Of a stretch of 64,000 bases of DNA, positions 1-64,000 are shown in pieces; positions within the stretch are counted from its first letter, which is position 1; each line of letters opens with the position of its first letter. The position numbers and the translations under genes were made by a program. Origin of the DNA: an uncultured Gammaproteobacteria bacterium (GTDB lineage Bacteria > Pseudomonadota > Gammaproteobacteria > Steroidobacterales > JBCBZW01); NCBI GenBank assembly GCA_965369325.1, contig CBDUQI010000002.1, forward strand, positions 5,873-69,872, given 5' to 3'. Below the pieces are notes generated by a model. That model was not told the DNA's origin. It ran no database searches and worked only from the letters and a program-made list of their open reading frames with translations.

Positions 1-1632
1 GCCATCGCTCTGGCCGACGAATACGGAGGGAATGGTGATGGCATTGTTGCTGCCGCCCATCTCGATCACATCATCGCCGTCGTTGTTGATCACGATGGCG
101 CCGGTGGCACCGGCCACCTGGGCATTCAGCGCTTTGTCAGAGAATGCGCAGTCGCCGCGGTCGATCAAGGCGACCATGCCATCAAGACTGTTCGCTGGCA
201 GGGGGTTGCAGGCTAGGCTGTCAGTGCCGGTGATATCAAAGGCGATCGCGACCTGGCCGCTGACACTGCCGGCCGACGGGTTGAACGCTGCGCCGCCCAC
301 CGTGTATGGGCCTGCGATGGCGGCCGGGGTGTCCACCGTGAAGGTCGGCGGCAAGCCGCCGCCGAAAACGGAGCAGGCGCCCGCGTTGCGTGGGGCGTTG
401 GGCGTGTCGCCCGCCGCGCCGTTCAACTGGTCCATTAGCTCGCCAAAGATATCGGAGTACGATTCGTTCAATGCGCCGGACTGGTACTGGTAGATGAGCC
501 CATGTGTGCGCTCGGTATAGCCGTGCGCCCATTCGTGGGCGACGATGTCGTCGGTGGCAAGCTCGGGGCAAAAGCCGATGTAGCTGCCGGTCCAATGCGC
601 GTTGGGGCAGGCGATGGTGGGGTCGTTGTTGACCGCATGCATGATGCCATCGACGCCGTCGAACGACAGATAAGTGCCGTCACTCATGCTGGAGTAGACG
701 TTGTAGGTATCGAGCGAAAAGTCGATCAGATCATCAATGGTCGGGTTGCCGACGGGCACGCTGTCCCCCTCTGACCACACGCTGGAGGCGCTGTTAAATC
801 CGCCGTCGTAGATTTCACGCTGGATAAGCTCGTGCACGCCGCTGATCTGGTTCAGCGCTTTGCCGGTGTGCGCATCCAGATACACAAACTCGCGTACGCT
901 GTTGGCTGCGTTGTTAACCGTGATTTCCCACGCCAGTCGCGCGGGGCCGCTGTGTCCGCGCAGCAGGCCAACGCGATAAATTATTAGCGATGCATCGCTG
1001 GCGAGTTTGCCTGCGCTGGGTGCCAGCTGCTGGCGCACGATATCGCGCGCCAGTCGCCCGGCCCGCGCGCTGTTCACCGATGGGGTGATGCGCCCGGCCA
1101 GATCCTGGTGCAGTGCGGGTACCATCATGCCGTTGACAGCACGCAGCCGCCCGCGGGCATCCACGTTGGCGCGCAGCATCGCGCCAAACACGCGGACACC
1201 GCGATAGGTTTGCTGGTAGGAGAGCGTGGCGCCGCCACGCGTGTCCACGGCCTGGTCCAGTAGGGCTAGTGACACATGCTCATCTTGAGCGCCGAACAGT
1301 GCGCGGTGTTGCGCCAAAAACGCGTCAACCTTGGCATGGCGGCTGGCGTAGACACCACCAGGTTGTAAGTCGCCTTCGCCCTCGATGCGGGCGATCCGGG
1401 CCGCCTGGGTGGCACGGTGGCGTGCCAGCAGTACCCGGCCCTGCGCGCGATTTTGCAGGCCTGCATAGGCCGTGTCGGTGGCGCGCGCAATGGCGCTGTC
1501 GCGGGCCGACAGCGTGGCGTTGTCGGCTGCGTAGGCCGTTTGGCCAATCGCCACCACAGCCAGTGCGCTGGTGAGGGCAAGTAAAAATCGTGCGCCGCGG
1601 CGATTGCCGCAGCCTTGTGTGCTGTGCTCCAT
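1..1632 (-). CDS. Secreted M4 (thermolysin/vibriolysin-like) zinc metalloprotease, first 544 codons; 3' end runs off the window
   Basis: Absent from the ORF track because there is no stop in the window. My minus-strand translation from ATG 1632-1630 stays open to nt 1. Signal-like N-terminus MEHSTQGCGNRRGARFLLALTSALAVVAIGQTAYA. HEWAH zinc motif at 523-537, then the GALNESYSDIFGE Glu-ligand motif. A PA-domain-like stretch follows (MVALIDRGDCAFSDKALNAQVAGATGAIVINN). Confidence 0.85.
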   Translation of the reverse strand, partial: MEHSTQGCGNRRGARFLLALTSALAVVAIGQTAYAADNATLSARDSAIARATDTAYAGLQNRAQGRVLLARHRATQAARIARIEGEGDLQPGGVYASRHAKVDAFLAQHRALFGAQDEHVSLALLDQAVDTRGGATLSYQQTYRGVRVFGAMLRANVDARGRLRAVNGMMVPALHQDLAGRITPSVNSARAGRLARDIVRQQLAPSAGKLASDASLIIYRVGLLRGHSGPARLAWEITVNNAANSVREFVYLDAHTGKALNQISGVHELIQREIYDGGFNSASSVWSEGDSVPVGNPTIDDLIDFSLDTYNVYSSMSDGTYLSFDGVDGIMHAVNNDPTIACPNAHWTGSYIGFCPELATDDIVAHEWAHGYTERTHGLIYQYQSGALNESYSDIFGELMDQLNGAAGDTPNAPRNAGACSVFGGGLPPTFTVDTPAAIAGPYTVGGAAFNPSAGSVSGQVAIAFDITGTDSLACNPLPANSLDGMVALIDRGDCAFSDKALNAQVAGATGAIVINNDGDDVIEMGGSNNAITIPSVFVGQSDG

Positions 1633-1962
1633 GCTAGCCTCTACTGTTCCGTCAGTGTTGTTATGACTGCAACGCGCTGTCAGGCGGTTGCGGCGGCGCG
1701 CATACGGTTGTGCGTGATGCCTTTGTCGTTTTTGTTCGTGCGATTAGCCTAGGTGAGTGCAGGGGGCGAATCAAGGCGCAATCGGCGGCTATGTAAAGCG
1801 CAGCAGAAAAATAATTTTACGCTTTGCATAAGCAGTCACTGTGAAAAAATCGTGGTTCGGCAACGGGCTGAGTGTTATGTTTTCAGGGGTAAGAAAATGA
1901 GTCCTTGCGCAACGGCCCGAGACAACTACAACAGATACAGTCAATCAAATAAGGGGTGCACG

Positions 1963-2820
1963 ATGAGATTACTCTCAGCTTTGCTTCTGCTCTCGCTTGC
2001 CAGCGCTGCCGGCGCGCAGCAGGATGTCGTCGTTGATGCTGGGCGAGGCCCCATCAAGCTGCATGTGCCCGCCGCGTACGAGCAGGGCGAGCCAATTGCG
2101 CTGGTTGTGCAGTTGCACGGATACGGCTCGAGCGCCGTGTTCAACGAGCTGTACATGCGGATGACCGCGCAGTCCGATGCGCGCGGATTTTTGCTGGCGC
2201 TGCCCAACGGCACGTTGGATGTCTTTGGGGCACGCTACTGGAACGCCACCAATGCCTGTTGCGAGTACTTTGGTGAGCTGGATGATTCAGCTTATCTGCG
2301 CAATCTGGTGGAAGTGGTGGCCGCGACGTATTCGGTGGATGCCCGGCGGGTATATTTTGTTGGGCACTCCAACGGCGGCTTTATGTCCCATCGCATGGCT
2401 TGCGATCACGCCGATTTGGTCACTGCAATTGTCAGTGTGGCGGGTGCCAACTGGGAAGACATTGGTGAATGCCAGCCAAGCGAGCCAGTGCACACGCTGC
2501 AAATTCACGGGACGGCGGATGATGTCATTTTCTATCCGGGTGGCTGTCTGGCCGGACTGGGCTGTTATCCCGGTGCCAGAACCACAACGGAGGGTTGGGC
2601 GGCGCTGAACGGATGCGAGGTGAACGGCGTGATCACACCGCCGCTGCTGGATCTCATCGGCGGGCCGGCGAAGGATACTTTAAGACGCGTGTACGATCAG
2701 AACTGCGTCGGCGGCAGTGCGCAGCTGTGGACCGCGCCGGGCGCATCTCATGTGCCGGCGCTGGCCGATAATTTCGCATTGGAGGTCGCGGACTATCTGT
2801 TGTCCAAGGCCAAGCCGTGA
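1963..2820 (+). CDS. Secreted alpha/beta esterase of the PHB-depolymerase/LpqC type
   Basis: Signal peptide MRLLSALLLLSLASAAGA. GHSNGG nucleophile elbow, plus LHGYG and IHGTADD motifs. ATG 1963 is preceded by AAGGGG. The track's GTG 1753 start adds 70 residues that do not look like a signal peptide. Confidence 0.8.
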   Translation: MRLLSALLLLSLASAAGAQQDVVVDAGRGPIKLHVPAAYEQGEPIALVVQLHGYGSSAVFNELYMRMTAQSDARGFLLALPNGTLDVFGARYWNATNACCEYFGELDDSAYLRNLVEVVAATYSVDARRVYFVGHSNGGFMSHRMACDHADLVTAIVSVAGANWEDIGECQPSEPVHTLQIHGTADDVIFYPGGCLAGLGCYPGARTTTEGWAALNGCEVNGVITPPLLDLIGGPAKDTLRRVYDQNCVGGSAQLWTAPGASHVPALADNFALEVADYLLSKAKP

Positions 2821-3167
2821 CACTGCTCGCCCCGGCACGGATCTGTCGCGCCTGCTCACCCCCTATGCCGAAAGGCCAGCCAAGATGGAGACCCTCTAAG
2901 TGGTCTCATTGGCTGAATACGCAAATGACGGCCAGCCGGCCCTCAATTTATTCGTCATAATCTTTGTCGAATGTGCCGAACGCTGTACATCTTGCGGGCT
3001 TAGTGGCCCTGAAATAGGGGCCATTGCAGGCGAATTCCTGGACCAACGGGCACCTTCGCTAGCCAAATTAGCGACAAGCGTGCCCCCGATGGGGGACATG
3101 GATGAATGATCCGGGCTAGAATGCGCGCCTTTCCTGCCCGCTCCCCACCTCTCAGGCACCCCTTAAC

Positions 3168-4985
3168 ATGATAAGTAAACTTCGCAACATCGCGATCATC
3201 GCGCATGTTGACCATGGCAAAACCACGCTGGTGGATCAGTTGCTGCGCCAGTCCGGTACGTTGGATGCCCGCAAGGCGATGCCCGACCGTGTCATGGATT
3301 CAAATGACCTGGAGCGCGAGCGCGGCATTACCATTTTGTCCAAGAACACCGCGATCAACTGGGGCGAGTTCCGCATCAACATTGTGGATACCCCGGGGCA
3401 CGCGGACTTCGGTGGCGAGGTGGAACGGGTGCTGTCGATGGTGGACAGCGTGCTGTTGCTGGTTGATGCGGTGGATGGCCCAATGCCGCAAACCCGGTTT
3501 GTCACCCAGAAGGCCTTTGCCCACGGCTTCGAGCCCATCGTGGTGATTAATAAGATTGATCGCGACGGTGCCCGCCCGGACTGGGTGCTGGACCAGACCT
3601 TTGAGTTGTTCGACCGCCTGGGCGCCAATGACAAGCAGTTGGACTTCCCGGTGGTATACACCTCGGCGATCCAGGGCACCTCCGGCACCACGCCCGAGAC
3701 GATGACCGAGACCATGGACGTGCTGTTCAACACGGTTATCGCGCGCTGCCCGCCGCCGCCGGTGGATGAGCATGGCGCGTTTCAGCTGCAGATTTCGGTG
3801 TTGGATTACTCGACCTATCTAGGGGCTATCGGTATCGGGCGAATCGCTCGCGGCAGCGTGCGACGCAACGATGCCATCACCGTGATTGATGCCGACGGTG
3901 GGCGCCGCAACGAGCGTGTCGGCCAGATTTTCGGTTTGTTGGGTCTGGAGCGAGTGGAGGTGCAGGAGGCGCATGCGGGCGACATTGTGGCGATCGCCGG
4001 CATCGAGCGGCCCGCCATCTCCGATACGCTGTGCTACCCGGCCCAGCCGCAGGCACTGCCCGCGCTGACCGTGGACGAGCCCACCATCAGCATGACCTTC
4101 CAGGCCAATACCTCGCCGCTGGCGGCGCGCGAAGGCCGCTTTGTGACCAGCCGTCAGGTGCGCGACCGGCTGATGCGCGAAGCGCTGCACAATGTCGCAC
4201 TGCGGGTAGAGGAAACAGCTGATCCGGATAAACTGAGCGTCTCCGGGCGCGGCGAGTTGCATCTGGCCATTTTGATCGAAACTATGCGCCGCGAAGGTTT
4301 TGAGCTGGCCGTCTCGCGCCCGCGTGTGGTGGTGCGCGAAGTGGATGGCGAGCGTCATGAACCGTTCGAAGCGCTCACCGTGGATGTGGAGGATAAACAC
4401 CAGGGCGCGGTGATGGAGGCGTTGGGATCACGCGGCGGCGAGGTGGAATCGATGATGCCCGACGGGCAAGGTCGCACCCGGCTGGACTACATGATTCCGG
4501 CGCGTGGCCTGATTGGTTTCCAGACCGATTTTCGCACCATGACCTCTGGCACCGGCATGATGTACCACGTGTTCGATCACTACGGGCCGGTGCGGGCCCG
4601 CGAGATCGCCTCGCGCGCCAATGGTGTGCTTATCTCTAACTCCCCAGGCAAGTCCCTGGCGTATGCCCTGTTTAATCTGCAAGAGCGCGGGCGCATGTTT
4701 ATCGGTCCGGGTGAGGAGCTGTACGAGGGCATGGTGATTGGTCGGCACAGCCGCGACAACGATCTGACCGTGAACCCGACGAAGGGCAAACAACTCACCA
4801 ACGTGCGCGCCTCGGGCAAGGACGAAAGCATCCTGCTGACGCCGCCTATCCAGATGAGCCTGGAGCAGGCGATGGAGTTTATCGAGGACGACGAACTGGT
4901 GGAGATTACGCCGCAGAACATTCGCATTCGCAAACGGCATCTCAAAGAGCACGAACGCAAGCGCGCCTCGCGCGAGAGCCTGTAG
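3168..4985 (+). CDS. typA: Translational GTPase TypA/BipA
   Basis: N-terminus [19 protein letters not shown] (G1), [14 protein letters not shown] (G3), NKIDR (G4). Full-length 605 aa with the typical BipA C-terminal region. Confidence 0.97.
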
Positions 4986-5184
4986 TACTCGCCGGCAACT
5001 GGCAAACACCCCCGGTCGCAGCTCACCACAGCCCGCGTGCGGGCTCCGTATCAATGGCGCCCGTGCCGTGCGGCCACGATGGCTCGGGCCGCGATACTGG
5101 GTGATGCGATCTGACGCCGCTACGTTAATCGCGGTAACATAACCCGTGGCGCAGCCCTTCTCGCCCGTTACGGACAAAGCAGTT

Positions 5185-5517
5185 ATGGAATCCTCTAATA
5201 ATATTATTCTCTCCAACACCGAGTCGGTGCCCGGGCGGCGTATCGTCGAGTTCTACGGTGTTGTCAGCGGTAACACGGTGCGTGCGAAGCACATCGGCCG
5301 CGATTTTCTGGCCGGGCTAAAAAATATCGTCGGCGGTGAGCTAACCGCGTACACCGAGCTGTTGTCTGAGTCGCGGGATGAGGCCACCTCCCGTATGGTC
5401 GCGCAGGCGGCATCGGTCGGCGCGAATGCCGTAGTCAATGTGCGCTTCGCGACCAGTTCAGTGGCGCAGGGCGCAGCTGAGCTGTTCGCCTACGGCACCG
5501 CGGTGCGAGTGGAGTGA
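5185..5517 (+). CDS. YbjQ/UPF0145 family protein (putative heavy-metal-binding domain)
   Basis: ILSNTESVPGRRIVEFYGVVSGNTVRAKHIGRDFLAGLKNIVGGEL...GANAVVNVRF...YGTAV is the canonical YbjQ pattern. ATG 5185 chosen over the track start at 5146. Confidence 0.85.
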   Translation: MESSNNIILSNTESVPGRRIVEFYGVVSGNTVRAKHIGRDFLAGLKNIVGGELTAYTELLSESRDEATSRMVAQAASVGANAVVNVRFATSSVAQGAAELFAYGTAVRVE

Positions 5518-5533
5518 CAGGCGGCACATTGTA

Positions 5534-6067
5534 ATGGGCGGGCTGACAAGCATTGGTGTTACTCTGGCGCTTGTGGTGGTGGCGTACCTCGTCGGGGGTG
5601 TACGCGAGCGCAATCACTATCGCAGCATCGTTGAGCGCGAAACGCGCTATCGGGCGTTCCCGGTAAGCACCTTCGAGACGTTGTTGCCAGGCTGGAAGCC
5701 GCAAGAGGCCTCGTTGGTAAGCGGCAGTGTGGTGGTGTCGCTGGATTATTTTAAACGCACCATCGGCGTATTCCGCAGTATTTTCGGCGGCCGCCTACGC
5801 ACCTACGAGCCCTTGTTAGATCGTGCCCGGCGCGAGGCGGTTTTGCGCATGATCGAGTCGGCCAAAGGCCGCGGCTTTGATGCGGTGATTAACGTACGTC
5901 TTGAGACCTCCCGCCTGGCCAGTGCCCGGCGTGACGCTGAAGGCACTGCGGGTGTTGAGATGGTGGCCTACGGCACGGGCCTCAAGCTCGCCAACGCCCC
6001 GGCCGCACCGCGCAACCCCGAGCTCACGAGCGCATCGGCCGATGAAGTTCGAACCACGTACCCCTGA
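5534..6067 (+). CDS. Membrane-anchored YbjQ-domain paralog
   Basis: N-terminal TM segment (GLTSIGVTLALVVVAYLVGGV) followed by a YbjQ-like core (SGSVVVSLDYFKRTIGVFRSIFGGRL...FDAVINVRLE...VAYGTGL). ATG 5534 lies 16 nt after the upstream stop. Confidence 0.75.
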   Translation: MGGLTSIGVTLALVVVAYLVGGVRERNHYRSIVERETRYRAFPVSTFETLLPGWKPQEASLVSGSVVVSLDYFKRTIGVFRSIFGGRLRTYEPLLDRARREAVLRMIESAKGRGFDAVINVRLETSRLASARRDAEGTAGVEMVAYGTGLKLANAPAAPRNPELTSASADEVRTTYP

Positions 6068-6827
6068 CCACGATGTCAACGTCACCCAGGAGCATCCGCT
6101 AAAGAACGCGGTCTCGCTCGCGCTGGGTGTGATCGCCGTGTTTACGATACTGGCCTTGCTGCTGGTGGCAACTGCGGATGTTGTTGTTGGCCTGGTGCCG
6201 ATCAGGCTGGAGAGCCGCGTGTTCTCGGCCTGGCAGCCCGATGAGTTGTTTGACGACGATCAGGACGCCGCCGTGCCGGTCGGGGCCCTGCTCGACTCAC
6301 TGGTTGAGTTGTGGCCAGAGGCGAAGTATGAGTTTCGCGTCGCCGTTACTGATGCCGAGGCGCCCAACGCGGTGGCCTTGCCCGGCGGCCTCATTGTAGT
6401 GACCACCGGATTGTTGTCAGTGGTGGACAGTGAGAACGAACTGGCGTTTGTGATGGCCCACGAGCTTGGCCACTATCGAAATCGTGATCACTTACGGCAA
6501 ATGGGGCGCAGTGCCGCCCTTGAATTTGTATTTGGCCTGATTGGTGGTCACGGTAATTTTGGTAGCATCTGGGGCGATCTGACCACACGCGGGTTCAGCC
6601 GCGAGCAGGAACGTGAGGCCGACCGCTTTGGGTTGGCGTTGTCGTATCGCAAGTACGGGCATGTGGGTGACACATCGCGGTTCTTCCAGCGGCTCCGCGC
6701 AAGCTCAGGGTTAGAGGGGTATTTGTCCACGCACCCGCATCCGGATGAGCGCATTGCTGCGCTGCACCGCCAGGCGCAGGAGGCGGGTTGGCCGAGCGCC
6801 GGCGCCATCACCGAATGGCCGCATTAA
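6042..6827 (+). CDS. M48 family zinc metallopeptidase, membrane-anchored
   Basis: HELGH at 6469-6483, a downstream EREADRFG Glu ligand motif, a TM segment (LALGVIAVFTILALLLVA) and a STHPHPDERI tail. ATG 6042 overlaps the upstream gene by 26 nt. Confidence 0.85.
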   Translation: MKFEPRTPDHDVNVTQEHPLKNAVSLALGVIAVFTILALLLVATADVVVGLVPIRLESRVFSAWQPDELFDDDQDAAVPVGALLDSLVELWPEAKYEFRVAVTDAEAPNAVALPGGLIVVTTGLLSVVDSENELAFVMAHELGHYRNRDHLRQMGRSAALEFVFGLIGGHGNFGSIWGDLTTRGFSREQEREADRFGLALSYRKYGHVGDTSRFFQRLRASSGLEGYLSTHPHPDERIAALHRQAQEAGWPSAGAITEWPH

Positions 6828-6975
6828 CGGCTGTTACTCGACTGATTGTCTAATTGGGGACCGCAAAGCAATCGCGAGGCTAGGAATAACGCCCGTTTCA
6901 ATTGTGATTTAGGTCCTGAATTCTTATCTGCCATCCCTTAGGTTAGTGTAGCCACACAATACGGAGGTGGATCGT

Positions 6976-7953
6976 ATGGCTGTACCGACCCCTCAGGATG
7001 AAGCAGATCGGTTACGCACTTTGCATGCATTGAGCGTAATGGACACACCACCTGAGCACCGTTTTGATCGCTACACGCGGATCGCCTCGACGTTGTTCGA
7101 CGCGCCAATCGCGCTGGTGGGCTTTATCGATCAGGCCCGGCATTGGTTTAAATCGGGTACCGGCTTTGGCGCAACGCAGATCCCACGCGGCGTCTCTTTT
7201 TGCAGTTACACCATATTAGGTGATGAGGTGTTCGTCATACCGGATACCCAGGCGGACCAGCGTTTTGTCGGCAACCCGCTGCTGGGGGCCGAATTTAACA
7301 TCCGCTTTTACGCTGGCTGTCCGCTCATTGCTAATGGGCGCAAGATGGGCACGCTTTGCATTATGGATACGAAGCCGCGCACGTTCGACAACGAGCAACG
7401 TATGATGCTGCAGGATCTGGCGGACATGCTCACGCGCGATCTGGCCACGATCAGCCTGCTCAGCATTGATCAGATTACCGGCTTGCCTAACCGCCAGGGT
7501 TTCGAGACGCTCGGCACCCAGGTGCTGGCGATGACCCGGCGCAGCTCAGAACCCGTCTCCGCACTGATTTTGACGCTGGAGAACCTGAATCAAATTACCG
7601 AGCAGCATGGCCTGGAAGAGGGCGAGGAGGTGCTGAGCGAATCAGCCCAAATGCTGCACACCGCGTTTCGTGATTCCGATGTGCTTGGTTACCTGGGCGA
7701 CGGTGTGTTCGGCGTGTTGCTGACCGGCGCCAGCGCTGAGAGTGCGGGTGTTTGTCTTACCCGCCTGGATGAGCAGATGCATGCTCGCAACACCGTGGCT
7801 GGTGCGCGCTCGACCATCCGGTATTACGCAGGATACGCGGAGTATCGCGACGGAGAGCATGAGTTGTTGCGCAACGTGTTACTGGATGCCCAAAACAACG
7901 CGGAGCGCAGCCGTCATCAACGGCAGATGCTGAACGAGCGCGCGACTGGCTAG
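6976..7953 (+). CDS. GAF domain protein with degenerate GGDEF domain
   Basis: GAF signature (RFDRYTRIASTLFDAPIALVGFID..RHWFKS...IRFYAGCPL...GTLCIMD). The GGDEF-like domain starts at ITGLPNRQGF. Its A-site reads GDGVF instead of GG(D/E)EF, and RDSD (RxxD) sits 5 residues upstream (7669-7710). ATG 6976 has a GGAGG 9 nt upstream; GTG 6967 is an alternative start. Confidence 0.85.
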   Translation: MAVPTPQDEADRLRTLHALSVMDTPPEHRFDRYTRIASTLFDAPIALVGFIDQARHWFKSGTGFGATQIPRGVSFCSYTILGDEVFVIPDTQADQRFVGNPLLGAEFNIRFYAGCPLIANGRKMGTLCIMDTKPRTFDNEQRMMLQDLADMLTRDLATISLLSIDQITGLPNRQGFETLGTQVLAMTRRSSEPVSALILTLENLNQITEQHGLEEGEEVLSESAQMLHTAFRDSDVLGYLGDGVFGVLLTGASAESAGVCLTRLDEQMHARNTVAGARSTIRYYAGYAEYRDGEHELLRNVLLDAQNNAERSRHQRQMLNERATG

Positions 7954-8000
7954 CCGGCCGTCCGATCATAGTCGCGGCCGCTTATGCGGCGCTAATTTCG

Positions 8001-8025
8001 AAGGCCCGGCTCAGTACCGGGCCTT
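8001..8025. terminator. Hairpin between convergent genes (GAF-GGDEF gene and msrQ)
   Basis: AAGGCCCGG-ctcagta-CCGGGCCTT is a perfect 9-bp stem, followed on the + strand by cgTTTaTTT. It sits directly 3' of the msrQ stop on the other strand. Confidence 0.5.
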
Positions 8026-8028
8026 CGT

Positions 8029-8628
8029 TTATTTGGCTCTGGTGCGCCACCAACGCGCGCCCAACAGCGCGGCCAGCACAGCCGCGTAAATCAGAGGTTC
8101 GGTAATGTCTTCTTTCACCTGCCACCAAAAATGCCATACGCCCAAGATGGCAATAGGGTAAATCAGGCGATGCAGTTTTTGCCAGTTGCGCCCCAGCCGT
8201 CGCATCATCGCGCGGGTGGAGGTAGCAGCGAGCGGTAGCAGCCCGAGCAGGCCGGTAAAGCCGAGCGTGATGTAGGGCCGTTCCAGGATATCCTCGAACA
8301 CCGCATCCAGTGACAGCGACTGGTCCAGCCAGAAGTACACGGTGAAATGCAGTGCCACATAGAAGAACGCGAACAGCCCCAGCATGCGTCGAAAGCGCAT
8401 TACCCACGCCCAGCCGCTGGCCCAGCGCAGCGGGCTGATCATCAGGGTGATGAACAGAAAATTTAACCCCCACTCGCCGAATTTGTGCAACAGCGCCTCG
8501 ATCGGGTTGGCGCCAAGGGTAAAACCACCCCACTCCAGAGCACCGGCCAACATGGCCAGGAACGGCGCAGCGCAGCTCAGGAACACCAGGGGTTTTCCGA
8601 GCCAGCGAATGACCTGCGCTTGTCGCAT
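8029..8628 (-). CDS. msrQ: Protein-methionine-sulfoxide reductase heme-binding subunit MsrQ (YedZ)
   Basis: 199-aa polytopic membrane protein with a YedZ-like sequence (GANPIEALLHKFGEWGLNFLFITLMISPLR...). Located immediately downstream of msrP. Confidence 0.9.
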   Translation of the reverse strand: MRQAQVIRWLGKPLVFLSCAAPFLAMLAGALEWGGFTLGANPIEALLHKFGEWGLNFLFITLMISPLRWASGWAWVMRFRRMLGLFAFFYVALHFTVYFWLDQSLSLDAVFEDILERPYITLGFTGLLGLLPLAATSTRAMMRRLGRNWQKLHRLIYPIAILGVWHFWWQVKEDITEPLIYAAVLAALLGARWWRTRAK

Positions 8629-8661
8629 ACGGTGTATGTTCGCTAGAGGCGTCGAGGTGGG

Positions 8662-9651
<990 letters not shown>

Positions 9652-10048
9652 CTTTCGCTCTACCGCTGTGTAGTTGTGGCTCGCCATGCGCGTACCCGAA
9701 GCCTTTGCGCCAGCCGTCCAACGTTAAAATGTACCAGATTCGAGGCGAACAGGATGTCACGTTTGTCTCACATGCATATTTATCTTAGCGCCATGCGCCC
9801 ATTTGTCCTGCAACACGGCGTGCTTGTGCGAGGCGGACTCGCCCCGACTGCCCGTCAATCTACTGGCACTTATGTGGCCAGGATCGACGACAGCGTACGC
9901 TTGTTGTCGATTTTCCCGCGACCGGCCTCGCCGGCCTCAACTTTCCCGACCTGCAACCGACATAGACAAGAGTTCGCCACCGGATGTTCCCGTGGCAAAG
10001 AACCAGGCCGGGCCCGCGCTGCGCAACCGGTATGCAGGGAAGAGAAGT

Positions 10049-12571
10049 TTGCCGCCGTTCAATCGCCCCTCCCATTTGCACGTTGTTCGCAGTCTGCTGG
10101 TATTGCTGATCTGCCTGGCCGATAGCGTCCTGGGGGCTTATGCAGTGGCCGGTCAAGCCGCCGTCACCTACCACGAGCCGCTAAGGCAGTTGCGCTATCT
10201 CAGCGCGCAAGGGCAGATGAAACTGAACGCTGGCGAGCGTTCGGATGCCGTACAGCGCATGCAGTTTTCCGCTTTCGGCCGAGTCTTCGACTGGCAACTG
10301 GCGCCCAACCACGCACTGGTGCCCGCCCGTACCCGCAACGGCGATAGTGATGAGGTAGTGCAGTTGCTGCGCGGCCAACCTGCCGAGGATCCGCACGGTT
10401 GGGTACGCGTTGCGATCGTGGGCCATCAGGTTTATGGGATGGCTCGCGTGCATGGCGAGTTGTATGCCATTGAGCCCGCCCAGGACCTGGCCCCGTATAC
10501 GGATGTGAGCGACGCCGCGGATGCGGACGCCTCCAGGATATTCAGGGTGGCTGATACGCTGTTTGATCACGCCGACCGGGTGCTGCATCCCCCGTTGGAC
10601 AATGAGCAGAGCATCGCGCCAGCGCGGCCCGCGCCTGGGTTGCCCCTGGCCGGCAAGTCGCACCCGACGCGCCAGGCGGCCGGCGGGCCGCGCAAACGTA
10701 TTCAGATCGGCCTACTGGCCGACGCCGCGTACAGCGCCCGCTACGGGACGCTTTCGGTCCTTACCCAGCAACTACTGATTCGCGCCAATCAGGTCGACGG
10801 GATTTTCGCCGAGCAGTTAGGCGTTCAAATTGAGGTAGTCGAAGTCATCGGTTTTGAGGCAGATCCGGGCGCCCCTGCCGATCCGTTTTCCCAGAACGAT
10901 GCGGAGCAGTTGCTGGATGAGGTCGCACGCTACAAGTCCACCAGCGCAATGTCTTCGCTCGGGTTGGTGCATCTGTTCAGCGGGCGCGATCTGAACGCCA
11001 ATACCGTTGGCATCGCCTACCTGTCCACCATTTGTTCCACCCGCAATAGCGTAAGCCTCACGCAGGCCTCCGGCAGCGCCACTCGCGATGCACTGATTGC
11101 CGCGCATGAGATTGGGCACAACTTTGGCGCCCCCCATGACGGTGAGGCCGGGTCGGCCTGCGCATCCACCGGCAACGGCTTTTTGATGCAACCGGCGGTG
11201 AATGGCTCGGAAGTATTCTCCGACTGCAGCCTGCAGGCTATGCAGTCACTGGCGAATAACGGGCTGTGTTTGCTGCCTGCTGTGCAGACGCAATTTGCGC
11301 TGTCGGCCAGCCTGCCCGAGGTGCTGGTTCTGGGGGAGCCGACTGATCTTGAGATCGCGGCGACCGTGAGTGCGGCCTCTGGTGTATCGCAGTTCCATCT
11401 GGATGTTGACATCGGGCCGGCCGTGTCCGTGCTCTCGGCAGTGCTGGTCGGTGGTTCATGTGTGCCGCAAGGGCAGCAGATTCGGTGCACCCACCCCGGC
11501 ATGCTCAGCGGTCATCGCGCCGTGCTGCAACTGCAACTGTTAGCGCAGGAGCTTGGTGCGGCGAGCGTGCAGGCGCATGTTTACGCGCCGGACGACCTGT
11601 CGGTGTTCGAGGACCGCCTGAACACCGATTTGACCGTTGCCGCGGGGGTGGATCTGTTGGTGTCGGTGGATCAGGCGTTAGTGCCCGTGCGCCCGGGTGA
11701 GCAGATTCGCCTGCGGTTTGACGTGGCCAACGCGCTGAGTCAGGCCGCTCACGGGGTCAAGCTGCACATCGATACTGATGATACGACCAGGCTCGCGCTG
11801 GCCAGCGATGACCCGGCCTGCCAGATGGCGGGCAATATACTCAGCTGCGCGCTGGGCACGTTGACCGGCGAGCAAGTGGGCGGAGTGGAGATTACCGTCG
11901 CTGCGGCCAGTGATGCGCTGACCGATTTGGATCAGTTGATCCGAAGTATTCGCGCAACGGTCAGTGGCGATCTGCCCAATCTGAATCCGGCCAACGAGCT
12001 GGCCACCGCTGCGGTGGCGGTGGTTGGGGCGATCGTCGATCTGTCCGCCACGCTGCAAACGGCGCCCAACACGGTGCAGGAGGACCAGACTGCTACGTTT
12101 GACTTGATGCTGAGCAATCTGGGGCCGGATAACGCACAGGATGTGTTGCTGTCGGTCACCCTCTCAAGCTCAGCCGCTGCGCTGCAGTCAGTGCGCAGCA
12201 GCAAAGGGGAGTGCGAGTTGCTGAGCCAAGTGGACATGGTTTGCGAGATTGCCAACGTGGGCAGCGGCGAGAGTGTGCAACTAAGCGTGGACGCGCGCGG
12301 GCAGAGCGCCAACGATGTCACCCTGGGTGTGGCGACCTCCAACGCCGCGTTCGACCTACAAGCCTCCAACGATAGCCTGAGCACCGGATTTGCGGTTAAG
12401 GCGACCGCGCCGGGCGGTACCCTGGGCGCCTCAACCAGCGCGGGCGGTGGGGGCGGGCTCACCTCGCCGGCGTGGCTGCTCGGGCTGATTGCGCTCATTC
12501 GGGCTCGCCGCTGGCGCCACGCGTGCAGGCGCACCGTGGTATTGGCGGCAATGATGCGCCGCACCGCCTGA
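10049..12571 (+). CDS. Secreted reprolysin-like (M12B-type) zinc metalloprotease with DUF11-type repeats and GlyGly-CTERM-like tail
   Basis: HEIGHNFGAPHD at 11104-11139. About three DUF11-like Ig-fold repeats lie in the C-terminal half. The tail reads AGGGGGLTSPAWLLGLIALIRARRWR. I place the start at TTG 10049 (AGGGAAGAG upstream; signal LHVVRSLLVLLICLADSVLGAYA), but it is uncertain. The track start at 9803 adds about 80 implausible residues. Confidence 0.8.
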   Translation: MPPFNRPSHLHVVRSLLVLLICLADSVLGAYAVAGQAAVTYHEPLRQLRYLSAQGQMKLNAGERSDAVQRMQFSAFGRVFDWQLAPNHALVPARTRNGDSDEVVQLLRGQPAEDPHGWVRVAIVGHQVYGMARVHGELYAIEPAQDLAPYTDVSDAADADASRIFRVADTLFDHADRVLHPPLDNEQSIAPARPAPGLPLAGKSHPTRQAAGGPRKRIQIGLLADAAYSARYGTLSVLTQQLLIRANQVDGIFAEQLGVQIEVVEVIGFEADPGAPADPFSQNDAEQLLDEVARYKSTSAMSSLGLVHLFSGRDLNANTVGIAYLSTICSTRNSVSLTQASGSATRDALIAAHEIGHNFGAPHDGEAGSACASTGNGFLMQPAVNGSEVFSDCSLQAMQSLANNGLCLLPAVQTQFALSASLPEVLVLGEPTDLEIAATVSAASGVSQFHLDVDIGPAVSVLSAVLVGGSCVPQGQQIRCTHPGMLSGHRAVLQLQLLAQELGAASVQAHVYAPDDLSVFEDRLNTDLTVAAGVDLLVSVDQALVPVRPGEQIRLRFDVANALSQAAHGVKLHIDTDDTTRLALASDDPACQMAGNILSCALGTLTGEQVGGVEITVAAASDALTDLDQLIRSIRATVSGDLPNLNPANELATAAVAVVGAIVDLSATLQTAPNTVQEDQTATFDLMLSNLGPDNAQDVLLSVTLSSSAAALQSVRSSKGECELLSQVDMVCEIANVGSGESVQLSVDARGQSANDVTLGVATSNAAFDLQASNDSLSTGFAVKATAPGGTLGASTSAGGGGGLTSPAWLLGLIALIRARRWRHACRRTVVLAAMMRRTA

Positions 12572-12657
12572 GCGCGCTGTTAAACCTTCTCGCGCCCCGG
12601 CGCATCCAACTATCACAACAATGGACAAGGCCCACTGCATGCACACTGCCGTGCGGC

Positions 12658-12714
12658 GGGTGAGAATGGCGCCTGCGGGGGCATCGTGACTTCTGGTCCA
12701 TGCGGGGTGAGAAT
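12658..12714. repeat. Two direct copies of GGGTGAGAAT upstream of the 12740 gene
   Basis: Exact 10-mers at 12658-12667 and 12705-12714, 47 bp apart, 25 nt upstream of the ATG. Each contains a -10-like GAGAAT. Confidence 0.5.
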
Positions 12715-12739
12715 AGTAACGAATGCTGGGGAATGTTAA

Positions 12740-13576
12740 ATGAATACATGTATTTATGCGCGAAATGGGTTGGCGGCGCGGCGCTCGTCTGCGGGTTACT
12801 CCCTAAGTGTGCTTGGTGCAGCGATGGGGTTGGTGTTGGCACAGGCGGCGGCGGCGGGCAACTGGGATTCATGTCGCTACAGCGATGATCGCGAGGCCAG
12901 CTTCAAACTACCGGCCTCTGGCACCGTCTCGGTGCTTGCCGGCCCTGGTGCGCTAGTGGTGGAGGGCACCCGCGGCCAGCGCGAGGTGCTTGTGCGAGGT
13001 CGGGCCTGCGCGGATGACAAAGATGATCTGGCGGAGATCCAGATTGCCTCGCGCGCCCGCGGCGATGATCTGGAAATCATGGCCGAAATTGGCCGTCGCG
13101 ACTACGAAATACGCGGCAGCCTGGACCTGGAAATCAGCGTGCCGTCGGACCAGCATCTGGACATCATGGACAGCAGCGGCTCGATGGAAGTGCGCGAGGT
13201 GGCCTCGTTACGCGTCAGCGACAGCTCCGGCAGCATGAAACTCAGGGGTATCCCAGGCGAGGTGCATATCGTGCAAGACAGCTCGGGCGAGATTGATGTT
13301 CGCGATGTTGGCGCTTTGCGCATCGATACCGATGGCTCCGGCGGAATCAACGTGGACCGAGCCGTCTCAGTGCGTATCGACCAAGATTCCTCCGGTGGTA
13401 TCGAAATACGCCACGTAGATAACGACGTGGAGATCGGGGTGGATTCCTCCGGCTCGATCAGCGTGTCCGACGTGGGTGGCAACTTCTCTGTACGTGCAGA
13501 CAGCAGCGGCAGCATTCATCACCGCCGCGTGGGCGGCAGTGTGGATGTACCGGAGTACAAGCGGGACCACTACTGA
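12740..13576 (+). CDS. Secreted beta-strand-repeat protein (DUF4097/DUF2807 GIN-domain-like)
   Basis: Hydrophobic signal-like N-terminus. About seven repeats with a period of roughly 20 aa, built on D-S-S-G-(S/E/G)-I/M-x-V (DSSGSMEV, DSSGSMKL, DSSGEIDV, DGSGGINV, DSSGGIEI, DSSGSISV, DSSGSIHH). Confidence 0.7.
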   Translation: MNTCIYARNGLAARRSSAGYSLSVLGAAMGLVLAQAAAAGNWDSCRYSDDREASFKLPASGTVSVLAGPGALVVEGTRGQREVLVRGRACADDKDDLAEIQIASRARGDDLEIMAEIGRRDYEIRGSLDLEISVPSDQHLDIMDSSGSMEVREVASLRVSDSSGSMKLRGIPGEVHIVQDSSGEIDVRDVGALRIDTDGSGGINVDRAVSVRIDQDSSGGIEIRHVDNDVEIGVDSSGSISVSDVGGNFSVRADSSGSIHHRRVGGSVDVPEYKRDHY

Positions 13577-13606
13577 CAGATGAGTGTTGAGGTGGCCGGG
13601 TTTGCG

Positions 13607-14728
13607 CTAAGACGCGGACGCGGCCACCGTGACGTCGCCACTGCGGTTCGGGTCGACGCTGCTTGGCTTGCGCTGCAGTAACTGCTGCCAGTTGATGGCA
13701 GCATCGTGGCAATCCGGATCGTCCAGCGCACATCCCACCCACACATAACCGGCGGTCGGTGGATGCACCACATAGTGGGTGGCGGAGAACTGGTAGCGCA
13801 GATAGTTAAGATCGGTGGCGAAGCTGCCCTGGCTGCCATCGCGGCCATCGCCCGGTCGCAGCAGTGCGGTGCGCCGGTTGGCCGGCGAATCACACACCCA
13901 TTTGCCGCTGTCGCGGCCCAGCCCCTCCGCGCAGGCGTATACCACCACGGGCTCGCTGCAGGCGTTGACCAGTTCTACCTGCAACATGTCGACCAGATCG
14001 TGCGTCTGGCCGGGTTTGATACATCCGTTGCGAGACTTGATGCGCCCGTCGCTGACGGGTTTGCGGGCATTGGCGGCGGGGCGTGTGCTGGCCGCCCGGG
14101 GCCCGGCAAACACCACTTGTTCCGTGGCGCTGCGGCGGCCTTCTTCACCGGCCGGCAAGGCCGGATAGCGCCAGCGGCGCACGGCTGCAATGGCCTCAGC
14201 GTCAAACATGCGGCGCGGGCTGGCGGACGTTACCCGCGCACCGCTGACCGTGCCGTCGGGGGCGATATCCACACGCACTGTCACCCGTCCGCTGCGCCCG
14301 TTGGCGGCATCGGGGTAGTTCGGTTCGATCTGGATGATCGGGCGCAACGCAGGTGCCTGCGCAGGATCCTCGCCCGGGGCGCTCCCATTGCTGGCATCGG
14401 TGACCACCGGTTGGCCAGCGCGGTCTTCGCACACCTGGCAGCTTTGCACCAGAATTTGTGGGTCTTTGCCCCGGCTGAGCCATGCTTCGCGTGATTCCCC
14501 GCCGACCACAGTGCTTACCATGGGCTGCCCGTCGATGTAGTAGTCCACTCGTGAGCAGGCCGCGCTGTTGCTCTTGACTGTCACCCAGCCGGCCTCAGCC
14601 TGCACGGATGCCGCGCAGCTGTCGGTGATGGTGGTGCAGTCGCAGCGATACTCGGCCAGCAGTTGGGCAGGGGCCAGCGCAAACGCAGCCAGCGCCATCG
14701 AAGTTGTAATCGTTTTACCGTCAGTCAC
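13607..14728 (-). CDS. Periplasmic TonB C-terminal-domain protein flanked by Cys-rich domains
   Basis: TonB_C-like core PIIQIEPNYPDAANGRSGRVTVRVDIAPDGTVSGARVTSASPRRMFDAEAIAAVRRWRY. GTG 14728 has a GAGG 8 nt upstream and yields the signal VTDGKTITTSMALAAFALAPAQLLA. The track start at 14785 is possible. Confidence 0.7.
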   Translation of the reverse strand: MTDGKTITTSMALAAFALAPAQLLAEYRCDCTTITDSCAASVQAEAGWVTVKSNSAACSRVDYYIDGQPMVSTVVGGESREAWLSRGKDPQILVQSCQVCEDRAGQPVVTDASNGSAPGEDPAQAPALRPIIQIEPNYPDAANGRSGRVTVRVDIAPDGTVSGARVTSASPRRMFDAEAIAAVRRWRYPALPAGEEGRRSATEQVVFAGPRAASTRPAANARKPVSDGRIKSRNGCIKPGQTHDLVDMLQVELVNACSEPVVVYACAEGLGRDSGKWVCDSPANRRTALLRPGDGRDGSQGSFATDLNYLRYQFSATHYVVHPPTAGYVWVGCALDDPDCHDAAINWQQLLQRKPSSVDPNRSGDVTVAASAS

Positions 14729-14887
14729 GGGTATTGCCTCGGGGTTGACATAAACAAATCCCGCCAATTCTCTGACAACCAGCATACCCCAGTGAGCAAC
14801 ACCGCTGAAGCTGCACAGTCCCGGTTTTTACCGATGTATGTAAAAAAGAGCCAAAAAACATTGGTTTGGAGATACTGCGCGTGGGCC

Positions 14888-15759
14888 TCAGCTGGCCTGA
14901 GTGTTGATTGACCAGTCGTACTCTCGGTAGATCGTCTTATATCCGGTCGCGCGCGCCAGTTCCTGGCCCAGCGCTTCGGGCGCAATGCTGGCGATGTAAT
15001 CGACCACACCGCGCTGGGTTGGCAGCCCCAGTTGCCGCAGATGGTTAACGAAATCGCTGGTGTACATGTGGAAAATGTTGTTCAACTCGATCTGGCGGGT
15101 GTCATGGTTTACCCGTACATTGCGCTCATCGGTAATGAACGCCTGAGCGGCCTCATCCAGCATCAGGTCAAATTCATCGCCAGATTTGAGTTGCGTGGGG
15201 ATCAGCGGGCAGCTTCCGCTGGCGCAGTTCAGGACGAAATGTGCACGCGGGTCTTTAAATGGACGCAGGATTTTACTGTGCTCAAGATCGTAAAGGCTCA
15301 TCCGGCGCCCGCCCACGATAAACCGCAGGTTGTAGAAAAAGCCCAGGCCTTTCACCACCTCAATAGGGGCCTTCAGGTCGGTGACGCTCTGCAGTGGCCA
15401 GTGAGACAGTACGCCTTTGATCACGAAGGCGTTATACGCATAGACCCAGAAGGCCATCTGCTCGTTACGATCGGCAAAGCGCGTGGGTGCGGTGTCGGGC
15501 GTGTACAGCGCGATTGCCGCCAGATACTCATCCAGTTGCCGCTGCGCTTGTTGATCGTCGTGCCAGGCTTGATAGTCCACTTCGCCCTGGGGGTTCACGA
15601 AGCGGTTTAACAGTGCTTCGAAGCCATCATGGGAAAACCCGCTGGCGGGAAAGTCGGGTGCGGGCGAATCGGCCCCGTACAGCACGCGCGGCGCTGTGTT
15701 CCAGCGCCAGCCCAGCCAGGCGAGCGCGACCAGAATCAGAACTGCGATAATTATTTGCA
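14888..15759 (-). CDS. DUF547 domain protein with N-terminal membrane anchor
   Basis: MQIIIAVLILVALAWLGW anchor. DUF547-like core (FWVYAYNAFVIKGVL...HFVLNCASGSCP). ATG 15759 is used. The track's 420-aa version extends across the divergent 15884 gene and was rejected. Confidence 0.75.
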
Positions 15760-15883
15760 TAGCCCGTAAGTCCTTAGGTGCTGTCGTTACGATGCTGTCG
15801 GTGACATGCTGGTTACACAGCCGTTGCTTGAACGCGGCGTAAGCGGTCGCGTCAAGGTCTTGCCTGCTGTATGGTTCGCGCCC

Positions 15884-17197
15884 ATGGATGCCACCCTGCA
15901 CAACATGCTTGAAACGGCCCGTCGACTGCAACAGGACGGCCAGTTGCCCGAAGCCATCGCGGCCTATCGGCAGGCCTTGGCGCGCGACCCCTCTGACGGC
16001 GGCGCTTGGTTTGGACTGGGGCAGATCGCCTTTACCAGCGGTAACGTCCCCGAGTGTATCGAGCTGGTGCAGCGTGCGATCAGTTGCGACAAAACCGAAG
16101 GGGCGTACTACTACTATCTGGGTGTGGCGCAGTCGGCGATCGGCCGCCATGGGGCAGCATTGCGCTCAATGGAGCAGTCAGTGCGGTTGCGCCCGGCACA
16201 CGCAGGCGCGCAACTAAAGCTGGGGTTGCTGGCGTTGGATGCGGGTGAGCGCGAGCGTGCTGCGCGCGCTTGTCAGCGAGCGGTGCTGCTGGACCCGCGT
16301 TTGCAACAGCCCGAGCTGTTGCGTGACGCGGGCGAAGGCTTGCAACGCGAGGTTGAGCGGGCACGCAAACTGTTGCGCCAGACGTATGCTGAGCTGCTTC
16401 AGGGCACGCGTGACGCACTGGCCCTGGCGTATCCGGGCCAGCACGAGCGCATGGACAAATGCCTGCGCATGCTCGAAGGCGCCGCGCCGCGTGAGTATTG
16501 CCATCCGCAGCAGCGGCCCGAATTTCTGCTGATGCCGGACATGCAGGCGCAACCGTGGTTTGACCCGGCTAAGTTTGATTGGCTGGATGATTTGCGCGCT
16601 GCTTGCCCGCAAGTCCGCGAAGAGATGCTGCAGGTGCTGGGCGACGGGCAACGATTTGAGCCCTACGTGCACGGGGGCGACGATGGCGATGCGCGGGTGC
16701 TTACCCGCACAGGTATCGACATTACCTCGCTGGCCGAATCGCAGGACTGGACTGCGTTCCATCTGATGAAGGGCGAGCCGCAGGTGGAGAACTGTGCCTT
16801 ATGTCCAGCCACTACGGCCTTGATGGGGCGCCTGCCCCTGGCCAACGCCACAGGCTATGTGCCCGATGTGTTGTTTTCCATGCTTCAACCCGGCGCGCAT
16901 ATCCAGCCACACTACGGCCAGAACAACGTGCGCCTGACGGTGCACATGGGCCTTGAGGTGCCGGCGGACTGCGATATTACCGTGGGCGGCGAAACCCGCA
17001 CCTGGGAGAGCGGTGAGGTGCTGGTATTCGACGACAGTTTTTTACACGAGGCCACCAACCGAAGCGCGCAGCGCAGGGTAGTATTGATCTTCAAAGTCTG
17101 GAACCCATTTTTGTCGGATGCTGAGCGGTTTGGTATTGAGCATTTCTTTGCCAATCGCGAACGTTGGCTGAAACTGTGCGAACCGGATGCAACCTGA
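15884..17197 (+). CDS. TPR-repeat + aspartyl/asparaginyl beta-hydroxylase (Fe(II)/2OG) domain protein, paralog 1
   Basis: N-terminal TPRs (about 150 aa). C-terminal Asp_Arg_Hydrox-like motifs: HPQQRPEFLLMP, LQPGAHIQPHYG (about 16889-16918), RLTVHMGL, FDDSFLHEATNRS. No signal peptide. Confidence 0.85.
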   Translation: MDATLHNMLETARRLQQDGQLPEAIAAYRQALARDPSDGGAWFGLGQIAFTSGNVPECIELVQRAISCDKTEGAYYYYLGVAQSAIGRHGAALRSMEQSVRLRPAHAGAQLKLGLLALDAGERERAARACQRAVLLDPRLQQPELLRDAGEGLQREVERARKLLRQTYAELLQGTRDALALAYPGQHERMDKCLRMLEGAAPREYCHPQQRPEFLLMPDMQAQPWFDPAKFDWLDDLRAACPQVREEMLQVLGDGQRFEPYVHGGDDGDARVLTRTGIDITSLAESQDWTAFHLMKGEPQVENCALCPATTALMGRLPLANATGYVPDVLFSMLQPGAHIQPHYGQNNVRLTVHMGLEVPADCDITVGGETRTWESGEVLVFDDSFLHEATNRSAQRRVVLIFKVWNPFLSDAERFGIEHFFANRERWLKLCEPDAT

Positions 17198-18330
17198 GCG
17201 TCGGTGTGTCGTTTCAAGCAATAGATGCCGCCATCAGTGTCGGCGGACACTTTCGGTTTGTCGGTGAGCCGCTAGAGGCCTACCCGTTCGGGTCCGGCCA
17301 CATACACAATACCTTCAAGCTCAGCTGCACCGCCGGCTCGCAGACCCACTACTATTTGTTACAGCAGATCAATGCCCACGTATTCAGCGATGTACCGGCA
17401 TTGATGAACAATATCTCCCGCGTGCTCATGCACTCCCAGGCCAGTCTGCGCGTGCAGGACAAGGGTGACATCGCGCGACGTTGCCTGAGCGTGGTGCCGA
17501 CCCGGGCGAACCTTCCCTACCATGTGCACACCGACGGTAGTTACTGGCGCGCTTACCGTTTTATCGCGCAATCGCGCAGCTACACGGTGGCGACGACGCA
17601 GCAGCAAGCTTACGAAGTCGCTCGCGCGTTCGGGGAGTTTCAGCAACGGGTGGGGCGCTTGCCCGGCCCACGCCTGCACGAGTCTATCGCTGATTTTCAT
17701 CACACCCCAAAACGGGTGCAGGCGCTGCGCGATGCGGTCGCGGCGAATGTGCACAGGCGCGTCGAGCAGTGCGGGCCGCAACTGCGTTTTGCGTCGGCAC
17801 GCGCCCGGATCGCCCCAGCACTTATCGAGTTGCAGCAGTTGGGCAAGATCCCCGAGCGGGTCACCCACAACGACGCCAAGATGGATAACGTGTTGTTCGA
17901 CGAGCACACCGATGAGGCGTTATGCGTGGTGGATCTGGATACCGTGATGCCAGGCCTCAGCTTGTACGACTTCGGCGATCTGGTGCGCTCGTGCGCCAAT
18001 CGGGCGGGCGAAGATCACAGTGACGTGAGGCAGGTAGGTTTGGACATGCCACGCTTTGAGGCCATCGTCCACGGTTACTTGGCCGGCACCGGCGACATGC
18101 TGAACTCCGTGGAGATTGCCAACCTGGCCTTCTCGGCTAAGTTGATCAGTTACGAGCTGGGCGTGCGCTTTCTTACCGACTACCTATCCGGCGATCGCTA
18201 CTTCAAGACGCAATACGACGGCCAGAACCTGGCGCGCTGCAAGGTGCAGTTTGCGATGGTCGAGTCGATCGAGCAGCAGTATCGCGCCATGAACCGGCTG
18301 GCCCGCAGTATCGCAGGCAGCCCTGCCTGA
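17164..18330 (+). CDS. APH-family phosphotransferase (N-acetylhexosamine-1-kinase-like)
   Basis: YPFGSGHIHNTFKL nucleotide-loop region, catalytic VTHNDAKMDNVLFD and VVDLDTVMPG (Brenner/DxD motifs). The start is ambiguous: TTG 17164 overlaps the upstream gene by 34 nt, while GTG 17206 lies just after its stop. Confidence 0.75.
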   Translation: MAETVRTGCNLSVGVSFQAIDAAISVGGHFRFVGEPLEAYPFGSGHIHNTFKLSCTAGSQTHYYLLQQINAHVFSDVPALMNNISRVLMHSQASLRVQDKGDIARRCLSVVPTRANLPYHVHTDGSYWRAYRFIAQSRSYTVATTQQQAYEVARAFGEFQQRVGRLPGPRLHESIADFHHTPKRVQALRDAVAANVHRRVEQCGPQLRFASARARIAPALIELQQLGKIPERVTHNDAKMDNVLFDEHTDEALCVVDLDTVMPGLSLYDFGDLVRSCANRAGEDHSDVRQVGLDMPRFEAIVHGYLAGTGDMLNSVEIANLAFSAKLISYELGVRFLTDYLSGDRYFKTQYDGQNLARCKVQFAMVESIEQQYRAMNRLARSIAGSPA

Positions 18331-18344
18331 GCGCCGTGCGGGCT

Positions 18345-18509
18345 TCAGAAACTGGATGGGCCGAGCGGGGTGTCTAGCGTTGTGCCGGCAGCGGCCAGCG
18401 TGACCGAAGCTGTGGTGGTGCTGGCGTATGCGTTATTCGTCAGTACGCTGATGGCCAGACCGCAGAACACGACCAGGAAGGTGGCGTTAAGTAATTTTCC
18501 AGCTTTCAT
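18345..18509 (-). CDS. Small secreted pre-peptide (54 aa; predicted mature part about 25 aa, Ser/Thr-rich)
   Basis: ATG 18509 is preceded by a strong GAGGAGGG. Signal peptide MKAGKLLNATFLVVFCGLAISVLTNNAYA, then STTTASVTLAAAGTTLDTPLGPSSF. No homology recognised. Confidence 0.5.
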   Translation of the reverse strand: MKAGKLLNATFLVVFCGLAISVLTNNAYASTTTASVTLAAAGTTLDTPLGPSSF

Positions 18510-19108
18510 GTCGGCGACCCTCCTCAAGTTGGTCAGATGCATGGTTTCGTTTGTTATTAAAGCGATGAAACCTCGGAAACACCTCATCGCGGTTTCCCGA
18601 CCCCGGTGAGGCTTTCCGGTGGTGCATAGAGAGATTGTCTCCAAACCCGAGGGATTCAGCCAATCGATTGTAATTACGAATTTGATAGCAATTAACTATC
18701 GATCGTGGTTGATCTGGATGGCCCACATTCGGGGGCGGGCAGAAAATCGGTGGGGATTGCGCGTGGCTGTTCTCAACGCAGCTCGTGCGCCAGCAGCGCC
18801 TTGAGCATACGTAACTCGCGACGGATGGTCTTATATTTACTTTGAAAACAGTTTGTTATGGAGGGTGTCAGTGTTCCTGAGTCGGAAAAGCACCTGCATT
18901 TGAAACTATTTTGACACGATTTTCGACGCGTTTTCGTATTCCTGGGTAACTGCGGTTATGTACGGCGCCGGGCGCCAGCAGAAGCGCCGCTGAAAAAAAA
19001 TGCGATGAGGATGAGGTGATTTTCGTGGCTTATCGCTTTTAGTTTCAAACGCAATTTATTTGCCACATTCACTTAGCGATTTATCACCGACTTTTTAGGG
19101 GAAGACAC

Positions 19109-19489
19109 ATGAAAACCACTAACATCATCAAAGCCGCCGCGTTGACCGTCCTGAGCGGCCTGTTTATTAGCACCCTGAGCGCATACGCCGGGAGCGATGA
19201 ACTGCAGCAGATGGAGCCGGCCGTATTCGACATGGGCACCGCCACGGCGGTTGTGTACTACACGGAGACTGACAAAGGCGACTTTGAAGTGGTCACCACC
19301 ATCGGCCCGAACGTCGGCCACGATGCGCCGATCCAGCGGTACTCCTCCATCATCAGCGCCGGCGAGCAGACCACCATCACCATCGACGATTTGGCCAACG
19401 CCTCACGCTCGCTGATGATCGCCGCCTCCCGCCGTGGCATTAGCGTAGAGCAGTTGGACGCACCGGTGCGGGTCGCTACCAGCCGCTAA
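19109..19489 (+). CDS. Small secreted protein of unknown function
   Basis: RBS AGGGGAAG 5-6 nt upstream. Signal peptide MKTTNIIKAAALTVLSGLFISTLSAYA. Followed by a canonical terminator. Confidence 0.65.
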   Translation: MKTTNIIKAAALTVLSGLFISTLSAYAGSDELQQMEPAVFDMGTATAVVYYTETDKGDFEVVTTIGPNVGHDAPIQRYSSIISAGEQTTITIDDLANASRSLMIAASRRGISVEQLDAPVRVATSR

Positions 19490-19525
19490 TCGCCCGAGCG
19501 CAACCGCGCTCTCGCACCCGACCAA

Positions 19526-19556
19526 AGGGCCGCCGATATCATCGGTGGCCCTTTTT
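19526..19556 (+). terminator. Rho-independent terminator of the 19109 gene
   Basis: AGGGCCGCCGAT-atc-ATCGGTGGCCCT is a 12-bp stem with one G-U pair, followed by TTTTT. Confidence 0.8.
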
Positions 19557-20013
19557 GCTATTGGGTGAATTCTAAGCGAACACTTAGTCAGTGCAGGCTG
19601 ATTGCTTCGCGAAGATTGCGGTTTTCTCTGAGACCTCGATTCTGATCCCCTCCGGCCCGAGTGTGCCTAACTGGATGTTAGGCGGTAGTATGGCGTGAGA
19701 GTTCTTCGCAACGATGTATTGCCACACATCCATAATCGAGGAGATAGTGGTTGGGAATAACACGGGCCTTGTCCGTGGTCGTCGCGTCGAGCATGGTTGT
19801 CGCGTGTGCACCCGGGATTGTTGAGCTGCATCGACCGGCACCTGCCTCCGAAGAGTCCGAGCTTTTAGGACCATTTCCAAAAGATGACCGCGTTGTGGAT
19901 TCTTCAAAACGACATGGATGTTGGCTCGGTCCTTTAGCTACCATCATGTTGTTGCGCCAGGCTCGTGATGCGTGAGGGGCGAGAAGTGAAACGCCACAAC
20001 CTGAGAGGAAGTC

Positions 20014-20433
20014 GTGACCAACAATCCTTCAAAGCCCCCACTAATCATCGGACCAAATCAAGGTCGCACATACGATATGGGGCGGATGAGAGCTACGTTC
20101 TTTGCGGATGGCGAACAAACGGATAACCGATACTCGATCTCGGAGTGGTTTCTTGAGTCTCGAACAAAAGGGCCGGGCGAGCATCGCCATCCCGATGATC
20201 ACATTTTGTACGTGCTCACCGGCTCGCTGAGTCTCATCATTGAAGGGCAACGGTCAGACGCGGTACGCGGCAGCTACATCTTCATACCTGGTGGCACCAA
20301 CCATGACTTTGAGAATCATGGCGACGATGAGTGTGGGTTCATAAGCATAAACGTCCCCGCAGGATTCGAGCAGATGATGCCCCAGTTAGTCACGTGGTTC
20401 GCAGGCAATCCTCTGTGCGAAATCGACGCCTAG
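20014..20433 (+). CDS. Cupin domain protein
   Basis: GEHRHPDDHILYVLTGSL...YIFIPGGTNHDFEN is a two-motif cupin signature. GTG start with GAGAGGAAG upstream. Lower GC than the surrounding sequence. Confidence 0.8.
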   Translation: MTNNPSKPPLIIGPNQGRTYDMGRMRATFFADGEQTDNRYSISEWFLESRTKGPGEHRHPDDHILYVLTGSLSLIIEGQRSDAVRGSYIFIPGGTNHDFENHGDDECGFISINVPAGFEQMMPQLVTWFAGNPLCEIDA

Positions 20434-20534
20434 CCATCCGTTGGTGTGGATGCATCAACAGTTGCGAGGCCTGCTGTTGCCGTCACCTTTGCCGGCTATG
20501 CGCCGCTCGCCCCGGCGTCATGTGAGCACGGAAA

Positions 20535-20873
20535 ATGGCAAAACCAACTGAACTTGCGCAAAAATATATGGATGCCTTTTTCGGCCGGCAGCCATTAGAA
20601 AGCATGGAGGTGATCTTTGCTGAAAACCTAATATTCGAAGGTCCGTTTCAACAAACGACAAGCGCAAGGGCTTACCTGGAATCTCTTAAGAGGAATCCTC
20701 CAGTTGATGTAAGTTTCGAAACGGAGGCGGTTTTTGAGAGCGAGAATATGGCGTGCTTTATATATCAATTTTCAAAGCCGGGAGTGAAGACAAGGATGGT
20801 TCAAACGTTTGAGGTCAACGATGGCAAGATATCAAAAATAAAGCTGGTTTTTGACACCAATGCATTCACATAG
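20535..20873 (+). CDS. SnoaL-like / NTF2-fold protein
   Basis: 112 aa. The N-terminal pattern (ELAQKYMDAFFGR...) and the size fit SnoaL-like polyketide-cyclase-fold proteins. Clearly AT-richer than the window average. Confidence 0.65.
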   Translation: MAKPTELAQKYMDAFFGRQPLESMEVIFAENLIFEGPFQQTTSARAYLESLKRNPPVDVSFETEAVFESENMACFIYQFSKPGVKTRMVQTFEVNDGKISKIKLVFDTNAFT

Positions 20874-21022
20874 CAAGGCGGCCGTGGCGTGCCGCGCGGC
20901 TCCATTGCGCGTTAGGGATCAAGCCAATGCGCCAAGCAATTTTGGTTGGTATGTTTGTCTTCCAGCCGTCGTTGGCCCTGGCGTGTTCCGTGTGCGGCTC
21001 ACGGCACCCTCTGCGGTCACGG

Positions 21023-22468
21023 CTAGCGCCCCGCCAGATAGTGGGTGATCGCGCCCAGCCGCTCGACGGCATCTTCCAGCGCCGGCGACCAGGGGTGTCC
21101 GTAACTCAGGCGAATAAATTGACGGAAGCGGCGGTCCGGGGAGTAAATCTCGCCGGGCGAGATGCTGATGCCGGCTTCCAGCGCCTGGGCGAACAGCGTG
21201 CGCGAATCCACCCCGGGCAGTTCCAGCCACAACACGCCGCCGCCGCACGGCCGTGAGGCGCGGGTGTTGGCGGGGAAGTGTTGTCCCACCAGGCTCTGCA
21301 TGATCTCGCAATTACGTTTGAGTACTGGGCGCAGCGCTTTTAGATGGCGATCGTAATCGCCACTGGCAAGATACGAACTCAGCGTAAGCTGTTGCAGCAG
21401 CCCGGAGGAGCAGGAGATGGTGCGCTTCAGCCGTTCGGCTTGCTCGCGATAGCGGCCGGGCACCAGCCAGCCGATGCGATAACCGGGCGCCGCGGTTTTG
21501 GAGAACGAGCCGCAGGTAAGCACCAGACCTTTGCGGGAAAATACCTGCGCGGGCTTCGGTCGGATGCCACTAAACAGCAGCTCGCCGTAAACATCGTCTT
21601 CAATCAGCGCGATATCGCGCGCCTCCAGCATGTCCACCAGTTGTTCGCGATGCTGGTCGCTGGTGCAAGAGCCCAGTGGATTGTTTAGCGCGGAGGAAAA
21701 TATGCAGGCCTTTACCTGGTGGCGGGCTAACGCGGTCTCCAGCGCGGGTAACTCAATGCCCTCGCGTGCGCAGGTGTCAATCTCCAGCGCCAGCATGCCA
21801 AGGTTTTCGATCAGCTCCAGGATGCCGGGGTAGCTGGGCGATTCCACCGCAATCACATCGCCTGAGCTTGCCACCGACATCAGTGCCAGCGACAGCGCCT
21901 CTTGCCCGCCGTTGGTAATAATCAGCTCGTCCGGCTCCAGGCTCCCGCCCAGATCCAGATGCCGGTACGCCAGCTGGCGTTTGAGCGTCGGCTCGCCGTT
22001 GAGCGGGGCGTACCCGATGCTGCGTTCTTCGGCCCTGGCCATCACCCGCTTCATGGTGCGGTGCAGGCTTTTGCCGACCGGTTTGGCCATAGAGGGGTTG
22101 GCAATGCCCAGCGGCACTACACCGCGCTGGTGAATGCCGTCGTACACCTGCTCGATCAGGCTGCGGCAGCGCACCTGTTGGGGTTCAAAGCGGCTGGCAC
22201 CGTTGCGCCCGGCGCGCACTAAGCGGTTCTCGCGGATGGCTCGCACGTAATAACCAGATTGCGGGCGCGCCTGTACGCGCCCCTGTCGCTCCAGCTCCAG
22301 ATAGGCCTGTTTAACGGTGGGAATACTCACTCGCAACTGCGTACTCAATCGTCTCAACGAGGGTAGTCTGTCCCCAGGGCGCAGCGCGCCAGAGCCGATA
22401 TTGTCATTGATCAGGTCTATAACCTGTTGATATAAAAAAGTATCTGCGCGACGATCGACAGCTAGCAT
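21023..22468 (-). CDS. MocR/PdxR-type GntR-family regulator (wHTH + PLP aminotransferase-like domain)
   Basis: N-terminal GntR wHTH (LRPGDRLPSLRRLSTQLRVSIPTVKQAYLELERQGRV). Long class-I aminotransferase-like C-terminal domain with the SFSKT Lys motif. Confidence 0.9.
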   Translation of the reverse strand: MLAVDRRADTFLYQQVIDLINDNIGSGALRPGDRLPSLRRLSTQLRVSIPTVKQAYLELERQGRVQARPQSGYYVRAIRENRLVRAGRNGASRFEPQQVRCRSLIEQVYDGIHQRGVVPLGIANPSMAKPVGKSLHRTMKRVMARAEERSIGYAPLNGEPTLKRQLAYRHLDLGGSLEPDELIITNGGQEALSLALMSVASSGDVIAVESPSYPGILELIENLGMLALEIDTCAREGIELPALETALARHQVKACIFSSALNNPLGSCTSDQHREQLVDMLEARDIALIEDDVYGELLFSGIRPKPAQVFSRKGLVLTCGSFSKTAAPGYRIGWLVPGRYREQAERLKRTISCSSGLLQQLTLSSYLASGDYDRHLKALRPVLKRNCEIMQSLVGQHFPANTRASRPCGGGVLWLELPGVDSRTLFAQALEAGISISPGEIYSPDRRFRQFIRLSYGHPWSPALEDAVERLGAITHYLAGR

Positions 22469-22526
22469 GACGGCCTCAACTGTGTATGTTCCGTTTTCAG
22501 TTTTCTGAATCTGTTATAGCGCCAGA

Positions 22527-23477
22527 ATGCCGCTACAGTCAATCCTGTCTTTAGGCCTGAGCAGGAGGGATGCACGGGTGAACAACGTGGCTCTCTACCT
22601 GTTGACGGTGCTCGCCTGGGGTACTAGCTGGTTCGCGATTGAGTTCCAACTGGGCGAAGTGCCGCCCACGGTGTCGATTTGCTACCGCTATTTGATCGCA
22701 GCAGCGGCATTGTTTATGTGGTGCCGCGCACGCGGGTTAAACCTATCGTTCCCGCGCGCCGCGCACGCACGCTTTGCGTTGCTTGGAACGTTGATGTTCG
22801 GCTTGAACTACATCGCCGCCTATTGGGCGCAGGTGTACATAAGCTCTGCCATGAACGCTATCGTATTCTCCTCAATGCTGTGGCTGAATATTCTGAACGC
22901 ACGCGCCTGGTTCAAGGTAAAGATCGAGTCGCACGTCTACCTTGGCGCCAGCCTGGGTGTGATCGGTCTGGCAATCCTGTTCTGGCCGCAGCTGCGCGAC
23001 GCGCAATGGGGTGCGGCCGCGCCCATCGGTATTCTTATTTCGTTTTCCGGCGCGATGCTCGCCTCCTGGGGCAACATGGTGTCGCAGAGCTCGCAGGCCA
23101 GGGGACTGCCGGTGGTGCAGTCCAATGCATATGGCATGTTGTACGCGTCTATTCTCACCGGGGTGATCGCGCTGCTCAGCGGGGATCAGTTCAGCTTCGA
23201 ATGGACCTTCTCCTATGTCGCCTCGTTGCTGTATCTGGCGTTGTTCGCCTCGGTGATCGCGTTTGGTGCTTACCTCACATTGCTGGGACGCATTGGTGCG
23301 CATCGCTCCGGCTATATCGTGGTGGTGTTCCCGGTGGTTGCACTAATTCTATCGACGTTGTTTGAGGGCCTGTCGTTGCGCCCGACGGTATTGATCGGTG
23401 TCGCTTTTACGCTGCTTGGCAATGTCATGATTTTGCGTGGCAACCGGGCGGCCGTGCGGGCGGAAGCAAAAGCGTAA
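22527..23477 (+). CDS. DMT-superfamily (EamA-like) transporter
   Basis: About 10 TM segments and two EamA-like halves. Divergent from the MocR regulator, which is a classic pairing. The start may be a few codons downstream. Confidence 0.85.
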   Translation: MPLQSILSLGLSRRDARVNNVALYLLTVLAWGTSWFAIEFQLGEVPPTVSICYRYLIAAAALFMWCRARGLNLSFPRAAHARFALLGTLMFGLNYIAAYWAQVYISSAMNAIVFSSMLWLNILNARAWFKVKIESHVYLGASLGVIGLAILFWPQLRDAQWGAAAPIGILISFSGAMLASWGNMVSQSSQARGLPVVQSNAYGMLYASILTGVIALLSGDQFSFEWTFSYVASLLYLALFASVIAFGAYLTLLGRIGAHRSGYIVVVFPVVALILSTLFEGLSLRPTVLIGVAFTLLGNVMILRGNRAAVRAEAKA

Positions 23478-23642
23478 GCACAGGGCGGTTGCGTATCATG
23501 CAGCAACCTGCTGCCCAGCAGGCGCGCGGCGCGCGCGGCGTATTCAGGCTAAGATGGCGGCAGCGCAAAACAGCCACGCGCCCCCCAACGTCGCGGCCGC
23601 TGCGAAGACATCGGCCAATCGAATTGCCAACATCAGAGCTCA

Positions 23643-25061
23643 GTGCTGCACCGGATACTTAAAACTTTATCGCTTTTGCTGCTGCTTAGCGCCTGCGCCG
23701 GGCCCGCACCACCGCCCATCCCGCATGTGGATATGCAGGGTTTGCCGGATGCCGTGTCCTCGCAACTTAACGCCAGCCTGCAGCAAAGTGCGGCCGCACG
23801 GGCAGGCTCCGAACAGTTTGCGGCCGTCAACGGCACCCTGGCGATGCAACTTCATGTGTACGGGTTTTTGCCGCAGGCGCTTGTGTGTTATGAGCGCGCA
23901 CTATCGGCCCGTCCGGAGACCTTCGACTGGCATTACCTGCGCGCAGATGTGCTGGCCCGTCTGGGCCACGCGCAGCAGGCACAGGCCGCGTTTAACGACG
24001 CACTGGTGCGCGCGCCTGACAACCTGGATGCGCACCTGCGAATAGCGGATCTCAGGCTCAATGCCGGCGATGCCGCCGGTGCGCTGGTGACGCTGGGCAA
24101 CGTTGGCCACGAGCAATACCCGCAGGCGACGACGCAGTTTCTGTTGGGTCGGGCCAGGCATATGCTGGGCGATCACACCGTCGCCCGTGATCACCTGAGT
24201 AACGCGCTGAGCCAACGCGGTTCGTTCGGCGCCGGGCACTATGCGCTGGCCAACGTTTATCGTGCGTTGGGCGAGGATGCGTTGGCCCGTGCGCAGTTGA
24301 GCAAGTTTGAATCTGTGCGCAACGTCAAGTTACTGCTGGACCCTCGGATGCGTGCGCAGCTCTCTGCGATGGTTGCCAGCGACCGGCGCGACGTGCTGGA
24401 GGCAACCACTCACGCTAGCAAGGGCGAGATACAAAAGGCGATTGCGGCCTATCTGCGGGCGAGTGCTACCGATCCGGACAACGCCAACACGCATGCCTCG
24501 CTGGTGGGGTTGTACGCGCTGGCAGGCGAGGTCGAGCGCGCGCAGGAACACTTCCAGCGGGCGAGCGAGCTAACTCACGCGTTGCCGCGGGCATACGCGA
24601 ACATGGGGTTGGCATACGCGCGCAGTGGGCAAACCGAAGCGGCGGTAGAGCGATATCGCCAGGCGGTACAGCTGGAGCCGCACGACCCACAATTGAGTGC
24701 GACTTACGCCAACACCCTGGAGCGCAGTGGTGCGCTGGAGGCAGCTATCGCGGAGCATCAGCGGATGCTCACTAACGAGCCGGCGGCCGGGCCCACCCGT
24801 GTCGCGCTGATTCGACTACAGGGTGCGCGCGGCCGACATTCGCAGGTTCAAGTCTTGTTGGCGCAAAGTCGTGCGCTGGCAGACGCCTGGACCGTACCGG
24901 CGTTGCGCCAGGGGGCGACACAGGCCCTCGCATCAGGCGATGTCACGGCCGCCGTTTCGTTGTTAGAAGAGGCGGCCGCGCTGGCCGGTGCGCGCGGCGA
25001 GCACGCCAACCTCGCCGGCGCAAACGCAGAGCTCCTGCGAATTCAGGCAGGCCAGCAATGA
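23643..25061 (+). CDS. TPR-repeat lipoprotein (paralog family A)
   Basis: Lipobox LLLLSAC. TPR-like repeats throughout. The stop overlaps the next start (ATGA at 25058). Confidence 0.8.
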   Translation: MLHRILKTLSLLLLLSACAGPAPPPIPHVDMQGLPDAVSSQLNASLQQSAAARAGSEQFAAVNGTLAMQLHVYGFLPQALVCYERALSARPETFDWHYLRADVLARLGHAQQAQAAFNDALVRAPDNLDAHLRIADLRLNAGDAAGALVTLGNVGHEQYPQATTQFLLGRARHMLGDHTVARDHLSNALSQRGSFGAGHYALANVYRALGEDALARAQLSKFESVRNVKLLLDPRMRAQLSAMVASDRRDVLEATTHASKGEIQKAIAAYLRASATDPDNANTHASLVGLYALAGEVERAQEHFQRASELTHALPRAYANMGLAYARSGQTEAAVERYRQAVQLEPHDPQLSATYANTLERSGALEAAIAEHQRMLTNEPAAGPTRVALIRLQGARGRHSQVQVLLAQSRALADAWTVPALRQGATQALASGDVTAAVSLLEEAAALAGARGEHANLAGANAELLRIQAGQQ

Positions 25062-26791
25062 GCGACGCGCCTGGCATACGCGTCGCAGGCGCCAGCGTTT
25101 TTCTGCTGGCGCTGGCCGCGTGCAACGCCCCACCTGATGAGCCTCATCAGCCTGCCACGCAGTACTTTAGCGATGTCACCGATGCTGTCGGGCTGGCGTT
25201 CACCCATTTCTCCGGCGTAAGCGGCCAGTATTACTTCAGCGAGATTATGGGCGCCGGTGGCGCGCTGCTGGATTACGACCGCGATGGCGATCTGGACATC
25301 TATCTACTGCAAGGAGTTAGGCCACCGGACACCTTGCCCGATGCGCTGGTGTTCGATCCGCCCCGGCGGCCAGGCAACCGCCTGATGCAAAATCAGCTTT
25401 TTCCCCGAGGCCAGCTCCGGTTCGAAGACGTGACCGATGCCAGTGGCACCAACAACGCGCTCGGCGACGGCATGGGCATCGCGGTTGGGGATATCGACAA
25501 CGATGGGTTTGACGATATCTATCTGGCCAACTTCGGCCCCAATGTGCTGCTGAAAAACACAGGCGACGGCCGCTTCACCGATGTGACCGCAGCGGCCGGC
25601 GTGCAGGATGATCGCTGGAGCAGCAGTGCTGCTTTTGTGGACTACGATCTGGATGGCGATCTGGATTTGTTCCTCGCCAGCTACGTCTCCTTTCAGTACG
25701 CTCTGAATAAACGTTGCAACGGTGCCGGCGGCCAACGCGATTACTGCACGCCGCTTAACTATCAGCCATTGAGCGATCGCCTGTTTCGCAACGACGGCCA
25801 CGGCACCTTCGAAGATGTGACGCTGAGCGCGGGAATTGCCGGCGCCCGTGGTTCTGGCCTGGGTGTCCTCGGTGCTGACTTTAACGGTGACGGCTGGCCG
25901 GACATCTACGTAGCCAACGACGGGCGACCCAATGTTTTGTGGATAAACCAGACCGACGGCCGCTTTGAAGATGCTGCCCTGATGGCTGGCGTGGCCTACA
26001 ACGCCAACGGTGCCGCCGAGGCTAGCATGGGCGTGGCGGCGGGCGACTTTGACGGCGATGGCGATGAAGACCTGTTCATGACTCATCTGGCCAACGAAAC
26101 CAACACGCTTTACCTAAACGATGGGGCGGCCGGGTTCGTGGACGCCACCGCACCTCTGCAACTTGGCCTCCCCAGTCTGCCCTACACCGGCTTTGGCACC
26201 CGGTGGCTCGACTACCAGAACGATGGTGCGCCGGATCTGTTTGTGGTCAACGGCGCAGTGACGTTGGAAATCTCACAGCAGGGTGAACCCTTCCCCTACC
26301 GTCAGCCTGATCAGTTATTTCTTAACCACCGCGGCGAAGGGTTCGCCGTGGTGGCCGCACCGGCTGGTGCGCCGCCGGCGCAGATGCGGGTCGGCCGCGG
26401 GCTCGCTAGCGGTGATGTGGATGGTGATGGCGATACCGATCTGCTGGTCACCAACAACAACGGGCCCGCGCAACTGCTGCTGAACAATCAGTCCGATGGC
26501 AACTACTGGTTGGCAGTGCAGGTGCAGGGCGTAGCGGCCAACCGTAATGCTTATGGTGCGCGCGTGGCATTGGTGCGCCAGGATGGCAGTCGGCTGTGGC
26601 GCCGGGTACACAGCGATGGCAGCTACCTGAGCGCCAGCGATCCACAGTTGTTGTTTGGCTTGGGCCAAGACCCCGCGCATCAGGCGCTAATCGTGCACTG
26701 GCCAGGTGGTGTGCGTGAACAATGGCCCGCCCAAACCCCCAATACACGCGTGACACTGGTGCAGGGCGCTGGCCAGGTTTTGCGGGACTAG
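25058..26791 (+). CDS. CRTAC1-family lipoprotein (FG-GAP/VCBS repeats + ASPIC/UnbV C-terminal domain)
   Basis: Lipobox LALAAC. Repeated Ca-binding loops (DYDRDGDLD, GDIDNDGFDD, DYDLDGDLD, DFNGDGWPD, GDFDGDGDED, GDVDGDGDTD). C-terminal NRNAYGARVAL...DGSYLSASDPQLLFGLG. Confidence 0.85.
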   Translation: MSDAPGIRVAGASVFLLALAACNAPPDEPHQPATQYFSDVTDAVGLAFTHFSGVSGQYYFSEIMGAGGALLDYDRDGDLDIYLLQGVRPPDTLPDALVFDPPRRPGNRLMQNQLFPRGQLRFEDVTDASGTNNALGDGMGIAVGDIDNDGFDDIYLANFGPNVLLKNTGDGRFTDVTAAAGVQDDRWSSSAAFVDYDLDGDLDLFLASYVSFQYALNKRCNGAGGQRDYCTPLNYQPLSDRLFRNDGHGTFEDVTLSAGIAGARGSGLGVLGADFNGDGWPDIYVANDGRPNVLWINQTDGRFEDAALMAGVAYNANGAAEASMGVAAGDFDGDGDEDLFMTHLANETNTLYLNDGAAGFVDATAPLQLGLPSLPYTGFGTRWLDYQNDGAPDLFVVNGAVTLEISQQGEPFPYRQPDQLFLNHRGEGFAVVAAPAGAPPAQMRVGRGLASGDVDGDGDTDLLVTNNNGPAQLLLNNQSDGNYWLAVQVQGVAANRNAYGARVALVRQDGSRLWRRVHSDGSYLSASDPQLLFGLGQDPAHQALIVHWPGGVREQWPAQTPNTRVTLVQGAGQVLRD

Positions 26792-27155
26792 CGGCATTTC
26801 GCGCAAACCGATCGCGTTTTGGTTATTGCCGGGCGAGGCGGGTTGAAAACTCTCACGCACCAGTGATCCCAAGCGGAGCGTTGCAAGCGCATGGCTGCGG
26901 TCTTGTTAAGTATTGGAAACTAAGACGGAAGTCGGCCCTACTGCTGGGCGCATTCGGACGCTGCGATGGCGCAAGTGGACAACCGTTGGCGTTTGAAAAT
27001 TCGTGCTGCAGTGCGCTCGTGCTGGTGCGGCTCTGAACGCTGTACTAAGATTATGTTACCCACGTTCCTTGGGGAAAACCCGGCGCATTGCCAACCGCAA
27101 TGGCCTGCGCAGGGAGGCGGATAAGGAAAGCACAAAAATTGTCAGGAGGGGAACT

Positions 27156-27815
27156 ATGCGATATCTCGTTAAGCGCGCACTTGGGTGTGCACTGTTTGCG
27201 ACGATGCTCATCAGTGGCGGAGCTTTTGCTGCAACCACTGCTTATATTTCCGGCCCGGATCTGGGGCTTGAGATTCCGGATAACAATCCGGACGGCTTGA
27301 CCACCACGCTCACCGTCGATGACACCGGTGTTGTGGGTGATGTGTCGGCAGTTGTTATCAGCGCGGACCACACCTGGGTAGGTGATCTGGTTGTTACGCT
27401 GACAGCACCTGATGGCACATCGGTGACGCTGATGGATCGTCCGGGCGTCGTCGATGACATCTGTTGCGGTAACGGAGCAGACATCAGTGCCAGCCTGGGC
27501 TTGGTATTCAGCGATTTGATTCCGCTGCCTGCTGAGGGCGCGGGCGCCAACGGTTGTGGAGCAGTCGGCGTTGATTGCGGCCGTGCCTTTGGTCCGGAAA
27601 GTGCGTTGAGCGCACTAGCAGGGGTGGAAGTCTCGGGCGACTGGACCTTGAGCATTTCCGATAATGCGGGTGCCGACGTTGGCACGCTAAACGGCTTTTT
27701 CCTGGTGGTTGAGACGGGCGAGTCTTCTCGCGCGGCCATGCCAATGCCAGCGATTGCCTTACTACTGTTCGCCGGCATCGCCGGTGCAGGCGTAATGCGC
27801 CGCCGCCGCAGCTAG
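27156..27815 (+). CDS. Stand-alone proprotein-convertase P-domain protein with PEP-CTERM-like C-terminal anchor
   Basis: RBS CAGGAGGGG. Signal peptide ending AFA. P-domain pattern IPDNNPDGLTTTLTV...VVISADHTWVGDLVVTLTAPDGTSVTLMDR...GDWTLSISDNAGADVGTLNGF. Tail PMPAIALLLFAGIAGAGVMRRRRS. Confidence 0.75.
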   Translation: MRYLVKRALGCALFATMLISGGAFAATTAYISGPDLGLEIPDNNPDGLTTTLTVDDTGVVGDVSAVVISADHTWVGDLVVTLTAPDGTSVTLMDRPGVVDDICCGNGADISASLGLVFSDLIPLPAEGAGANGCGAVGVDCGRAFGPESALSALAGVEVSGDWTLSISDNAGADVGTLNGFFLVVETGESSRAAMPMPAIALLLFAGIAGAGVMRRRRS

Positions 27816-27833
27816 GACAACAACACGTCCTCG

Positions 27834-27867
27834 GAACCCCGTCACTTGTGGCGGGGTTCTGTCTTTT
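27834..27867 (+). terminator. Rho-independent terminator after the P-domain gene
   Basis: GAACCCCG-(10 nt)-CGGGGTTC is a perfect 8-bp stem, followed by tgtcTTTTc. Confidence 0.7.
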
Positions 27868-27873
27868 CGGCCT

Positions 27874-27902
27874 TTGCATGCTATCGTCTCGCGTTGATTA
27901 AT
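27874..27902 (+). promoter_or_regulatory. Candidate sigma70 promoter for the 27941-44095 operon
   Basis: TTGCAT (27874-27879), a 17-nt spacer, then ATTAAT (27897-27902), 38 nt upstream of the ATG. By-eye match only. Confidence 0.35.
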
Positions 27903-27940
27903 AGCGCTTTTCCCGGCGCCACTATCGAGACCTCCTGCGC

Positions 27941-28933
27941 ATGTACTACGCGGCCGCCTGCCAAACCAACTTTCCCTCACCCGCCGAGCGCTCGGAAATA
28001 CCCGAACGCACACGCCGGATGTGCCAGATTATCGAGCAGACCATCACCGGCTACGAGCCGTTTTTTGATGTTCGACTGTTGGTGTTCCCGGAGTTTGCGC
28101 ATGCCGTGCCGGCGTACCCGACGGCGGCGGAGCTAAGGCGTCGTCTGGCCGTCAGGCTGCCCAATGAGCACACCCAGGCCTACGAAAGGCTGGCGGCAAA
28201 GTACGGCTGCTACATCCAGAGCGGTACTTTTCTGGAAATTGATGATACGTATCCGGATGCGCTCTTTAACACCACGGTGCTGATTGGCCCTGATGGAGTG
28301 TTGAGCAAATACCGTAAGGTGAATACCTGGATCCCGTGGGAGGTGCATACCAGCCCCCACGATATAGAGGGTTACGCGCCCGAGCCGTTCCCGGTAGTCG
28401 ATACTGAGCTCGGTCGTCTTGGTGTGGCGATCTGTTACGACTGGCTATTCCCCGAGACGATTCGGCAAATTGCCTACAACGGCGCCGAAGTGATCATCCG
28501 CGTCTCCGCCTATATGGATCCTTGGGGCACCGCCAGCCCGATGGACTGGTGGACGTTGATTAACCGCACCCGGGCGCTTGAGAATACCGCCTACGTAGTG
28601 GCCTCCAATCAGGCGGCCAGTTTTAAGAACTATCCGCCGTTCAGTTGGCCGGGCGGCAGCATGGTGGTGGATTATGACGGGCGTGTGCTGGCTCAGGCAG
28701 ACCCTGGTCCGGCAGAAAAAGTGGTGGTCGCGCCGATTGACATCAACGCGTTGCGCAGCGAGCGCGCGCGCCGCCGCGGGCACGATATGCGCTCGCATCT
28801 GCGCAGTGAGATTCACACCTACGCCGCGCAGCCGATGCTGGCCCGTGCGGGCGATCAGCCGATTGATATCGACTCGCTCAATGTGCGTATCGCCGAGGCC
28901 AAACAACGTCTGCCGGGGGCGGATGAGCAATGA
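27941..28933 (+). CDS. Carbon-nitrogen hydrolase (nitrilase superfamily; aliphatic amidase/formamidase-like)
   Basis: Catalytic E-K-C context: LLVFPEF, KYRKVNTWIPWE, VAICYDWLFPE. No signal peptide. The stop overlaps the next start (ATGA at 28930). Confidence 0.85.
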   Translation: MYYAAACQTNFPSPAERSEIPERTRRMCQIIEQTITGYEPFFDVRLLVFPEFAHAVPAYPTAAELRRRLAVRLPNEHTQAYERLAAKYGCYIQSGTFLEIDDTYPDALFNTTVLIGPDGVLSKYRKVNTWIPWEVHTSPHDIEGYAPEPFPVVDTELGRLGVAICYDWLFPETIRQIAYNGAEVIIRVSAYMDPWGTASPMDWWTLINRTRALENTAYVVASNQAASFKNYPPFSWPGGSMVVDYDGRVLAQADPGPAEKVVVAPIDINALRSERARRRGHDMRSHLRSEIHTYAAQPMLARAGDQPIDIDSLNVRIAEAKQRLPGADEQ

Positions 28934-31900
28934 GCGCAGGGTCCGATAAACTGCAGACGCTGCCGGCGTTGATCATGAGCGTAACCTTACTTTGTGTGAG
29001 CGCCTGCGATCGCGCCCCGAACCAGCCCCCGCTTGAGGACAACGCTGCGCCGACGGTGGCCGCCGACCGCCCAGGCGCGGCGCTGATTGCGCTGAACAAT
29101 CGCGGTGTCGCCCTGATGGGGTACTTCGACTACACCGGTGCACGCGATGTCTTCGCCCGGGTGGTCAGGCAGGCCCCTCGGTGGCACCAGGCACAGGTGA
29201 ATCTGGCGATTGCTACCCTGAACCGCCAGCAGCCCGATGATGAAACCCTGGCACTGCAGATCTTGCAGCAGGTGCTGGACGCTGAGCCCGCGCACGTGCG
29301 TGCCAACTACGTGGCGGGGCTGTTGAGGCTGTATCTGGGGGAGTTCGAGCAGGGCACAACACATTTTGAGCAAGTGCTGGCACAGGACAGCGGCGATGCG
29401 TATGCGCACTACTACCTGGGCCAGATTCAAGCTCAACAGGGGCAACTGGCGCCAGCGCTCAGCCGATTCGAGCGGGCGATCGCGCTTGAGCCCTACCTGA
29501 GCAGCAGTTACTACGGGGCAGCGCTGGCGCTGCGGCGCCTGGATCGGGCTGATGAGGCTAGGCAACTGCTCGGCACCTACCAGCGGCTGGAGGACAATCC
29601 GCGCGCTCGGCTGGCGGAATTCAAGTACACCCGGATGGGCCCGAAGGCCGAGGCGTTGGCATCGGGGCGCCCGACAGCGCCAGCACCCGCGCTGCCATCA
29701 GGCGATCTGTTTACGCCGGCCGAGCAAATACTATCGGGTGACTTGAGCACGAGCCACTTGAGTACGGCAGACATCAACAACGATGGTTTGCAAGACATCT
29801 TTCTTGGCGGCGCGGCGGACAGTCAGGTACTACTGGCCGGCGCGTCGGGTTACGTGGTGGATACCTCACACGCACTGGCTGGCATCGGCCAGGTGCGCGC
29901 TGCCTTGTGGGGCGACGTCAACAACGATGGTAATACGGATGTCTACCTGTGCCGCGCTGGGGCCAATCAACTGTGGCTGCAATCGGCCGGCGAATCAGGC
30001 GCGCCGACACAGTGGACTCGCGCGCAGGGCGATGTGGTAGCGGACGGCGTGCGCACCTGCCTCGATGCCGGCCTGTTCGACGCCGATCACGACGGTGATC
30101 TGGACGTTTTCATCGTTAACGCCAATGGCGAGGACGTGCTGCTGAACAATAACCTGGATGGGACTTTCAGGCGCTTGCAGGATCTACCCTCAACCGCACC
30201 GACAAGTTCTCCCGCGTCGCGTCAGCAACTTAGCGTCGACCTGGACGGCGATCGCGATGTAGACATTGTGGTGCTCAACGGCGATGCGCCGCATGTCGTT
30301 TTGTCCAACGATCGGCTTTGGCTGTACCAGTCCGCAACCGGCTTTGAGCGGTTTTCGCAAACCCCGGCGGTGGCCGTGACCGCAGGCGATGTGGATACCG
30401 ATGGTCAAGTGGAACTGTATACCCGCACGCCCGATGGTGCGTTGTGGCGCTGGGTGGATGCGGCGGATGAGGGTTGGGTCTCTGCCCGGATCAGCGCACC
30501 TACGCAACCGGGTGCAGGCGTCTTAATGCTACAGGACTTCAACGGCGACGGTCAGGCCGAGTTGCTGTCGGGAGACGCATCGGGCTGGCGTGTGCTGCGC
30601 CTCAATGGCGAGCACAATGCACAGGTGCTGTACGCCGCTGATGCGCCCGCCACGGCGCCAATAGCGTTGCTGGAAAGCGTTCAAGCAGGCCCTTCGGTGG
30701 CCGCCGCCGGGCTAGATGGATTGCAGCGTTGGCAGCCCGGACCCGGCCGTTATCCATTTGCCGCCTTCTCCTTCAGCGGCAAGGAGGAGCAGGCGGAGTC
30801 GATGCGCTCCAATGCGTCCGGTATCGGTACACGGGTGTCGCTGCGCAATGCCACGCAATGGAGTGTGAGCGACACGTTCGACAAACATTCCGCGCCGGGG
30901 CAAAGCCTGCAACCTTTGAGCATTGGTTTGCGCGGTGCCGCTGCGGCCGACTTCGTCGCATTGGATTGGTCCGACGGCGTGTTTCAGACGGAGCTTGATC
31001 TGGCCGCCGGGCAGCGTCATCAGATTGCGGAGACCCAGCGTCAGCTTGCCAGTTGTCCGGTGTTGTTCGCGTGGGATGGCAGTGAGTATCGATTTGTCAC
31101 CGATCTTCTTGGGGTCGGTGGTATCGGATTCTTCGCCTCGCCTGGGCAGTACAACACCCCGCGCCCGTGGGAGCATGTGTTGCTGCCTGCAGGCGCACTG
31201 GCCGCCCGCGAGGGGATGTTCGAACTAAAACTTACCGAGCCCATGGAGGAGATTGCGTACGTGGACTCGCTCGCACTGGCCGTGCACGATGTGCCGCCCG
31301 GCTGGCACATGATTCTGGATGAGCGTATGGCCACCGACGCCCATCAGCCCAGTGGCGAGCCGGTGTTTTTCCGGCGCAGTGTAAGTGTGCAGCATGCTGA
31401 GAACGAACGTGGCGATGAGGTGACCGCCAGCCTGCAGCACGCCGACCTGCAAGCCGCCCCGCCCGGGACTCTGGACGCGCGCTTTATTGGTCGGCTGGCG
31501 GGTGAGCATGTGTTGACGCTGACGTTCGATAAGCCGCTGGATCAAACGCCCGGACAGCCCGTGCTGGCCGCGGACGGCTGGGTTGAGTACCCGTATTCGC
31601 AAACTGTATTTGCCGCGTGGCAGGCCGGGGAGTTTTATCAGTCGCCGAGCCTGGAAGCGCAGGGGGAGGACGGCGTGTGGGTGAGCCTGCTGCCCAGCTT
31701 TGGTTATCCGGCGGGCATGCCGCGCGAGATGAGTGTCGCACTGAATAATCTGCCGGCGGGTAGTCGGCGGCTGCGACTGCGCAGCAATCTTGAAATCTAC
31801 TGGGATCGCATTCGCGTGGTCTATCGCGAACCCGCGCCGCCGGCAGCGGTGACCCGAGTGCTTAGGCCTGACCGCGTGCGCTTATCACAGACGGGCTTCC

Positions 31901-32286
31901 CGTTACGCACCAGCGGTCCGCAGCGCGTGCCACGTTATGACTACAGCACGCGCGAGGCCTATTGGGATACGCGTTATCAGGCCGGCTACTACACCCGCTT
32001 TGGTCCGGTGACGGCGCTGGTGGCACAGGAGGACGATGCGCTGCTGATCGTTGGTCCGGGTGAGGAGGCGCACATGCAGTTCGCTGACACCCTGCCCGCC
32101 GTCGCGCCCGGATTTGTCCGCCGCTTTGAGTTGCGCACTCGCGGCTATGCCAAAGACATGGACATGTATACGAATACCGGGGAGACGGTGGGACCGCTGC
32201 CGGTGAAAGACGCATCGCCCGCTGCGCGAGCACAGGTCGACAGGCTGCATCGCCAGTACCACGTGCGATATTTGTCCGGGCGCTAG
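28930..32286 (+). CDS. 1118-aa lipoprotein: TPR + FG-GAP/VCBS + ASPIC/UnbV-like region + about 400-aa uncharacterised C-terminal domain
   Basis: Lipobox LLCVSAC. TPRs at about aa 40-230. VCBS-type loops (DINNDGLQD, GDVNNDGNTD, DADHDGDLD, DLDGDRDVD, GDVDTDGQ, DFNGDGQAE). ASGIGTRVSL...SLQPLSIGL. C-terminal CPVLFAWDGSEYRFVTDLLGVGGIGFF. Confidence 0.8.
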   Translation: MSAGSDKLQTLPALIMSVTLLCVSACDRAPNQPPLEDNAAPTVAADRPGAALIALNNRGVALMGYFDYTGARDVFARVVRQAPRWHQAQVNLAIATLNRQQPDDETLALQILQQVLDAEPAHVRANYVAGLLRLYLGEFEQGTTHFEQVLAQDSGDAYAHYYLGQIQAQQGQLAPALSRFERAIALEPYLSSSYYGAALALRRLDRADEARQLLGTYQRLEDNPRARLAEFKYTRMGPKAEALASGRPTAPAPALPSGDLFTPAEQILSGDLSTSHLSTADINNDGLQDIFLGGAADSQVLLAGASGYVVDTSHALAGIGQVRAALWGDVNNDGNTDVYLCRAGANQLWLQSAGESGAPTQWTRAQGDVVADGVRTCLDAGLFDADHDGDLDVFIVNANGEDVLLNNNLDGTFRRLQDLPSTAPTSSPASRQQLSVDLDGDRDVDIVVLNGDAPHVVLSNDRLWLYQSATGFERFSQTPAVAVTAGDVDTDGQVELYTRTPDGALWRWVDAADEGWVSARISAPTQPGAGVLMLQDFNGDGQAELLSGDASGWRVLRLNGEHNAQVLYAADAPATAPIALLESVQAGPSVAAAGLDGLQRWQPGPGRYPFAAFSFSGKEEQAESMRSNASGIGTRVSLRNATQWSVSDTFDKHSAPGQSLQPLSIGLRGAAAADFVALDWSDGVFQTELDLAAGQRHQIAETQRQLASCPVLFAWDGSEYRFVTDLLGVGGIGFFASPGQYNTPRPWEHVLLPAGALAAREGMFELKLTEPMEEIAYVDSLALAVHDVPPGWHMILDERMATDAHQPSGEPVFFRRSVSVQHAENERGDEVTASLQHADLQAAPPGTLDARFIGRLAGEHVLTLTFDKPLDQTPGQPVLAADGWVEYPYSQTVFAAWQAGEFYQSPSLEAQGEDGVWVSLLPSFGYPAGMPREMSVALNNLPAGSRRLRLRSNLEIYWDRIRVVYREPAPPAAVTRVLRPDRVRLSQTGFPLRTSGPQRVPRYDYSTREAYWDTRYQAGYYTRFGPVTALVAQEDDALLIVGPGEEAHMQFADTLPAVAPGFVRRFELRTRGYAKDMDMYTNTGETVGPLPVKDASPAARAQVDRLHRQYHVRYLSGR

Positions 32287-32295
32287 GCGGCACTT

Positions 32296-35148
32296 GTGAG
32301 CACATCGCCCCGCCCGACTCATGCCCCGGCCCGGCGTCCACGCCAGGTGGTTGGGCCCCGCCTGAAGTTGTTGTTGCAGATCGTGTTTGGATTGTTCGCG
32401 TTGCTCGCGGCCAATTCGTTGTATTTGGCGGGCGTCACGCTTGCGGAAACCCTCAGTGGCACGGCGTTGCAGGATCACTTTTATCAGTACATGTTCCTGG
32501 CCCATTTGAGTCTGGGCCTAATACTGATCCTGCCATTCCTGCTGTATGGCATTGGCCATATTGCGAACGCTTGGGATCGGCCTAATCGGCGCGCGGTGCG
32601 TATGGGATACGCGTTGTTCGTGCTTGGCCTCGCGTTATTGCTCAGCGGCTTGCTGCTCACTCGCGGTCTGCCCTGGTTTGAAGTGCGCGCAGACGTCACA
32701 CGCAGGGCGTTGTACTGGCTGCACGTGTTGTCGCCACTGTTGTGTGTGTGGGCGTTCGTGCTACACCGGCTGGCCGGCAAAGCAATCGCTTGGCGTGTGG
32801 GGGCGCGCATCGGCGGATTGGGGCTGGCGGCAGCGCTGGTCGGGTTGGCGTTTCACGCGCAAGACCCGCGCCAGTGGGGAGCTGAGGGGCCGGCCAGCGG
32901 CGAGCAGTATTTTTTTCCCTCGCTTGCGCGCACCGCGACGGGCGACTTTATTCCGGCCGACGCCTTAATGCAGGATGCGTATTGTGCCGAGTGCCACCAG
33001 GACGCGCATGAGCGCTGGCAGCACAGTGCCCACCGCTTCGCGTCATTTAATAATCCGGCCTACCGATTCTCGGTGCGACGCACGCGTGAGCAGTCGCTGC
33101 GACGCGACGGCGATGTATCAGCCGCCCGGTTTTGCGCGGGTTGTCACGATCCGGTGCCGTTTTTCAGTGGCGCCTTTGACGACCCCAGCTTTGATGATGT
33201 GAATCACCCCACCTCGCAGGCTGGCATTACCTGCACCTCGTGCCATGCGATCACCAACATCAACAGCGTGCGCGGCAATGCAGACTACACCATCGAGCAG
33301 CCGTTGCATTACCCGTTTGCTGCCAGCGAGCATGCGGCACTTCAGTGGGTGAACCGCACGCTGGTCAAGGCCAAACCGGCGTTCCATAAAAAGACCTTTC
33401 TAAAGCCGCTGCATCAGGAGGCCGAGTTTTGCGGCGCTTGCCACAAAGTGCATCTGCCCCAAGAGTTAAATGCGTATCGCTGGTTGCGTGGGCAGAACCA
33501 CTACGATGCCTGGTTGCTGAGCGGTGTGTCCGGTCACGGCGCGCAGAGCTTTTACTACCCGGATCAGGCGCAAAGCGATTGCAATGGTTGCCACATGCCG
33601 TTGCAGCCCTCGCAGGACTTTGCCGCCAGCGATCACGATGGCAGCGGCGAGCGCTCCGTGCACGACCATTTGTTCGCCTCGGCCAATACGGCGCTCAGCC
33701 ACTGGCTGAATTTTCCGCCGCCGGTGGACGAGGCCCACCGCGAAATGCTGGAAGGCGCGCTGCGCGTGGATATCTTTGGTTTGCGCGAAGAAGGCACGCC
33801 CGCTGGGCGTTTGCTGGCGCCGCTGCGCCCGCAATTGCCCGCGCTGATTCCAGGGCGTACTTATCTGGTTGAAGTGGTCGTGCGCACACTCACCTTGGGG
33901 CACACCTTTACTCAGGGAACGGCAGACTCCAACCAGGTGTGGCTGGAGGTGACCGCGCGCAGTGGCCGGCAGGTGCTCGGGCGCAGCGGTGCGCGCGAGC
34001 AGGCCACTCAGGCGGTGGACCCGTGGGCGCACTTTATCAATGCCTATGTGCTCGATCGTCATGGCAAGCGCGTTGATCAGCGCAATGCCGAGGACATCTT
34101 TGTTGCGCTGTACAACAACCAGATTCCGCCGGGCGCGAGCGACGTGGTGCACTATCGCCTGCGCGTGCCTGAAGATGCCGGTGCACAGATAGCGATAGAG
34201 GTGGCGGTGCAGTACCGCAAGTTCAACACCCATTACGCGGGCCTAGTGGTCTCGCAGATGGAGGAGACAGGCGCGAGCAATGCTGAGCCGTATATGAACG
34301 ATCTCCCGGTCACTACCCTGGCACGCGATTATCTCGTGTTGCCAGTGGCGCCGTCGGACCGCGACGGTGCCGAGAAAGCCTCGCCGGTCGCGAACTCTGT
34401 GGATGATTCTCCCATCCCGCTATGGCAGCGCTGGAACGACTATGGCATTGGTCTGTTGCGCAAATCCGGCAGCGGCGAGTTGCGCCAGGCCGAGCACGCG
34501 TTTGGCGCGGTGGCAGAGTTAGGCCGGGGGGACGGGCCGATAAATCTGGCGCGCGTGTATTTGCGCGAGGGACGGTTGGATGAGGCGGTTGACGCGCTTG
34601 CCAGGGCGGGGCACAGCGATCCGCCCCCACCCCCTTGGGTGGTGGCGTGGCTCACTGGGCAGGTGAATTTGCAGAACGGCTATCTGGATGAAGCTATCGA
34701 GAACTTTCAGTCTATTGTGGCTACGCGGTTTGCCTCAGCGCGTGCGCGGGGCTTTGATTTCGCTCGCGATTATCGGGTTTGGAATGCGCTGGCGCTCAGC
34801 CGCTTTGAGCGCGCGAAACTAGAGCGCGGCGACGGGCGCCGCGTCGCCCGTGAGGGCTACCTGCAGGGGGCTGTCGCGGCTTACGAACAGGCGTTGGCGC
34901 TGGACCCGGAGAACGTCAGTGCCCACTACGGTCTGGCGCGAACCTGGCAGGCGCTCGGCGATGAGGCTGCGGCCGGGTATCATAGGCAGGCACACGCACG
35001 CTATAAGCCGGACGACAATGCGGCCGATCGGGTGATCGGCATCGCCCGACGCGCAGACCCGGCCGCCGATCATGCCGCCAACGACGTGGTGATCTACGAT
35101 CTGCACCGCGACAGCGGTCAGTACATATCCACCGTCCAACCTGAATAA
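32296..35148 (+). CDS. Membrane-anchored multiheme c-type cytochrome with C-terminal TPR domain
   Basis: About five N-terminal TM helices bearing conserved His (about 32365-32853). Five CxxCH motifs: CAECH 32983, CAGCH 33133, CTSCH 33232, CGACH 33430, CNGCH 33580. TPR-like repeats lie in the last 250 aa or so. Confidence 0.85.
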   Translation: MSTSPRPTHAPARRPRQVVGPRLKLLLQIVFGLFALLAANSLYLAGVTLAETLSGTALQDHFYQYMFLAHLSLGLILILPFLLYGIGHIANAWDRPNRRAVRMGYALFVLGLALLLSGLLLTRGLPWFEVRADVTRRALYWLHVLSPLLCVWAFVLHRLAGKAIAWRVGARIGGLGLAAALVGLAFHAQDPRQWGAEGPASGEQYFFPSLARTATGDFIPADALMQDAYCAECHQDAHERWQHSAHRFASFNNPAYRFSVRRTREQSLRRDGDVSAARFCAGCHDPVPFFSGAFDDPSFDDVNHPTSQAGITCTSCHAITNINSVRGNADYTIEQPLHYPFAASEHAALQWVNRTLVKAKPAFHKKTFLKPLHQEAEFCGACHKVHLPQELNAYRWLRGQNHYDAWLLSGVSGHGAQSFYYPDQAQSDCNGCHMPLQPSQDFAASDHDGSGERSVHDHLFASANTALSHWLNFPPPVDEAHREMLEGALRVDIFGLREEGTPAGRLLAPLRPQLPALIPGRTYLVEVVVRTLTLGHTFTQGTADSNQVWLEVTARSGRQVLGRSGAREQATQAVDPWAHFINAYVLDRHGKRVDQRNAEDIFVALYNNQIPPGASDVVHYRLRVPEDAGAQIAIEVAVQYRKFNTHYAGLVVSQMEETGASNAEPYMNDLPVTTLARDYLVLPVAPSDRDGAEKASPVANSVDDSPIPLWQRWNDYGIGLLRKSGSGELRQAEHAFGAVAELGRGDGPINLARVYLREGRLDEAVDALARAGHSDPPPPPWVVAWLTGQVNLQNGYLDEAIENFQSIVATRFASARARGFDFARDYRVWNALALSRFERAKLERGDGRRVAREGYLQGAVAAYEQALALDPENVSAHYGLARTWQALGDEAAAGYHRQAHARYKPDDNAADRVIGIARRADPAADHAANDVVIYDLHRDSGQYISTVQPE

Positions 35149-35149
35149 T

Positions 35150-37033
35150 ATGACGCAACGCAAGCGCGAAGTTCAAAGCGACGCCACCCCGGACGCTGAC
35201 GACGCCATCATTGCCCGCGCGCTGCGCTGGTCATTGGGCCTGGGGGTGCTGGGGCTGGTGCTACTTGCCCTCGTGTTGGTGCTGTGGCGAGCCGGGCAGG
35301 CACCAGCGCCGATTGAGACCGCGGTGGTAGAGGCGCCCGTGGCCAGGGTGCCGAGCGCGCTATCGGCGCTGCCTGCTCTGCCGTTTACTGACATCACCGA
35401 GGAGGCGGGCATCGCTTTCGTACACCGCAATGGTGCCTATGGCGAAAGCCTGTTGCCGGAGACTATGGGCGGTGGTGTCGGTTTTGCTGATATCGATAAT
35501 GATGACGATCCGGATCTGATTCTGGTCAACGCTCAGCCCTGGCCCTGGCGTGCGCCGCAGGCGGAGGCGGATGGCGCTACCGAGGCAGGTGTGGTGCTTT
35601 ACCTGAACGATGGCAGCGGCCATTTTTCTGAGGTTAGCGCAAGCGCCGGACTGCAGGCGCCAGCGTACGGCATGGGGTTGGCCGTGGGCGATTACAACGG
35701 CGATGGTCTGGAGGATATTTACGTGACCACGCTTGGCACCAACCGGCTGTATCGCAATGCCGGCGATGCGCGTTTCGTGAACGAGACGGCGACCGCAGGC
35801 GTTAGCGGAGATGCCGACGACTGGAGCACCGGTGCTGCGTTTTTTGATTACGACAACGACGGCGATCTGGATTTGTTCGTAACCAGCTATGTGCGATGGT
35901 CGCGCGAGCTGGATCTGGAGGTGGACTATCGTCTGGCTGGTATCGGCCGCGCCTACGGCCCGCCCGGCAACTACGCGGGTTCTCACTCGCGCCTGTATCG
36001 CAACGACGGCCCGGCCAGCGATGGCAACGTGCGCTTTGCGGACGTGTCGGTCGCCGCCGGCATTCATGTAGCCAATCCGGATACCGGCTTTCCAATGGGC
36101 AAGGGGCTGGCGGTCATGCCGGTCGATACCGACCTGGACGGTTATCTGGATGTGGTGGTGGCGAATGACACCGTGCGGAATTTTCTCTTCCGTAATCTTG
36201 GCGATGGAACGTTTACCGAAACCGGTACACTGGCTGGTCTGGCCTTCGATAACTCCGGCAGTGCCACCGGCGCGATGGGTATCGATGGCGGTCACTACAA
36301 CAACGACGATGATCTGGCCATTGCGATTGCCAATTTCGCCAATGAGATGACCTCGTTTTATGTCGCCCCGCAGGCCAGTGGCCTGTTTAGCGACGATGCC
36401 ATCGTGCTGGGCATCGGCCCCGACAGCCGGCGTGTGCTGAGCTTTGGCGTGTTCTTTGCCGATCTTGATCTGGACGGACGGCTGGATTTTTTCCAAGCCA
36501 ACGGGCACGTGGAAGATGAAATTAATTTGGTTCAACCCAGTCAAACCCACGAGCAGGCCGCGCAGGTGTTCTGGAACTGTGGCGATACGTGTCAACGCAT
36601 GTTTGTGCCACTGCCGGGCGATACACTGGGCGATCTGGCGCGCCCGCAGGTGGGCCGCGGCGCAGCCTATGCCGATATTGATGGCGATGGCGATCTGGAT
36701 TTGGCGTTAACTCAGGCGGGCCGGGCAGCACGCCTGTTGCGCAACGATCAGCGTCAGGGTGGGCACTGGCTGCGTCTGAGGTTGCGCGGTGCCGGTATGA
36801 ACCGCTCGGCCATCGGCGCGCGTGTAGAGGTACAGGTCGATGGCGTGACCCAGCGGCGCACGGTGATGCCGGCCCGTGGCTACCTCAGCAGTATGGAGCC
36901 GGTGCTCAGTTTTGGTCTTGGGTCGGCCCGGGAGGTGCAGCGAGTGAACGTCACCTGGCCCGATGGTCGCCGCAAAGTGATTGAGAATCTAGCCGCCGAT
37001 GTTGAGTATCGTCTGACTCAGGGCGAGGAGTAG
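35150..37033 (+). CDS. CRTAC1-family protein, N-terminal signal-anchor
   Basis: TM segment LGLGVLGLVLLALVLVLW. FG-GAP/VCBS loops (ADIDNDDDPD, GDYNGDGLED, DYDNDGDLD, DTDLDGYLD, ADLDLDGRLD, ADIDGDGDLD). C-terminal NRSAIGARVEV...GYLSSMEPVLSFGLG. Confidence 0.85.
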   Translation: MTQRKREVQSDATPDADDAIIARALRWSLGLGVLGLVLLALVLVLWRAGQAPAPIETAVVEAPVARVPSALSALPALPFTDITEEAGIAFVHRNGAYGESLLPETMGGGVGFADIDNDDDPDLILVNAQPWPWRAPQAEADGATEAGVVLYLNDGSGHFSEVSASAGLQAPAYGMGLAVGDYNGDGLEDIYVTTLGTNRLYRNAGDARFVNETATAGVSGDADDWSTGAAFFDYDNDGDLDLFVTSYVRWSRELDLEVDYRLAGIGRAYGPPGNYAGSHSRLYRNDGPASDGNVRFADVSVAAGIHVANPDTGFPMGKGLAVMPVDTDLDGYLDVVVANDTVRNFLFRNLGDGTFTETGTLAGLAFDNSGSATGAMGIDGGHYNNDDDLAIAIANFANEMTSFYVAPQASGLFSDDAIVLGIGPDSRRVLSFGVFFADLDLDGRLDFFQANGHVEDEINLVQPSQTHEQAAQVFWNCGDTCQRMFVPLPGDTLGDLARPQVGRGAAYADIDGDGDLDLALTQAGRAARLLRNDQRQGGHWLRLRLRGAGMNRSAIGARVEVQVDGVTQRRTVMPARGYLSSMEPVLSFGLGSAREVQRVNVTWPDGRRKVIENLAADVEYRLTQGEE

Positions 37034-37080
37034 ATGCAGCAGGCACCCGGTGGTACATCTGCTGCTTCGGAGGACAATCA

Positions 37081-38886
37081 TTGATTGCATGTAAGTACAT
37101 ATCGAGCGCGCGGCCGCGCCCCACGGCGTTGTCCTGGGTGGCAGGGCTGGTACTGGGGCTAAGTAGCGTCGTAGCCCTAGCGCAAACGCGGCCGGGCATG
37201 TTTGTAGACGTCGCGCACAGCAGCGGGCTGGACTTTGTACACTTTAATGGCATGTCCGGAAAATTGTATTTTCCAGAGATGATGGGGGCAGGTGCCGCGT
37301 TGTTTGACTACGACAACGACGGTGATCTGGACGCTTACTTGGTACAGGGGCATCTGCTTGGCGAGGGCGTTGCAATGGCGCAGGCCGCACAGAAACCGCC
37401 GCACCCACTACCGCTGCGTGATCGCCTGTTCCGCAACGATACTCGTATCGGCAAGGACGGCGCTATCAACATCCGCTTTACCGATGTGACGCCGGCCAGC
37501 AAGCTTGATGCGCAGGGCTACGGCATGGGGGTGGCTGCCGCCGATTACGACAATGATGGCTGGGTGGACCTGTACGTAATGAACTATGGGGCAAACCAGC
37601 TGTGGCACAATCGCGGCGACGGCACGTTTGAGAACGTGACCGATCGGGCTGGGGTTGGCGATGCGCGCTGGAGCGTGAGCGGCTCGTTCGTGGACGTTGA
37701 TGCGGACGGTCTGCTGGATTTATACGTCGGGAACTATGTTAAGCATAATTTGCGCAACCGACGTGAGTGCGTGTTGTCCAATCGAATAGCGGACTATTGT
37801 GGGCCCTTGAAAAGCGCAGGTGAGAAAGATCGCCTATATCGTAATCTAGGCGATGGAAAATTTGAGGACGTGGCAGCGCGCGCTGGCACGCAACGTGCCT
37901 GGGGCGGCGCATTGGGCGTGATCACCGCCGACTACAACGCCGATGGACACACCGATATTTATGTGGCCAATGATGGCGTGCCCAATCAACTGTGGGTCAA
38001 TCGGGGCGACGGCACGTTTGTTGACGATGCACTGCTGGCGGGTGTGTCGGTGAACGGCGACGGCATGGCCGAGGCCAGTATGGGTATTGATGCCGCTGAT
38101 TTCGACGGGGATGGTGATACCGATTTGTTCATGACGCATTTGCGCAGCGAGACCAACACGCTGTACGTGAACGATGGTAATGGCTGGTTTGAGGATGAGA
38201 CATTGAAAATGGGCCTCGCGAATCCCAGCATCCCTTACACCGGTTTTGGTATGGCATGGTTTGATGCGGATAATGACGGCTGGCTGGATTTGCTGGCGGT
38301 GAACGGCGCAGTGCGAAAAATCGAGGCCCTGATTGATGCGGGCGACCCCTATCCCTTGCATCAGCGCAACCAGTTGTTCATGAACAGCGGCGATGGGCGC
38401 TACCGCGAACGCACCGCAGCCACCGGTGCTGGCGCCGTGTTTGATTTGTCCGAGGTTAGCCGTGGCGCTGCGTTTGGCGATATCGACAACGACGGCGATG
38501 CCGATGTCCTGGTGACCAACAATGCCGGTCCCGTACGCTTGCTGCGCAATGATGCAGGCGCTGGCGCGGCTTGGTTAGGCTTGCGTTTGCTCGACGGCAA
38601 ACGCGATGCGCTGGGCGCGCGTGCCGTGCTGCAGGATGGCCGTCACCTAACCCGTCGTGCCCGCAGCGATGGTAGTTACGCCAGCGCTAACGATGCGCGC
38701 ATTATTTTTGGCTTGGGCCGCAGGCTGAACACCGCCCCGAAGGCGCCAAAGCATTTTGAAGTGAACATTATCTGGCCGGGCGGGCAGCAGGAGACTTATC
38801 GTGGGCTTGCCCCATCTCGCTACCACACGTTGCACCGCGGTCAGGGCGAGAAGTCGCCCGGCAAGCCAGAGGCAGAAGCAGGTTAA
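37081..38886 (+). CDS. CRTAC1-family secreted protein
   Basis: TTG start with GGAGG 7 nt upstream. Signal peptide ...LVLGLSSVVALAQT. Motifs YFPEMMGAGAALFDYDNDGDLD, ADYDNDGWVD, DFDGDGDTD, GDIDNDGDAD. C-terminal ALGARAVL...DGSYASANDARIIFGLG. Confidence 0.85.
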   Translation: MIACKYISSARPRPTALSWVAGLVLGLSSVVALAQTRPGMFVDVAHSSGLDFVHFNGMSGKLYFPEMMGAGAALFDYDNDGDLDAYLVQGHLLGEGVAMAQAAQKPPHPLPLRDRLFRNDTRIGKDGAINIRFTDVTPASKLDAQGYGMGVAAADYDNDGWVDLYVMNYGANQLWHNRGDGTFENVTDRAGVGDARWSVSGSFVDVDADGLLDLYVGNYVKHNLRNRRECVLSNRIADYCGPLKSAGEKDRLYRNLGDGKFEDVAARAGTQRAWGGALGVITADYNADGHTDIYVANDGVPNQLWVNRGDGTFVDDALLAGVSVNGDGMAEASMGIDAADFDGDGDTDLFMTHLRSETNTLYVNDGNGWFEDETLKMGLANPSIPYTGFGMAWFDADNDGWLDLLAVNGAVRKIEALIDAGDPYPLHQRNQLFMNSGDGRYRERTAATGAGAVFDLSEVSRGAAFGDIDNDGDADVLVTNNAGPVRLLRNDAGAGAAWLGLRLLDGKRDALGARAVLQDGRHLTRRARSDGSYASANDARIIFGLGRRLNTAPKAPKHFEVNIIWPGGQQETYRGLAPSRYHTLHRGQGEKSPGKPEAEAG

Positions 38887-38892
38887 CAATCA

Positions 38893-40626
38893 ATGATGAG
38901 ATTTCCCCCAAACGCAGTGCGTATTGCGTCGGTTAGATCCGATGACCGATCATTCCCCGTCGCGGCGTCACGCGCGATGAAGAGCATGCTAATCGGCGCT
39001 GTGATCAGCGTGATGATCGGCGTCGTTCCGGGCGGCCCGAGCGGCATCGCGCACGCGGTCACGGGCGAGGCGCAAGCCGCTGCTGCGACGCCGGCAGCAT
39101 CGGTGGTGAATGTACCGCACCCGCAATACGATCAGCTTAAGCCACTGGTGCGCAGCCAGCTTGAAACCGCACGCGGGCAGTTTGATCGCACCTTGTCCAG
39201 TCCCTCGGCCGGACGTGAGCACGGGGTTGCATACGGACGGCTTGGCATGCACTACCAGGCCCATCAGCAGCAGGCGGCAGCGCGTGCCTGCTATGTGAAC
39301 GCGGCACTGCTTGATGCGCAGAATTTCCGCTGGCCCTATCTTCTGGCGGTGTACCATGAGGAAGCGGGCGAATTGCTGGAGGCGAGCGAGCAGTATCTGC
39401 AGAGCGTGCGACTTAACCCAGACAGCGTCGCCGGTGCCGTGCGATTGGCGCGGGTGTTGATTCAGCTCGAGCGCCTGGACGGGGCGCAGTCACTGTTAGA
39501 TCAAGTGCTGGCGGCGGAGCCTAAACACGCGGCTGCACTGGCCGCGCTTGGCGACATCGCGGCGGCGCGCGATGAGCACTCCAAGGCCGTCGAGTACTAC
39601 AACGCGGCGCTAGCGATCCAGCCGGAAGCCAGTCAGCTCACCTATCGTGTGGGTATTTCCTACCGGGCGCTGGGCCAGTTGGAGCAGGCACGTACGGCGC
39701 TTGAGCAGCGCGGTGAGCGCATTCCAAGCATTGCCGATCCGCTGCTCGCCTTTGTGCAGGGGCACAAGCTGGGGTCGAGCTTCTTTGTCTCTGAGGGCGA
39801 TAAAGCCATGCGCGGCGGGGATGTTGAGACAGCCGCACGGCTTTTCGATGCCGCCGCGGCGATCAACCCTGAAGATCCGCGTGCCTTGCTGGGGCTGGGC
39901 CAATCACTAGGTGCGGTGGGCAAGCTGGACAGCGCCATTGCCCGGTTCGATCAGGTGCTGCAGATTCAGCCCTACAACACCAATGCGCACTACTTTAAAG
40001 GCGCGCTGCATGAGATCGACGGCGACGACGATCAGGCATTAAGGCATTTTCGCTCAGCAGTGAGCGAGGAGAATGCGCACTTTGAAGCCACCTTTATGCT
40101 GGCCAATGCACTGTTGCGCAAGCGCTTGTTTGACGAGGCGGCGGTGCAATACGGACGCATCGCCAAGGCGCGGCAGGACCCAGAGTTTTTGTATCAGGAA
40201 GGCGTGGCGTGGTTGGCCGGGCAGCGTTGCGGCGCCGCGCAAAACGCGTTGATGGCGGCGGTGACCGTAAAGCCTTCTGATCAGCGTTACATTCAGGCCG
40301 TCTCGCGTTTGTTTTCGGTATGCGAGACGGGGCCAACGCAAAAAGCCACAGCACTGGAGTACGCCCAGCGCTTGTACGATGCACACCCCGGCCTTGAAAC
40401 ATCGGTGTCGCTGGCGATGGCAATGGCCGCCAACGGGCGGTTCGAAGATGCCATCGATTTTCAAACCCAGGCGATTTTTGAAGCCCTAAAGGCCAACATG
40501 GCGGGCATGCCTGAAATTCTGGCAGCCGACCTGGATCGCTATCGCGAGGGTAAGCCGGCTGAGCTCGCGTGGCCGCACGAACATTCCATTTACCAACCGG
40601 CGCGTTTGACGCTGGACCGGCTGTAG
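38893..40626 (+). CDS. TPR-repeat secreted protein (paralog family A)
   Basis: TPR repeats throughout. A signal-like MKSMLIGAVISVMIGVVPGGPSGIAHA begins at ATG 38977, which may be the true start. Confidence 0.75.
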   Translation: MMRFPPNAVRIASVRSDDRSFPVAASRAMKSMLIGAVISVMIGVVPGGPSGIAHAVTGEAQAAAATPAASVVNVPHPQYDQLKPLVRSQLETARGQFDRTLSSPSAGREHGVAYGRLGMHYQAHQQQAAARACYVNAALLDAQNFRWPYLLAVYHEEAGELLEASEQYLQSVRLNPDSVAGAVRLARVLIQLERLDGAQSLLDQVLAAEPKHAAALAALGDIAAARDEHSKAVEYYNAALAIQPEASQLTYRVGISYRALGQLEQARTALEQRGERIPSIADPLLAFVQGHKLGSSFFVSEGDKAMRGGDVETAARLFDAAAAINPEDPRALLGLGQSLGAVGKLDSAIARFDQVLQIQPYNTNAHYFKGALHEIDGDDDQALRHFRSAVSEENAHFEATFMLANALLRKRLFDEAAVQYGRIAKARQDPEFLYQEGVAWLAGQRCGAAQNALMAAVTVKPSDQRYIQAVSRLFSVCETGPTQKATALEYAQRLYDAHPGLETSVSLAMAMAANGRFEDAIDFQTQAIFEALKANMAGMPEILAADLDRYREGKPAELAWPHEHSIYQPARLTLDRL

Positions 40627-40638
40627 AGCCCGGCGGGC

Positions 40639-42435
40639 GTGGGGCAGTGTTCGCGCCAGCCAGCATCGGCGAGCCGGCGACCGTGCACCATGCCGGGTGC
40701 TGGCCGTGTCGGTGTCATCAAGAGCACGGCGTTGGCAGTGCTTGCCACCGTAGCGCTCGCGGGCTGTAGCGAGCCCGGTACCCAATCGGGCCCAGGTACC
40801 CAATCAGATTATGAGCCCACGCTCTTCGAAGACCGGGCGCAGGCGTCCGGTCTGCACTTTGAGCATGCCAACGGCATGGTGGGCGAGCTGTATTTCGCCG
40901 AGATGATGGGCGCAGGTGCGGCACTGTTTGACTACGACGGCGATGCCGATCTGGATGTCTGGCTAGTGCAGGGCGGTAATCTGGGCGCCGACGCTACGCC
41001 AGTCAACCGGGCCGATCAGCTTTTTCGCAACGACAGCGCCGACGGCCAGCTACGCTTTACCAACGTCACGCAACAGGCGCAAATCGCGGCCACCACCTAC
41101 GGCATGGGTGTTGCCATTGGCGACATCGATAACGATGGCGATGAAGATGTATTCCTGAGCAACTTCGGCCCCAACCAGTTGTGGCGCAACAATGGCGACG
41201 GAACGTTTACGGACATCAGTGCCAGCGCGGGTGTGGGTGATACTCGCTGGAGTGTTAGCGCCAGTATGGCGGACCTGGATGGCGACGGCTGGTTGGATAT
41301 CTACGTCGGCAATTACGTCAGCTACACCATCGCGGGCCATAAGCCCTGCCGCTCGACCACCAGCGCACGCGATTACTGCTCGCCGCTGGTGTACCGCCCG
41401 CAAGGCGACCGACTGCTGCGCAACGCGGGCGATGGCCGCTTTGAAGATGTGACGGGTGCTAGCGGCGTGGGCGGTGCCCGCGGTGGTGCGCTGGGCGTCA
41501 GTGTGGCGGACTTCAACAGCGACGGCCGCCCCGATATCTATGTGGCGAACGATGGCGTGGCCAATCTGCTGTGGATTAATCAGGGCGGCATGCGCTTTGT
41601 TGAGCAGGCCGCGCTGGCGGGGGTTGCAGTGAATATGAGCGGCGCGCCGGAAGCCAGCATGGGCGTGGATGCGGGCGACTTCGACGATGATGGCGATGAG
41701 GATTTGTTTATGACTCATCTAGCCCGCGAATCCAACACGCTGTATCTGAACGACGGCAAGGGCTGGTTTGAAGACCGCACTGTGGGCATGGGGCTGGCCG
41801 GGCCAAGCCTGGCGGCGACGGGTTTCGGCACCGGCTGGTTTGACTACGACAACGACGGCACGCTGGATATCTTCGCGGCCAACGGCGCGGTTACCCGATT
41901 ACAGGCACAAATGGATGCCGGGCTCGCGCACCCGTTGCGACAGCGCAACCAGCTGTTCCGCGGCGAGTCAGGCACCGGGTTTGTCGAGGTGAGTGCCACT
42001 GCAGGCGCGGCCTTTCAGATCGAGGATGTCACCCGCGGTGCAGCCTTCGGGGATGTGGACAACGATGGTGACACCGACATCGTGGTCACCAACAACAACG
42101 GCCCAGCACGTTTGCTGATTAATCAGGCGGGGCAGCAGCAGGTCTGGCTGGGGCTGCAACTAACAAGTACGCAGGGGCGCCCGGCATTAGGTGCACGCGT
42201 GCGTGCAACATTGCGCGGTCGCGGCACCGTGTGGCGCCGTGCGCGCAGCGATGGCAGCTACGGCTCAAGCCGCGATTCGCGTGTGTTAATCGGCCTGGGG
42301 CGGGGCGATGCCGCGCAAGGCGCGGTTGAGGCGATTCATGTTTATTGGCCGAATGGCGGGTCTGAGGATTTCGGCGCGCTCGCGCCCGGGCGGTACCACC
42401 AGTTGGTACAGGGGCAAGGTCGTGCGCTGCAGTAG
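40639..42435 (+). CDS. CRTAC1-family lipoprotein
   Basis: Lipobox VALAGC (the start may be ATG 40690). YFAEMMGAGAALFDYDGDADLD, GDIDNDGDED, DLDGDGWLD, DFNSDGRPD, GDFDDDGDED, GDVDNDGDTD. C-terminal ALGARVRA...DGSYGSSRDSRVLIGLG. Confidence 0.85.
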   Translation: MGQCSRQPASASRRPCTMPGAGRVGVIKSTALAVLATVALAGCSEPGTQSGPGTQSDYEPTLFEDRAQASGLHFEHANGMVGELYFAEMMGAGAALFDYDGDADLDVWLVQGGNLGADATPVNRADQLFRNDSADGQLRFTNVTQQAQIAATTYGMGVAIGDIDNDGDEDVFLSNFGPNQLWRNNGDGTFTDISASAGVGDTRWSVSASMADLDGDGWLDIYVGNYVSYTIAGHKPCRSTTSARDYCSPLVYRPQGDRLLRNAGDGRFEDVTGASGVGGARGGALGVSVADFNSDGRPDIYVANDGVANLLWINQGGMRFVEQAALAGVAVNMSGAPEASMGVDAGDFDDDGDEDLFMTHLARESNTLYLNDGKGWFEDRTVGMGLAGPSLAATGFGTGWFDYDNDGTLDIFAANGAVTRLQAQMDAGLAHPLRQRNQLFRGESGTGFVEVSATAGAAFQIEDVTRGAAFGDVDNDGDTDIVVTNNNGPARLLINQAGQQQVWLGLQLTSTQGRPALGARVRATLRGRGTVWRRARSDGSYGSSRDSRVLIGLGRGDAAQGAVEAIHVYWPNGGSEDFGALAPGRYHQLVQGQGRALQ

Positions 42436-44095
42436 CAGGTTTCGGTGTGCGCGTGCGCGTACCCGTGCGGTGCCAGCGGGCCGGCGTTTAGCGCTGGGCT
42501 GGTATCTGTGCGGTTGCATGTTACTGAGTGCGTGCACGCCGGGCGAGCCGGTTAGTTCTGCCGCTTCATCCGCTGATCCGGCCCTCACAGGTTTACGTTT
42601 TCCGGATGTCTCGCATCTAGAACCCAGCGTGGCCGAGGCCATTGTGGAGGGGCGCAGGCAGCTGGAGGCCGCGCAGGATGCGGGTGATGCTTCGCGCATT
42701 GCGGCGCAGTACGCGGCGCTCGGCCGGTTGTTCCAGGCGCACCATCTTCAGGAGGCCGCAGTCGCCGCTTATCGTCACGCGCTCGCGGGCGATGCCGACA
42801 ACGTTCAATGGCACTACCTGCTGGCGCTCGCTGCGGCCGACAGCAACGCGTCGGCGGAGGCGAGCACACATCTAAAGGCGGTGCTAGCGTTGCAGCCGGA
42901 TTACGCACCTGCCTGGATTCGATTGGGTCGAATAACACTGCAATCGGGACACGACATTGATGCGCGCGCCGCGTTCGAGCAGGCGCAGGCGTTGCTCGAG
43001 AGCGCCGCCGCCCACGAGGGGTTGGCCCGGGTCGCGCTGATGCAGAACGACCCGCAACGCGCCGCCGGGCACCTGGAGCGAGCCCTCGCAATACAGCCTC
43101 AGGCGACACGGTTGCGTACGCCGCTGGTGCAGGCTTATCGCAAGCTGGCTCGCACCGAGGAGTTGGCTCGTCTGGTGCCGCAGCTGGCGCCGGATGGGGG
43201 TGTGCCTGTGAGTTTCGAGGACCCCTGGTTTGAGCAGCTTGCCGGGTTGGTGCGCAGCTCGCAGTTTTACCTGCAACAGGGCCAGGCCCGCATCGCGCAG
43301 CAGGACTACCGGGGGGCAGCCGAGCAGTTCGGGCTGGCTGTTCAGGCCAACCCGCAGGACGCCGCCGCGCATGCCACTTACGGTCGCGCGCTGGAGCGCT
43401 TAGGGGCGCGGGAGCAGGCGCATGCCCAGTACACGCTGGCCCTGGGCTTGGTGCCTACACATGCGCAGGCCAATTACTTTCTGGGCGCGATGCTCTTCCG
43501 CCAGGGCGATGAGCAGGCTATGGCTTACTTTGAGCGCGCGGTGGTCGCCGACCCTCAGTATTTGCAGCCGCGCTATCTGCTGGCCGCGCAGCGGCTGCGC
43601 GAGGCGCGTTACGCGGAGGCGGCCGTGCACTACAGGGCGTTGGTAGGGGTTCAGCCGCAGTCGCTGGAGCCCCGATACTGGCTGGGTCTAGCGCACCTGA
43701 TGGCGGGTGAGTGCGAGCCGGCGCTGGCTGCGTTGGGTGCGGCCGAGCGCATCGCCAGCGGCAACGGTCTGGTTATGCAGGCTTCTGCTCGTGCGATCGC
43801 CGTTTGCGTCGGGACGCCGCCAGCGTTGGACAAGGCGTTGGAATTTGCCCGCACGGTACTGGAGGCAAAGCCGGACGCGGAATCACACGCGACGCTTGCG
43901 ATGGTACTGCAGGCGCGTGGGGATCAGGCGGGCGCTTTGCATCAGGTGGAGGCAGCGGAAAAACAACTGGCGTCGAACGCACCTGTACGCGAGTGGTATC
44001 AGCAGCTTCGCAGGCAGCTTCAGGATAATGCGGATGCGCCCTTGCCGTGGCCGCCGACCAGCCCCACGGTTCGCCCGCAACTCCCTCGCCTGTGA
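42422..44095 (+). CDS. TPR-repeat lipoprotein (paralog family A)
   Basis: Lipobox CMLLSAC. TPR repeats throughout. The start is GTG 42422 (14-nt overlap with the upstream gene) or GTG 42470. The track start at 42308 lies inside the upstream gene and was rejected. Confidence 0.75.
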   Translation: MRCSSRFRCARARTRAVPAGRRLALGWYLCGCMLLSACTPGEPVSSAASSADPALTGLRFPDVSHLEPSVAEAIVEGRRQLEAAQDAGDASRIAAQYAALGRLFQAHHLQEAAVAAYRHALAGDADNVQWHYLLALAAADSNASAEASTHLKAVLALQPDYAPAWIRLGRITLQSGHDIDARAAFEQAQALLESAAAHEGLARVALMQNDPQRAAGHLERALAIQPQATRLRTPLVQAYRKLARTEELARLVPQLAPDGGVPVSFEDPWFEQLAGLVRSSQFYLQQGQARIAQQDYRGAAEQFGLAVQANPQDAAAHATYGRALERLGAREQAHAQYTLALGLVPTHAQANYFLGAMLFRQGDEQAMAYFERAVVADPQYLQPRYLLAAQRLREARYAEAAVHYRALVGVQPQSLEPRYWLGLAHLMAGECEPALAALGAAERIASGNGLVMQASARAIAVCVGTPPALDKALEFARTVLEAKPDAESHATLAMVLQARGDQAGALHQVEAAEKQLASNAPVREWYQQLRRQLQDNADAPLPWPPTSPTVRPQLPRL

Positions 44096-44114
44096 TCTCC
44101 TGGCGGTGGGGGTG

Positions 44115-44753
44115 TTAGAGGCGCTGGAACACGCCGTAGCGCACCAGAATTTGATCCGCGAACTCCTCATGTCCGGGCAGATACGGGCGCGGTTCGGATA
44201 TCTGTTCGATGCGCCAGCTGCCATCGCTGGCCAGCGTGTCGAAGGCCTCCTGGGTTTGGCGCACCTCGAACACATCGGTGCGTTGGGTCATCACAATAAA
44301 ACCGCCGGTGTGCACCAGCCGGCAAAACTCGCGGCACGTACCCAGCACGTCCGGCAGGTAGGACATCACACCAATGCACACCAGCGCGCCAAAGTCGGCG
44401 TCCGGCAGGGGCACAGGCAGCGCGGTGAGATCCTGCACGGATACACTTGAGTAAATGCCCGAGCGTTGCGCACATCGGATGGAGCTGGCCGAGGCATCAA
44501 TGCCGAGCAGATGGTTGAAGCCTGCACGCCGCAACGCCGCGCCGACCAAACCGGTGCCGCAGCCAGCGTCCAGCACACGGACATCGGGTGCGCACAAAGA
44601 GACCAGGTACTGCGCCGCGACTTGTGGTGCCTGATAGTTCCACCCGGCCAGATCGGTGTCGTAGGCCTGCGCCCAATTGTCGTAGAGGTCGACCACCTGT
44701 TCGTGGGTGGCGCCGGCGGCGTCGGCCAGGGATGGTTTTTGTTCTTCGCTCAT
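44115..44753 (-). CDS. Class I SAM-dependent methyltransferase
   Basis: VLDAGCGTGLVG motif I. ATG 44753 is preceded by GAGGAGG; the track start is 44786. Confidence 0.85.
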   Translation of the reverse strand: MSEEQKPSLADAAGATHEQVVDLYDNWAQAYDTDLAGWNYQAPQVAAQYLVSLCAPDVRVLDAGCGTGLVGAALRRAGFNHLLGIDASASSIRCAQRSGIYSSVSVQDLTALPVPLPDADFGALVCIGVMSYLPDVLGTCREFCRLVHTGGFIVMTQRTDVFEVRQTQEAFDTLASDGSWRIEQISEPRPYLPGHEEFADQILVRYGVFQRL

Positions 44754-44795
44754 GGCTGCCTCCTCATCCGCGCTGGAGGCTGTCATTGGCGCAGA

Positions 44796-45995
44796 TTACT
44801 CCGATATCGGCATTGCCAGTTTAACGGTTGTACCCGTCGGGCGCGAGGCCAACAAGAACTGGCCGCCGCGACCGTGGATTTGCTCCTCGATGCTAAACAA
44901 CCCAAAACCGGCGGGCTCGTGAGTGGTGTCAATCCGCTGGAATCCGCATCCATTGTCCGCCACCGTGATGTACAGCAGGCTCTCACTGTGGCTGACGGTG
45001 GTGAGCACATCGGAGGCCTGCGCGTGCTTGGCGACGTTCATCCAAAGCTCGCGCACTGCACGAAACACAAATACCGCGTCGGGGTGGGGTATTTGGGGTA
45101 CATGCGGCGTTTCGGTAACACGATAGCTCGGGCAACTGGGCAGCGTTTTGCTGGAAGGGTCGCACAAACGGCCGCTTAGCCAGCGCAGCGCAGGCACCAG
45201 ACCAAAGTCACGCAACACCGGCGGGCTCAGATCGAACACCAGCGTGCGCGTTTGCTCGATAACATTTTGCGTAAGTTGCGTGGCCTGCGCCAGGATCGGG
45301 CGCAAGCCGCCATTGGCGGCTTTGGAGGCTTCGTCAAGGCAAAAGCGCACGCTCAGTAAAGACTGGAGTGTGGCGTCATGCAGATCTTGCGCGATACGTC
45401 GTCGCTCTGCCTCTTCCGCGTTCACCAGTCTTGTGGTGAGGCGGCGGGTACGCTCCAGCATATCGTGGGCCTGATCACGGCGATCAAGCCGGGTCTTGTG
45501 ACGTTCGAATAACGACATCACCAGCCCAGCCAGGCGCTTGAGGGAGTCTCGTTGCTTGTGGTTAAGCGCGCGCGTGTGCGTGTCGATCACACACAGTCCG
45601 CCCAGCATATGGCCTTGTCGGTTGACCAGTGGCGCACCGGCGTAGAACCGGATGCCTGGCTCGCCAGTCACTAAGGGGTTGTGCCGAAAGCGTGGGTCGG
45701 TACGGGCATCTGGGACTTCTATGACGCCATCAGCATTGACTAGATCGGCACAAAAAGCATCCGTGCGCGAGGTTTGAGTCAGCTCGATGCCGGCGCCTCT
45801 TTTAGTCCACTGGCGCTGTTCGTCAAGCAGGGTGAGCCGCGCGATCGGAGTTTCGCAAATGCTTGCTGCCAGTTCGACTATGGCATCCAGTTCTGGTTGG
45901 GCGCGACCATTGAGCACGCGGGACGGCAACGGGGCGCGCTGGCGCGCCGATTCGTTGGTGTCACGAGTGCACTTCAGAGACATATCAAAAAGCAC
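44796..45995 (-). CDS. Cytoplasmic GAF-domain sensor histidine kinase (HisKA_3/NarX-type dimerisation domain)
   Basis: GAF pattern (ICETPIARLTLLDEQRQWTKR...IRFYAGAPL...GGLCVID). H-box RRIAQDLHDATLQSL. HATPase_c region (WMNVAKHA ... DNGCGF ... GFGL). No TM segments and no response regulator nearby. Confidence 0.85.
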   Translation of the reverse strand: MLFDMSLKCTRDTNESARQRAPLPSRVLNGRAQPELDAIVELAASICETPIARLTLLDEQRQWTKRGAGIELTQTSRTDAFCADLVNADGVIEVPDARTDPRFRHNPLVTGEPGIRFYAGAPLVNRQGHMLGGLCVIDTHTRALNHKQRDSLKRLAGLVMSLFERHKTRLDRRDQAHDMLERTRRLTTRLVNAEEAERRRIAQDLHDATLQSLLSVRFCLDEASKAANGGLRPILAQATQLTQNVIEQTRTLVFDLSPPVLRDFGLVPALRWLSGRLCDPSSKTLPSCPSYRVTETPHVPQIPHPDAVFVFRAVRELWMNVAKHAQASDVLTTVSHSESLLYITVADNGCGFQRIDTTHEPAGFGLFSIEEQIHGRGGQFLLASRPTGTTVKLAMPISE

Positions 45996-46162
45996 TTTAT
46001 CTTTCTATGCGCTCAGGATGGACCTGCTCCTTATGATGTCCAGTATTACATAATATGTGGTTTCGTGCGTTACTGATTGCCCGTCCCTATTATCACGATG
46101 TCTGATGCAGTCGTCAGCCAGACACTATTATTGAAGTGTTTTGCGGGGTTCATCCGTAGGTT

Positions 46163-47605
46163 TCAGGGGCCTGCAGCTTGTATCTGCTTGAAGGTCTTTA
46201 GGGCGTCCAGTGCCCGTTGCCGCCCGATACTGTGTTCCACCAGAGGCAGCGGATACTGCGTGCCCAAGTGTATGCCCGCGCGTGCCAGCGTCGCGGCGTC
46301 AGCCGCCCAGGGCTGATGAATATGCGTCGATGGCAGGCCCGCCAGCTCGGGCACCCAGCGGCGCACATAACTGCCCTGTGGGTCGAATTTCTCCCCCTGC
46401 AGGATGGGGTTGAACACGCGAAAGTAGGGGGAGGCATCTGCGCCGCAACCAGCCACCCATTGCCAGCCCGCACAGTTGTTGGCGAGATCGGCATCCACCA
46501 GGGTGTCCCAGAACCACTGCTCGCCCCGTTGCCAGGGCACCAGCAGATGCTTAACCAGAAAAGACGCGGCGATCATACGCACACGGTTGTGCATCCAGCC
46601 GGTTTGCCACAGCTCCCGCATGCCGGCATCCACGATTGGGAAGCCGGTCTGACCTCGTTGCCAGGCGGACAACGCATCCTGGTCATCCACCCACGGAAAT
46701 GCGTTGTATGCGGGTTTGAACGCGCTACTGGCGATATGCGGCCAGTGGAACAGCAGGTGGTGGGAGAAGTCGCGCCAGCCCAATTGGCGCAGGTAAGCCG
46801 CGCTGCCGCCACCGGCTGAGGCGTGATCGCGGACGAAGTGCCACAGCTGGCGTGGGCTGATCTCGCCAAAGTGCAGATGCGCCGATAGCTGCGAGGTGCC
46901 AGGCGCGGCGGGCACATCGCGCCCGTCGCTGTAGTGGCTTATCGCCTCGTCGGCAAACTGCGCCAGGCGCGCCTTCGCGCCGGCTTCGCCTGGTTGCCAG
47001 TGTGCCCGCAGCCCGCCAGCCCAGTCCGGCCGAACGGGCAGCAGCGACCAGTCCTCCAGTGCCTCACTTGCGATGGAAACTGGCGCGAAAGATAGCTTTG
47101 GAACGGGCAATTCGGCTGCGGGTTCCGGTTGCCCCAGGCAAGTCTTCCAAAACGGCGTGAACACTTTGAACGGTGTGTCTGTGCGCGTACGGATGTGTTC
47201 CGGCTGAAACAACAGCGTCCCGGTAAAGCGCCGCACTTCCAGCCCGTCGGCGGAAAAGCGCTGGTGCAAGCGCTGTTCAAGCGACACCTTCCATGGTTGA
47301 TAGCCGCGGCTGAAATACAGTGCTGCTGCGTCGCAATGGGTTACCAGACGCGCCAGCACCTGCTCGATCGGTCCGCGTGCCAGCCACAGTTGCCCGCCGT
47401 GCTGGTGCAGGGATTGTTGCAGGCTGTGCAGTGAGTGATGCAGCCACCAGCGGCTGGCACTGGCTGGCGCGCGCGCGCCGGGCGTGGATTCGTCATGCAC
47501 ATAACAGACGATCAACGGCCGGCCGCTGATCGCCGCTGCGTGCAGAGCCGGGTGGTCGCTCAGGCGCAGGTCTTCATACAGCCAGACAATTACCGGTGCC
47601 GTCAC
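46163..47605 (-). CDS. phrB: Deoxyribodipyrimidine photolyase (class I CPD photolyase family)
   Basis: N-terminal VIVWLYEDLRLSDHPAL. FAD-binding C-terminal signature TGFPIVDAGMRELWQTGWMHNRVRMIAASFLVKHL...DADLANNCAGWQWVAGCGADASPYFRVFNP. Confidence 0.92.
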   Translation of the reverse strand: MTAPVIVWLYEDLRLSDHPALHAAAISGRPLIVCYVHDESTPGARAPASASRWWLHHSLHSLQQSLHQHGGQLWLARGPIEQVLARLVTHCDAAALYFSRGYQPWKVSLEQRLHQRFSADGLEVRRFTGTLLFQPEHIRTRTDTPFKVFTPFWKTCLGQPEPAAELPVPKLSFAPVSIASEALEDWSLLPVRPDWAGGLRAHWQPGEAGAKARLAQFADEAISHYSDGRDVPAAPGTSQLSAHLHFGEISPRQLWHFVRDHASAGGGSAAYLRQLGWRDFSHHLLFHWPHIASSAFKPAYNAFPWVDDQDALSAWQRGQTGFPIVDAGMRELWQTGWMHNRVRMIAASFLVKHLLVPWQRGEQWFWDTLVDADLANNCAGWQWVAGCGADASPYFRVFNPILQGEKFDPQGSYVRRWVPELAGLPSTHIHQPWAADAATLARAGIHLGTQYPLPLVEHSIGRQRALDALKTFKQIQAAGP

Positions 47606-47785
47606 CAGGTTTCTCCTGAATAAACGCCGGGCGGGGTGTCTGCTGGTGCAGCGTCGTGCCCGCGGCCCGCCGGACTAGGCGAGATGAGGTCAGCGCGCGA
47701 TAGTATCGCCTCATAGAGCCAGTGGGGTAGCGGAATTGCACGTTTATCACGACACTTTCGCCGGCTGGTCCGCTACAATTGTGAC

Positions 47786-48286
47786 ATGAGTGACGCAACC
47801 GAACAGCAAAAAGCCCATCTGGCCAGCGAACAGGGCCAGCAGGAATTTAATCAGTGGTTGAGCGAGATGTACTCGCAGCTAGGGCGGTATGCCCATAGCA
47901 AGGGTGCGATCCCTGCGGAGGCCGACGGACAGGTGGTCTGGGCGGTGCCCTTTCGGCTGCTGCTGGTTCGTGTGTGGGCCCGCGCGGATCGCAGCGCCTC
48001 CCATTGGGTGCTGGGTGGCGGTGAAATCCCAAGTGATGTGATCGAAACGCGGCTAGCAGCGACGCCGCGCGAGGCTGTGCGCCACATCGCGCTCAAGTGG
48101 CAGTTGCAGGCGGCACGTGTATCCACGCTGGCCGACGATGGCACGGCCGCGCCCGCCGCGCCTGATGGCGCCAGCGATGTTGATTGGGACGACATGGGCA
48201 TCAAGCTTGCGCAGCAGGCCGAGGCGCTCTATGCCCTTACCGATCGCGATGATCTTTGGGATGTACCCGCTCCGGATTCCGCTTGA
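47786..48286 (+). CDS. Conserved hypothetical protein (DUF4826-like)
   Basis: 166 aa with good coding appearance. Central HWVLGGGEIPSDVIE...AVRHIALKWQLQA resembles what I recall of DUF4826; that assignment is tentative. Confidence 0.6.
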   Translation: MSDATEQQKAHLASEQGQQEFNQWLSEMYSQLGRYAHSKGAIPAEADGQVVWAVPFRLLLVRVWARADRSASHWVLGGGEIPSDVIETRLAATPREAVRHIALKWQLQAARVSTLADDGTAAPAAPDGASDVDWDDMGIKLAQQAEALYALTDRDDLWDVPAPDSA

Positions 48287-48448
48287 GCGAGCGCCACTGC
48301 GCTTGACTTAATCCGGATAGTTCGTCTTTCGCGCCTCGCGGCGTCGCTTAGGCCGTGCTGCGGACTGCGACCTGCTGTCGTGAATGGCGTGAACGCCGCC
48401 CCGGGAATCGGGTCCTAACCCTTAGGGCCCAAAGGGGTTGACCGGCGC

Positions 48449-48487
48449 GATGGACCGGAGCGACGGACCAGGACGACGGACCAGAAC
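48449..48487. repeat. Three tandem 13-mers (GAYGGACCRGRRC) upstream of the ToxR-like regulator gene
   Basis: gatggaccggagc / gacggaccaggac / gacggaccagaac. The last two share 12 of 13 positions. Confidence 0.6.
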
Positions 48488-48598
48488 AGTGGCCTCGCAC
48501 AGTGCAAAAGCGATGCGAAGGCGCGCCCCGCCCAATACGGGTATCGCCAGCGCGCCGTAGCGTCAGCATCCGCCGGGAGGGCGGAGAAGGAAAATCAC

Positions 48599-49747
48599 GT
48601 GAGTGTGTACAGATTCAGCGAATTCGAGTTTGATGAGGAGCGGTTACGCCTTAGCTATCAGGGCGAGCTGACGCCACTGCGGCACAAAACAGCGTTATTG
48701 CTCAAGCTACTGCTGGGCGAACGTGGCGGTGTCCTCAGCAAGCAGCAGATTATCGATCAGGTGTGGCAACGGCAGATGGTTAGCGACCAGAGTGTGTTCC
48801 AGGCCATCAGCGAGCTACGCCAGCGCCTCGCGCCGGCCGGCGATTTGATCGCCACCCACCCAGGTATCGGTTACGAATGGATAAGCCCGGTGGCGTGCGA
48901 TCTGGTGGACACCACGCCCGTTGCAGCGGCATCGTGGCGGCTGGCGGCCGGCATTCTCGTGATGCTGTTGGCCGCGCCCGTGATTCGCGGAGACAGCACT
49001 CACCATCGCCTGTCGAACGCGGCGGCAGATATTTCATCGCAGCTGCCGGCAACACCGCCCATAGGCATCGGATCGGCAGCTGTCGGCGTGCTGGACAGCA
49101 CTCGGTTGGTGATGCCAGCGATGCGGGCTTTCGCGCAGGGGCTAGATCACCTTGGCGCGGGGCGGGCCCGCGAAGCGGAACGCCTTTTTTTGGTGGCCGC
49201 GCAGGAGAATCCCGCCTTTGCCGAGGCCTCACTAATGATCGGTGAGTCATTGCTGGCCCAGCAGCGTTACACCGAGGCGAGCGCGCAGGCGACCGCACTG
49301 CTCGGCGGCTCCGGCGAGGTCCCCTCGGCGCAGAGTGCGTACATCTCTGTGGCGGCGATGGACTTACTCAGCCGCATCAGCGAGCAGGCCGGACAGCCTT
49401 ATCAGGCGATCGCCTGGTCAGCGACCGCACTGGCACAGGCGCGCGAGCACGCATTTGTATGCACCGCCGCGGCCAGCTCTGATCGGTTGGCCCAGTTGGT
49501 GCGCGACGGATCAGCCGATCAAGCGCCCACGGGCGAGGAGCCATTGCAGTCGGACCGTGTTCCCGCGCATCTTCAGGACCAGGCCAGCGATGCCTTGTCG
49601 GCGGCGGCCATTATCTCGGAGCATGCCCCCTCACGGGCGCACTGCGAGGAGATCGGTGCGTTGCCGGGTGAGTCTGTGCCGGGCATCCGCGTTGCGGCTC
49701 GCGCGGTGCTCATGCGCCGGTGTGTGCGCCCTGTCGGGCTGGTTTGA
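48599..49747 (+). CDS. ToxR/CadC-like membrane-bound winged-helix (OmpR/PhoB-type DNA-binding domain) regulator
   Basis: N-terminal YRFSEFEFDEERLRLSYQGELTPLRHKTALLLKLLL...QIIDQVWQRQMVSDQSVFQAISELRQRL...GIGYEW. One TM segment (WRLAAGILVMLLAAPV). TPR-like periplasmic part. GTG start. Confidence 0.8.
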   Translation: MSVYRFSEFEFDEERLRLSYQGELTPLRHKTALLLKLLLGERGGVLSKQQIIDQVWQRQMVSDQSVFQAISELRQRLAPAGDLIATHPGIGYEWISPVACDLVDTTPVAAASWRLAAGILVMLLAAPVIRGDSTHHRLSNAAADISSQLPATPPIGIGSAAVGVLDSTRLVMPAMRAFAQGLDHLGAGRAREAERLFLVAAQENPAFAEASLMIGESLLAQQRYTEASAQATALLGGSGEVPSAQSAYISVAAMDLLSRISEQAGQPYQAIAWSATALAQAREHAFVCTAAASSDRLAQLVRDGSADQAPTGEEPLQSDRVPAHLQDQASDALSAAAIISEHAPSRAHCEEIGALPGESVPGIRVAARAVLMRRCVRPVGLV

Positions 49748-49843
49748 GCCGATTTTAGGCAGATTTGAGCGCTTTTTTGATGCGCTAGAAGCTTGGCGCT
49801 AACAGTATTGGGATCCTCTGTTTACCTCTGGAGGAGTCCAATA

Positions 49844-50584
49844 ATGCGAGTTCTTTTTTCTGCGCTGATGCTATCGATCGCCGCTGTGGCCTGTAGCAAC
49901 GCCACGTCTGCGGCGACTGAACCCTGTGATGCCAAAGCGATTCGCGGCGCTCTTAAGGCCTATCTGCCCGGCGAACTGGACATATCACCCACCCCGGTAG
50001 AGGGGCTGTGCGAAGTGGCACAAGAGCTGCGTGTGCTGTACGCCTCGCCAGATGGCAGTTTCGTGTTGCAGGGACCTCTGATCGATACCGCCAAACGTCT
50101 TGATCTGACCGCCGAGCGCCTGGGCGCTGCGCGCCAGACGCTGCTGGCCAAAGAGTCGCCTCTGGGTACCTACGACTATCTTGCCAACACCACACCGCCA
50201 GCGCATACCTTGACTGTCATCACCGATATTGATTGTGCTTATTGCCGGCGCTTGCATGCCAAAATGGATGAGTACAATGCCGCCGGAATCGAGTTGCGGT
50301 ACCTCATGTTGCCACGGGCCGGTCGCGACTCGGTGTCTTATCAGAAGGCGGTAGCCGCCGCGTGTTCACAATCGCCCACCGAGGCCATCACCGAGTACAT
50401 GAACGGAGCTGCCCTGGCGCAACAGCCGACGAGTTGCGCGCACAATATTGATCGTCACATGGCGCTGGCCCAGCGTCTTGGCGCAAACAGCACGCCTTCG
50501 TTTATTTTTCCGGATGGCACACTGACCGCCGGCCTGATGCCGCCGCAGCGTTTGCTTGAGGTGCTTGAAGCCAGCGCCGAATAG
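49844..50584 (+). CDS. DsbC/DsbG-family periplasmic thiol:disulfide interchange protein
   Basis: RBS GGAGGAG. Signal peptide MRVLFSALMLSIAAVA. Thioredoxin-fold CAYC active site within VITDIDCAYCRRLH. C-terminal STPSFIFPDG. Confidence 0.85.
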   Translation: MRVLFSALMLSIAAVACSNATSAATEPCDAKAIRGALKAYLPGELDISPTPVEGLCEVAQELRVLYASPDGSFVLQGPLIDTAKRLDLTAERLGAARQTLLAKESPLGTYDYLANTTPPAHTLTVITDIDCAYCRRLHAKMDEYNAAGIELRYLMLPRAGRDSVSYQKAVAAACSQSPTEAITEYMNGAALAQQPTSCAHNIDRHMALAQRLGANSTPSFIFPDGTLTAGLMPPQRLLEVLEASAE

Positions 50585-50597
50585 TTGCACACGGTAC

Positions 50598-50675
50598 CCG
50601 CCGCCGCGATGGCGTGTTCTTGGAAACAAGTACGTTTGCGGCGGCGAACTCCTGCGGCCCGGCGGGGCGTACTTG
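50598..50675. terminator. Compound GC-rich hairpin region between convergent genes (no U-tract)
   Basis: Outer 9-bp stem CGCCGCCGC (50599-50607) / GCGGCGGCG (50638-50646) encloses an inner hairpin with a GAAA loop (50616-50633). The segment CAAGTACG (50627-50634) can alternatively pair with CGTACTTG (50668-50675). Confidence 0.35.
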
Positions 50676-50692
50676 TCCGAGCCTTGGGCGGA

Positions 50693-51298
50693 TTATTTTA
50701 TCCGCACCACCCTGACCGTGCGGTTGAGCCCTTCTACTGCCATCCGGAAGCTGCCTAAAGCGCCCCGCTTGATGGTGATCTGAGGCCGTGAGGCGCGGTA
50801 AGAGACGCGCCCGTTTTGTGCCTGTTTCCATACCTGGCCGTTTTCCAGCCGAAATAACGTCTTGCCACTCCACCCGGAAAAGTCACCGTCGTAACGGGTG
50901 ACAATCTCCTGGATGCTCTCGGCGATGCGTTTGTCCTCCAGCCCGAAATCGGCTTCGGTAATCACCATGCTCTCATTCGCCCCACCCGCCTGCGGGGTGT
51001 GAGTGGCCACCGTGACCGGTTGTGATGGGGCTGGCGATGGCTTAGGCGCCGGGTTTACCGGTGTGGCAGGCGATGCGGGCATGATGGCGGCTGAGGTCTC
51101 GTTGGGCGCACTTCTACGGGCCAGCTTGTCAAAGCATTTGAGTCGACGTGAATCTTTGGCAATTTGGGCACACTCGCGCAGCTGCGCGTGCACGGCCTCT
51201 ACGGCGTTGGCGGGTGCCGGACTTAGCGCGACGGCGGCGCCCGCCATCGCGATCAGTGAACATAATTTGGTATTTAGCAGCATTGTTTCTTTCATCAA
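50693..51298 (-). CDS. Secreted hypothetical protein
   Basis: Signal peptide ...LIAMAGAAVALSPAPANA. Pro/Ala-rich linker. Conserved-looking C-terminal domain (GKTLFRLENGQVWKQ...ITIKRGALGSFRM). No family recognised. Confidence 0.6.
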   Translation of the reverse strand: MMKETMLLNTKLCSLIAMAGAAVALSPAPANAVEAVHAQLRECAQIAKDSRRLKCFDKLARRSAPNETSAAIMPASPATPVNPAPKPSPAPSQPVTVATHTPQAGGANESMVITEADFGLEDKRIAESIQEIVTRYDGDFSGWSGKTLFRLENGQVWKQAQNGRVSYRASRPQITIKRGALGSFRMAVEGLNRTVRVVRIK

Positions 51299-51481
51299 GT
51301 GCCTACAGCCTGCCTGATTTTACGCATAGTTACGGCGCCGGTCACGGCCGCAGAGCAATTGCTTGCTGATGCGCCGCGACAATTCCCACGTACTAACCGA
51401 TTATACTGCGGGTTCTTCTGTCACCGGGCTGAGCAGAACGCCCGTCACCCCCAACCCGCGTGATTGCGCAAGCCAGGCTCT

Positions 51482-53611
51482 ATGACCGACAACTCCGTGG
51501 ATTTCGCGCAGCAATTTCACCAGGCCTGCCAGCTGCATGAAAGTGGCGAGTTGGAGGCGGCGCGGCTCGCGTACCTAAGTCTGCTCAGCGAGCAACCGGA
51601 GCATGCCGAGGTATTGCATCGGCTCGGAAATATCGAGCTGCGCTATGGGCAGCTGCAAAGCGCAGAGCAGCGCGTTGCCCGCGCGCTGCAGCTGCAGCCG
51701 GATGCGCCGGGATACCAGATTACGCTTGGCAATATCCTGCGCGCTGCGCAGCGCCCGCAAGAAGCCCTTGCGGCGTATCGAGCAGAGCTGGCGGCGCGGC
51801 CGGACTTTGCTATCGCCCATCAGCAGGTAGGGCTGATGATGCTGGAAGGCGGGGAGCCGGCGGGCGCAGTGCGCAGCTTGCTCAAAGCGGTTGAGCATGC
51901 GCCGGATCTTGCCAGCGCGCACAACTACCTTGGGCGCGCGCTGAACAATCTTGGCAATTTCCCGCAAGCGGCGAATGCTTTTTTGAGCGCGATTGAGCGC
52001 CAACCCCATTTCCCGGAGGCGTATAACAACCTGGGGCACGTCCTGCGTGCGCAGGGCAATATGCGCAAAGCTGCCGAAGCGTTCACGGAGGCGGTCAGGC
52101 AAGACCCCGCGGATACACGCGCACAGCATAATCTTGGCACTGCGCTGGCGGCCCTGAACGATGCGCCGGGTGCCGTGCAGGCGTTTAAGGAAGCCATCCG
52201 CCTCGATCCGGACAATGCCGACGCGTGCCACAATCTGGCGGTGGTGTTGCACGATAAGGGCCTGCTGGATCAGGCGTTGGAGTACTACGACAAAGCGTTG
52301 AGCGTGGACGCCACACGTGCCGATACCCTGAGCAGTCGAGGCGCCGCCCTGCAGTCCATGGGGGCGTTCACACAGGCGCAGGGCAGTTACGAAGCTGCGC
52401 TACAGGTCCATGCCAACCTACCGGCGGCGCTGGCGGGGCTGGCAGGTCTGTTGCATATGCAAGGGCGTGACCAGGAGGGCTTGGCCTTGCTGGAACCGCG
52501 GCTAGCCGCCGGCATGCGGGCGCCCGAGGTGTTGGGCAGTTACGCCGATATGATGCGCGCCACCGGGGACACCGCGCCGGCCAGGGCGTTGCTGACTCAA
52601 ATCATGAGTCATCCTCGGTTGACGGCTGACCAGCAGTTGCAGTTGCACTTTAAGATGGGCGATTTATGCGACGCCGACGGCGACTACGATCTGGCGTTCG
52701 AACATTATCAACGCGCCAATGGCCTGAAGCGCACCGGCTTTGATCCGGACAAGCATGCGCAGCAGATAGACAGGCTAATCGTGTACTTCGATGCTGAGCG
52801 TTGCGCGGGAGGCTCCGCCCCCCTGGCCGAGCCGTCGCAGCTGCCTGTATTTATCGTTGGGATGCCGCGTTCGGGTACCTCGCTGGTGGAGCAGATTGTG
52901 GCCAGCCATTCGCAGGTGTTCGGGGCTGGCGAGCTAAACCACATTGGCGCGATCGTGCGGCACCTGGTTGGCCAGCACACCCTGGGCACGCAGGCCCCTT
53001 TAGGGTGGCCCGAATTACTGGATCAGGTGCCCGCCCAGCGACTTGGAGAATGCGCAACCGAGTACCTGATGCAACTGCGTGCGATGGACCGTAACGCACT
53101 GCGTATCAGTGACAAGATGTGGCTGAATTTTGAGCACCTGGGCCTGATTGCCCAGTTGTTCCCCGGCGCTCGCGTGCTGCACTGTACGCGCGACCCGCTC
53201 GATACCGCGCTGTCCTGTTACTTCCACAACTTTTTCCAAACCATCGCGCTGCCGTTTTCATACCGCCTGGCTGACATTGGTGAGTATTACCTGGACTACG
53301 TGCGCCTGATGGACCACTGGCGTAAGGCGTTGCCGCTGCGCATGCTGGATGTGCCTTACGAGGCGCTGGTGGCCGAGCAGGGGCCAATCAGTCGCGCGCT
53401 GATCGATTTTCTTGAGCTACCGTGGGATGAGGCCTGCCTGCGTTTTCATGAAACACCGCGGGTGGCGCTTACTGCCAGCTACGCGCAGGTGAAAAAACCC
53501 ATGTACAGCAGCTCGGTTGGGCGCTGGCGGCACTACGAGCGTCACCTGGCGCCGCTGCGCAAGGTGCTGGACGGCGCTGTGCAAGGTCGCCCCGCGCGGT
53601 GGACGCCATGA
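51482..53611 (+). CDS. TPR-repeat + sulfotransferase protein 1
   Basis: About 430 aa of TPRs, then a PAPS-type sulfotransferase: 5'-PSB FIVGMPRSGTSLVEQI and 3'-PB CTRDPLDTALSCYF. C-terminal VGRWRHYE. ATG 51482 is preferred over TTG 51464. Confidence 0.85.
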   Translation: MTDNSVDFAQQFHQACQLHESGELEAARLAYLSLLSEQPEHAEVLHRLGNIELRYGQLQSAEQRVARALQLQPDAPGYQITLGNILRAAQRPQEALAAYRAELAARPDFAIAHQQVGLMMLEGGEPAGAVRSLLKAVEHAPDLASAHNYLGRALNNLGNFPQAANAFLSAIERQPHFPEAYNNLGHVLRAQGNMRKAAEAFTEAVRQDPADTRAQHNLGTALAALNDAPGAVQAFKEAIRLDPDNADACHNLAVVLHDKGLLDQALEYYDKALSVDATRADTLSSRGAALQSMGAFTQAQGSYEAALQVHANLPAALAGLAGLLHMQGRDQEGLALLEPRLAAGMRAPEVLGSYADMMRATGDTAPARALLTQIMSHPRLTADQQLQLHFKMGDLCDADGDYDLAFEHYQRANGLKRTGFDPDKHAQQIDRLIVYFDAERCAGGSAPLAEPSQLPVFIVGMPRSGTSLVEQIVASHSQVFGAGELNHIGAIVRHLVGQHTLGTQAPLGWPELLDQVPAQRLGECATEYLMQLRAMDRNALRISDKMWLNFEHLGLIAQLFPGARVLHCTRDPLDTALSCYFHNFFQTIALPFSYRLADIGEYYLDYVRLMDHWRKALPLRMLDVPYEALVAEQGPISRALIDFLELPWDEACLRFHETPRVALTASYAQVKKPMYSSSVGRWRHYERHLAPLRKVLDGAVQGRPARWTP

Positions 53612-55062
53612 GTGTACAGGCCTATCTGGCGGCCGGCCTGAAGGCCCAGCGTGCCGGTCAGTTGCCCGAGGCCGCGGTCCACTTCAAGCAGGCGGTTACC
53701 GAGGCGCCGGGCGATGCCCGCGCTTGGACCTGTCTGGGCAGCGTGTTGCAAATGGGCGGTCGGTACGAGGATGCACGGACGTGTTATCGCAATGCGCTCA
53801 AGGCGGATGCCACCTACCCGGATGCAACCTACAACCTGGGCACCCTGAATCAGGGCGAGCGGCAGTTGGATGAAGCGCTTACGGCGTATCGGCGCACGCT
53901 GGAACTGGCACCGGCGCATGCCGGGGCACTGGCGGGCATGGCTACCATTATGGATTGGCGCGGGCAGGACGCTGAAGCCCTGCAGCAACTGCAACAGCAA
54001 ATGGGTGAAGCGCCCGCCGATCTGGAGCTAGAGCTGATTTATGCGCGCCTGCTCTCGCGTGACGGTCGCCACCAAGTTGCCCTGGAACGGTTGCAGGCCG
54101 TATTGGCCAGTGCGGATCTTACCGGGCACCAACGCTCGCGTGTGCATTTTGCGCTGGGGCGTATTTGTGATCGGCAGGCTCGTTACGATGATGCGTTTGC
54201 GCACTTCGAACAGGCGAACGTCCTGAAGGGCGCGCGCTTTGATGCAAACGCATTCGGCGAATTTGTTGACGAGTTGATCGAGACATTCAGTCCGGCTGCG
54301 ATGGCCGATATGGCGGACTCCGGTGTGAGCGACGACCGGCCCATCTTTATCGTCGGTCTGCCGCGCTCGGGTAGCACGCTGCTCGAGCAGATTCTGGGCG
54401 CCCATCCGCAAGTGCTGGCCGGCGGCGAAAGCACCGCATTCCCGCGCGTGGCGGCGGCGTTGGCCAACGCCGCCCACGGCGGTAGTTATCCGGGTTGTAT
54501 CGCCGCATGCGAGGCGCACGAGCTTGAGGGCGCGGCGCATACCTACCTGGGGCAGTTGCCCGATACCACGCAGCACGTCACCGACAAGTTGCCCGGTAAC
54601 TTCATGCACGTCGCGAGCATTTCACGCGTATTGCCCGGCGCGCGCATTGTGAACTGTGTGCGCGATCCGCTTGAGACTGCCTTGTCCTGCTACATGCAGA
54701 ATTTTGCGGGCGGTAGTTTGCCCTACACCTACAACCTGACGCACCTCGCGCACTACGTGAACGACTACCGGCGCCTTATGGCGCATTGGCAGCAGTTGTG
54801 CGCGCACGGCGTACTTACCTTGCACCAGGTGCATTACGAATTACTGGTGCAAGACCCGCAGGGGCAAATCCGGCAGTTGCTGCAACAACTGGAGTTGCCA
54901 TGGTCTGAGCAATGCCTGGCCTTTCACGAGGTGGCGCCACCCGCATTGACCGCAAGCAATGCGCAGGTTCGAAAGCCCATCTACCGCGATGCCCTGGGCC
55001 GTGCCGAACACTATCGCGCCCATCTTGGCACCTTGATTGAGCAATTGGATTCGCCGGCCTGA
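53608..55062 (+). CDS. TPR-repeat + sulfotransferase protein 2
   Basis: FIVGLPRSGSTLLEQI and CVRDPLETALSCYM. The ATG 53608 forms an ATGA overlap with the upstream stop; the track's GTG 53599 is possible. Confidence 0.85.
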   Translation: MSVQAYLAAGLKAQRAGQLPEAAVHFKQAVTEAPGDARAWTCLGSVLQMGGRYEDARTCYRNALKADATYPDATYNLGTLNQGERQLDEALTAYRRTLELAPAHAGALAGMATIMDWRGQDAEALQQLQQQMGEAPADLELELIYARLLSRDGRHQVALERLQAVLASADLTGHQRSRVHFALGRICDRQARYDDAFAHFEQANVLKGARFDANAFGEFVDELIETFSPAAMADMADSGVSDDRPIFIVGLPRSGSTLLEQILGAHPQVLAGGESTAFPRVAAALANAAHGGSYPGCIAACEAHELEGAAHTYLGQLPDTTQHVTDKLPGNFMHVASISRVLPGARIVNCVRDPLETALSCYMQNFAGGSLPYTYNLTHLAHYVNDYRRLMAHWQQLCAHGVLTLHQVHYELLVQDPQGQIRQLLQQLELPWSEQCLAFHEVAPPALTASNAQVRKPIYRDALGRAEHYRAHLGTLIEQLDSPA

Positions 55063-55228
55063 TTGCCCGTGTCCGTGCCTTCAGTCCGTTTGGTCATCGC
55101 GCGCCGGTAGGCCGGAAAGTACCTGAGCCGCGCTGCGCGCCGCGCCGAGTGTCTTGTTACCTCACGGTTTATCCTGGCCCATCGGCATGAGGCTTGTCTT
55201 GTGTCGCTGTGCTTGCAAGACTGCGGGC

Positions 55229-57211
55229 ATGGACAAGCGTCAGATGAAGATGGTCGAGGTATTGCGCCGCGGCGTTGAACAACACCAACGTGGCGAGTTG
55301 AATGACGCGCGTCGTAATTATCTTGAGTTCCTGCGCGTGTTCCCGGAGAACACACAGGCGCTGCATCTGCTTGGCAGCGCCGAGGCGCAGGCCGGGAACT
55401 TGAATGCGGCCGAGAGCAGTTTGCGTAAAGCGACCCGAGCCAGTGACGCGCAGGCCGCGCATTGCAATACGCTGGCCACGGTGCTGAAGCAAAAGAAGGA
55501 GATGGAGGAGGCTCTCATCTGGTTTGATCGCGCACTGGAACTGGAACCTGGCTTTGGTCCCGCTTGGCACAATCGCGGACGCCTGCGTCACAGTCTTGGT
55601 CAGTTCGATGCCGCCACCGCAGACTTGCGCGCCGCTGCGGAGCTAATGCCCGGCAATGCGCGCGTGCACAACGATCTTGGCATGTTGTACGAGTCGCAAG
55701 GCATGTTCGTCGAGGCAGTAAGCTGCTTCGAGCAGGCGATTCGCGCCGACGTCAAGTACGTCTATGCACACAACAATCTTGGGGCCATACACCTCACCTG
55801 CGGTCGGTTGCCGCAGGCGGCACGTTGTTTCGAGCAGGCGATTAATTGCGACCCTAACTTTGCCAGCGCGCACGACAATCTGGGGCTGGTGCTGAGCGAG
55901 CAGGGGCGGGCACAGGAGGCGTTGGCTTGCCACGCACGCGCCGCCGCGCTGGCGCCGGAACGGCCTTCGCCACTGGCCAATCAGGGCACCGTGTTGCAAG
56001 GTCTTGGCCAGATTGACGAGGCGCAGGCGCGCTTTCGCGCCGCGCTTGCGCTGGATGAGGCCAGCCCTCTGGCACTGGCCGGGCTGGCGGAACTGCACGA
56101 GTGGCGCGGGGAGTATCAAGAGGGCCTGACTCTGGTGGAGACCCCAGCCAATGAGGACAAGCCTCACCCCGATGTGGTGCTGGCCTGTGCGCGTCTGCTG
56201 CGGCGAGTTTACCGCGTGCCAGAGGCGATTGATCTGCTTCAGCCCTGGCTCGATCAGGTGGAGCAACTGGGGAATGTGCGGGCACGCTATCTGCACTTTA
56301 CCCTCGGCCATCTGTTGGACGATGAAGGATGTTACGCCGAGGCGTTCAAGCAATTTGAGTTGGGCAACCGAAGGCGCGGGGCCACCTTCGATCCGGCCCG
56401 CTGGTCCGCTTACGTGGACAGCATGATCGCGATGTTCTCCGTGCGCCGCATGCGCGATCTGCCCCGTGCCAGTGAGTTGCCCGCGCCTATGGTGTTTATC
56501 GTAGGCATGCCACGCTCAGGGACGTCGCTGGCTGAGCAGATCCTGGCCGGGCACCCGCAAGTGCTGGCAGCCGGTGAGCGCGCACAACTGGGCCAGCTGG
56601 CGCAGGCGCTGCCAGCGCGGCTGGGTACGGATGCGCCTTACCCAATGTGCGTAGCAAGCGTGGATCAGTCGGTTCTGCAGGGCATGGGCCGCGAGTACAG
56701 CGTTGATCTGACGCCGTTGCCCGACGGCGTGGATGTGGTCACCGACAAGATGCCGCTTAACTTCCATCACATTGGTCTTGCCATGCTGATGTTTCCCAAC
56801 GCGCGGGTGATCCACTGTACCCGTGATGCGGTGGATACCTGTTTGTCGTGCTACTTTCAGGACTTCCCGGATCCGGCGCTTAACTTCAGCACACGTTTGC
56901 GTGATACCGCTGAGTACTATCGTGACTATCGGCGTCTGATGCGGCACTGGGCGAGCCTGCCCGGATTGAGAATGATGGAGCTCAATTACGAAGCGTTGGT
57001 GGAGGACACCGAAGGGCAGACGCAGGCGTTGCTGCGATTTTTGCAACTGCCGTGGGACGATACCTGCCTGCGGTTCTATGAATCTGCACACAACCAACAT
57101 ACCGCCAGCCATGCGCAAGTGCGTCGACCCATCTACGCAAGCGCCGTCGGGCGTCGTCATCACTACCGTGATTTTCTGGGCGATCTGCGCTCGCAGATCG
57201 ACCGTCCCTGA
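55229..57211 (+). CDS. TPR-repeat + sulfotransferase protein 3
   Basis: FIVGMPRSGTSLAEQI and CTRDAVDTCLSCYF. ATG 55229 (MDKRQMKMVEVLRRG) is preferred over the track's TTG 55154. Confidence 0.85.
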   Translation: MDKRQMKMVEVLRRGVEQHQRGELNDARRNYLEFLRVFPENTQALHLLGSAEAQAGNLNAAESSLRKATRASDAQAAHCNTLATVLKQKKEMEEALIWFDRALELEPGFGPAWHNRGRLRHSLGQFDAATADLRAAAELMPGNARVHNDLGMLYESQGMFVEAVSCFEQAIRADVKYVYAHNNLGAIHLTCGRLPQAARCFEQAINCDPNFASAHDNLGLVLSEQGRAQEALACHARAAALAPERPSPLANQGTVLQGLGQIDEAQARFRAALALDEASPLALAGLAELHEWRGEYQEGLTLVETPANEDKPHPDVVLACARLLRRVYRVPEAIDLLQPWLDQVEQLGNVRARYLHFTLGHLLDDEGCYAEAFKQFELGNRRRGATFDPARWSAYVDSMIAMFSVRRMRDLPRASELPAPMVFIVGMPRSGTSLAEQILAGHPQVLAAGERAQLGQLAQALPARLGTDAPYPMCVASVDQSVLQGMGREYSVDLTPLPDGVDVVTDKMPLNFHHIGLAMLMFPNARVIHCTRDAVDTCLSCYFQDFPDPALNFSTRLRDTAEYYRDYRRLMRHWASLPGLRMMELNYEALVEDTEGQTQALLRFLQLPWDDTCLRFYESAHNQHTASHAQVRRPIYASAVGRRHHYRDFLGDLRSQIDRP

Positions 57212-57216
57212 GCGCC

Positions 57217-58647
57217 ATGGGCGATCCGGCCAGCGCTGAGCAGCAGGCGCTAAGCGCGCTTGGTAAGGCCCGGCATGCCCGTGCGCAGGACGATCTTGCG
57301 CAAGCCGAGCAACACTATCAACAGGTGTTGGCTTATGCCGGCGCGGCCGGGCGTCGCACCTTCTGTGAGGCGTGCGCCGAACTGGGGTTTGTGTATCTGC
57401 TCCGTAGACGACACGATCAAAGTCGCGCGTTGTTCGAGCGCGCCCTGGGAGTCATGCCGGCGCTTGCCGCGGCGCGGTACGGCATGGGGTTGCTGGACGC
57501 GCTGGCCGGTGCGTTCGAGCCGGCGCTCGCCCGTTTTCGCGCGTTGCTGCGAGAGTATCCACATATGGGTGAGGCGGCCCAGCAATTGGTGGCCAGCAAA
57601 CGTTTTGAACACGCGGATGATGCGGATATCGGGCTCATCGAGGCCGCTCTTACTCAGGCTGAGGCGCTGCCGAGCGCACGTGAGAAGCTGTCCTTCGCGC
57701 TGGCCAAAGCACTGGACGACTGCGGCGAATGGGCGCGCGCGTTTTACTTCGCACAGCAAGCCAATCGGCTAAAAAAAGCCCGTTGTGCGCCGTTTGATGC
57801 GCTCGCCGCTTGCCGCTACCTGGAAGGCATTGCTGAAGTGTTCGATCGCAGCACGGTGCAACAGATGGGACCTGCACCCGCGCAGGCCTTGCAGGCGCAC
57901 AAGCCGCCACGTCCGGTATTCATCGTTGGCATGCCACGCTCAGGCACTACGCTGCTTGAGCAGATGTTAAGTGCCCATCCGCAGGTGCACACCGCCGGCG
58001 AACAGGCGATTGTGGATGAGGCCACCTTGGGTGCGTTGATGCCGTACCCGCAAAGCTGCCGGGAGGGCGGCGATGCGCGGCTTGCGCCCATCCGTCAGGC
58101 GTACACCCAGATGTTGCGCGCACATGCCAACGCGAAGCCGAGCTCGCGCGTGATACTGGATAAGTACCCGATGAACTTCCTTCACCTGGGGCTTATCCGC
58201 CAACTATTTCCGGAGGCCGTGTTGATTCACAGCTATCGGCATCCGGCGGATACTTGCCTGTCGATTTATTTCCAGGACTTTCGCAGCGGCAACCTGTACG
58301 CCAACAATCTGCAGGACCTTGCCGGCACCTATCGCAGCTACTGCGAATTAATGCAGCACTGGCATCGGATGCTTCCGGGGCAGATTTTTGACTGCGAGTA
58401 CGAGGCCCTGGTGGCAAACCCGGAAACGGTGATACGCGAGGTGCTGGCCCATTGCGGTCTCGGATTTGATCCGGCTTGTCTCGCACACACGTCCAATCCT
58501 GGCATGGTGGATACGCTCAGCCGTTGGCAGGTGCGCCAGCCCATCTACACGCGGGCGGTAGGGCGCTGGCGCCACTACGAGGAGTTTATCGGCGCGTTGG
58601 TTGCACTGCCCGAATTCTCGCCAGCGAATCGAGACATCCAGGCATGA
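57217..58647 (+). CDS. TPR-repeat + sulfotransferase protein 4
   Basis: FIVGMPRSGTTLLEQM and SYRHPADTCLSIYF. The start lies 5 nt after the upstream stop. The 3' end overlaps the convergent 58575 gene by 73 nt. Confidence 0.85.
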   Translation: MGDPASAEQQALSALGKARHARAQDDLAQAEQHYQQVLAYAGAAGRRTFCEACAELGFVYLLRRRHDQSRALFERALGVMPALAAARYGMGLLDALAGAFEPALARFRALLREYPHMGEAAQQLVASKRFEHADDADIGLIEAALTQAEALPSAREKLSFALAKALDDCGEWARAFYFAQQANRLKKARCAPFDALAACRYLEGIAEVFDRSTVQQMGPAPAQALQAHKPPRPVFIVGMPRSGTTLLEQMLSAHPQVHTAGEQAIVDEATLGALMPYPQSCREGGDARLAPIRQAYTQMLRAHANAKPSSRVILDKYPMNFLHLGLIRQLFPEAVLIHSYRHPADTCLSIYFQDFRSGNLYANNLQDLAGTYRSYCELMQHWHRMLPGQIFDCEYEALVANPETVIREVLAHCGLGFDPACLAHTSNPGMVDTLSRWQVRQPIYTRAVGRWRHYEEFIGALVALPEFSPANRDIQA

Positions 58648-59930
58648 CGGCTGGCAAAGAACTGCTGTAAGCCAAAAATTTCGGCGTCATTCAAGGCGGG
58701 ATGCCAGACTTCAAAAATCAGCACACCACGTAATTCATCACTGCGGTTCCACGCCTCATGTTCAAAGCTGTCATCAAAAATCAGCAGCTCACCGGGCATC
58801 CACTGGCGCGTTTGCTCGCCCACGCGGATCGCGCAGTCTGAAGGGATCTGCACGGCCAAGTGAACGGTCAGACGCACGTTCATCTGGCCGTAGTGCGGCA
58901 CGATGTGCGCGCCCGGCTCCAGCAACGAGAAGAACACCTCCGGCATGTAGCCATCGGCACGCGCCAGCGGTAGCTCGTCCATCAGCGCGCTAGTGCGTGG
59001 GCAACGTTTGCGGTTGGTTTCCAGCGCGCCCGCGCGGTCCAGGTGGAAGGCCGTCCAGTTGCGCGAGCCGGCCAGGGTTGAGAAGTCAGTGCCCTGCGGC
59101 GTCACCGCGTCGCCGCCATCACCGGTACCGTGGATATAGGGCTCAAATTGCTCGTGGTGACCGAGTAGCGCCTGGTACTCATCCGCAATCATGGCGAACT
59201 GCGCTCGCACGCGCTCGGCCCAGGCAAATTCCTCTGCCTCGTACCAGGCGCGCGCTGGCATCTGCGGCATCAGCAGGAACTCAGGGCGTTGTTGCGGATG
59301 CAGCCATTGTTTAGATACCTGGCCGCGCAAAATGGCAAAACATTGCGCGAGCCGTTGCGTGGCATCCTTGCCGTCCCGCTCGCGGGCTAGCTGCAATGCA
59401 TCCTCGAGCATACCCACATAGTGCTGGCGCAGGGTTTTTTGCGCGGTTGCCACTTGCTCGCGCATGCCGGTGGGAAGGCGCGTGTCGTTGCTGGCGGCAC
59501 TTAGCGCGGGTTGCACCGCCAGCGCGTGCTGAAAACTCGCAGCCGCATCCTCTTGTCGTTGCAGTTGCAGTTCCAGCAGACCTTTACGAATTAGGATCAT
59601 GCCTTGTTCGGGTTGTAACCGATGAGCCTCATGCAGCGCTTGCACCGCAGCGTGCAGTTCGCCGCTGGCGGCCAGCAGCAAGGCATATCGAAAACGGCTC
59701 TCCGGATGTGTAGGGTGCTTGGCAATCGCGACTTCCAGCAGTTGCCGGGCCTGATCCAGGTTGCCGGTATTGGCAGCGATCTGCGCCAGGCCCAGGCGCG
59801 CCTGCAGATGTTCAGGAGCCAGCTGCAACGCGCGGCGAAAACAACCTATTGCCTCGGGCAGCTGTCCCTGCTCAAGCGCTTGTTTGCCCCGTTGCACGAG
59901 CGCATCCGGAGACTGCGAGCCACCGGGCAC
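58575..59930 (-). CDS. TPR-repeat + aspartyl/asparaginyl beta-hydroxylase domain protein, paralog 2
   Basis: Same architecture and motifs as the 15884 gene: HPQQRPEFLLMP, LEPGAHIVPHYG, RLTVHLAV, FDDSFEHEAWNRS. The GTG start shares one nt with the upstream stop (TAGTG). Confidence 0.85.
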   Translation of the reverse strand: MPGGSQSPDALVQRGKQALEQGQLPEAIGCFRRALQLAPEHLQARLGLAQIAANTGNLDQARQLLEVAIAKHPTHPESRFRYALLLAASGELHAAVQALHEAHRLQPEQGMILIRKGLLELQLQRQEDAAASFQHALAVQPALSAASNDTRLPTGMREQVATAQKTLRQHYVGMLEDALQLARERDGKDATQRLAQCFAILRGQVSKQWLHPQQRPEFLLMPQMPARAWYEAEEFAWAERVRAQFAMIADEYQALLGHHEQFEPYIHGTGDGGDAVTPQGTDFSTLAGSRNWTAFHLDRAGALETNRKRCPRTSALMDELPLARADGYMPEVFFSLLEPGAHIVPHYGQMNVRLTVHLAVQIPSDCAIRVGEQTRQWMPGELLIFDDSFEHEAWNRSDELRGVLIFEVWHPALNDAEIFGLQQFFASRHAWMSRFAGENSGSATNAPINSS

Positions 59931-60580
59931 TACTTCATCCGCATCATGCAGTTAAACGCCACCACAATGCGTGGCCGCTGCCCCACATAGGCGAAAATCT
60001 CGTGCAGCAGGTACGAGGGGAAGATCACCAGCTTACCCGGCGCATGTTGCACCTGGAAGACACCCTGGTTAGCGGGCATGACCAGCCGCTGATTGCCAGC
60101 ATCCAGATACATGTCGGCCATCCCGCGCGGGTCGTGAAAGCGCACGGCGCCACTGTCGGGATGTTGCTTGCTGGTATCGCCTGGGTCTACGCAGAATACG
60201 CCTGACCAGGAGGCGTTCTGATGGTTATGCAACCCCTGAAAACCGCCATTTCGGGTCACATGAAACCATGCGTGGTATTCAAAGTGCAGCCGTTGCAGCT
60301 CCTCGGGTGAGTAGTCCGTGGTGCGATTGATGAGTTGCGCCAGACTGCTGTGGCAGAACCCGGCCAGTGTGCGCACCGGCGGGTCTGGCCAGTTAAATAG
60401 GTCGAAGTTGCTTTCAAACAGCGCCCCTTGCTGGGTGGAGCGGTGGGTCTTATTGCGGTACTGGTCACCGGCCTGCTCGCGGGCGATAAATAGCTCGGAC
60501 AGTTGTCCCAGCAGTGCGTGCTGCTCCGGCGGCAGCACGAATTCGGCAAACGGGACGGCGAACAGATGGGCAATTTTCAT
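59930..60580 (-). CDS. Stand-alone Fe(II)/2OG-oxygenase-like protein (TIGR02466 / 2OG-FeII_Oxy_5-like)
   Basis: GLHNHQNASWSGVFCV ... KLVIFPSYLLHEI ... RIVVAFN. Clear paralog of the oxygenase domain inside the 60610 fusion gene. Confidence 0.75.
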   Translation of the reverse strand: MKIAHLFAVPFAEFVLPPEQHALLGQLSELFIAREQAGDQYRNKTHRSTQQGALFESNFDLFNWPDPPVRTLAGFCHSSLAQLINRTTDYSPEELQRLHFEYHAWFHVTRNGGFQGLHNHQNASWSGVFCVDPGDTSKQHPDSGAVRFHDPRGMADMYLDAGNQRLVMPANQGVFQVQHAPGKLVIFPSYLLHEIFAYVGQRPRIVVAFNCMMRMK

Positions 60581-60609
60581 GGGCTTTTTGGCAGCGTCGA
60601 GGCGCCCGG

Positions 60610-63570
60610 TCAGCGGCGTCGGCGCGTCGTTTCAAGCCCCAGCGCCTGGCGCAACGGCCCAAGGTGATGACGATATTTGCGCCATCGGCCCACGGAGGAT
60701 TTGTAAGCGGGCTGGCGCACTTGCACGTGGCTGGCGGTGTTTACGACCCGATGGTTCTTGTGAAAGGCCAGACAGTCCTCGGACCAGGGCACGTCCAAGT
60801 ACTCCAGCATGAGTCGGGCTTGCCCTTCGATGTCGTCCACCAGTTCCTCGTACTGCACTTCCAGAATGCCGCCGGGCAGGATGGCACGCCAGTGATCCAT
60901 CAAGTTCTGATAGGTGAGATAAGTGCCGCCGACTTCGCGCAAGTCGTTGGTGAACCCGCGGTCGGCCGCGAACGAGGTGAAGTAACACGACAGGCAGGTG
61001 TCCATTGGATCACGTACCACGTGAATGATGCGCACGTTGGGCATCATCATGCGCGCCAGCCCCAGCAACGTGTAGTTGAAGGGCATTTTATCGGTGATCC
61101 TGAGCGCATCCGGGTTTAGTGCGCGCAAGCGCCCGGCGTAGTGCTCACCCACCTGCCGCCAGCCTTCCTCCTGCACCTCGCGCACCGATTCGGGGAGTTG
61201 CCCGTTTGCGGGCAACCAGGGGCCAATGCGACTGATACTGCGCCATAGATCGTTAAGCTCGCCGCCCCCGTGTATCTGCGGATGGCTGTCGAGAATCTGC
61301 TCGACCAACGTGGTGCCCGAGCGTGGCATGCCAACAATAAGCACGGGATGTTGTGCCGGCGTGCCACGCGGCTCGCGCGAGGCGAATACCGAGGGCGAGA
61401 AGGCTCGAATAATGCGTTCGGTATTGGCTTTTTCGTTTTCCAGATCGAACTGAACTTTGCGTCGCTTGAAGGCATTGGCCGCAGTGAAGTGTCTGAACGC
61501 TACCTCATGATCACCCAGGTTGTCGTAGGCGCGCCCGAGAGTAAAGTGCATGAGTGAGCGGTCCGATTCCGGTAACGCCTCGCCCTTGGCCAGCGACTCA
61601 TGCAATGCCGCAATCTGCGGGTCGTCATTGCGCCAGGTTTTGACAAACGCTAGGCCGTAATGAGCCGCGCCGCTGTCGGGGTTGGTCGCCAGGGCCTGCT
61701 GGTAGGACTCGCTAGCCTGCTCGAACATACCCATATCAGTGAACAGCGAGGCACGTGCAATTAGCAAAGCAACATCGTGCGGTGCCAGTAACAAGCCGGC
61801 CTCGTAGGCGGCTAGGGCTTCGCCCATGCGTTGCTCCTGGCGCAGCGCATTGGCCAGTTCGCGGCAATGGGAAACTTCCTCGGGCGCGAGCCCGCTGGCG
61901 CGTGCGAAATGCTGGCTCGCCGCGGCGAAGTCGGCCGTGCGGATGGCCACCTGACCTAGAACGTGCCAGCCCTCGGCGAGGTCCGGCGCGGACTGGGTCA
62001 TTGCCTCAGCCAGCCGCGTCGCTTCATCCATCTTGCCTTGCTGCAGGGCTATACGTGCGCGATCAAGGTCGCTGCTCGGGTCCTGTGTGCGAACCGGTAC
62101 CGGCGGCTTATCCAGCGGCAGTACATCAAAGGCGATGCTGATGCGCGAGCGATCACCCTCGAACGGGACTGTGCTGTGATAAAGATAGGATGGGAACAGC
62201 ACCAGTTGCCCTTCGACCGGCAGCACCGTACGGATGATGGGGGTTGCAGTGCTCTTCAGCTGCCCCGGCGGATGACCGAACTGAAGAGAACCTGCGCTCT
62301 GTTCGCGCTGTTCATCAACTGCCTCATCCGGCACGCACACGTAGTAAACGCCGCTCACCCATCCATCCGGGTGGATATGCGGGCGCTGATGGCCACCTCG
62401 CTCAAGCACGGTGGCCCATATGTGCAGACGCCAGTGGGCGGGCTGCCATGCCAAATACGGGTGGTCATCGCTGCCGACCGCGGCCAGGCGCTGGAAGTAG
62501 TCATTCACCGCCTGGTTGATGTGTTGCACCAAGTCCACGATCGGGCCGGTATCGCCCTCCAGCAGGTTTCGCGTCTGCTGCCCGCCGGTGGTCGTTTTGC
62601 CGGCGGGGTCCGGCGCCAGCGTGGGATGCTGCAGAATATGCTGCGCGAGACGTCGGTTCAGATCGGCCAGCGCGTCGTCCTGCCCGGTACCCGAAGCGTC
62701 GGCCGAAAACTGCAGAGCTTGCGTATGCACCAGCTGCTCGAGCCTAAGCAGCCGCATGGCGCTTTGGCTGTCACCGGCTTCGGTATGCGCGATGATTTGC
62801 AGCGACATCGCCGAGCGGTTACCCGGATCGACCCTCAGTACGGCCTGGGTGCGCGCGATAGCCTCGCCCGAGCGGCCGCGGGCAAGTTGCAGCGCGGCCA
62901 GATTGCATCCGGCCTGTACCATCGCAGGGTCCAGACGCAATGCTTCAGTGTAGGCTTGGATGGCCGCGTCAATATTATCCTGTGCCTGATAAGCGATGCC
63001 CAGATTGGAGTGGATCCCGGGCTCATCGGGCGCCAGGCTAAGTGCCTGCTGATACACCAAGATGGCAGCGCCATCCTGCTGGTCTGCATGCAGGGCGCTG
63101 GCGTAGTTGGACAGCAGTTGCGGATCGTTGCCCGCAAGCGGCAGCGCAGTTTCGTATGTCTCGATGGCTTTGCGCAACTGCCCGGCATTGCGTAGTTGGT
63201 TAGCCAGGTTGGTCCAGGCGGTCGCGTGAGAAGGGTCCAGTGCGGTGGCTTGCCGCGACCAGCTGATCGCCTCATCCAGGCGGCCTTCACCCTGCAGTAT
63301 CAGACCCAGGTTTACGTAGTAGTCGGGATTGGCATGAACGGCAATGGCACGCTGGATGAGCGACACCGCCGAGGCGATCTGGCGTGCATCAGCTGCCAGC
63401 AACCCCAGTAGGTGCATGGCATCGGGGTGTTGCGGGTTAATTCCGAGTATCTGCCGACACAGGCGTTCAGCCATAGCAAGGTGCCCGGCAGAGTGTTCTC
63501 CGACCGCTTGCGCATATAGCTGTGTGACGCTGATTTGTTCCACCGGCATCTCGATACCGACCCCTACCAA
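60610..63570 (-). CDS. Four-module fusion: TPR - Fe(II)/2OG-oxygenase-like domain - TPR - sulfotransferase
   Basis: aa 1-265 are TPR. aa about 275-505 form the oxygenase domain (HIHPDG at 62379-62362, GWVSGVYYV, LVLFPSYLYHS, RISIAFD). aa about 515-700 are TPR. aa about 720-986 form the sulfotransferase (LIVGMPRSGTTLVEQI, VVRDPMDTCLSCYF). The likely initiation codon is ATG 63549; TTG 63570 is the track start. Confidence 0.85.
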   Translation of the reverse strand: MVGVGIEMPVEQISVTQLYAQAVGEHSAGHLAMAERLCRQILGINPQHPDAMHLLGLLAADARQIASAVSLIQRAIAVHANPDYYVNLGLILQGEGRLDEAISWSRQATALDPSHATAWTNLANQLRNAGQLRKAIETYETALPLAGNDPQLLSNYASALHADQQDGAAILVYQQALSLAPDEPGIHSNLGIAYQAQDNIDAAIQAYTEALRLDPAMVQAGCNLAALQLARGRSGEAIARTQAVLRVDPGNRSAMSLQIIAHTEAGDSQSAMRLLRLEQLVHTQALQFSADASGTGQDDALADLNRRLAQHILQHPTLAPDPAGKTTTGGQQTRNLLEGDTGPIVDLVQHINQAVNDYFQRLAAVGSDDHPYLAWQPAHWRLHIWATVLERGGHQRPHIHPDGWVSGVYYVCVPDEAVDEQREQSAGSLQFGHPPGQLKSTATPIIRTVLPVEGQLVLFPSYLYHSTVPFEGDRSRISIAFDVLPLDKPPVPVRTQDPSSDLDRARIALQQGKMDEATRLAEAMTQSAPDLAEGWHVLGQVAIRTADFAAASQHFARASGLAPEEVSHCRELANALRQEQRMGEALAAYEAGLLLAPHDVALLIARASLFTDMGMFEQASESYQQALATNPDSGAAHYGLAFVKTWRNDDPQIAALHESLAKGEALPESDRSLMHFTLGRAYDNLGDHEVAFRHFTAANAFKRRKVQFDLENEKANTERIIRAFSPSVFASREPRGTPAQHPVLIVGMPRSGTTLVEQILDSHPQIHGGGELNDLWRSISRIGPWLPANGQLPESVREVQEEGWRQVGEHYAGRLRALNPDALRITDKMPFNYTLLGLARMMMPNVRIIHVVRDPMDTCLSCYFTSFAADRGFTNDLREVGGTYLTYQNLMDHWRAILPGGILEVQYEELVDDIEGQARLMLEYLDVPWSEDCLAFHKNHRVVNTASHVQVRQPAYKSSVGRWRKYRHHLGPLRQALGLETTRRRR

Positions 63571-63768
63571 TCAGCATGTTGGCGAAAACCGAGCGGATCG
63601 GCAAGCCGGATGTTGTAGCCGGGGCGCTGTGACGCGAACAGCCTCTGTGCAATGCACTCGCACGCAGCTAAATCCGGGCTCCGAGCGCGCAGGGCGCAAT
63701 GGCATTCCAGAGGCTACATAACTATACTGGTTTCGCATCTGGGTAGGATGCTGTGGAGCCAGGGCGCA

Positions 63769-64000
63769 ATGTACCTAGAGTTCTTCAATCTACGTGAGTC
63801 ACCATTCAGGCTTAGCGCTGATCCGGGATACCTGTTCCTGAGTAAATCGCATGCCCGCGCACGCGCGGGGCTGGAGTATGCGCTATACAAGCGCGAAGGC
63901 GTCATGGTGCTTACCGGGCCTATAGGCACCGGCAAAACCATGCTGGTGCAAGAGGTTTGCCGGGCCAGCGCCAAACAGGTGCTGATGTTGCACCAGACCC
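63769..64000 (+). CDS. ExeA/GspA-type AAA ATPase (PEP-CTERM/exosortase-locus-like), N-terminal 77 codons; runs off the window
   Basis: My translation reads MYLEFFNLRESPFRLSADPGYLFLSKSHARARAGLEYALYKREGVMVLTGPIGTGKTMLVQEV, the canonical ExeA N-terminus plus Walker A. Not in the track because it is truncated. An in-frame ATG at 63748 is an alternative start. Confidence 0.8.
   Translation, partial: MYLEFFNLRESPFRLSADPGYLFLSKSHARARAGLEYALYKREGVMVLTGPIGTGKTMLVQEVCRASAKQVLMLHQT

Follow-up and report, generated by a model that had tools for sequence, protein, structure and literature searches.

A conserved bacterial fusion of TPR-linked PF13759 oxygenase and TPST-like sulfotransferase modules

In OGT, SPINDLY and human AspH (the last combining TPRs with a 2OG oxygenase domain), a TPR region precedes a catalytic domain. 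TPSTs are Golgi membrane proteins that sulfate tyrosine, whose hydroxyl already exists. They belong to the Pfam family PF13469, which is broad, some of its members sulfating small molecules and glycans, and which presumably also includes the bacterial RaxST. We know of no TPR arms or oxygenase partner in either the TPSTs or RaxST. Sulfotransferase domains [quoted passage not shown] were reported by Iyer, Abhiman, de Souza and Aravind (2010; PMC2938197), who predicted, entirely by computation, that hydroxylation is followed by sulfation, and who also described neighborhoods with TonB-like receptors and a TPR-fused cyanophage dioxygenase family. The passages of that paper dealing with such systems concern operons of beta-hydroxylase/PhyH with sulfotransferase genes, and neighborhoods like those of Syn9 gp52/gp54, rather than a TPR–PF13759–TPR–sulfotransferase polypeptide.

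Here we describe such a polypeptide. The initial annotation of its gene, which knew of no description of this domain combination, overstates the novelty of the fusion: bacterial fusions of 2OG oxygenases with sulfotransferases, and the order of the reactions, were predicted in 2010 (PMC2938197), and proteins with the present architecture can already be found in public databases, where they bear generic names, although this particular polypeptide does not figure in the passages of the 2010 text cited above. Because the association and the reaction order had both been predicted, the fusion is a solid comparative-genomics lead, but no surprise.

The window, i.e., the whole 64,000-nucleotide stretch of DNA that was analyzed, carries the fusion gene on the reverse strand (60610..63570(-); 986 codons from a TTG), with the frame open from end to end and no stop inside it. 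The true start is probably the ATG at codon 8 (63549) or codon 33 (63474); the latter is the public database call (954 aa), and residues 1-10 had pLDDT values below 50 in the AF2 model. In the model of the full-length protein (pLDDT 93, pTM 0.76), a first TPR block of about 16 helices (aa 15-280; 62731..63528(-)) is followed by the beta-rich oxygenase domain, a double-stranded beta-helix or DSBH (aa 282-485; 62116..62727(-)), a weakly conserved linker (aa 486-497; 62080..62115(-)), a second block of TPR helices (aa 498-729; 61384..62079(-)) and the sulfotransferase domain (aa 742-986; 60613..61347(-)). Both the AF2 secondary structure and the top structural matches place a TPR superhelix immediately N-terminal to each catalytic domain. 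In a structure search the whole model was nearest to OGT, SPINDLY and TPR-AspH, and the nearest solved relatives of the first TPR block were the TPR arms of OGT and SPINDLY. Each half of the fusion has the same layout as these enzymes, whereas the complete protein differs from them in joining two TPR-enzyme units, with different catalytic domains, in one chain. The protein has no signal peptide. The Pfam and TIGRFAM scores (given below) and the modeled layout bear out the initial annotation, which had described an uninterrupted 986-codon ORF with this domain order and had quoted the motifs HIHPDG, LFPSYLYH, PRSGTT and RDPMDTCLSCYF, all of which were found in the protein.

Both domains occur together in twelve clusters at 90% identity, ten of them complete at 950-983 aa and two ending at a contig edge (30-42% identity), and the architecture recurs in about six of the 1.84 billion (1.84e9) representative clusters at 50% identity (38-43% identity). 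Five species-representative genomes carry the fusion, one of them being the closed chromosome CP070833.1, and the fused sulfotransferase domains formed one clade. Synteny is also kept, i.e., the fusion, a free oxygenase and then a TPR-sulfotransferase or TPR-AspH gene, with a sulfotransferase array on the opposite strand; L090, from an organism closely related to that of the window, shares both architecture and synteny, the C-terminal half of its protein being 61% identical. In two divergent loci the modules are split into adjacent, co-directional genes. Those of L091 encode a TPR–oxygenase of 472 aa and a TPR–sulfotransferase of 495 aa and overlap by 8 nt at stop and start; in L094 the two proteins have 480 and 494 aa, and 14 nt separate their genes. 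The split proteins align with residues 26-485 and 501-978 of the fusion, the gene boundary in both loci coinciding exactly with the linker, and the order of oxygenase and then sulfotransferase is constant in fused and split forms.

The existence of split forms at other loci, together with frameshift errors in some long-read assemblies of related organisms (L002 versus L001), might suggest that an assembly or frameshift artefact had joined two genes. We consider this extremely improbable, since the same architecture with a co-linear linker recurs in independent samples and assemblers, in at least six divergent clusters including the closed chromosome, and in the close relative with matching synteny, and since the frame in the window is open throughout. 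The fusion is a genuine, conserved join of two once-separate adjacent genes, i.e., one for a TPR-linked PF13759 oxygenase and one for a TPR-linked, TPST-like sulfotransferase. As the split forms are cut at the fusion linker, the Rosetta-stone link claimed in the initial annotation holds.

That the two modules serve a shared pathway or substrate, the latter having been proposed in the initial annotation, is well supported by the adjacency of the split genes and by the PF13759 oxygenases that regularly accompany the fused sulfotransferase clade. The fused/split pair binds one clade each of PF13759 oxygenases and TPR-sulfotransferases into a single pathway. However, fusions between neighboring TPR-enzyme genes are common (sulfotransferase with sulfotransferase, and sulfotransferase with GT41), so that the fusion by itself speaks less strongly for a specific chemical coupling than was assumed at first, and may mean little mechanistically beyond co-expression. 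Stand-alone TPR-PF13759 proteins also occur in unrelated neighborhoods without sulfotransferases. TPR-sulfotransferases are very numerous, with 18,347 representative clusters matching the whole fusion query at E ≤ 1e-30; a literature search found no paper on them.

The fused oxygenase belongs to the PF13759/TIGR02466 family by both score and motif, with a match to PF13759 (2OG-FeII_Oxy_5) at aa 384-482 (E 1e-25; 90.4 bits against a cut-off of 27) and a score of 67.9 bits for TIGR02466 (cut-off 62.5). This family is widespread, with hundreds of bacterial clusters, and includes genes that are named "2OG-Fe(II) oxygenase" in cyanophages and pelagiphages; homologs of PF13759 were found in 125 phage records, mostly of cyanophages (26-31% identity among the records listed). 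The phage matches and the two solved family structures, 2rg4 and 3bvc, are small stand-alone proteins of ~150-215 aa without TPRs, whereas the fused domain is TPR-linked. It matched 2rg4 and 3bvc with E values of 3e-7 and 9e-7 by phmmer and of 3.5e-8 and 4.2e-8 by Foldseek, with TM scores of only 0.45-0.57. No function for members of the family was found in the literature, and both structures are labeled "uncharacterized".

Modeled alone, the oxygenase domain again gave a DSBH (pLDDT 87, pTM 0.86). Foldseek returned 404 PDB matches at E ≤ 1e-3, and the best 50 of the 404 were the two family structures and 2OG oxygenases. The best characterized fold neighbors were PHD-type prolyl-4-hydroxylases (E 4e-8 to 1e-6, TM 0.55-0.65), i.e., Pseudomonas putida P4H (4j25), human PHD2 and the Dictyostelium and Trichoplax PHDs. 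The DSBH core is common to these enzymes and the fused domain, as are a distal His and an Arg at the positions of PHD2 strands VII and VIII, but the sequences are merely 12-22% identical, HxH replaces HxD, and a profile-to-sequence alignment with PHD2 was not significant.

An alignment of 13 fusion-architecture proteins showed H398, H400, H465 and R476 to be invariant, and S478, also invariant among the fusions, forms an RxS motif with R476. The HxH…H…R pattern was invariant in all 34 aligned PF13759 sequences, the free paralog included, and HxH in 52 of 52 oxygenase domains compared. According to the AF2 secondary structure, R476 starts a strand (476-485) 11 residues past H465. In this superfamily a basic residue that opens the last core strand binds the C5 carboxylate of 2OG, a role for which R476 is the candidate. 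The canonical 2-His-1-carboxylate triad (HxD/E…H) was not found: the residue two positions past the first His is the invariant H400, whereas D402 is replaced by Ala, Thr, Ser, Glu or Asn in relatives. The HIHPDG motif quoted in the initial annotation is no HxD triad, D402 being variable and H398 and H400 invariant. Judged by sequence, the predicted metal site is best described as a non-canonical HxH…H. With such a site, the chemistry could differ from hydroxylation. The acidic ligand is missing family-wide, residue 402 varies, and no PF13759/TIGR02466 member has a known activity, all of which would suit a domain that is not a working hydroxylase but a metal/2OG/O2 sensor, a binding module steering the sulfotransferase, or a catalyst of some other oxidation. 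We regard this as very unlikely, given that H398, H400, H465 and R476 are invariant over fused, TPR-linked and free members, that the well-predicted DSBH fold argues for a putative conserved catalytic metal/2OG site, and that HxH is also entered for the JMJD8 family in the family table of Iyer et al. (PMC2938197).

The sulfotransferase domain matched PF13469 at aa 742-931 (E 1e-40; 140.6 bits against a cut-off of 27). Its 5'-PSB loop, GMPRSGTT, occupies residues 747-754, of which G747, M748, P749, R750, G752 and T754 are invariant and S751 and T753 almost so. E771 and R853 are likewise invariant in homologs, K828 is kept in every complete homolog except the most divergent one (P0016, with Arg), and R853, D857, T858 and S861, in the 3'-phosphate-binding region, are at least 90% conserved. 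The top sequence matches among solved structures were human TPST1/TPST2 (PDB 3ap1, 5wri and 8w5z), with phmmer E values of 3e-10 to 1e-7, compared with 4e-3 for aryl sulfotransferases. Membership of PF13469 and the 5'-PSB loop GxPRSGTT are common to the fused domain and the TPSTs, and R750, E771 and K828 align (phmmer) with the catalytic Arg, Glu and Lys of TPST (R78, E99 and K158 in TPST2). Because PF13469 also contains small-molecule and glycan enzymes, likeness to TPST does not fix the acceptor; in view of the relative similarity to TPSTs, tyrosine in a peptide is a candidate.

Directly downstream of the fusion gene lies a free PF13759 oxygenase gene (59930..60580(-); 216 aa, PF13759 E 2e-18). 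The initial annotation had called its product a free-standing paralog of the fused domain; it is indeed a PF13759 member (66.8 bits), but it scores below the TIGR02466 cut-off (52.3 versus 62.5), shares only 25% identity with the fused domain and belongs to a separate subfamily. That subfamily is highly conserved (54-91% identity over at least 120 clusters), and in all fused loci examined its gene comes right after the fusion, whereas a TPR-GT41 gene intervenes in both split-form loci; one homolog has an unrelated gene context. The next gene, absent from the initial annotation, encodes a TPR protein of the Asp/Asn beta-hydroxylase family (PF05118; 58575..59930(-); 451 aa). Its GTG start and the stop codon of the gene before it have 1 nt in common, which places it in the same operon as the free oxygenase and the fusion, as the third gene.

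Loci of this family recur in MAGs labeled Gammaproteobacteria, and nearly all of their genes encode TPR-tethered tailoring enzymes. They carry 5-7 sulfotransferase domains against 2-3 oxygenases and variably add an AspH-like hydroxylase, a PRMT-like methyltransferase and a GT41/OGT-like glycosyltransferase (TPR-PRMT and TPR-GT41 enzymes in sister loci), so that the GT41 and AspH families, with which the fusion shares its layout, are themselves represented. A TonB-dependent receptor is encoded immediately upstream, or at most a few genes upstream, in L001, L003, L010, L030, L089, L092 and L094, an MFS transporter takes this place in L091, and sugar-nucleotide genes (Epimerase_2, DegT, PGM and ManC) are found near some loci. 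No TonB receptor was found within the window, where the divergent neighbor is an XrtA/PEP-CTERM (exopolysaccharide-associated) ATPase.

The likeness of the sulfotransferase to TPSTs, of the oxygenase fold to P. putida P4H and the PHDs, and of the whole model to OGT, SPINDLY and TPR-AspH, together with the TPR-PRMT and TPR-GT41 enzymes of sister loci, points to a peptide or protein as the substrate of the locus family, most members of which also have a TonB receptor. The TonB receptors at seven loci, the MFS transporter, the sugar-nucleotide genes and the XrtA/PEP-CTERM neighbor would also fit a small molecule (a poly-sulfated, siderophore-like compound re-imported via TonB) or a sulfated exopolysaccharide, with the TPR arms assembling an enzyme complex instead of holding the substrate. 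Siderophore-like products were proposed for related TonB-linked oxygenase neighborhoods in passages of Iyer et al. (PMC2938197), and no candidate precursor-peptide ORF (25-199 aa, the large genes being left aside) was common to the window, L001, L003, L010, L030 and L011, in a search of ~10 kb of flank that very short or fast-evolving peptides would escape. Such a product is possible but, on balance, unlikely: for each of the five enzyme types (TPST, P4H/PHD, AspH, PRMT and OGT) the nearest characterized relatives modify proteins, the flanks examined showed no genes for an NRPS, a PKS or a glycan polymerase, none of the adjoining TonB receptors passed siderophore-specific family cut-offs, and the window itself lacks such a receptor.

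The reading that we prefer, and toward which we lean without great confidence, is a cytoplasmic, TPR-guided oxidation and PAPS-dependent sulfation of one peptide- or protein-like substrate in a single modification pathway. PAPS, 2OG and Fe(II) are presumably cytoplasmic and, taken with the lack of a signal peptide, this suggests that the fusion protein would act in the cytoplasm. Each TPR solenoid would present the common peptide- or protein-like substrate to its catalytic domain. The oxygenase, binding Fe(II) via H398/H400/H465 and 2OG via R476/S478, would oxidize a side chain, most probably by hydroxylation. The sulfotransferase, with R750/E771/K828 as candidate equivalents of the TPST catalytic residues, would use PAPS to O-sulfate a hydroxyl, either the newly made one or that of another residue such as tyrosine, and the two steps would form one modification pathway.

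The initial annotation favored hydroxylation followed by sulfation. In the strict form of this reading, the fused oxygenase makes a new hydroxyl on the TPR-bound substrate (as in hydroxy-Pro, -Asp, -Asn or -Lys) and the fused sulfotransferase goes on to sulfate it, with channeling by the fusion. This seems to us rather unlikely, in view of a TPST-like sulfotransferase (TPSTs need no prior hydroxylation), the excess of 5-7 sulfotransferase domains over 2-3 oxygenases per locus, and the sulfotransferase ortholog without a fused oxygenase in L089. It would, on the other hand, account for the fixed oxygenase-first order in fused and split forms and for the abundance of hydroxylases (PF13759 twice, plus AspH-like) alongside the sulfotransferases; the pTM of the full-length model suggests a defined inter-domain arrangement, and the same order was predicted for other bacterial 2OGFeDO and sulfotransferase operons in passages of Iyer et al. 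(PMC2938197).

Extended beyond the single enzyme, the preferred reading of a peptide- or protein-like substrate would make these loci a bacterial kit of "eukaryote-style" modifications (of the TPST, P4H/AspH, PRMT and OGT types), guided by TPRs to one protein or peptide, with the fused enzyme installing O-sulfated hydroxy-amino acids, which are not known in bacteria, on a product tied to the adjacent TonB-dependent receptor. We consider this extension distinctly unlikely but, if true, it would offer, for the first time, a way into the function of the PF13759 oxygenases, which abound in cyanophages. If the substrate is a protein, the fusion would be one of few instances in which bacterial protein O-sulfation goes together with hydroxylation; if a small molecule, the locus would make a heavily sulfated metabolite that has an outer-membrane receptor to itself. 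The locus is compact and conserved, and lends itself to expression as a whole in a search for the substrate.

Convergent with the fusion operon is an array of four sulfotransferase genes on the forward strand (51464..53611(+), 715 aa; 53599..55062(+), 487 aa; 55154..57211(+), up to 685 aa; 57217..58647(+), 476 aa). All four had been described as TPR-sulfotransferases; the TPR region is clear in the first three, whereas the N-terminal TPR signal of the fourth is sub-threshold. At its 3' end, this fourth gene shares 73 bp with the convergent TPR-AspH gene.

The fusion gene (60610-63570, minus strand) is a single open reading frame of 986 codons without interruption, as the initial annotation had claimed, and all the features reported there as seen were present in the window when it was checked for reading frames and against Pfam and NCBIfam. 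The oxygenase domain (PF13759/TIGR02466) occupies residues 384-482 (Pfam, 90 bits against a cut-off of 27; NCBIfam, 67.9 against 62.5) and the sulfotransferase domain (PF13469) residues 742-931 (Pfam, E = 1e-40), each with a strong TPR signal N-terminal to it. An AlphaFold2 model of the fusion protein, with 79 aligned relatives as input, was confident (mean pLDDT 93.1, pTM 0.76). In this model residues 1-10 are disordered, followed by TPR helices (15-280), a beta-rich segment (282-485), a short linker (486-497), further TPR helices (498-729) and an alpha/beta segment (742-986). The listed start codon is TTG, but there is also an ATG at codon 8, and codon 33 is the start in the public gene call; the true length of the protein is therefore probably 954-979 amino acids.

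A search for this architecture, as the initial annotation had proposed, revealed that the fusion recurs in other clusters and genomes. Among 5.8 billion protein clusters, PF13759 and PF13469 occurred together in the identical protein and in 12 further clusters, 10 of them complete (950-983 amino acids) and two ending at a contig edge. These 12 were 30-42% identical to the window protein and co-linear with it across the linker and both TPR blocks. When 1.84 billion representatives at 50% identity were scanned exhaustively with HMMER, six clusters had the architecture. Among species-representative genomes (one per species, the window organism not included), five had it, all from uncultured bacteria (four labelled Gammaproteobacteria) and one of them the closed chromosome CP070833.1. 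In these five, and in locus L090 from a close relative of the window organism (61% identity over the C-terminal half of the fusion), the same gene order was repeated, i.e., the fusion, a free 214-218-residue oxygenase, another TPR enzyme, and a convergent array of TPR-sulfotransferases. Since architecture and synteny are shared with other genomes, including the closed chromosome and L090, an artefact of assembly or of a frameshift can effectively be excluded. Upstream of the fusion, the loci outside the window carry a TonB-dependent receptor gene. In neighbour-joining trees, all fused sulfotransferase domains formed a single clade, whereas the oxygenase tree did not resolve, with the fused domains basal and paraphyletic; of the two, it is the sulfotransferase tree that supports a single origin. 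One organism was represented by two public assemblies (loci L001 and L002), with the fusion gene intact in both. On the ENA contig of this pair, several sulfotransferase genes and the TonB receptor were in fragments, probably due to frameshift errors, and split genes in assemblies of the "contig_" type should be viewed with caution for this reason.

Genomic contexts were sampled via the free 216-residue oxygenase, so that there was no bias toward sulfotransferases. This sampling recovered two loci, L091 and L094, in which the TPR–oxygenase and TPR–sulfotransferase are encoded by two genes. In L091, a 472-codon TPR–oxygenase gene (ending ...RISIAFDLIPNE) is followed by a 495-codon TPR–sulfotransferase gene, the end of the first overlapping the start of the second by 8 nucleotides (ATGAATAA). 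The corresponding genes in L094 (480 and 494 codons) are separated by a 14-nucleotide gap, and their products are only 44-45% identical to those of L091. The upstream proteins aligned with residues 26-485 of the fusion and the downstream proteins with residues 501-978, so that the gene boundary coincides with the fusion linker. On a profile of the fused domain, the split sulfotransferases scored 341-343, among the highest of all unfused sequences, while most ordinary TPR-sulfotransferases scored below 320. In a variant locus (L089), two free oxygenases come after the orthologous TPR–sulfotransferase (46% identity to residues 536-978), and there is no TPR–oxygenase. The most constant partner of the fused sulfotransferase clade is the small free oxygenase, whose subfamily is better conserved than the fusion (54-91% identity, at least 120 clusters). 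Because the split genes part at the fusion linker, and the sulfotransferase clade is associated with the oxygenase, the inference that the two modules share one pathway is well founded. The functional link that the initial annotation had drawn from the fusion is thus borne out by L091 and L094. There are exceptions to this linkage: the neighborhood of one free-oxygenase homolog (L095) is unrelated. Two stand-alone TPR–oxygenases (protein clusters P0023 and P0102; loci L005-L008) also have unrelated neighborhoods without a sulfotransferase, and we therefore rejected an oxygenase–sulfotransferase linkage for the PF13759 family as a whole.

Among solved structures, the oxygenase domain sequence matched only 2rg4 and 3bvc, both labelled "uncharacterized". 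Its best characterized fold neighbors were prolyl-4-hydroxylases, i.e., the P. putida enzyme, PHD2, and the Dictyostelium and Trichoplax PHDs (TM 0.55-0.65). Using hhalign, no significant alignment, global or local, was obtained between the oxygenase profile and a PHD2 sequence, so this comparison does not serve to place the metal ligands. H398, H400, H465 and R476 were invariant in all members, whether fused, TPR-linked or free; at the position of D402, by contrast, relatives have A, T, S, E or N. In the model, the HxH motif lies just past a long strand (380-395), while H465 and R476 are the first residues of strands 465-467 and 476-485, respectively; metal and 2OG ligands would be expected at these positions in this fold. 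The initial annotation had implied an HxD…H site. Instead, the motif at 62365-62379 (minus strand; residues 398-402) is an HxH, invariant in all PF13759 relatives, in place of the HxD/E usual in 2OG oxygenases. Iyer et al. (2010; PMC2938197) noted that JMJD8 has an HxH variant. The presumed site, as judged from the sequences, is therefore a non-canonical HxH…H plus RxS, and its conservation suggests that it is probably functional. Two other readings, with H400-P-D402 as an HxD triad, or with the HxA of homologs as halogenase-like, were rejected because residue 402 varies while H398 and H400 do not. The domain was also matched by 125 phage records (26-31% identity among the records listed), and the "2OG-Fe(II) oxygenase" genes of cyanophages and pelagiphages are related to it.

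For the sulfotransferase domain, the best sequence matches among all solved structures were protein-tyrosine sulfotransferases (TPSTs; E = 3e-10 to 1e-7), followed by aryl sulfotransferases (4e-3). The loop for the 5'-phosphosulfate of PAPS (GMPRSGTT) was invariant or nearly so. E771 and K828, which align with the catalytic Glu and Lys of TPST, were conserved, as was a block downstream of K828 (R853/D857/T858/S861); we take the roles of these residues to be those of their TPST2 counterparts.

Taken as a whole, the fusion model resembles OGT, SPINDLY and human AspH, in which a TPR superhelix hands protein substrates to the catalytic domain. In sister loci, genes for other TPR-tethered enzymes adjoin the fusion or split genes. 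These encode a TPR–PRMT-like (PrmA/PRMT_C) methyltransferase (L089, 4089-5375, and L092, 2528-3952, both minus strand; PRMT_C score 42.9 bits against 27) and a TPR–GT41 (OGT-family) glycosyltransferase (L091, 5003-6997; L094, 4876-6894). The window has a TPR–AspH-family enzyme of its own, and there are up to five kinds of TPR-tethered enzyme across this locus family. Mainly because the best-known relatives of these enzymes all act on protein side chains, we favor, by analogy, a peptide or protein as the substrate. A sulfated small molecule or polysaccharide is nevertheless a serious alternative, since no conserved small ORF that could encode a precursor peptide was found across five loci, most loci include a TonB receptor or MFS transporter, sugar-nucleotide genes are close by in some loci, and a divergent XrtA/PEP-CTERM-associated ATPase gene starts in the window. 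NCBIfam typing placed the TonB receptors in no specific family above its cut-off.

The fusion protein presumably acts in the cytoplasm, its TPR arms holding the substrate for both catalytic domains, with the oxygenase domain hydroxylating and the sulfotransferase domain O-sulfating with PAPS. That the sulfate is placed on the newly made hydroxyl, as the initial annotation had suggested, is unproven. A sulfotransferase of the tyrosine type requires no prior hydroxylation, there are about two to three sulfotransferase domains per oxygenase in every locus, and one locus has the orthologous sulfotransferase without the fused oxygenase. Moreover, neighboring genes for TPR enzymes often fuse: at least 55 of the 150 best representative matches had two to four sulfotransferase modules, and other fusions join a sulfotransferase to GT41 modules. 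The fusion may thus be a sign of tight co-expression and not of substrate channelling. Concatenated TPR-sulfotransferase modules, or fusions of such modules with GT41/OGT-family glycosyltransferase modules, were seen in clusters P0134 (four sulfotransferase modules in 2492 amino acids), P0136 (sulfotransferase+sulfotransferase+GT41) and P0161 (one sulfotransferase with GT41 matched in five stretches, by eye about three modules), and in loci L014, L016, L018, L020, L033 and L054.

A literature search found no paper describing TPR-sulfotransferases, and a search for TIGR02466/PF13759 found incidental mentions only, with no function assigned. The comparative genomics of Iyer, Abhiman, de Souza and Aravind (2010; PMC2938197) includes statements on neighborhoods combining cyanophage-type 2OG dioxygenases with TonB-like receptors and sulfotransferases, and on a dioxygenase family fused to TPRs. 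These authors also reported bacterial sulfotransferase domains joined, by fusion or functionally, to 2OG dioxygenases, and predicted that hydroxylation would be followed by sulfation. Given these statements, and the relatedness to cyanophage and pelagiphage enzymes, the concept behind the fusion is not new, and the initial annotation, which had thought the combination undescribed, overstated its novelty. The TPR–PF13759–TPR–sulfotransferase polypeptide, its split counterpart and the locus family do appear to be undescribed. Their main value is as a way into two large families that lack an assigned function, and into what may be a bacterial system for protein sulfation.

In the window, the fusion gene is followed downstream by the free PF13759 oxygenase (59930-60580, minus strand) and then by the TPR plus Asp/Asn beta-hydroxylase (AspH)-family gene (58575-59930, minus strand), which starts 1 nucleotide inside the preceding stop codon. 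Convergent on this operon are four sulfotransferase genes (51464 to 58647). The initial annotation had described four TPR-sulfotransferases; the number stands, with clear TPRs in three and only a sub-threshold TPR in the other. The 3' ends of the convergent genes at 57217-58647 (plus strand) and 58575-59930 (minus strand) overlap by 73 bp (58575-58647). No terminator-like hairpin above chance was found near this overlap, and scans for promoters and terminators over 58000-64000 gave no more than expected from shuffled sequence. Divergent from the fusion gene, at 63769-64000 (plus strand), is the 5' end of a gene matching TIGR03015, the XrtA/PEP-CTERM system-associated ATPase (74.5 bits across the first 72 residues), in the position occupied by a TonB-dependent receptor in other species. 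Upstream of the sulfotransferase array, on the same strand, are an OmpR-type winged-helix plus TPR regulator (48599-49747) and a DsbC-like disulfide isomerase (49793-50584); between this pair and the array is a 201-residue protein (50693-51298, minus strand) whose N-terminus resembles a signal peptide and which matches no family. A long one-strand array (23643-44095, plus strand) contains, among TPR proteins, five FG-GAP/UnbV_ASPIC (CRTAC1-like) proteins (25058-26791, 28930-32286, 35150-37033, 37081-38886 and 40639-42435), together with a 950-residue protein with a cytochrome c554-like domain and TPRs (32296-35148). Also in the window, on the plus strand, are genes for two unusual secreted proteins, i.e., a 922-residue reprolysin-like (M12B) metalloprotease with a DUF11 domain (9803-12571) and a small protein with a proprotein-convertase P-domain (27003-27815).
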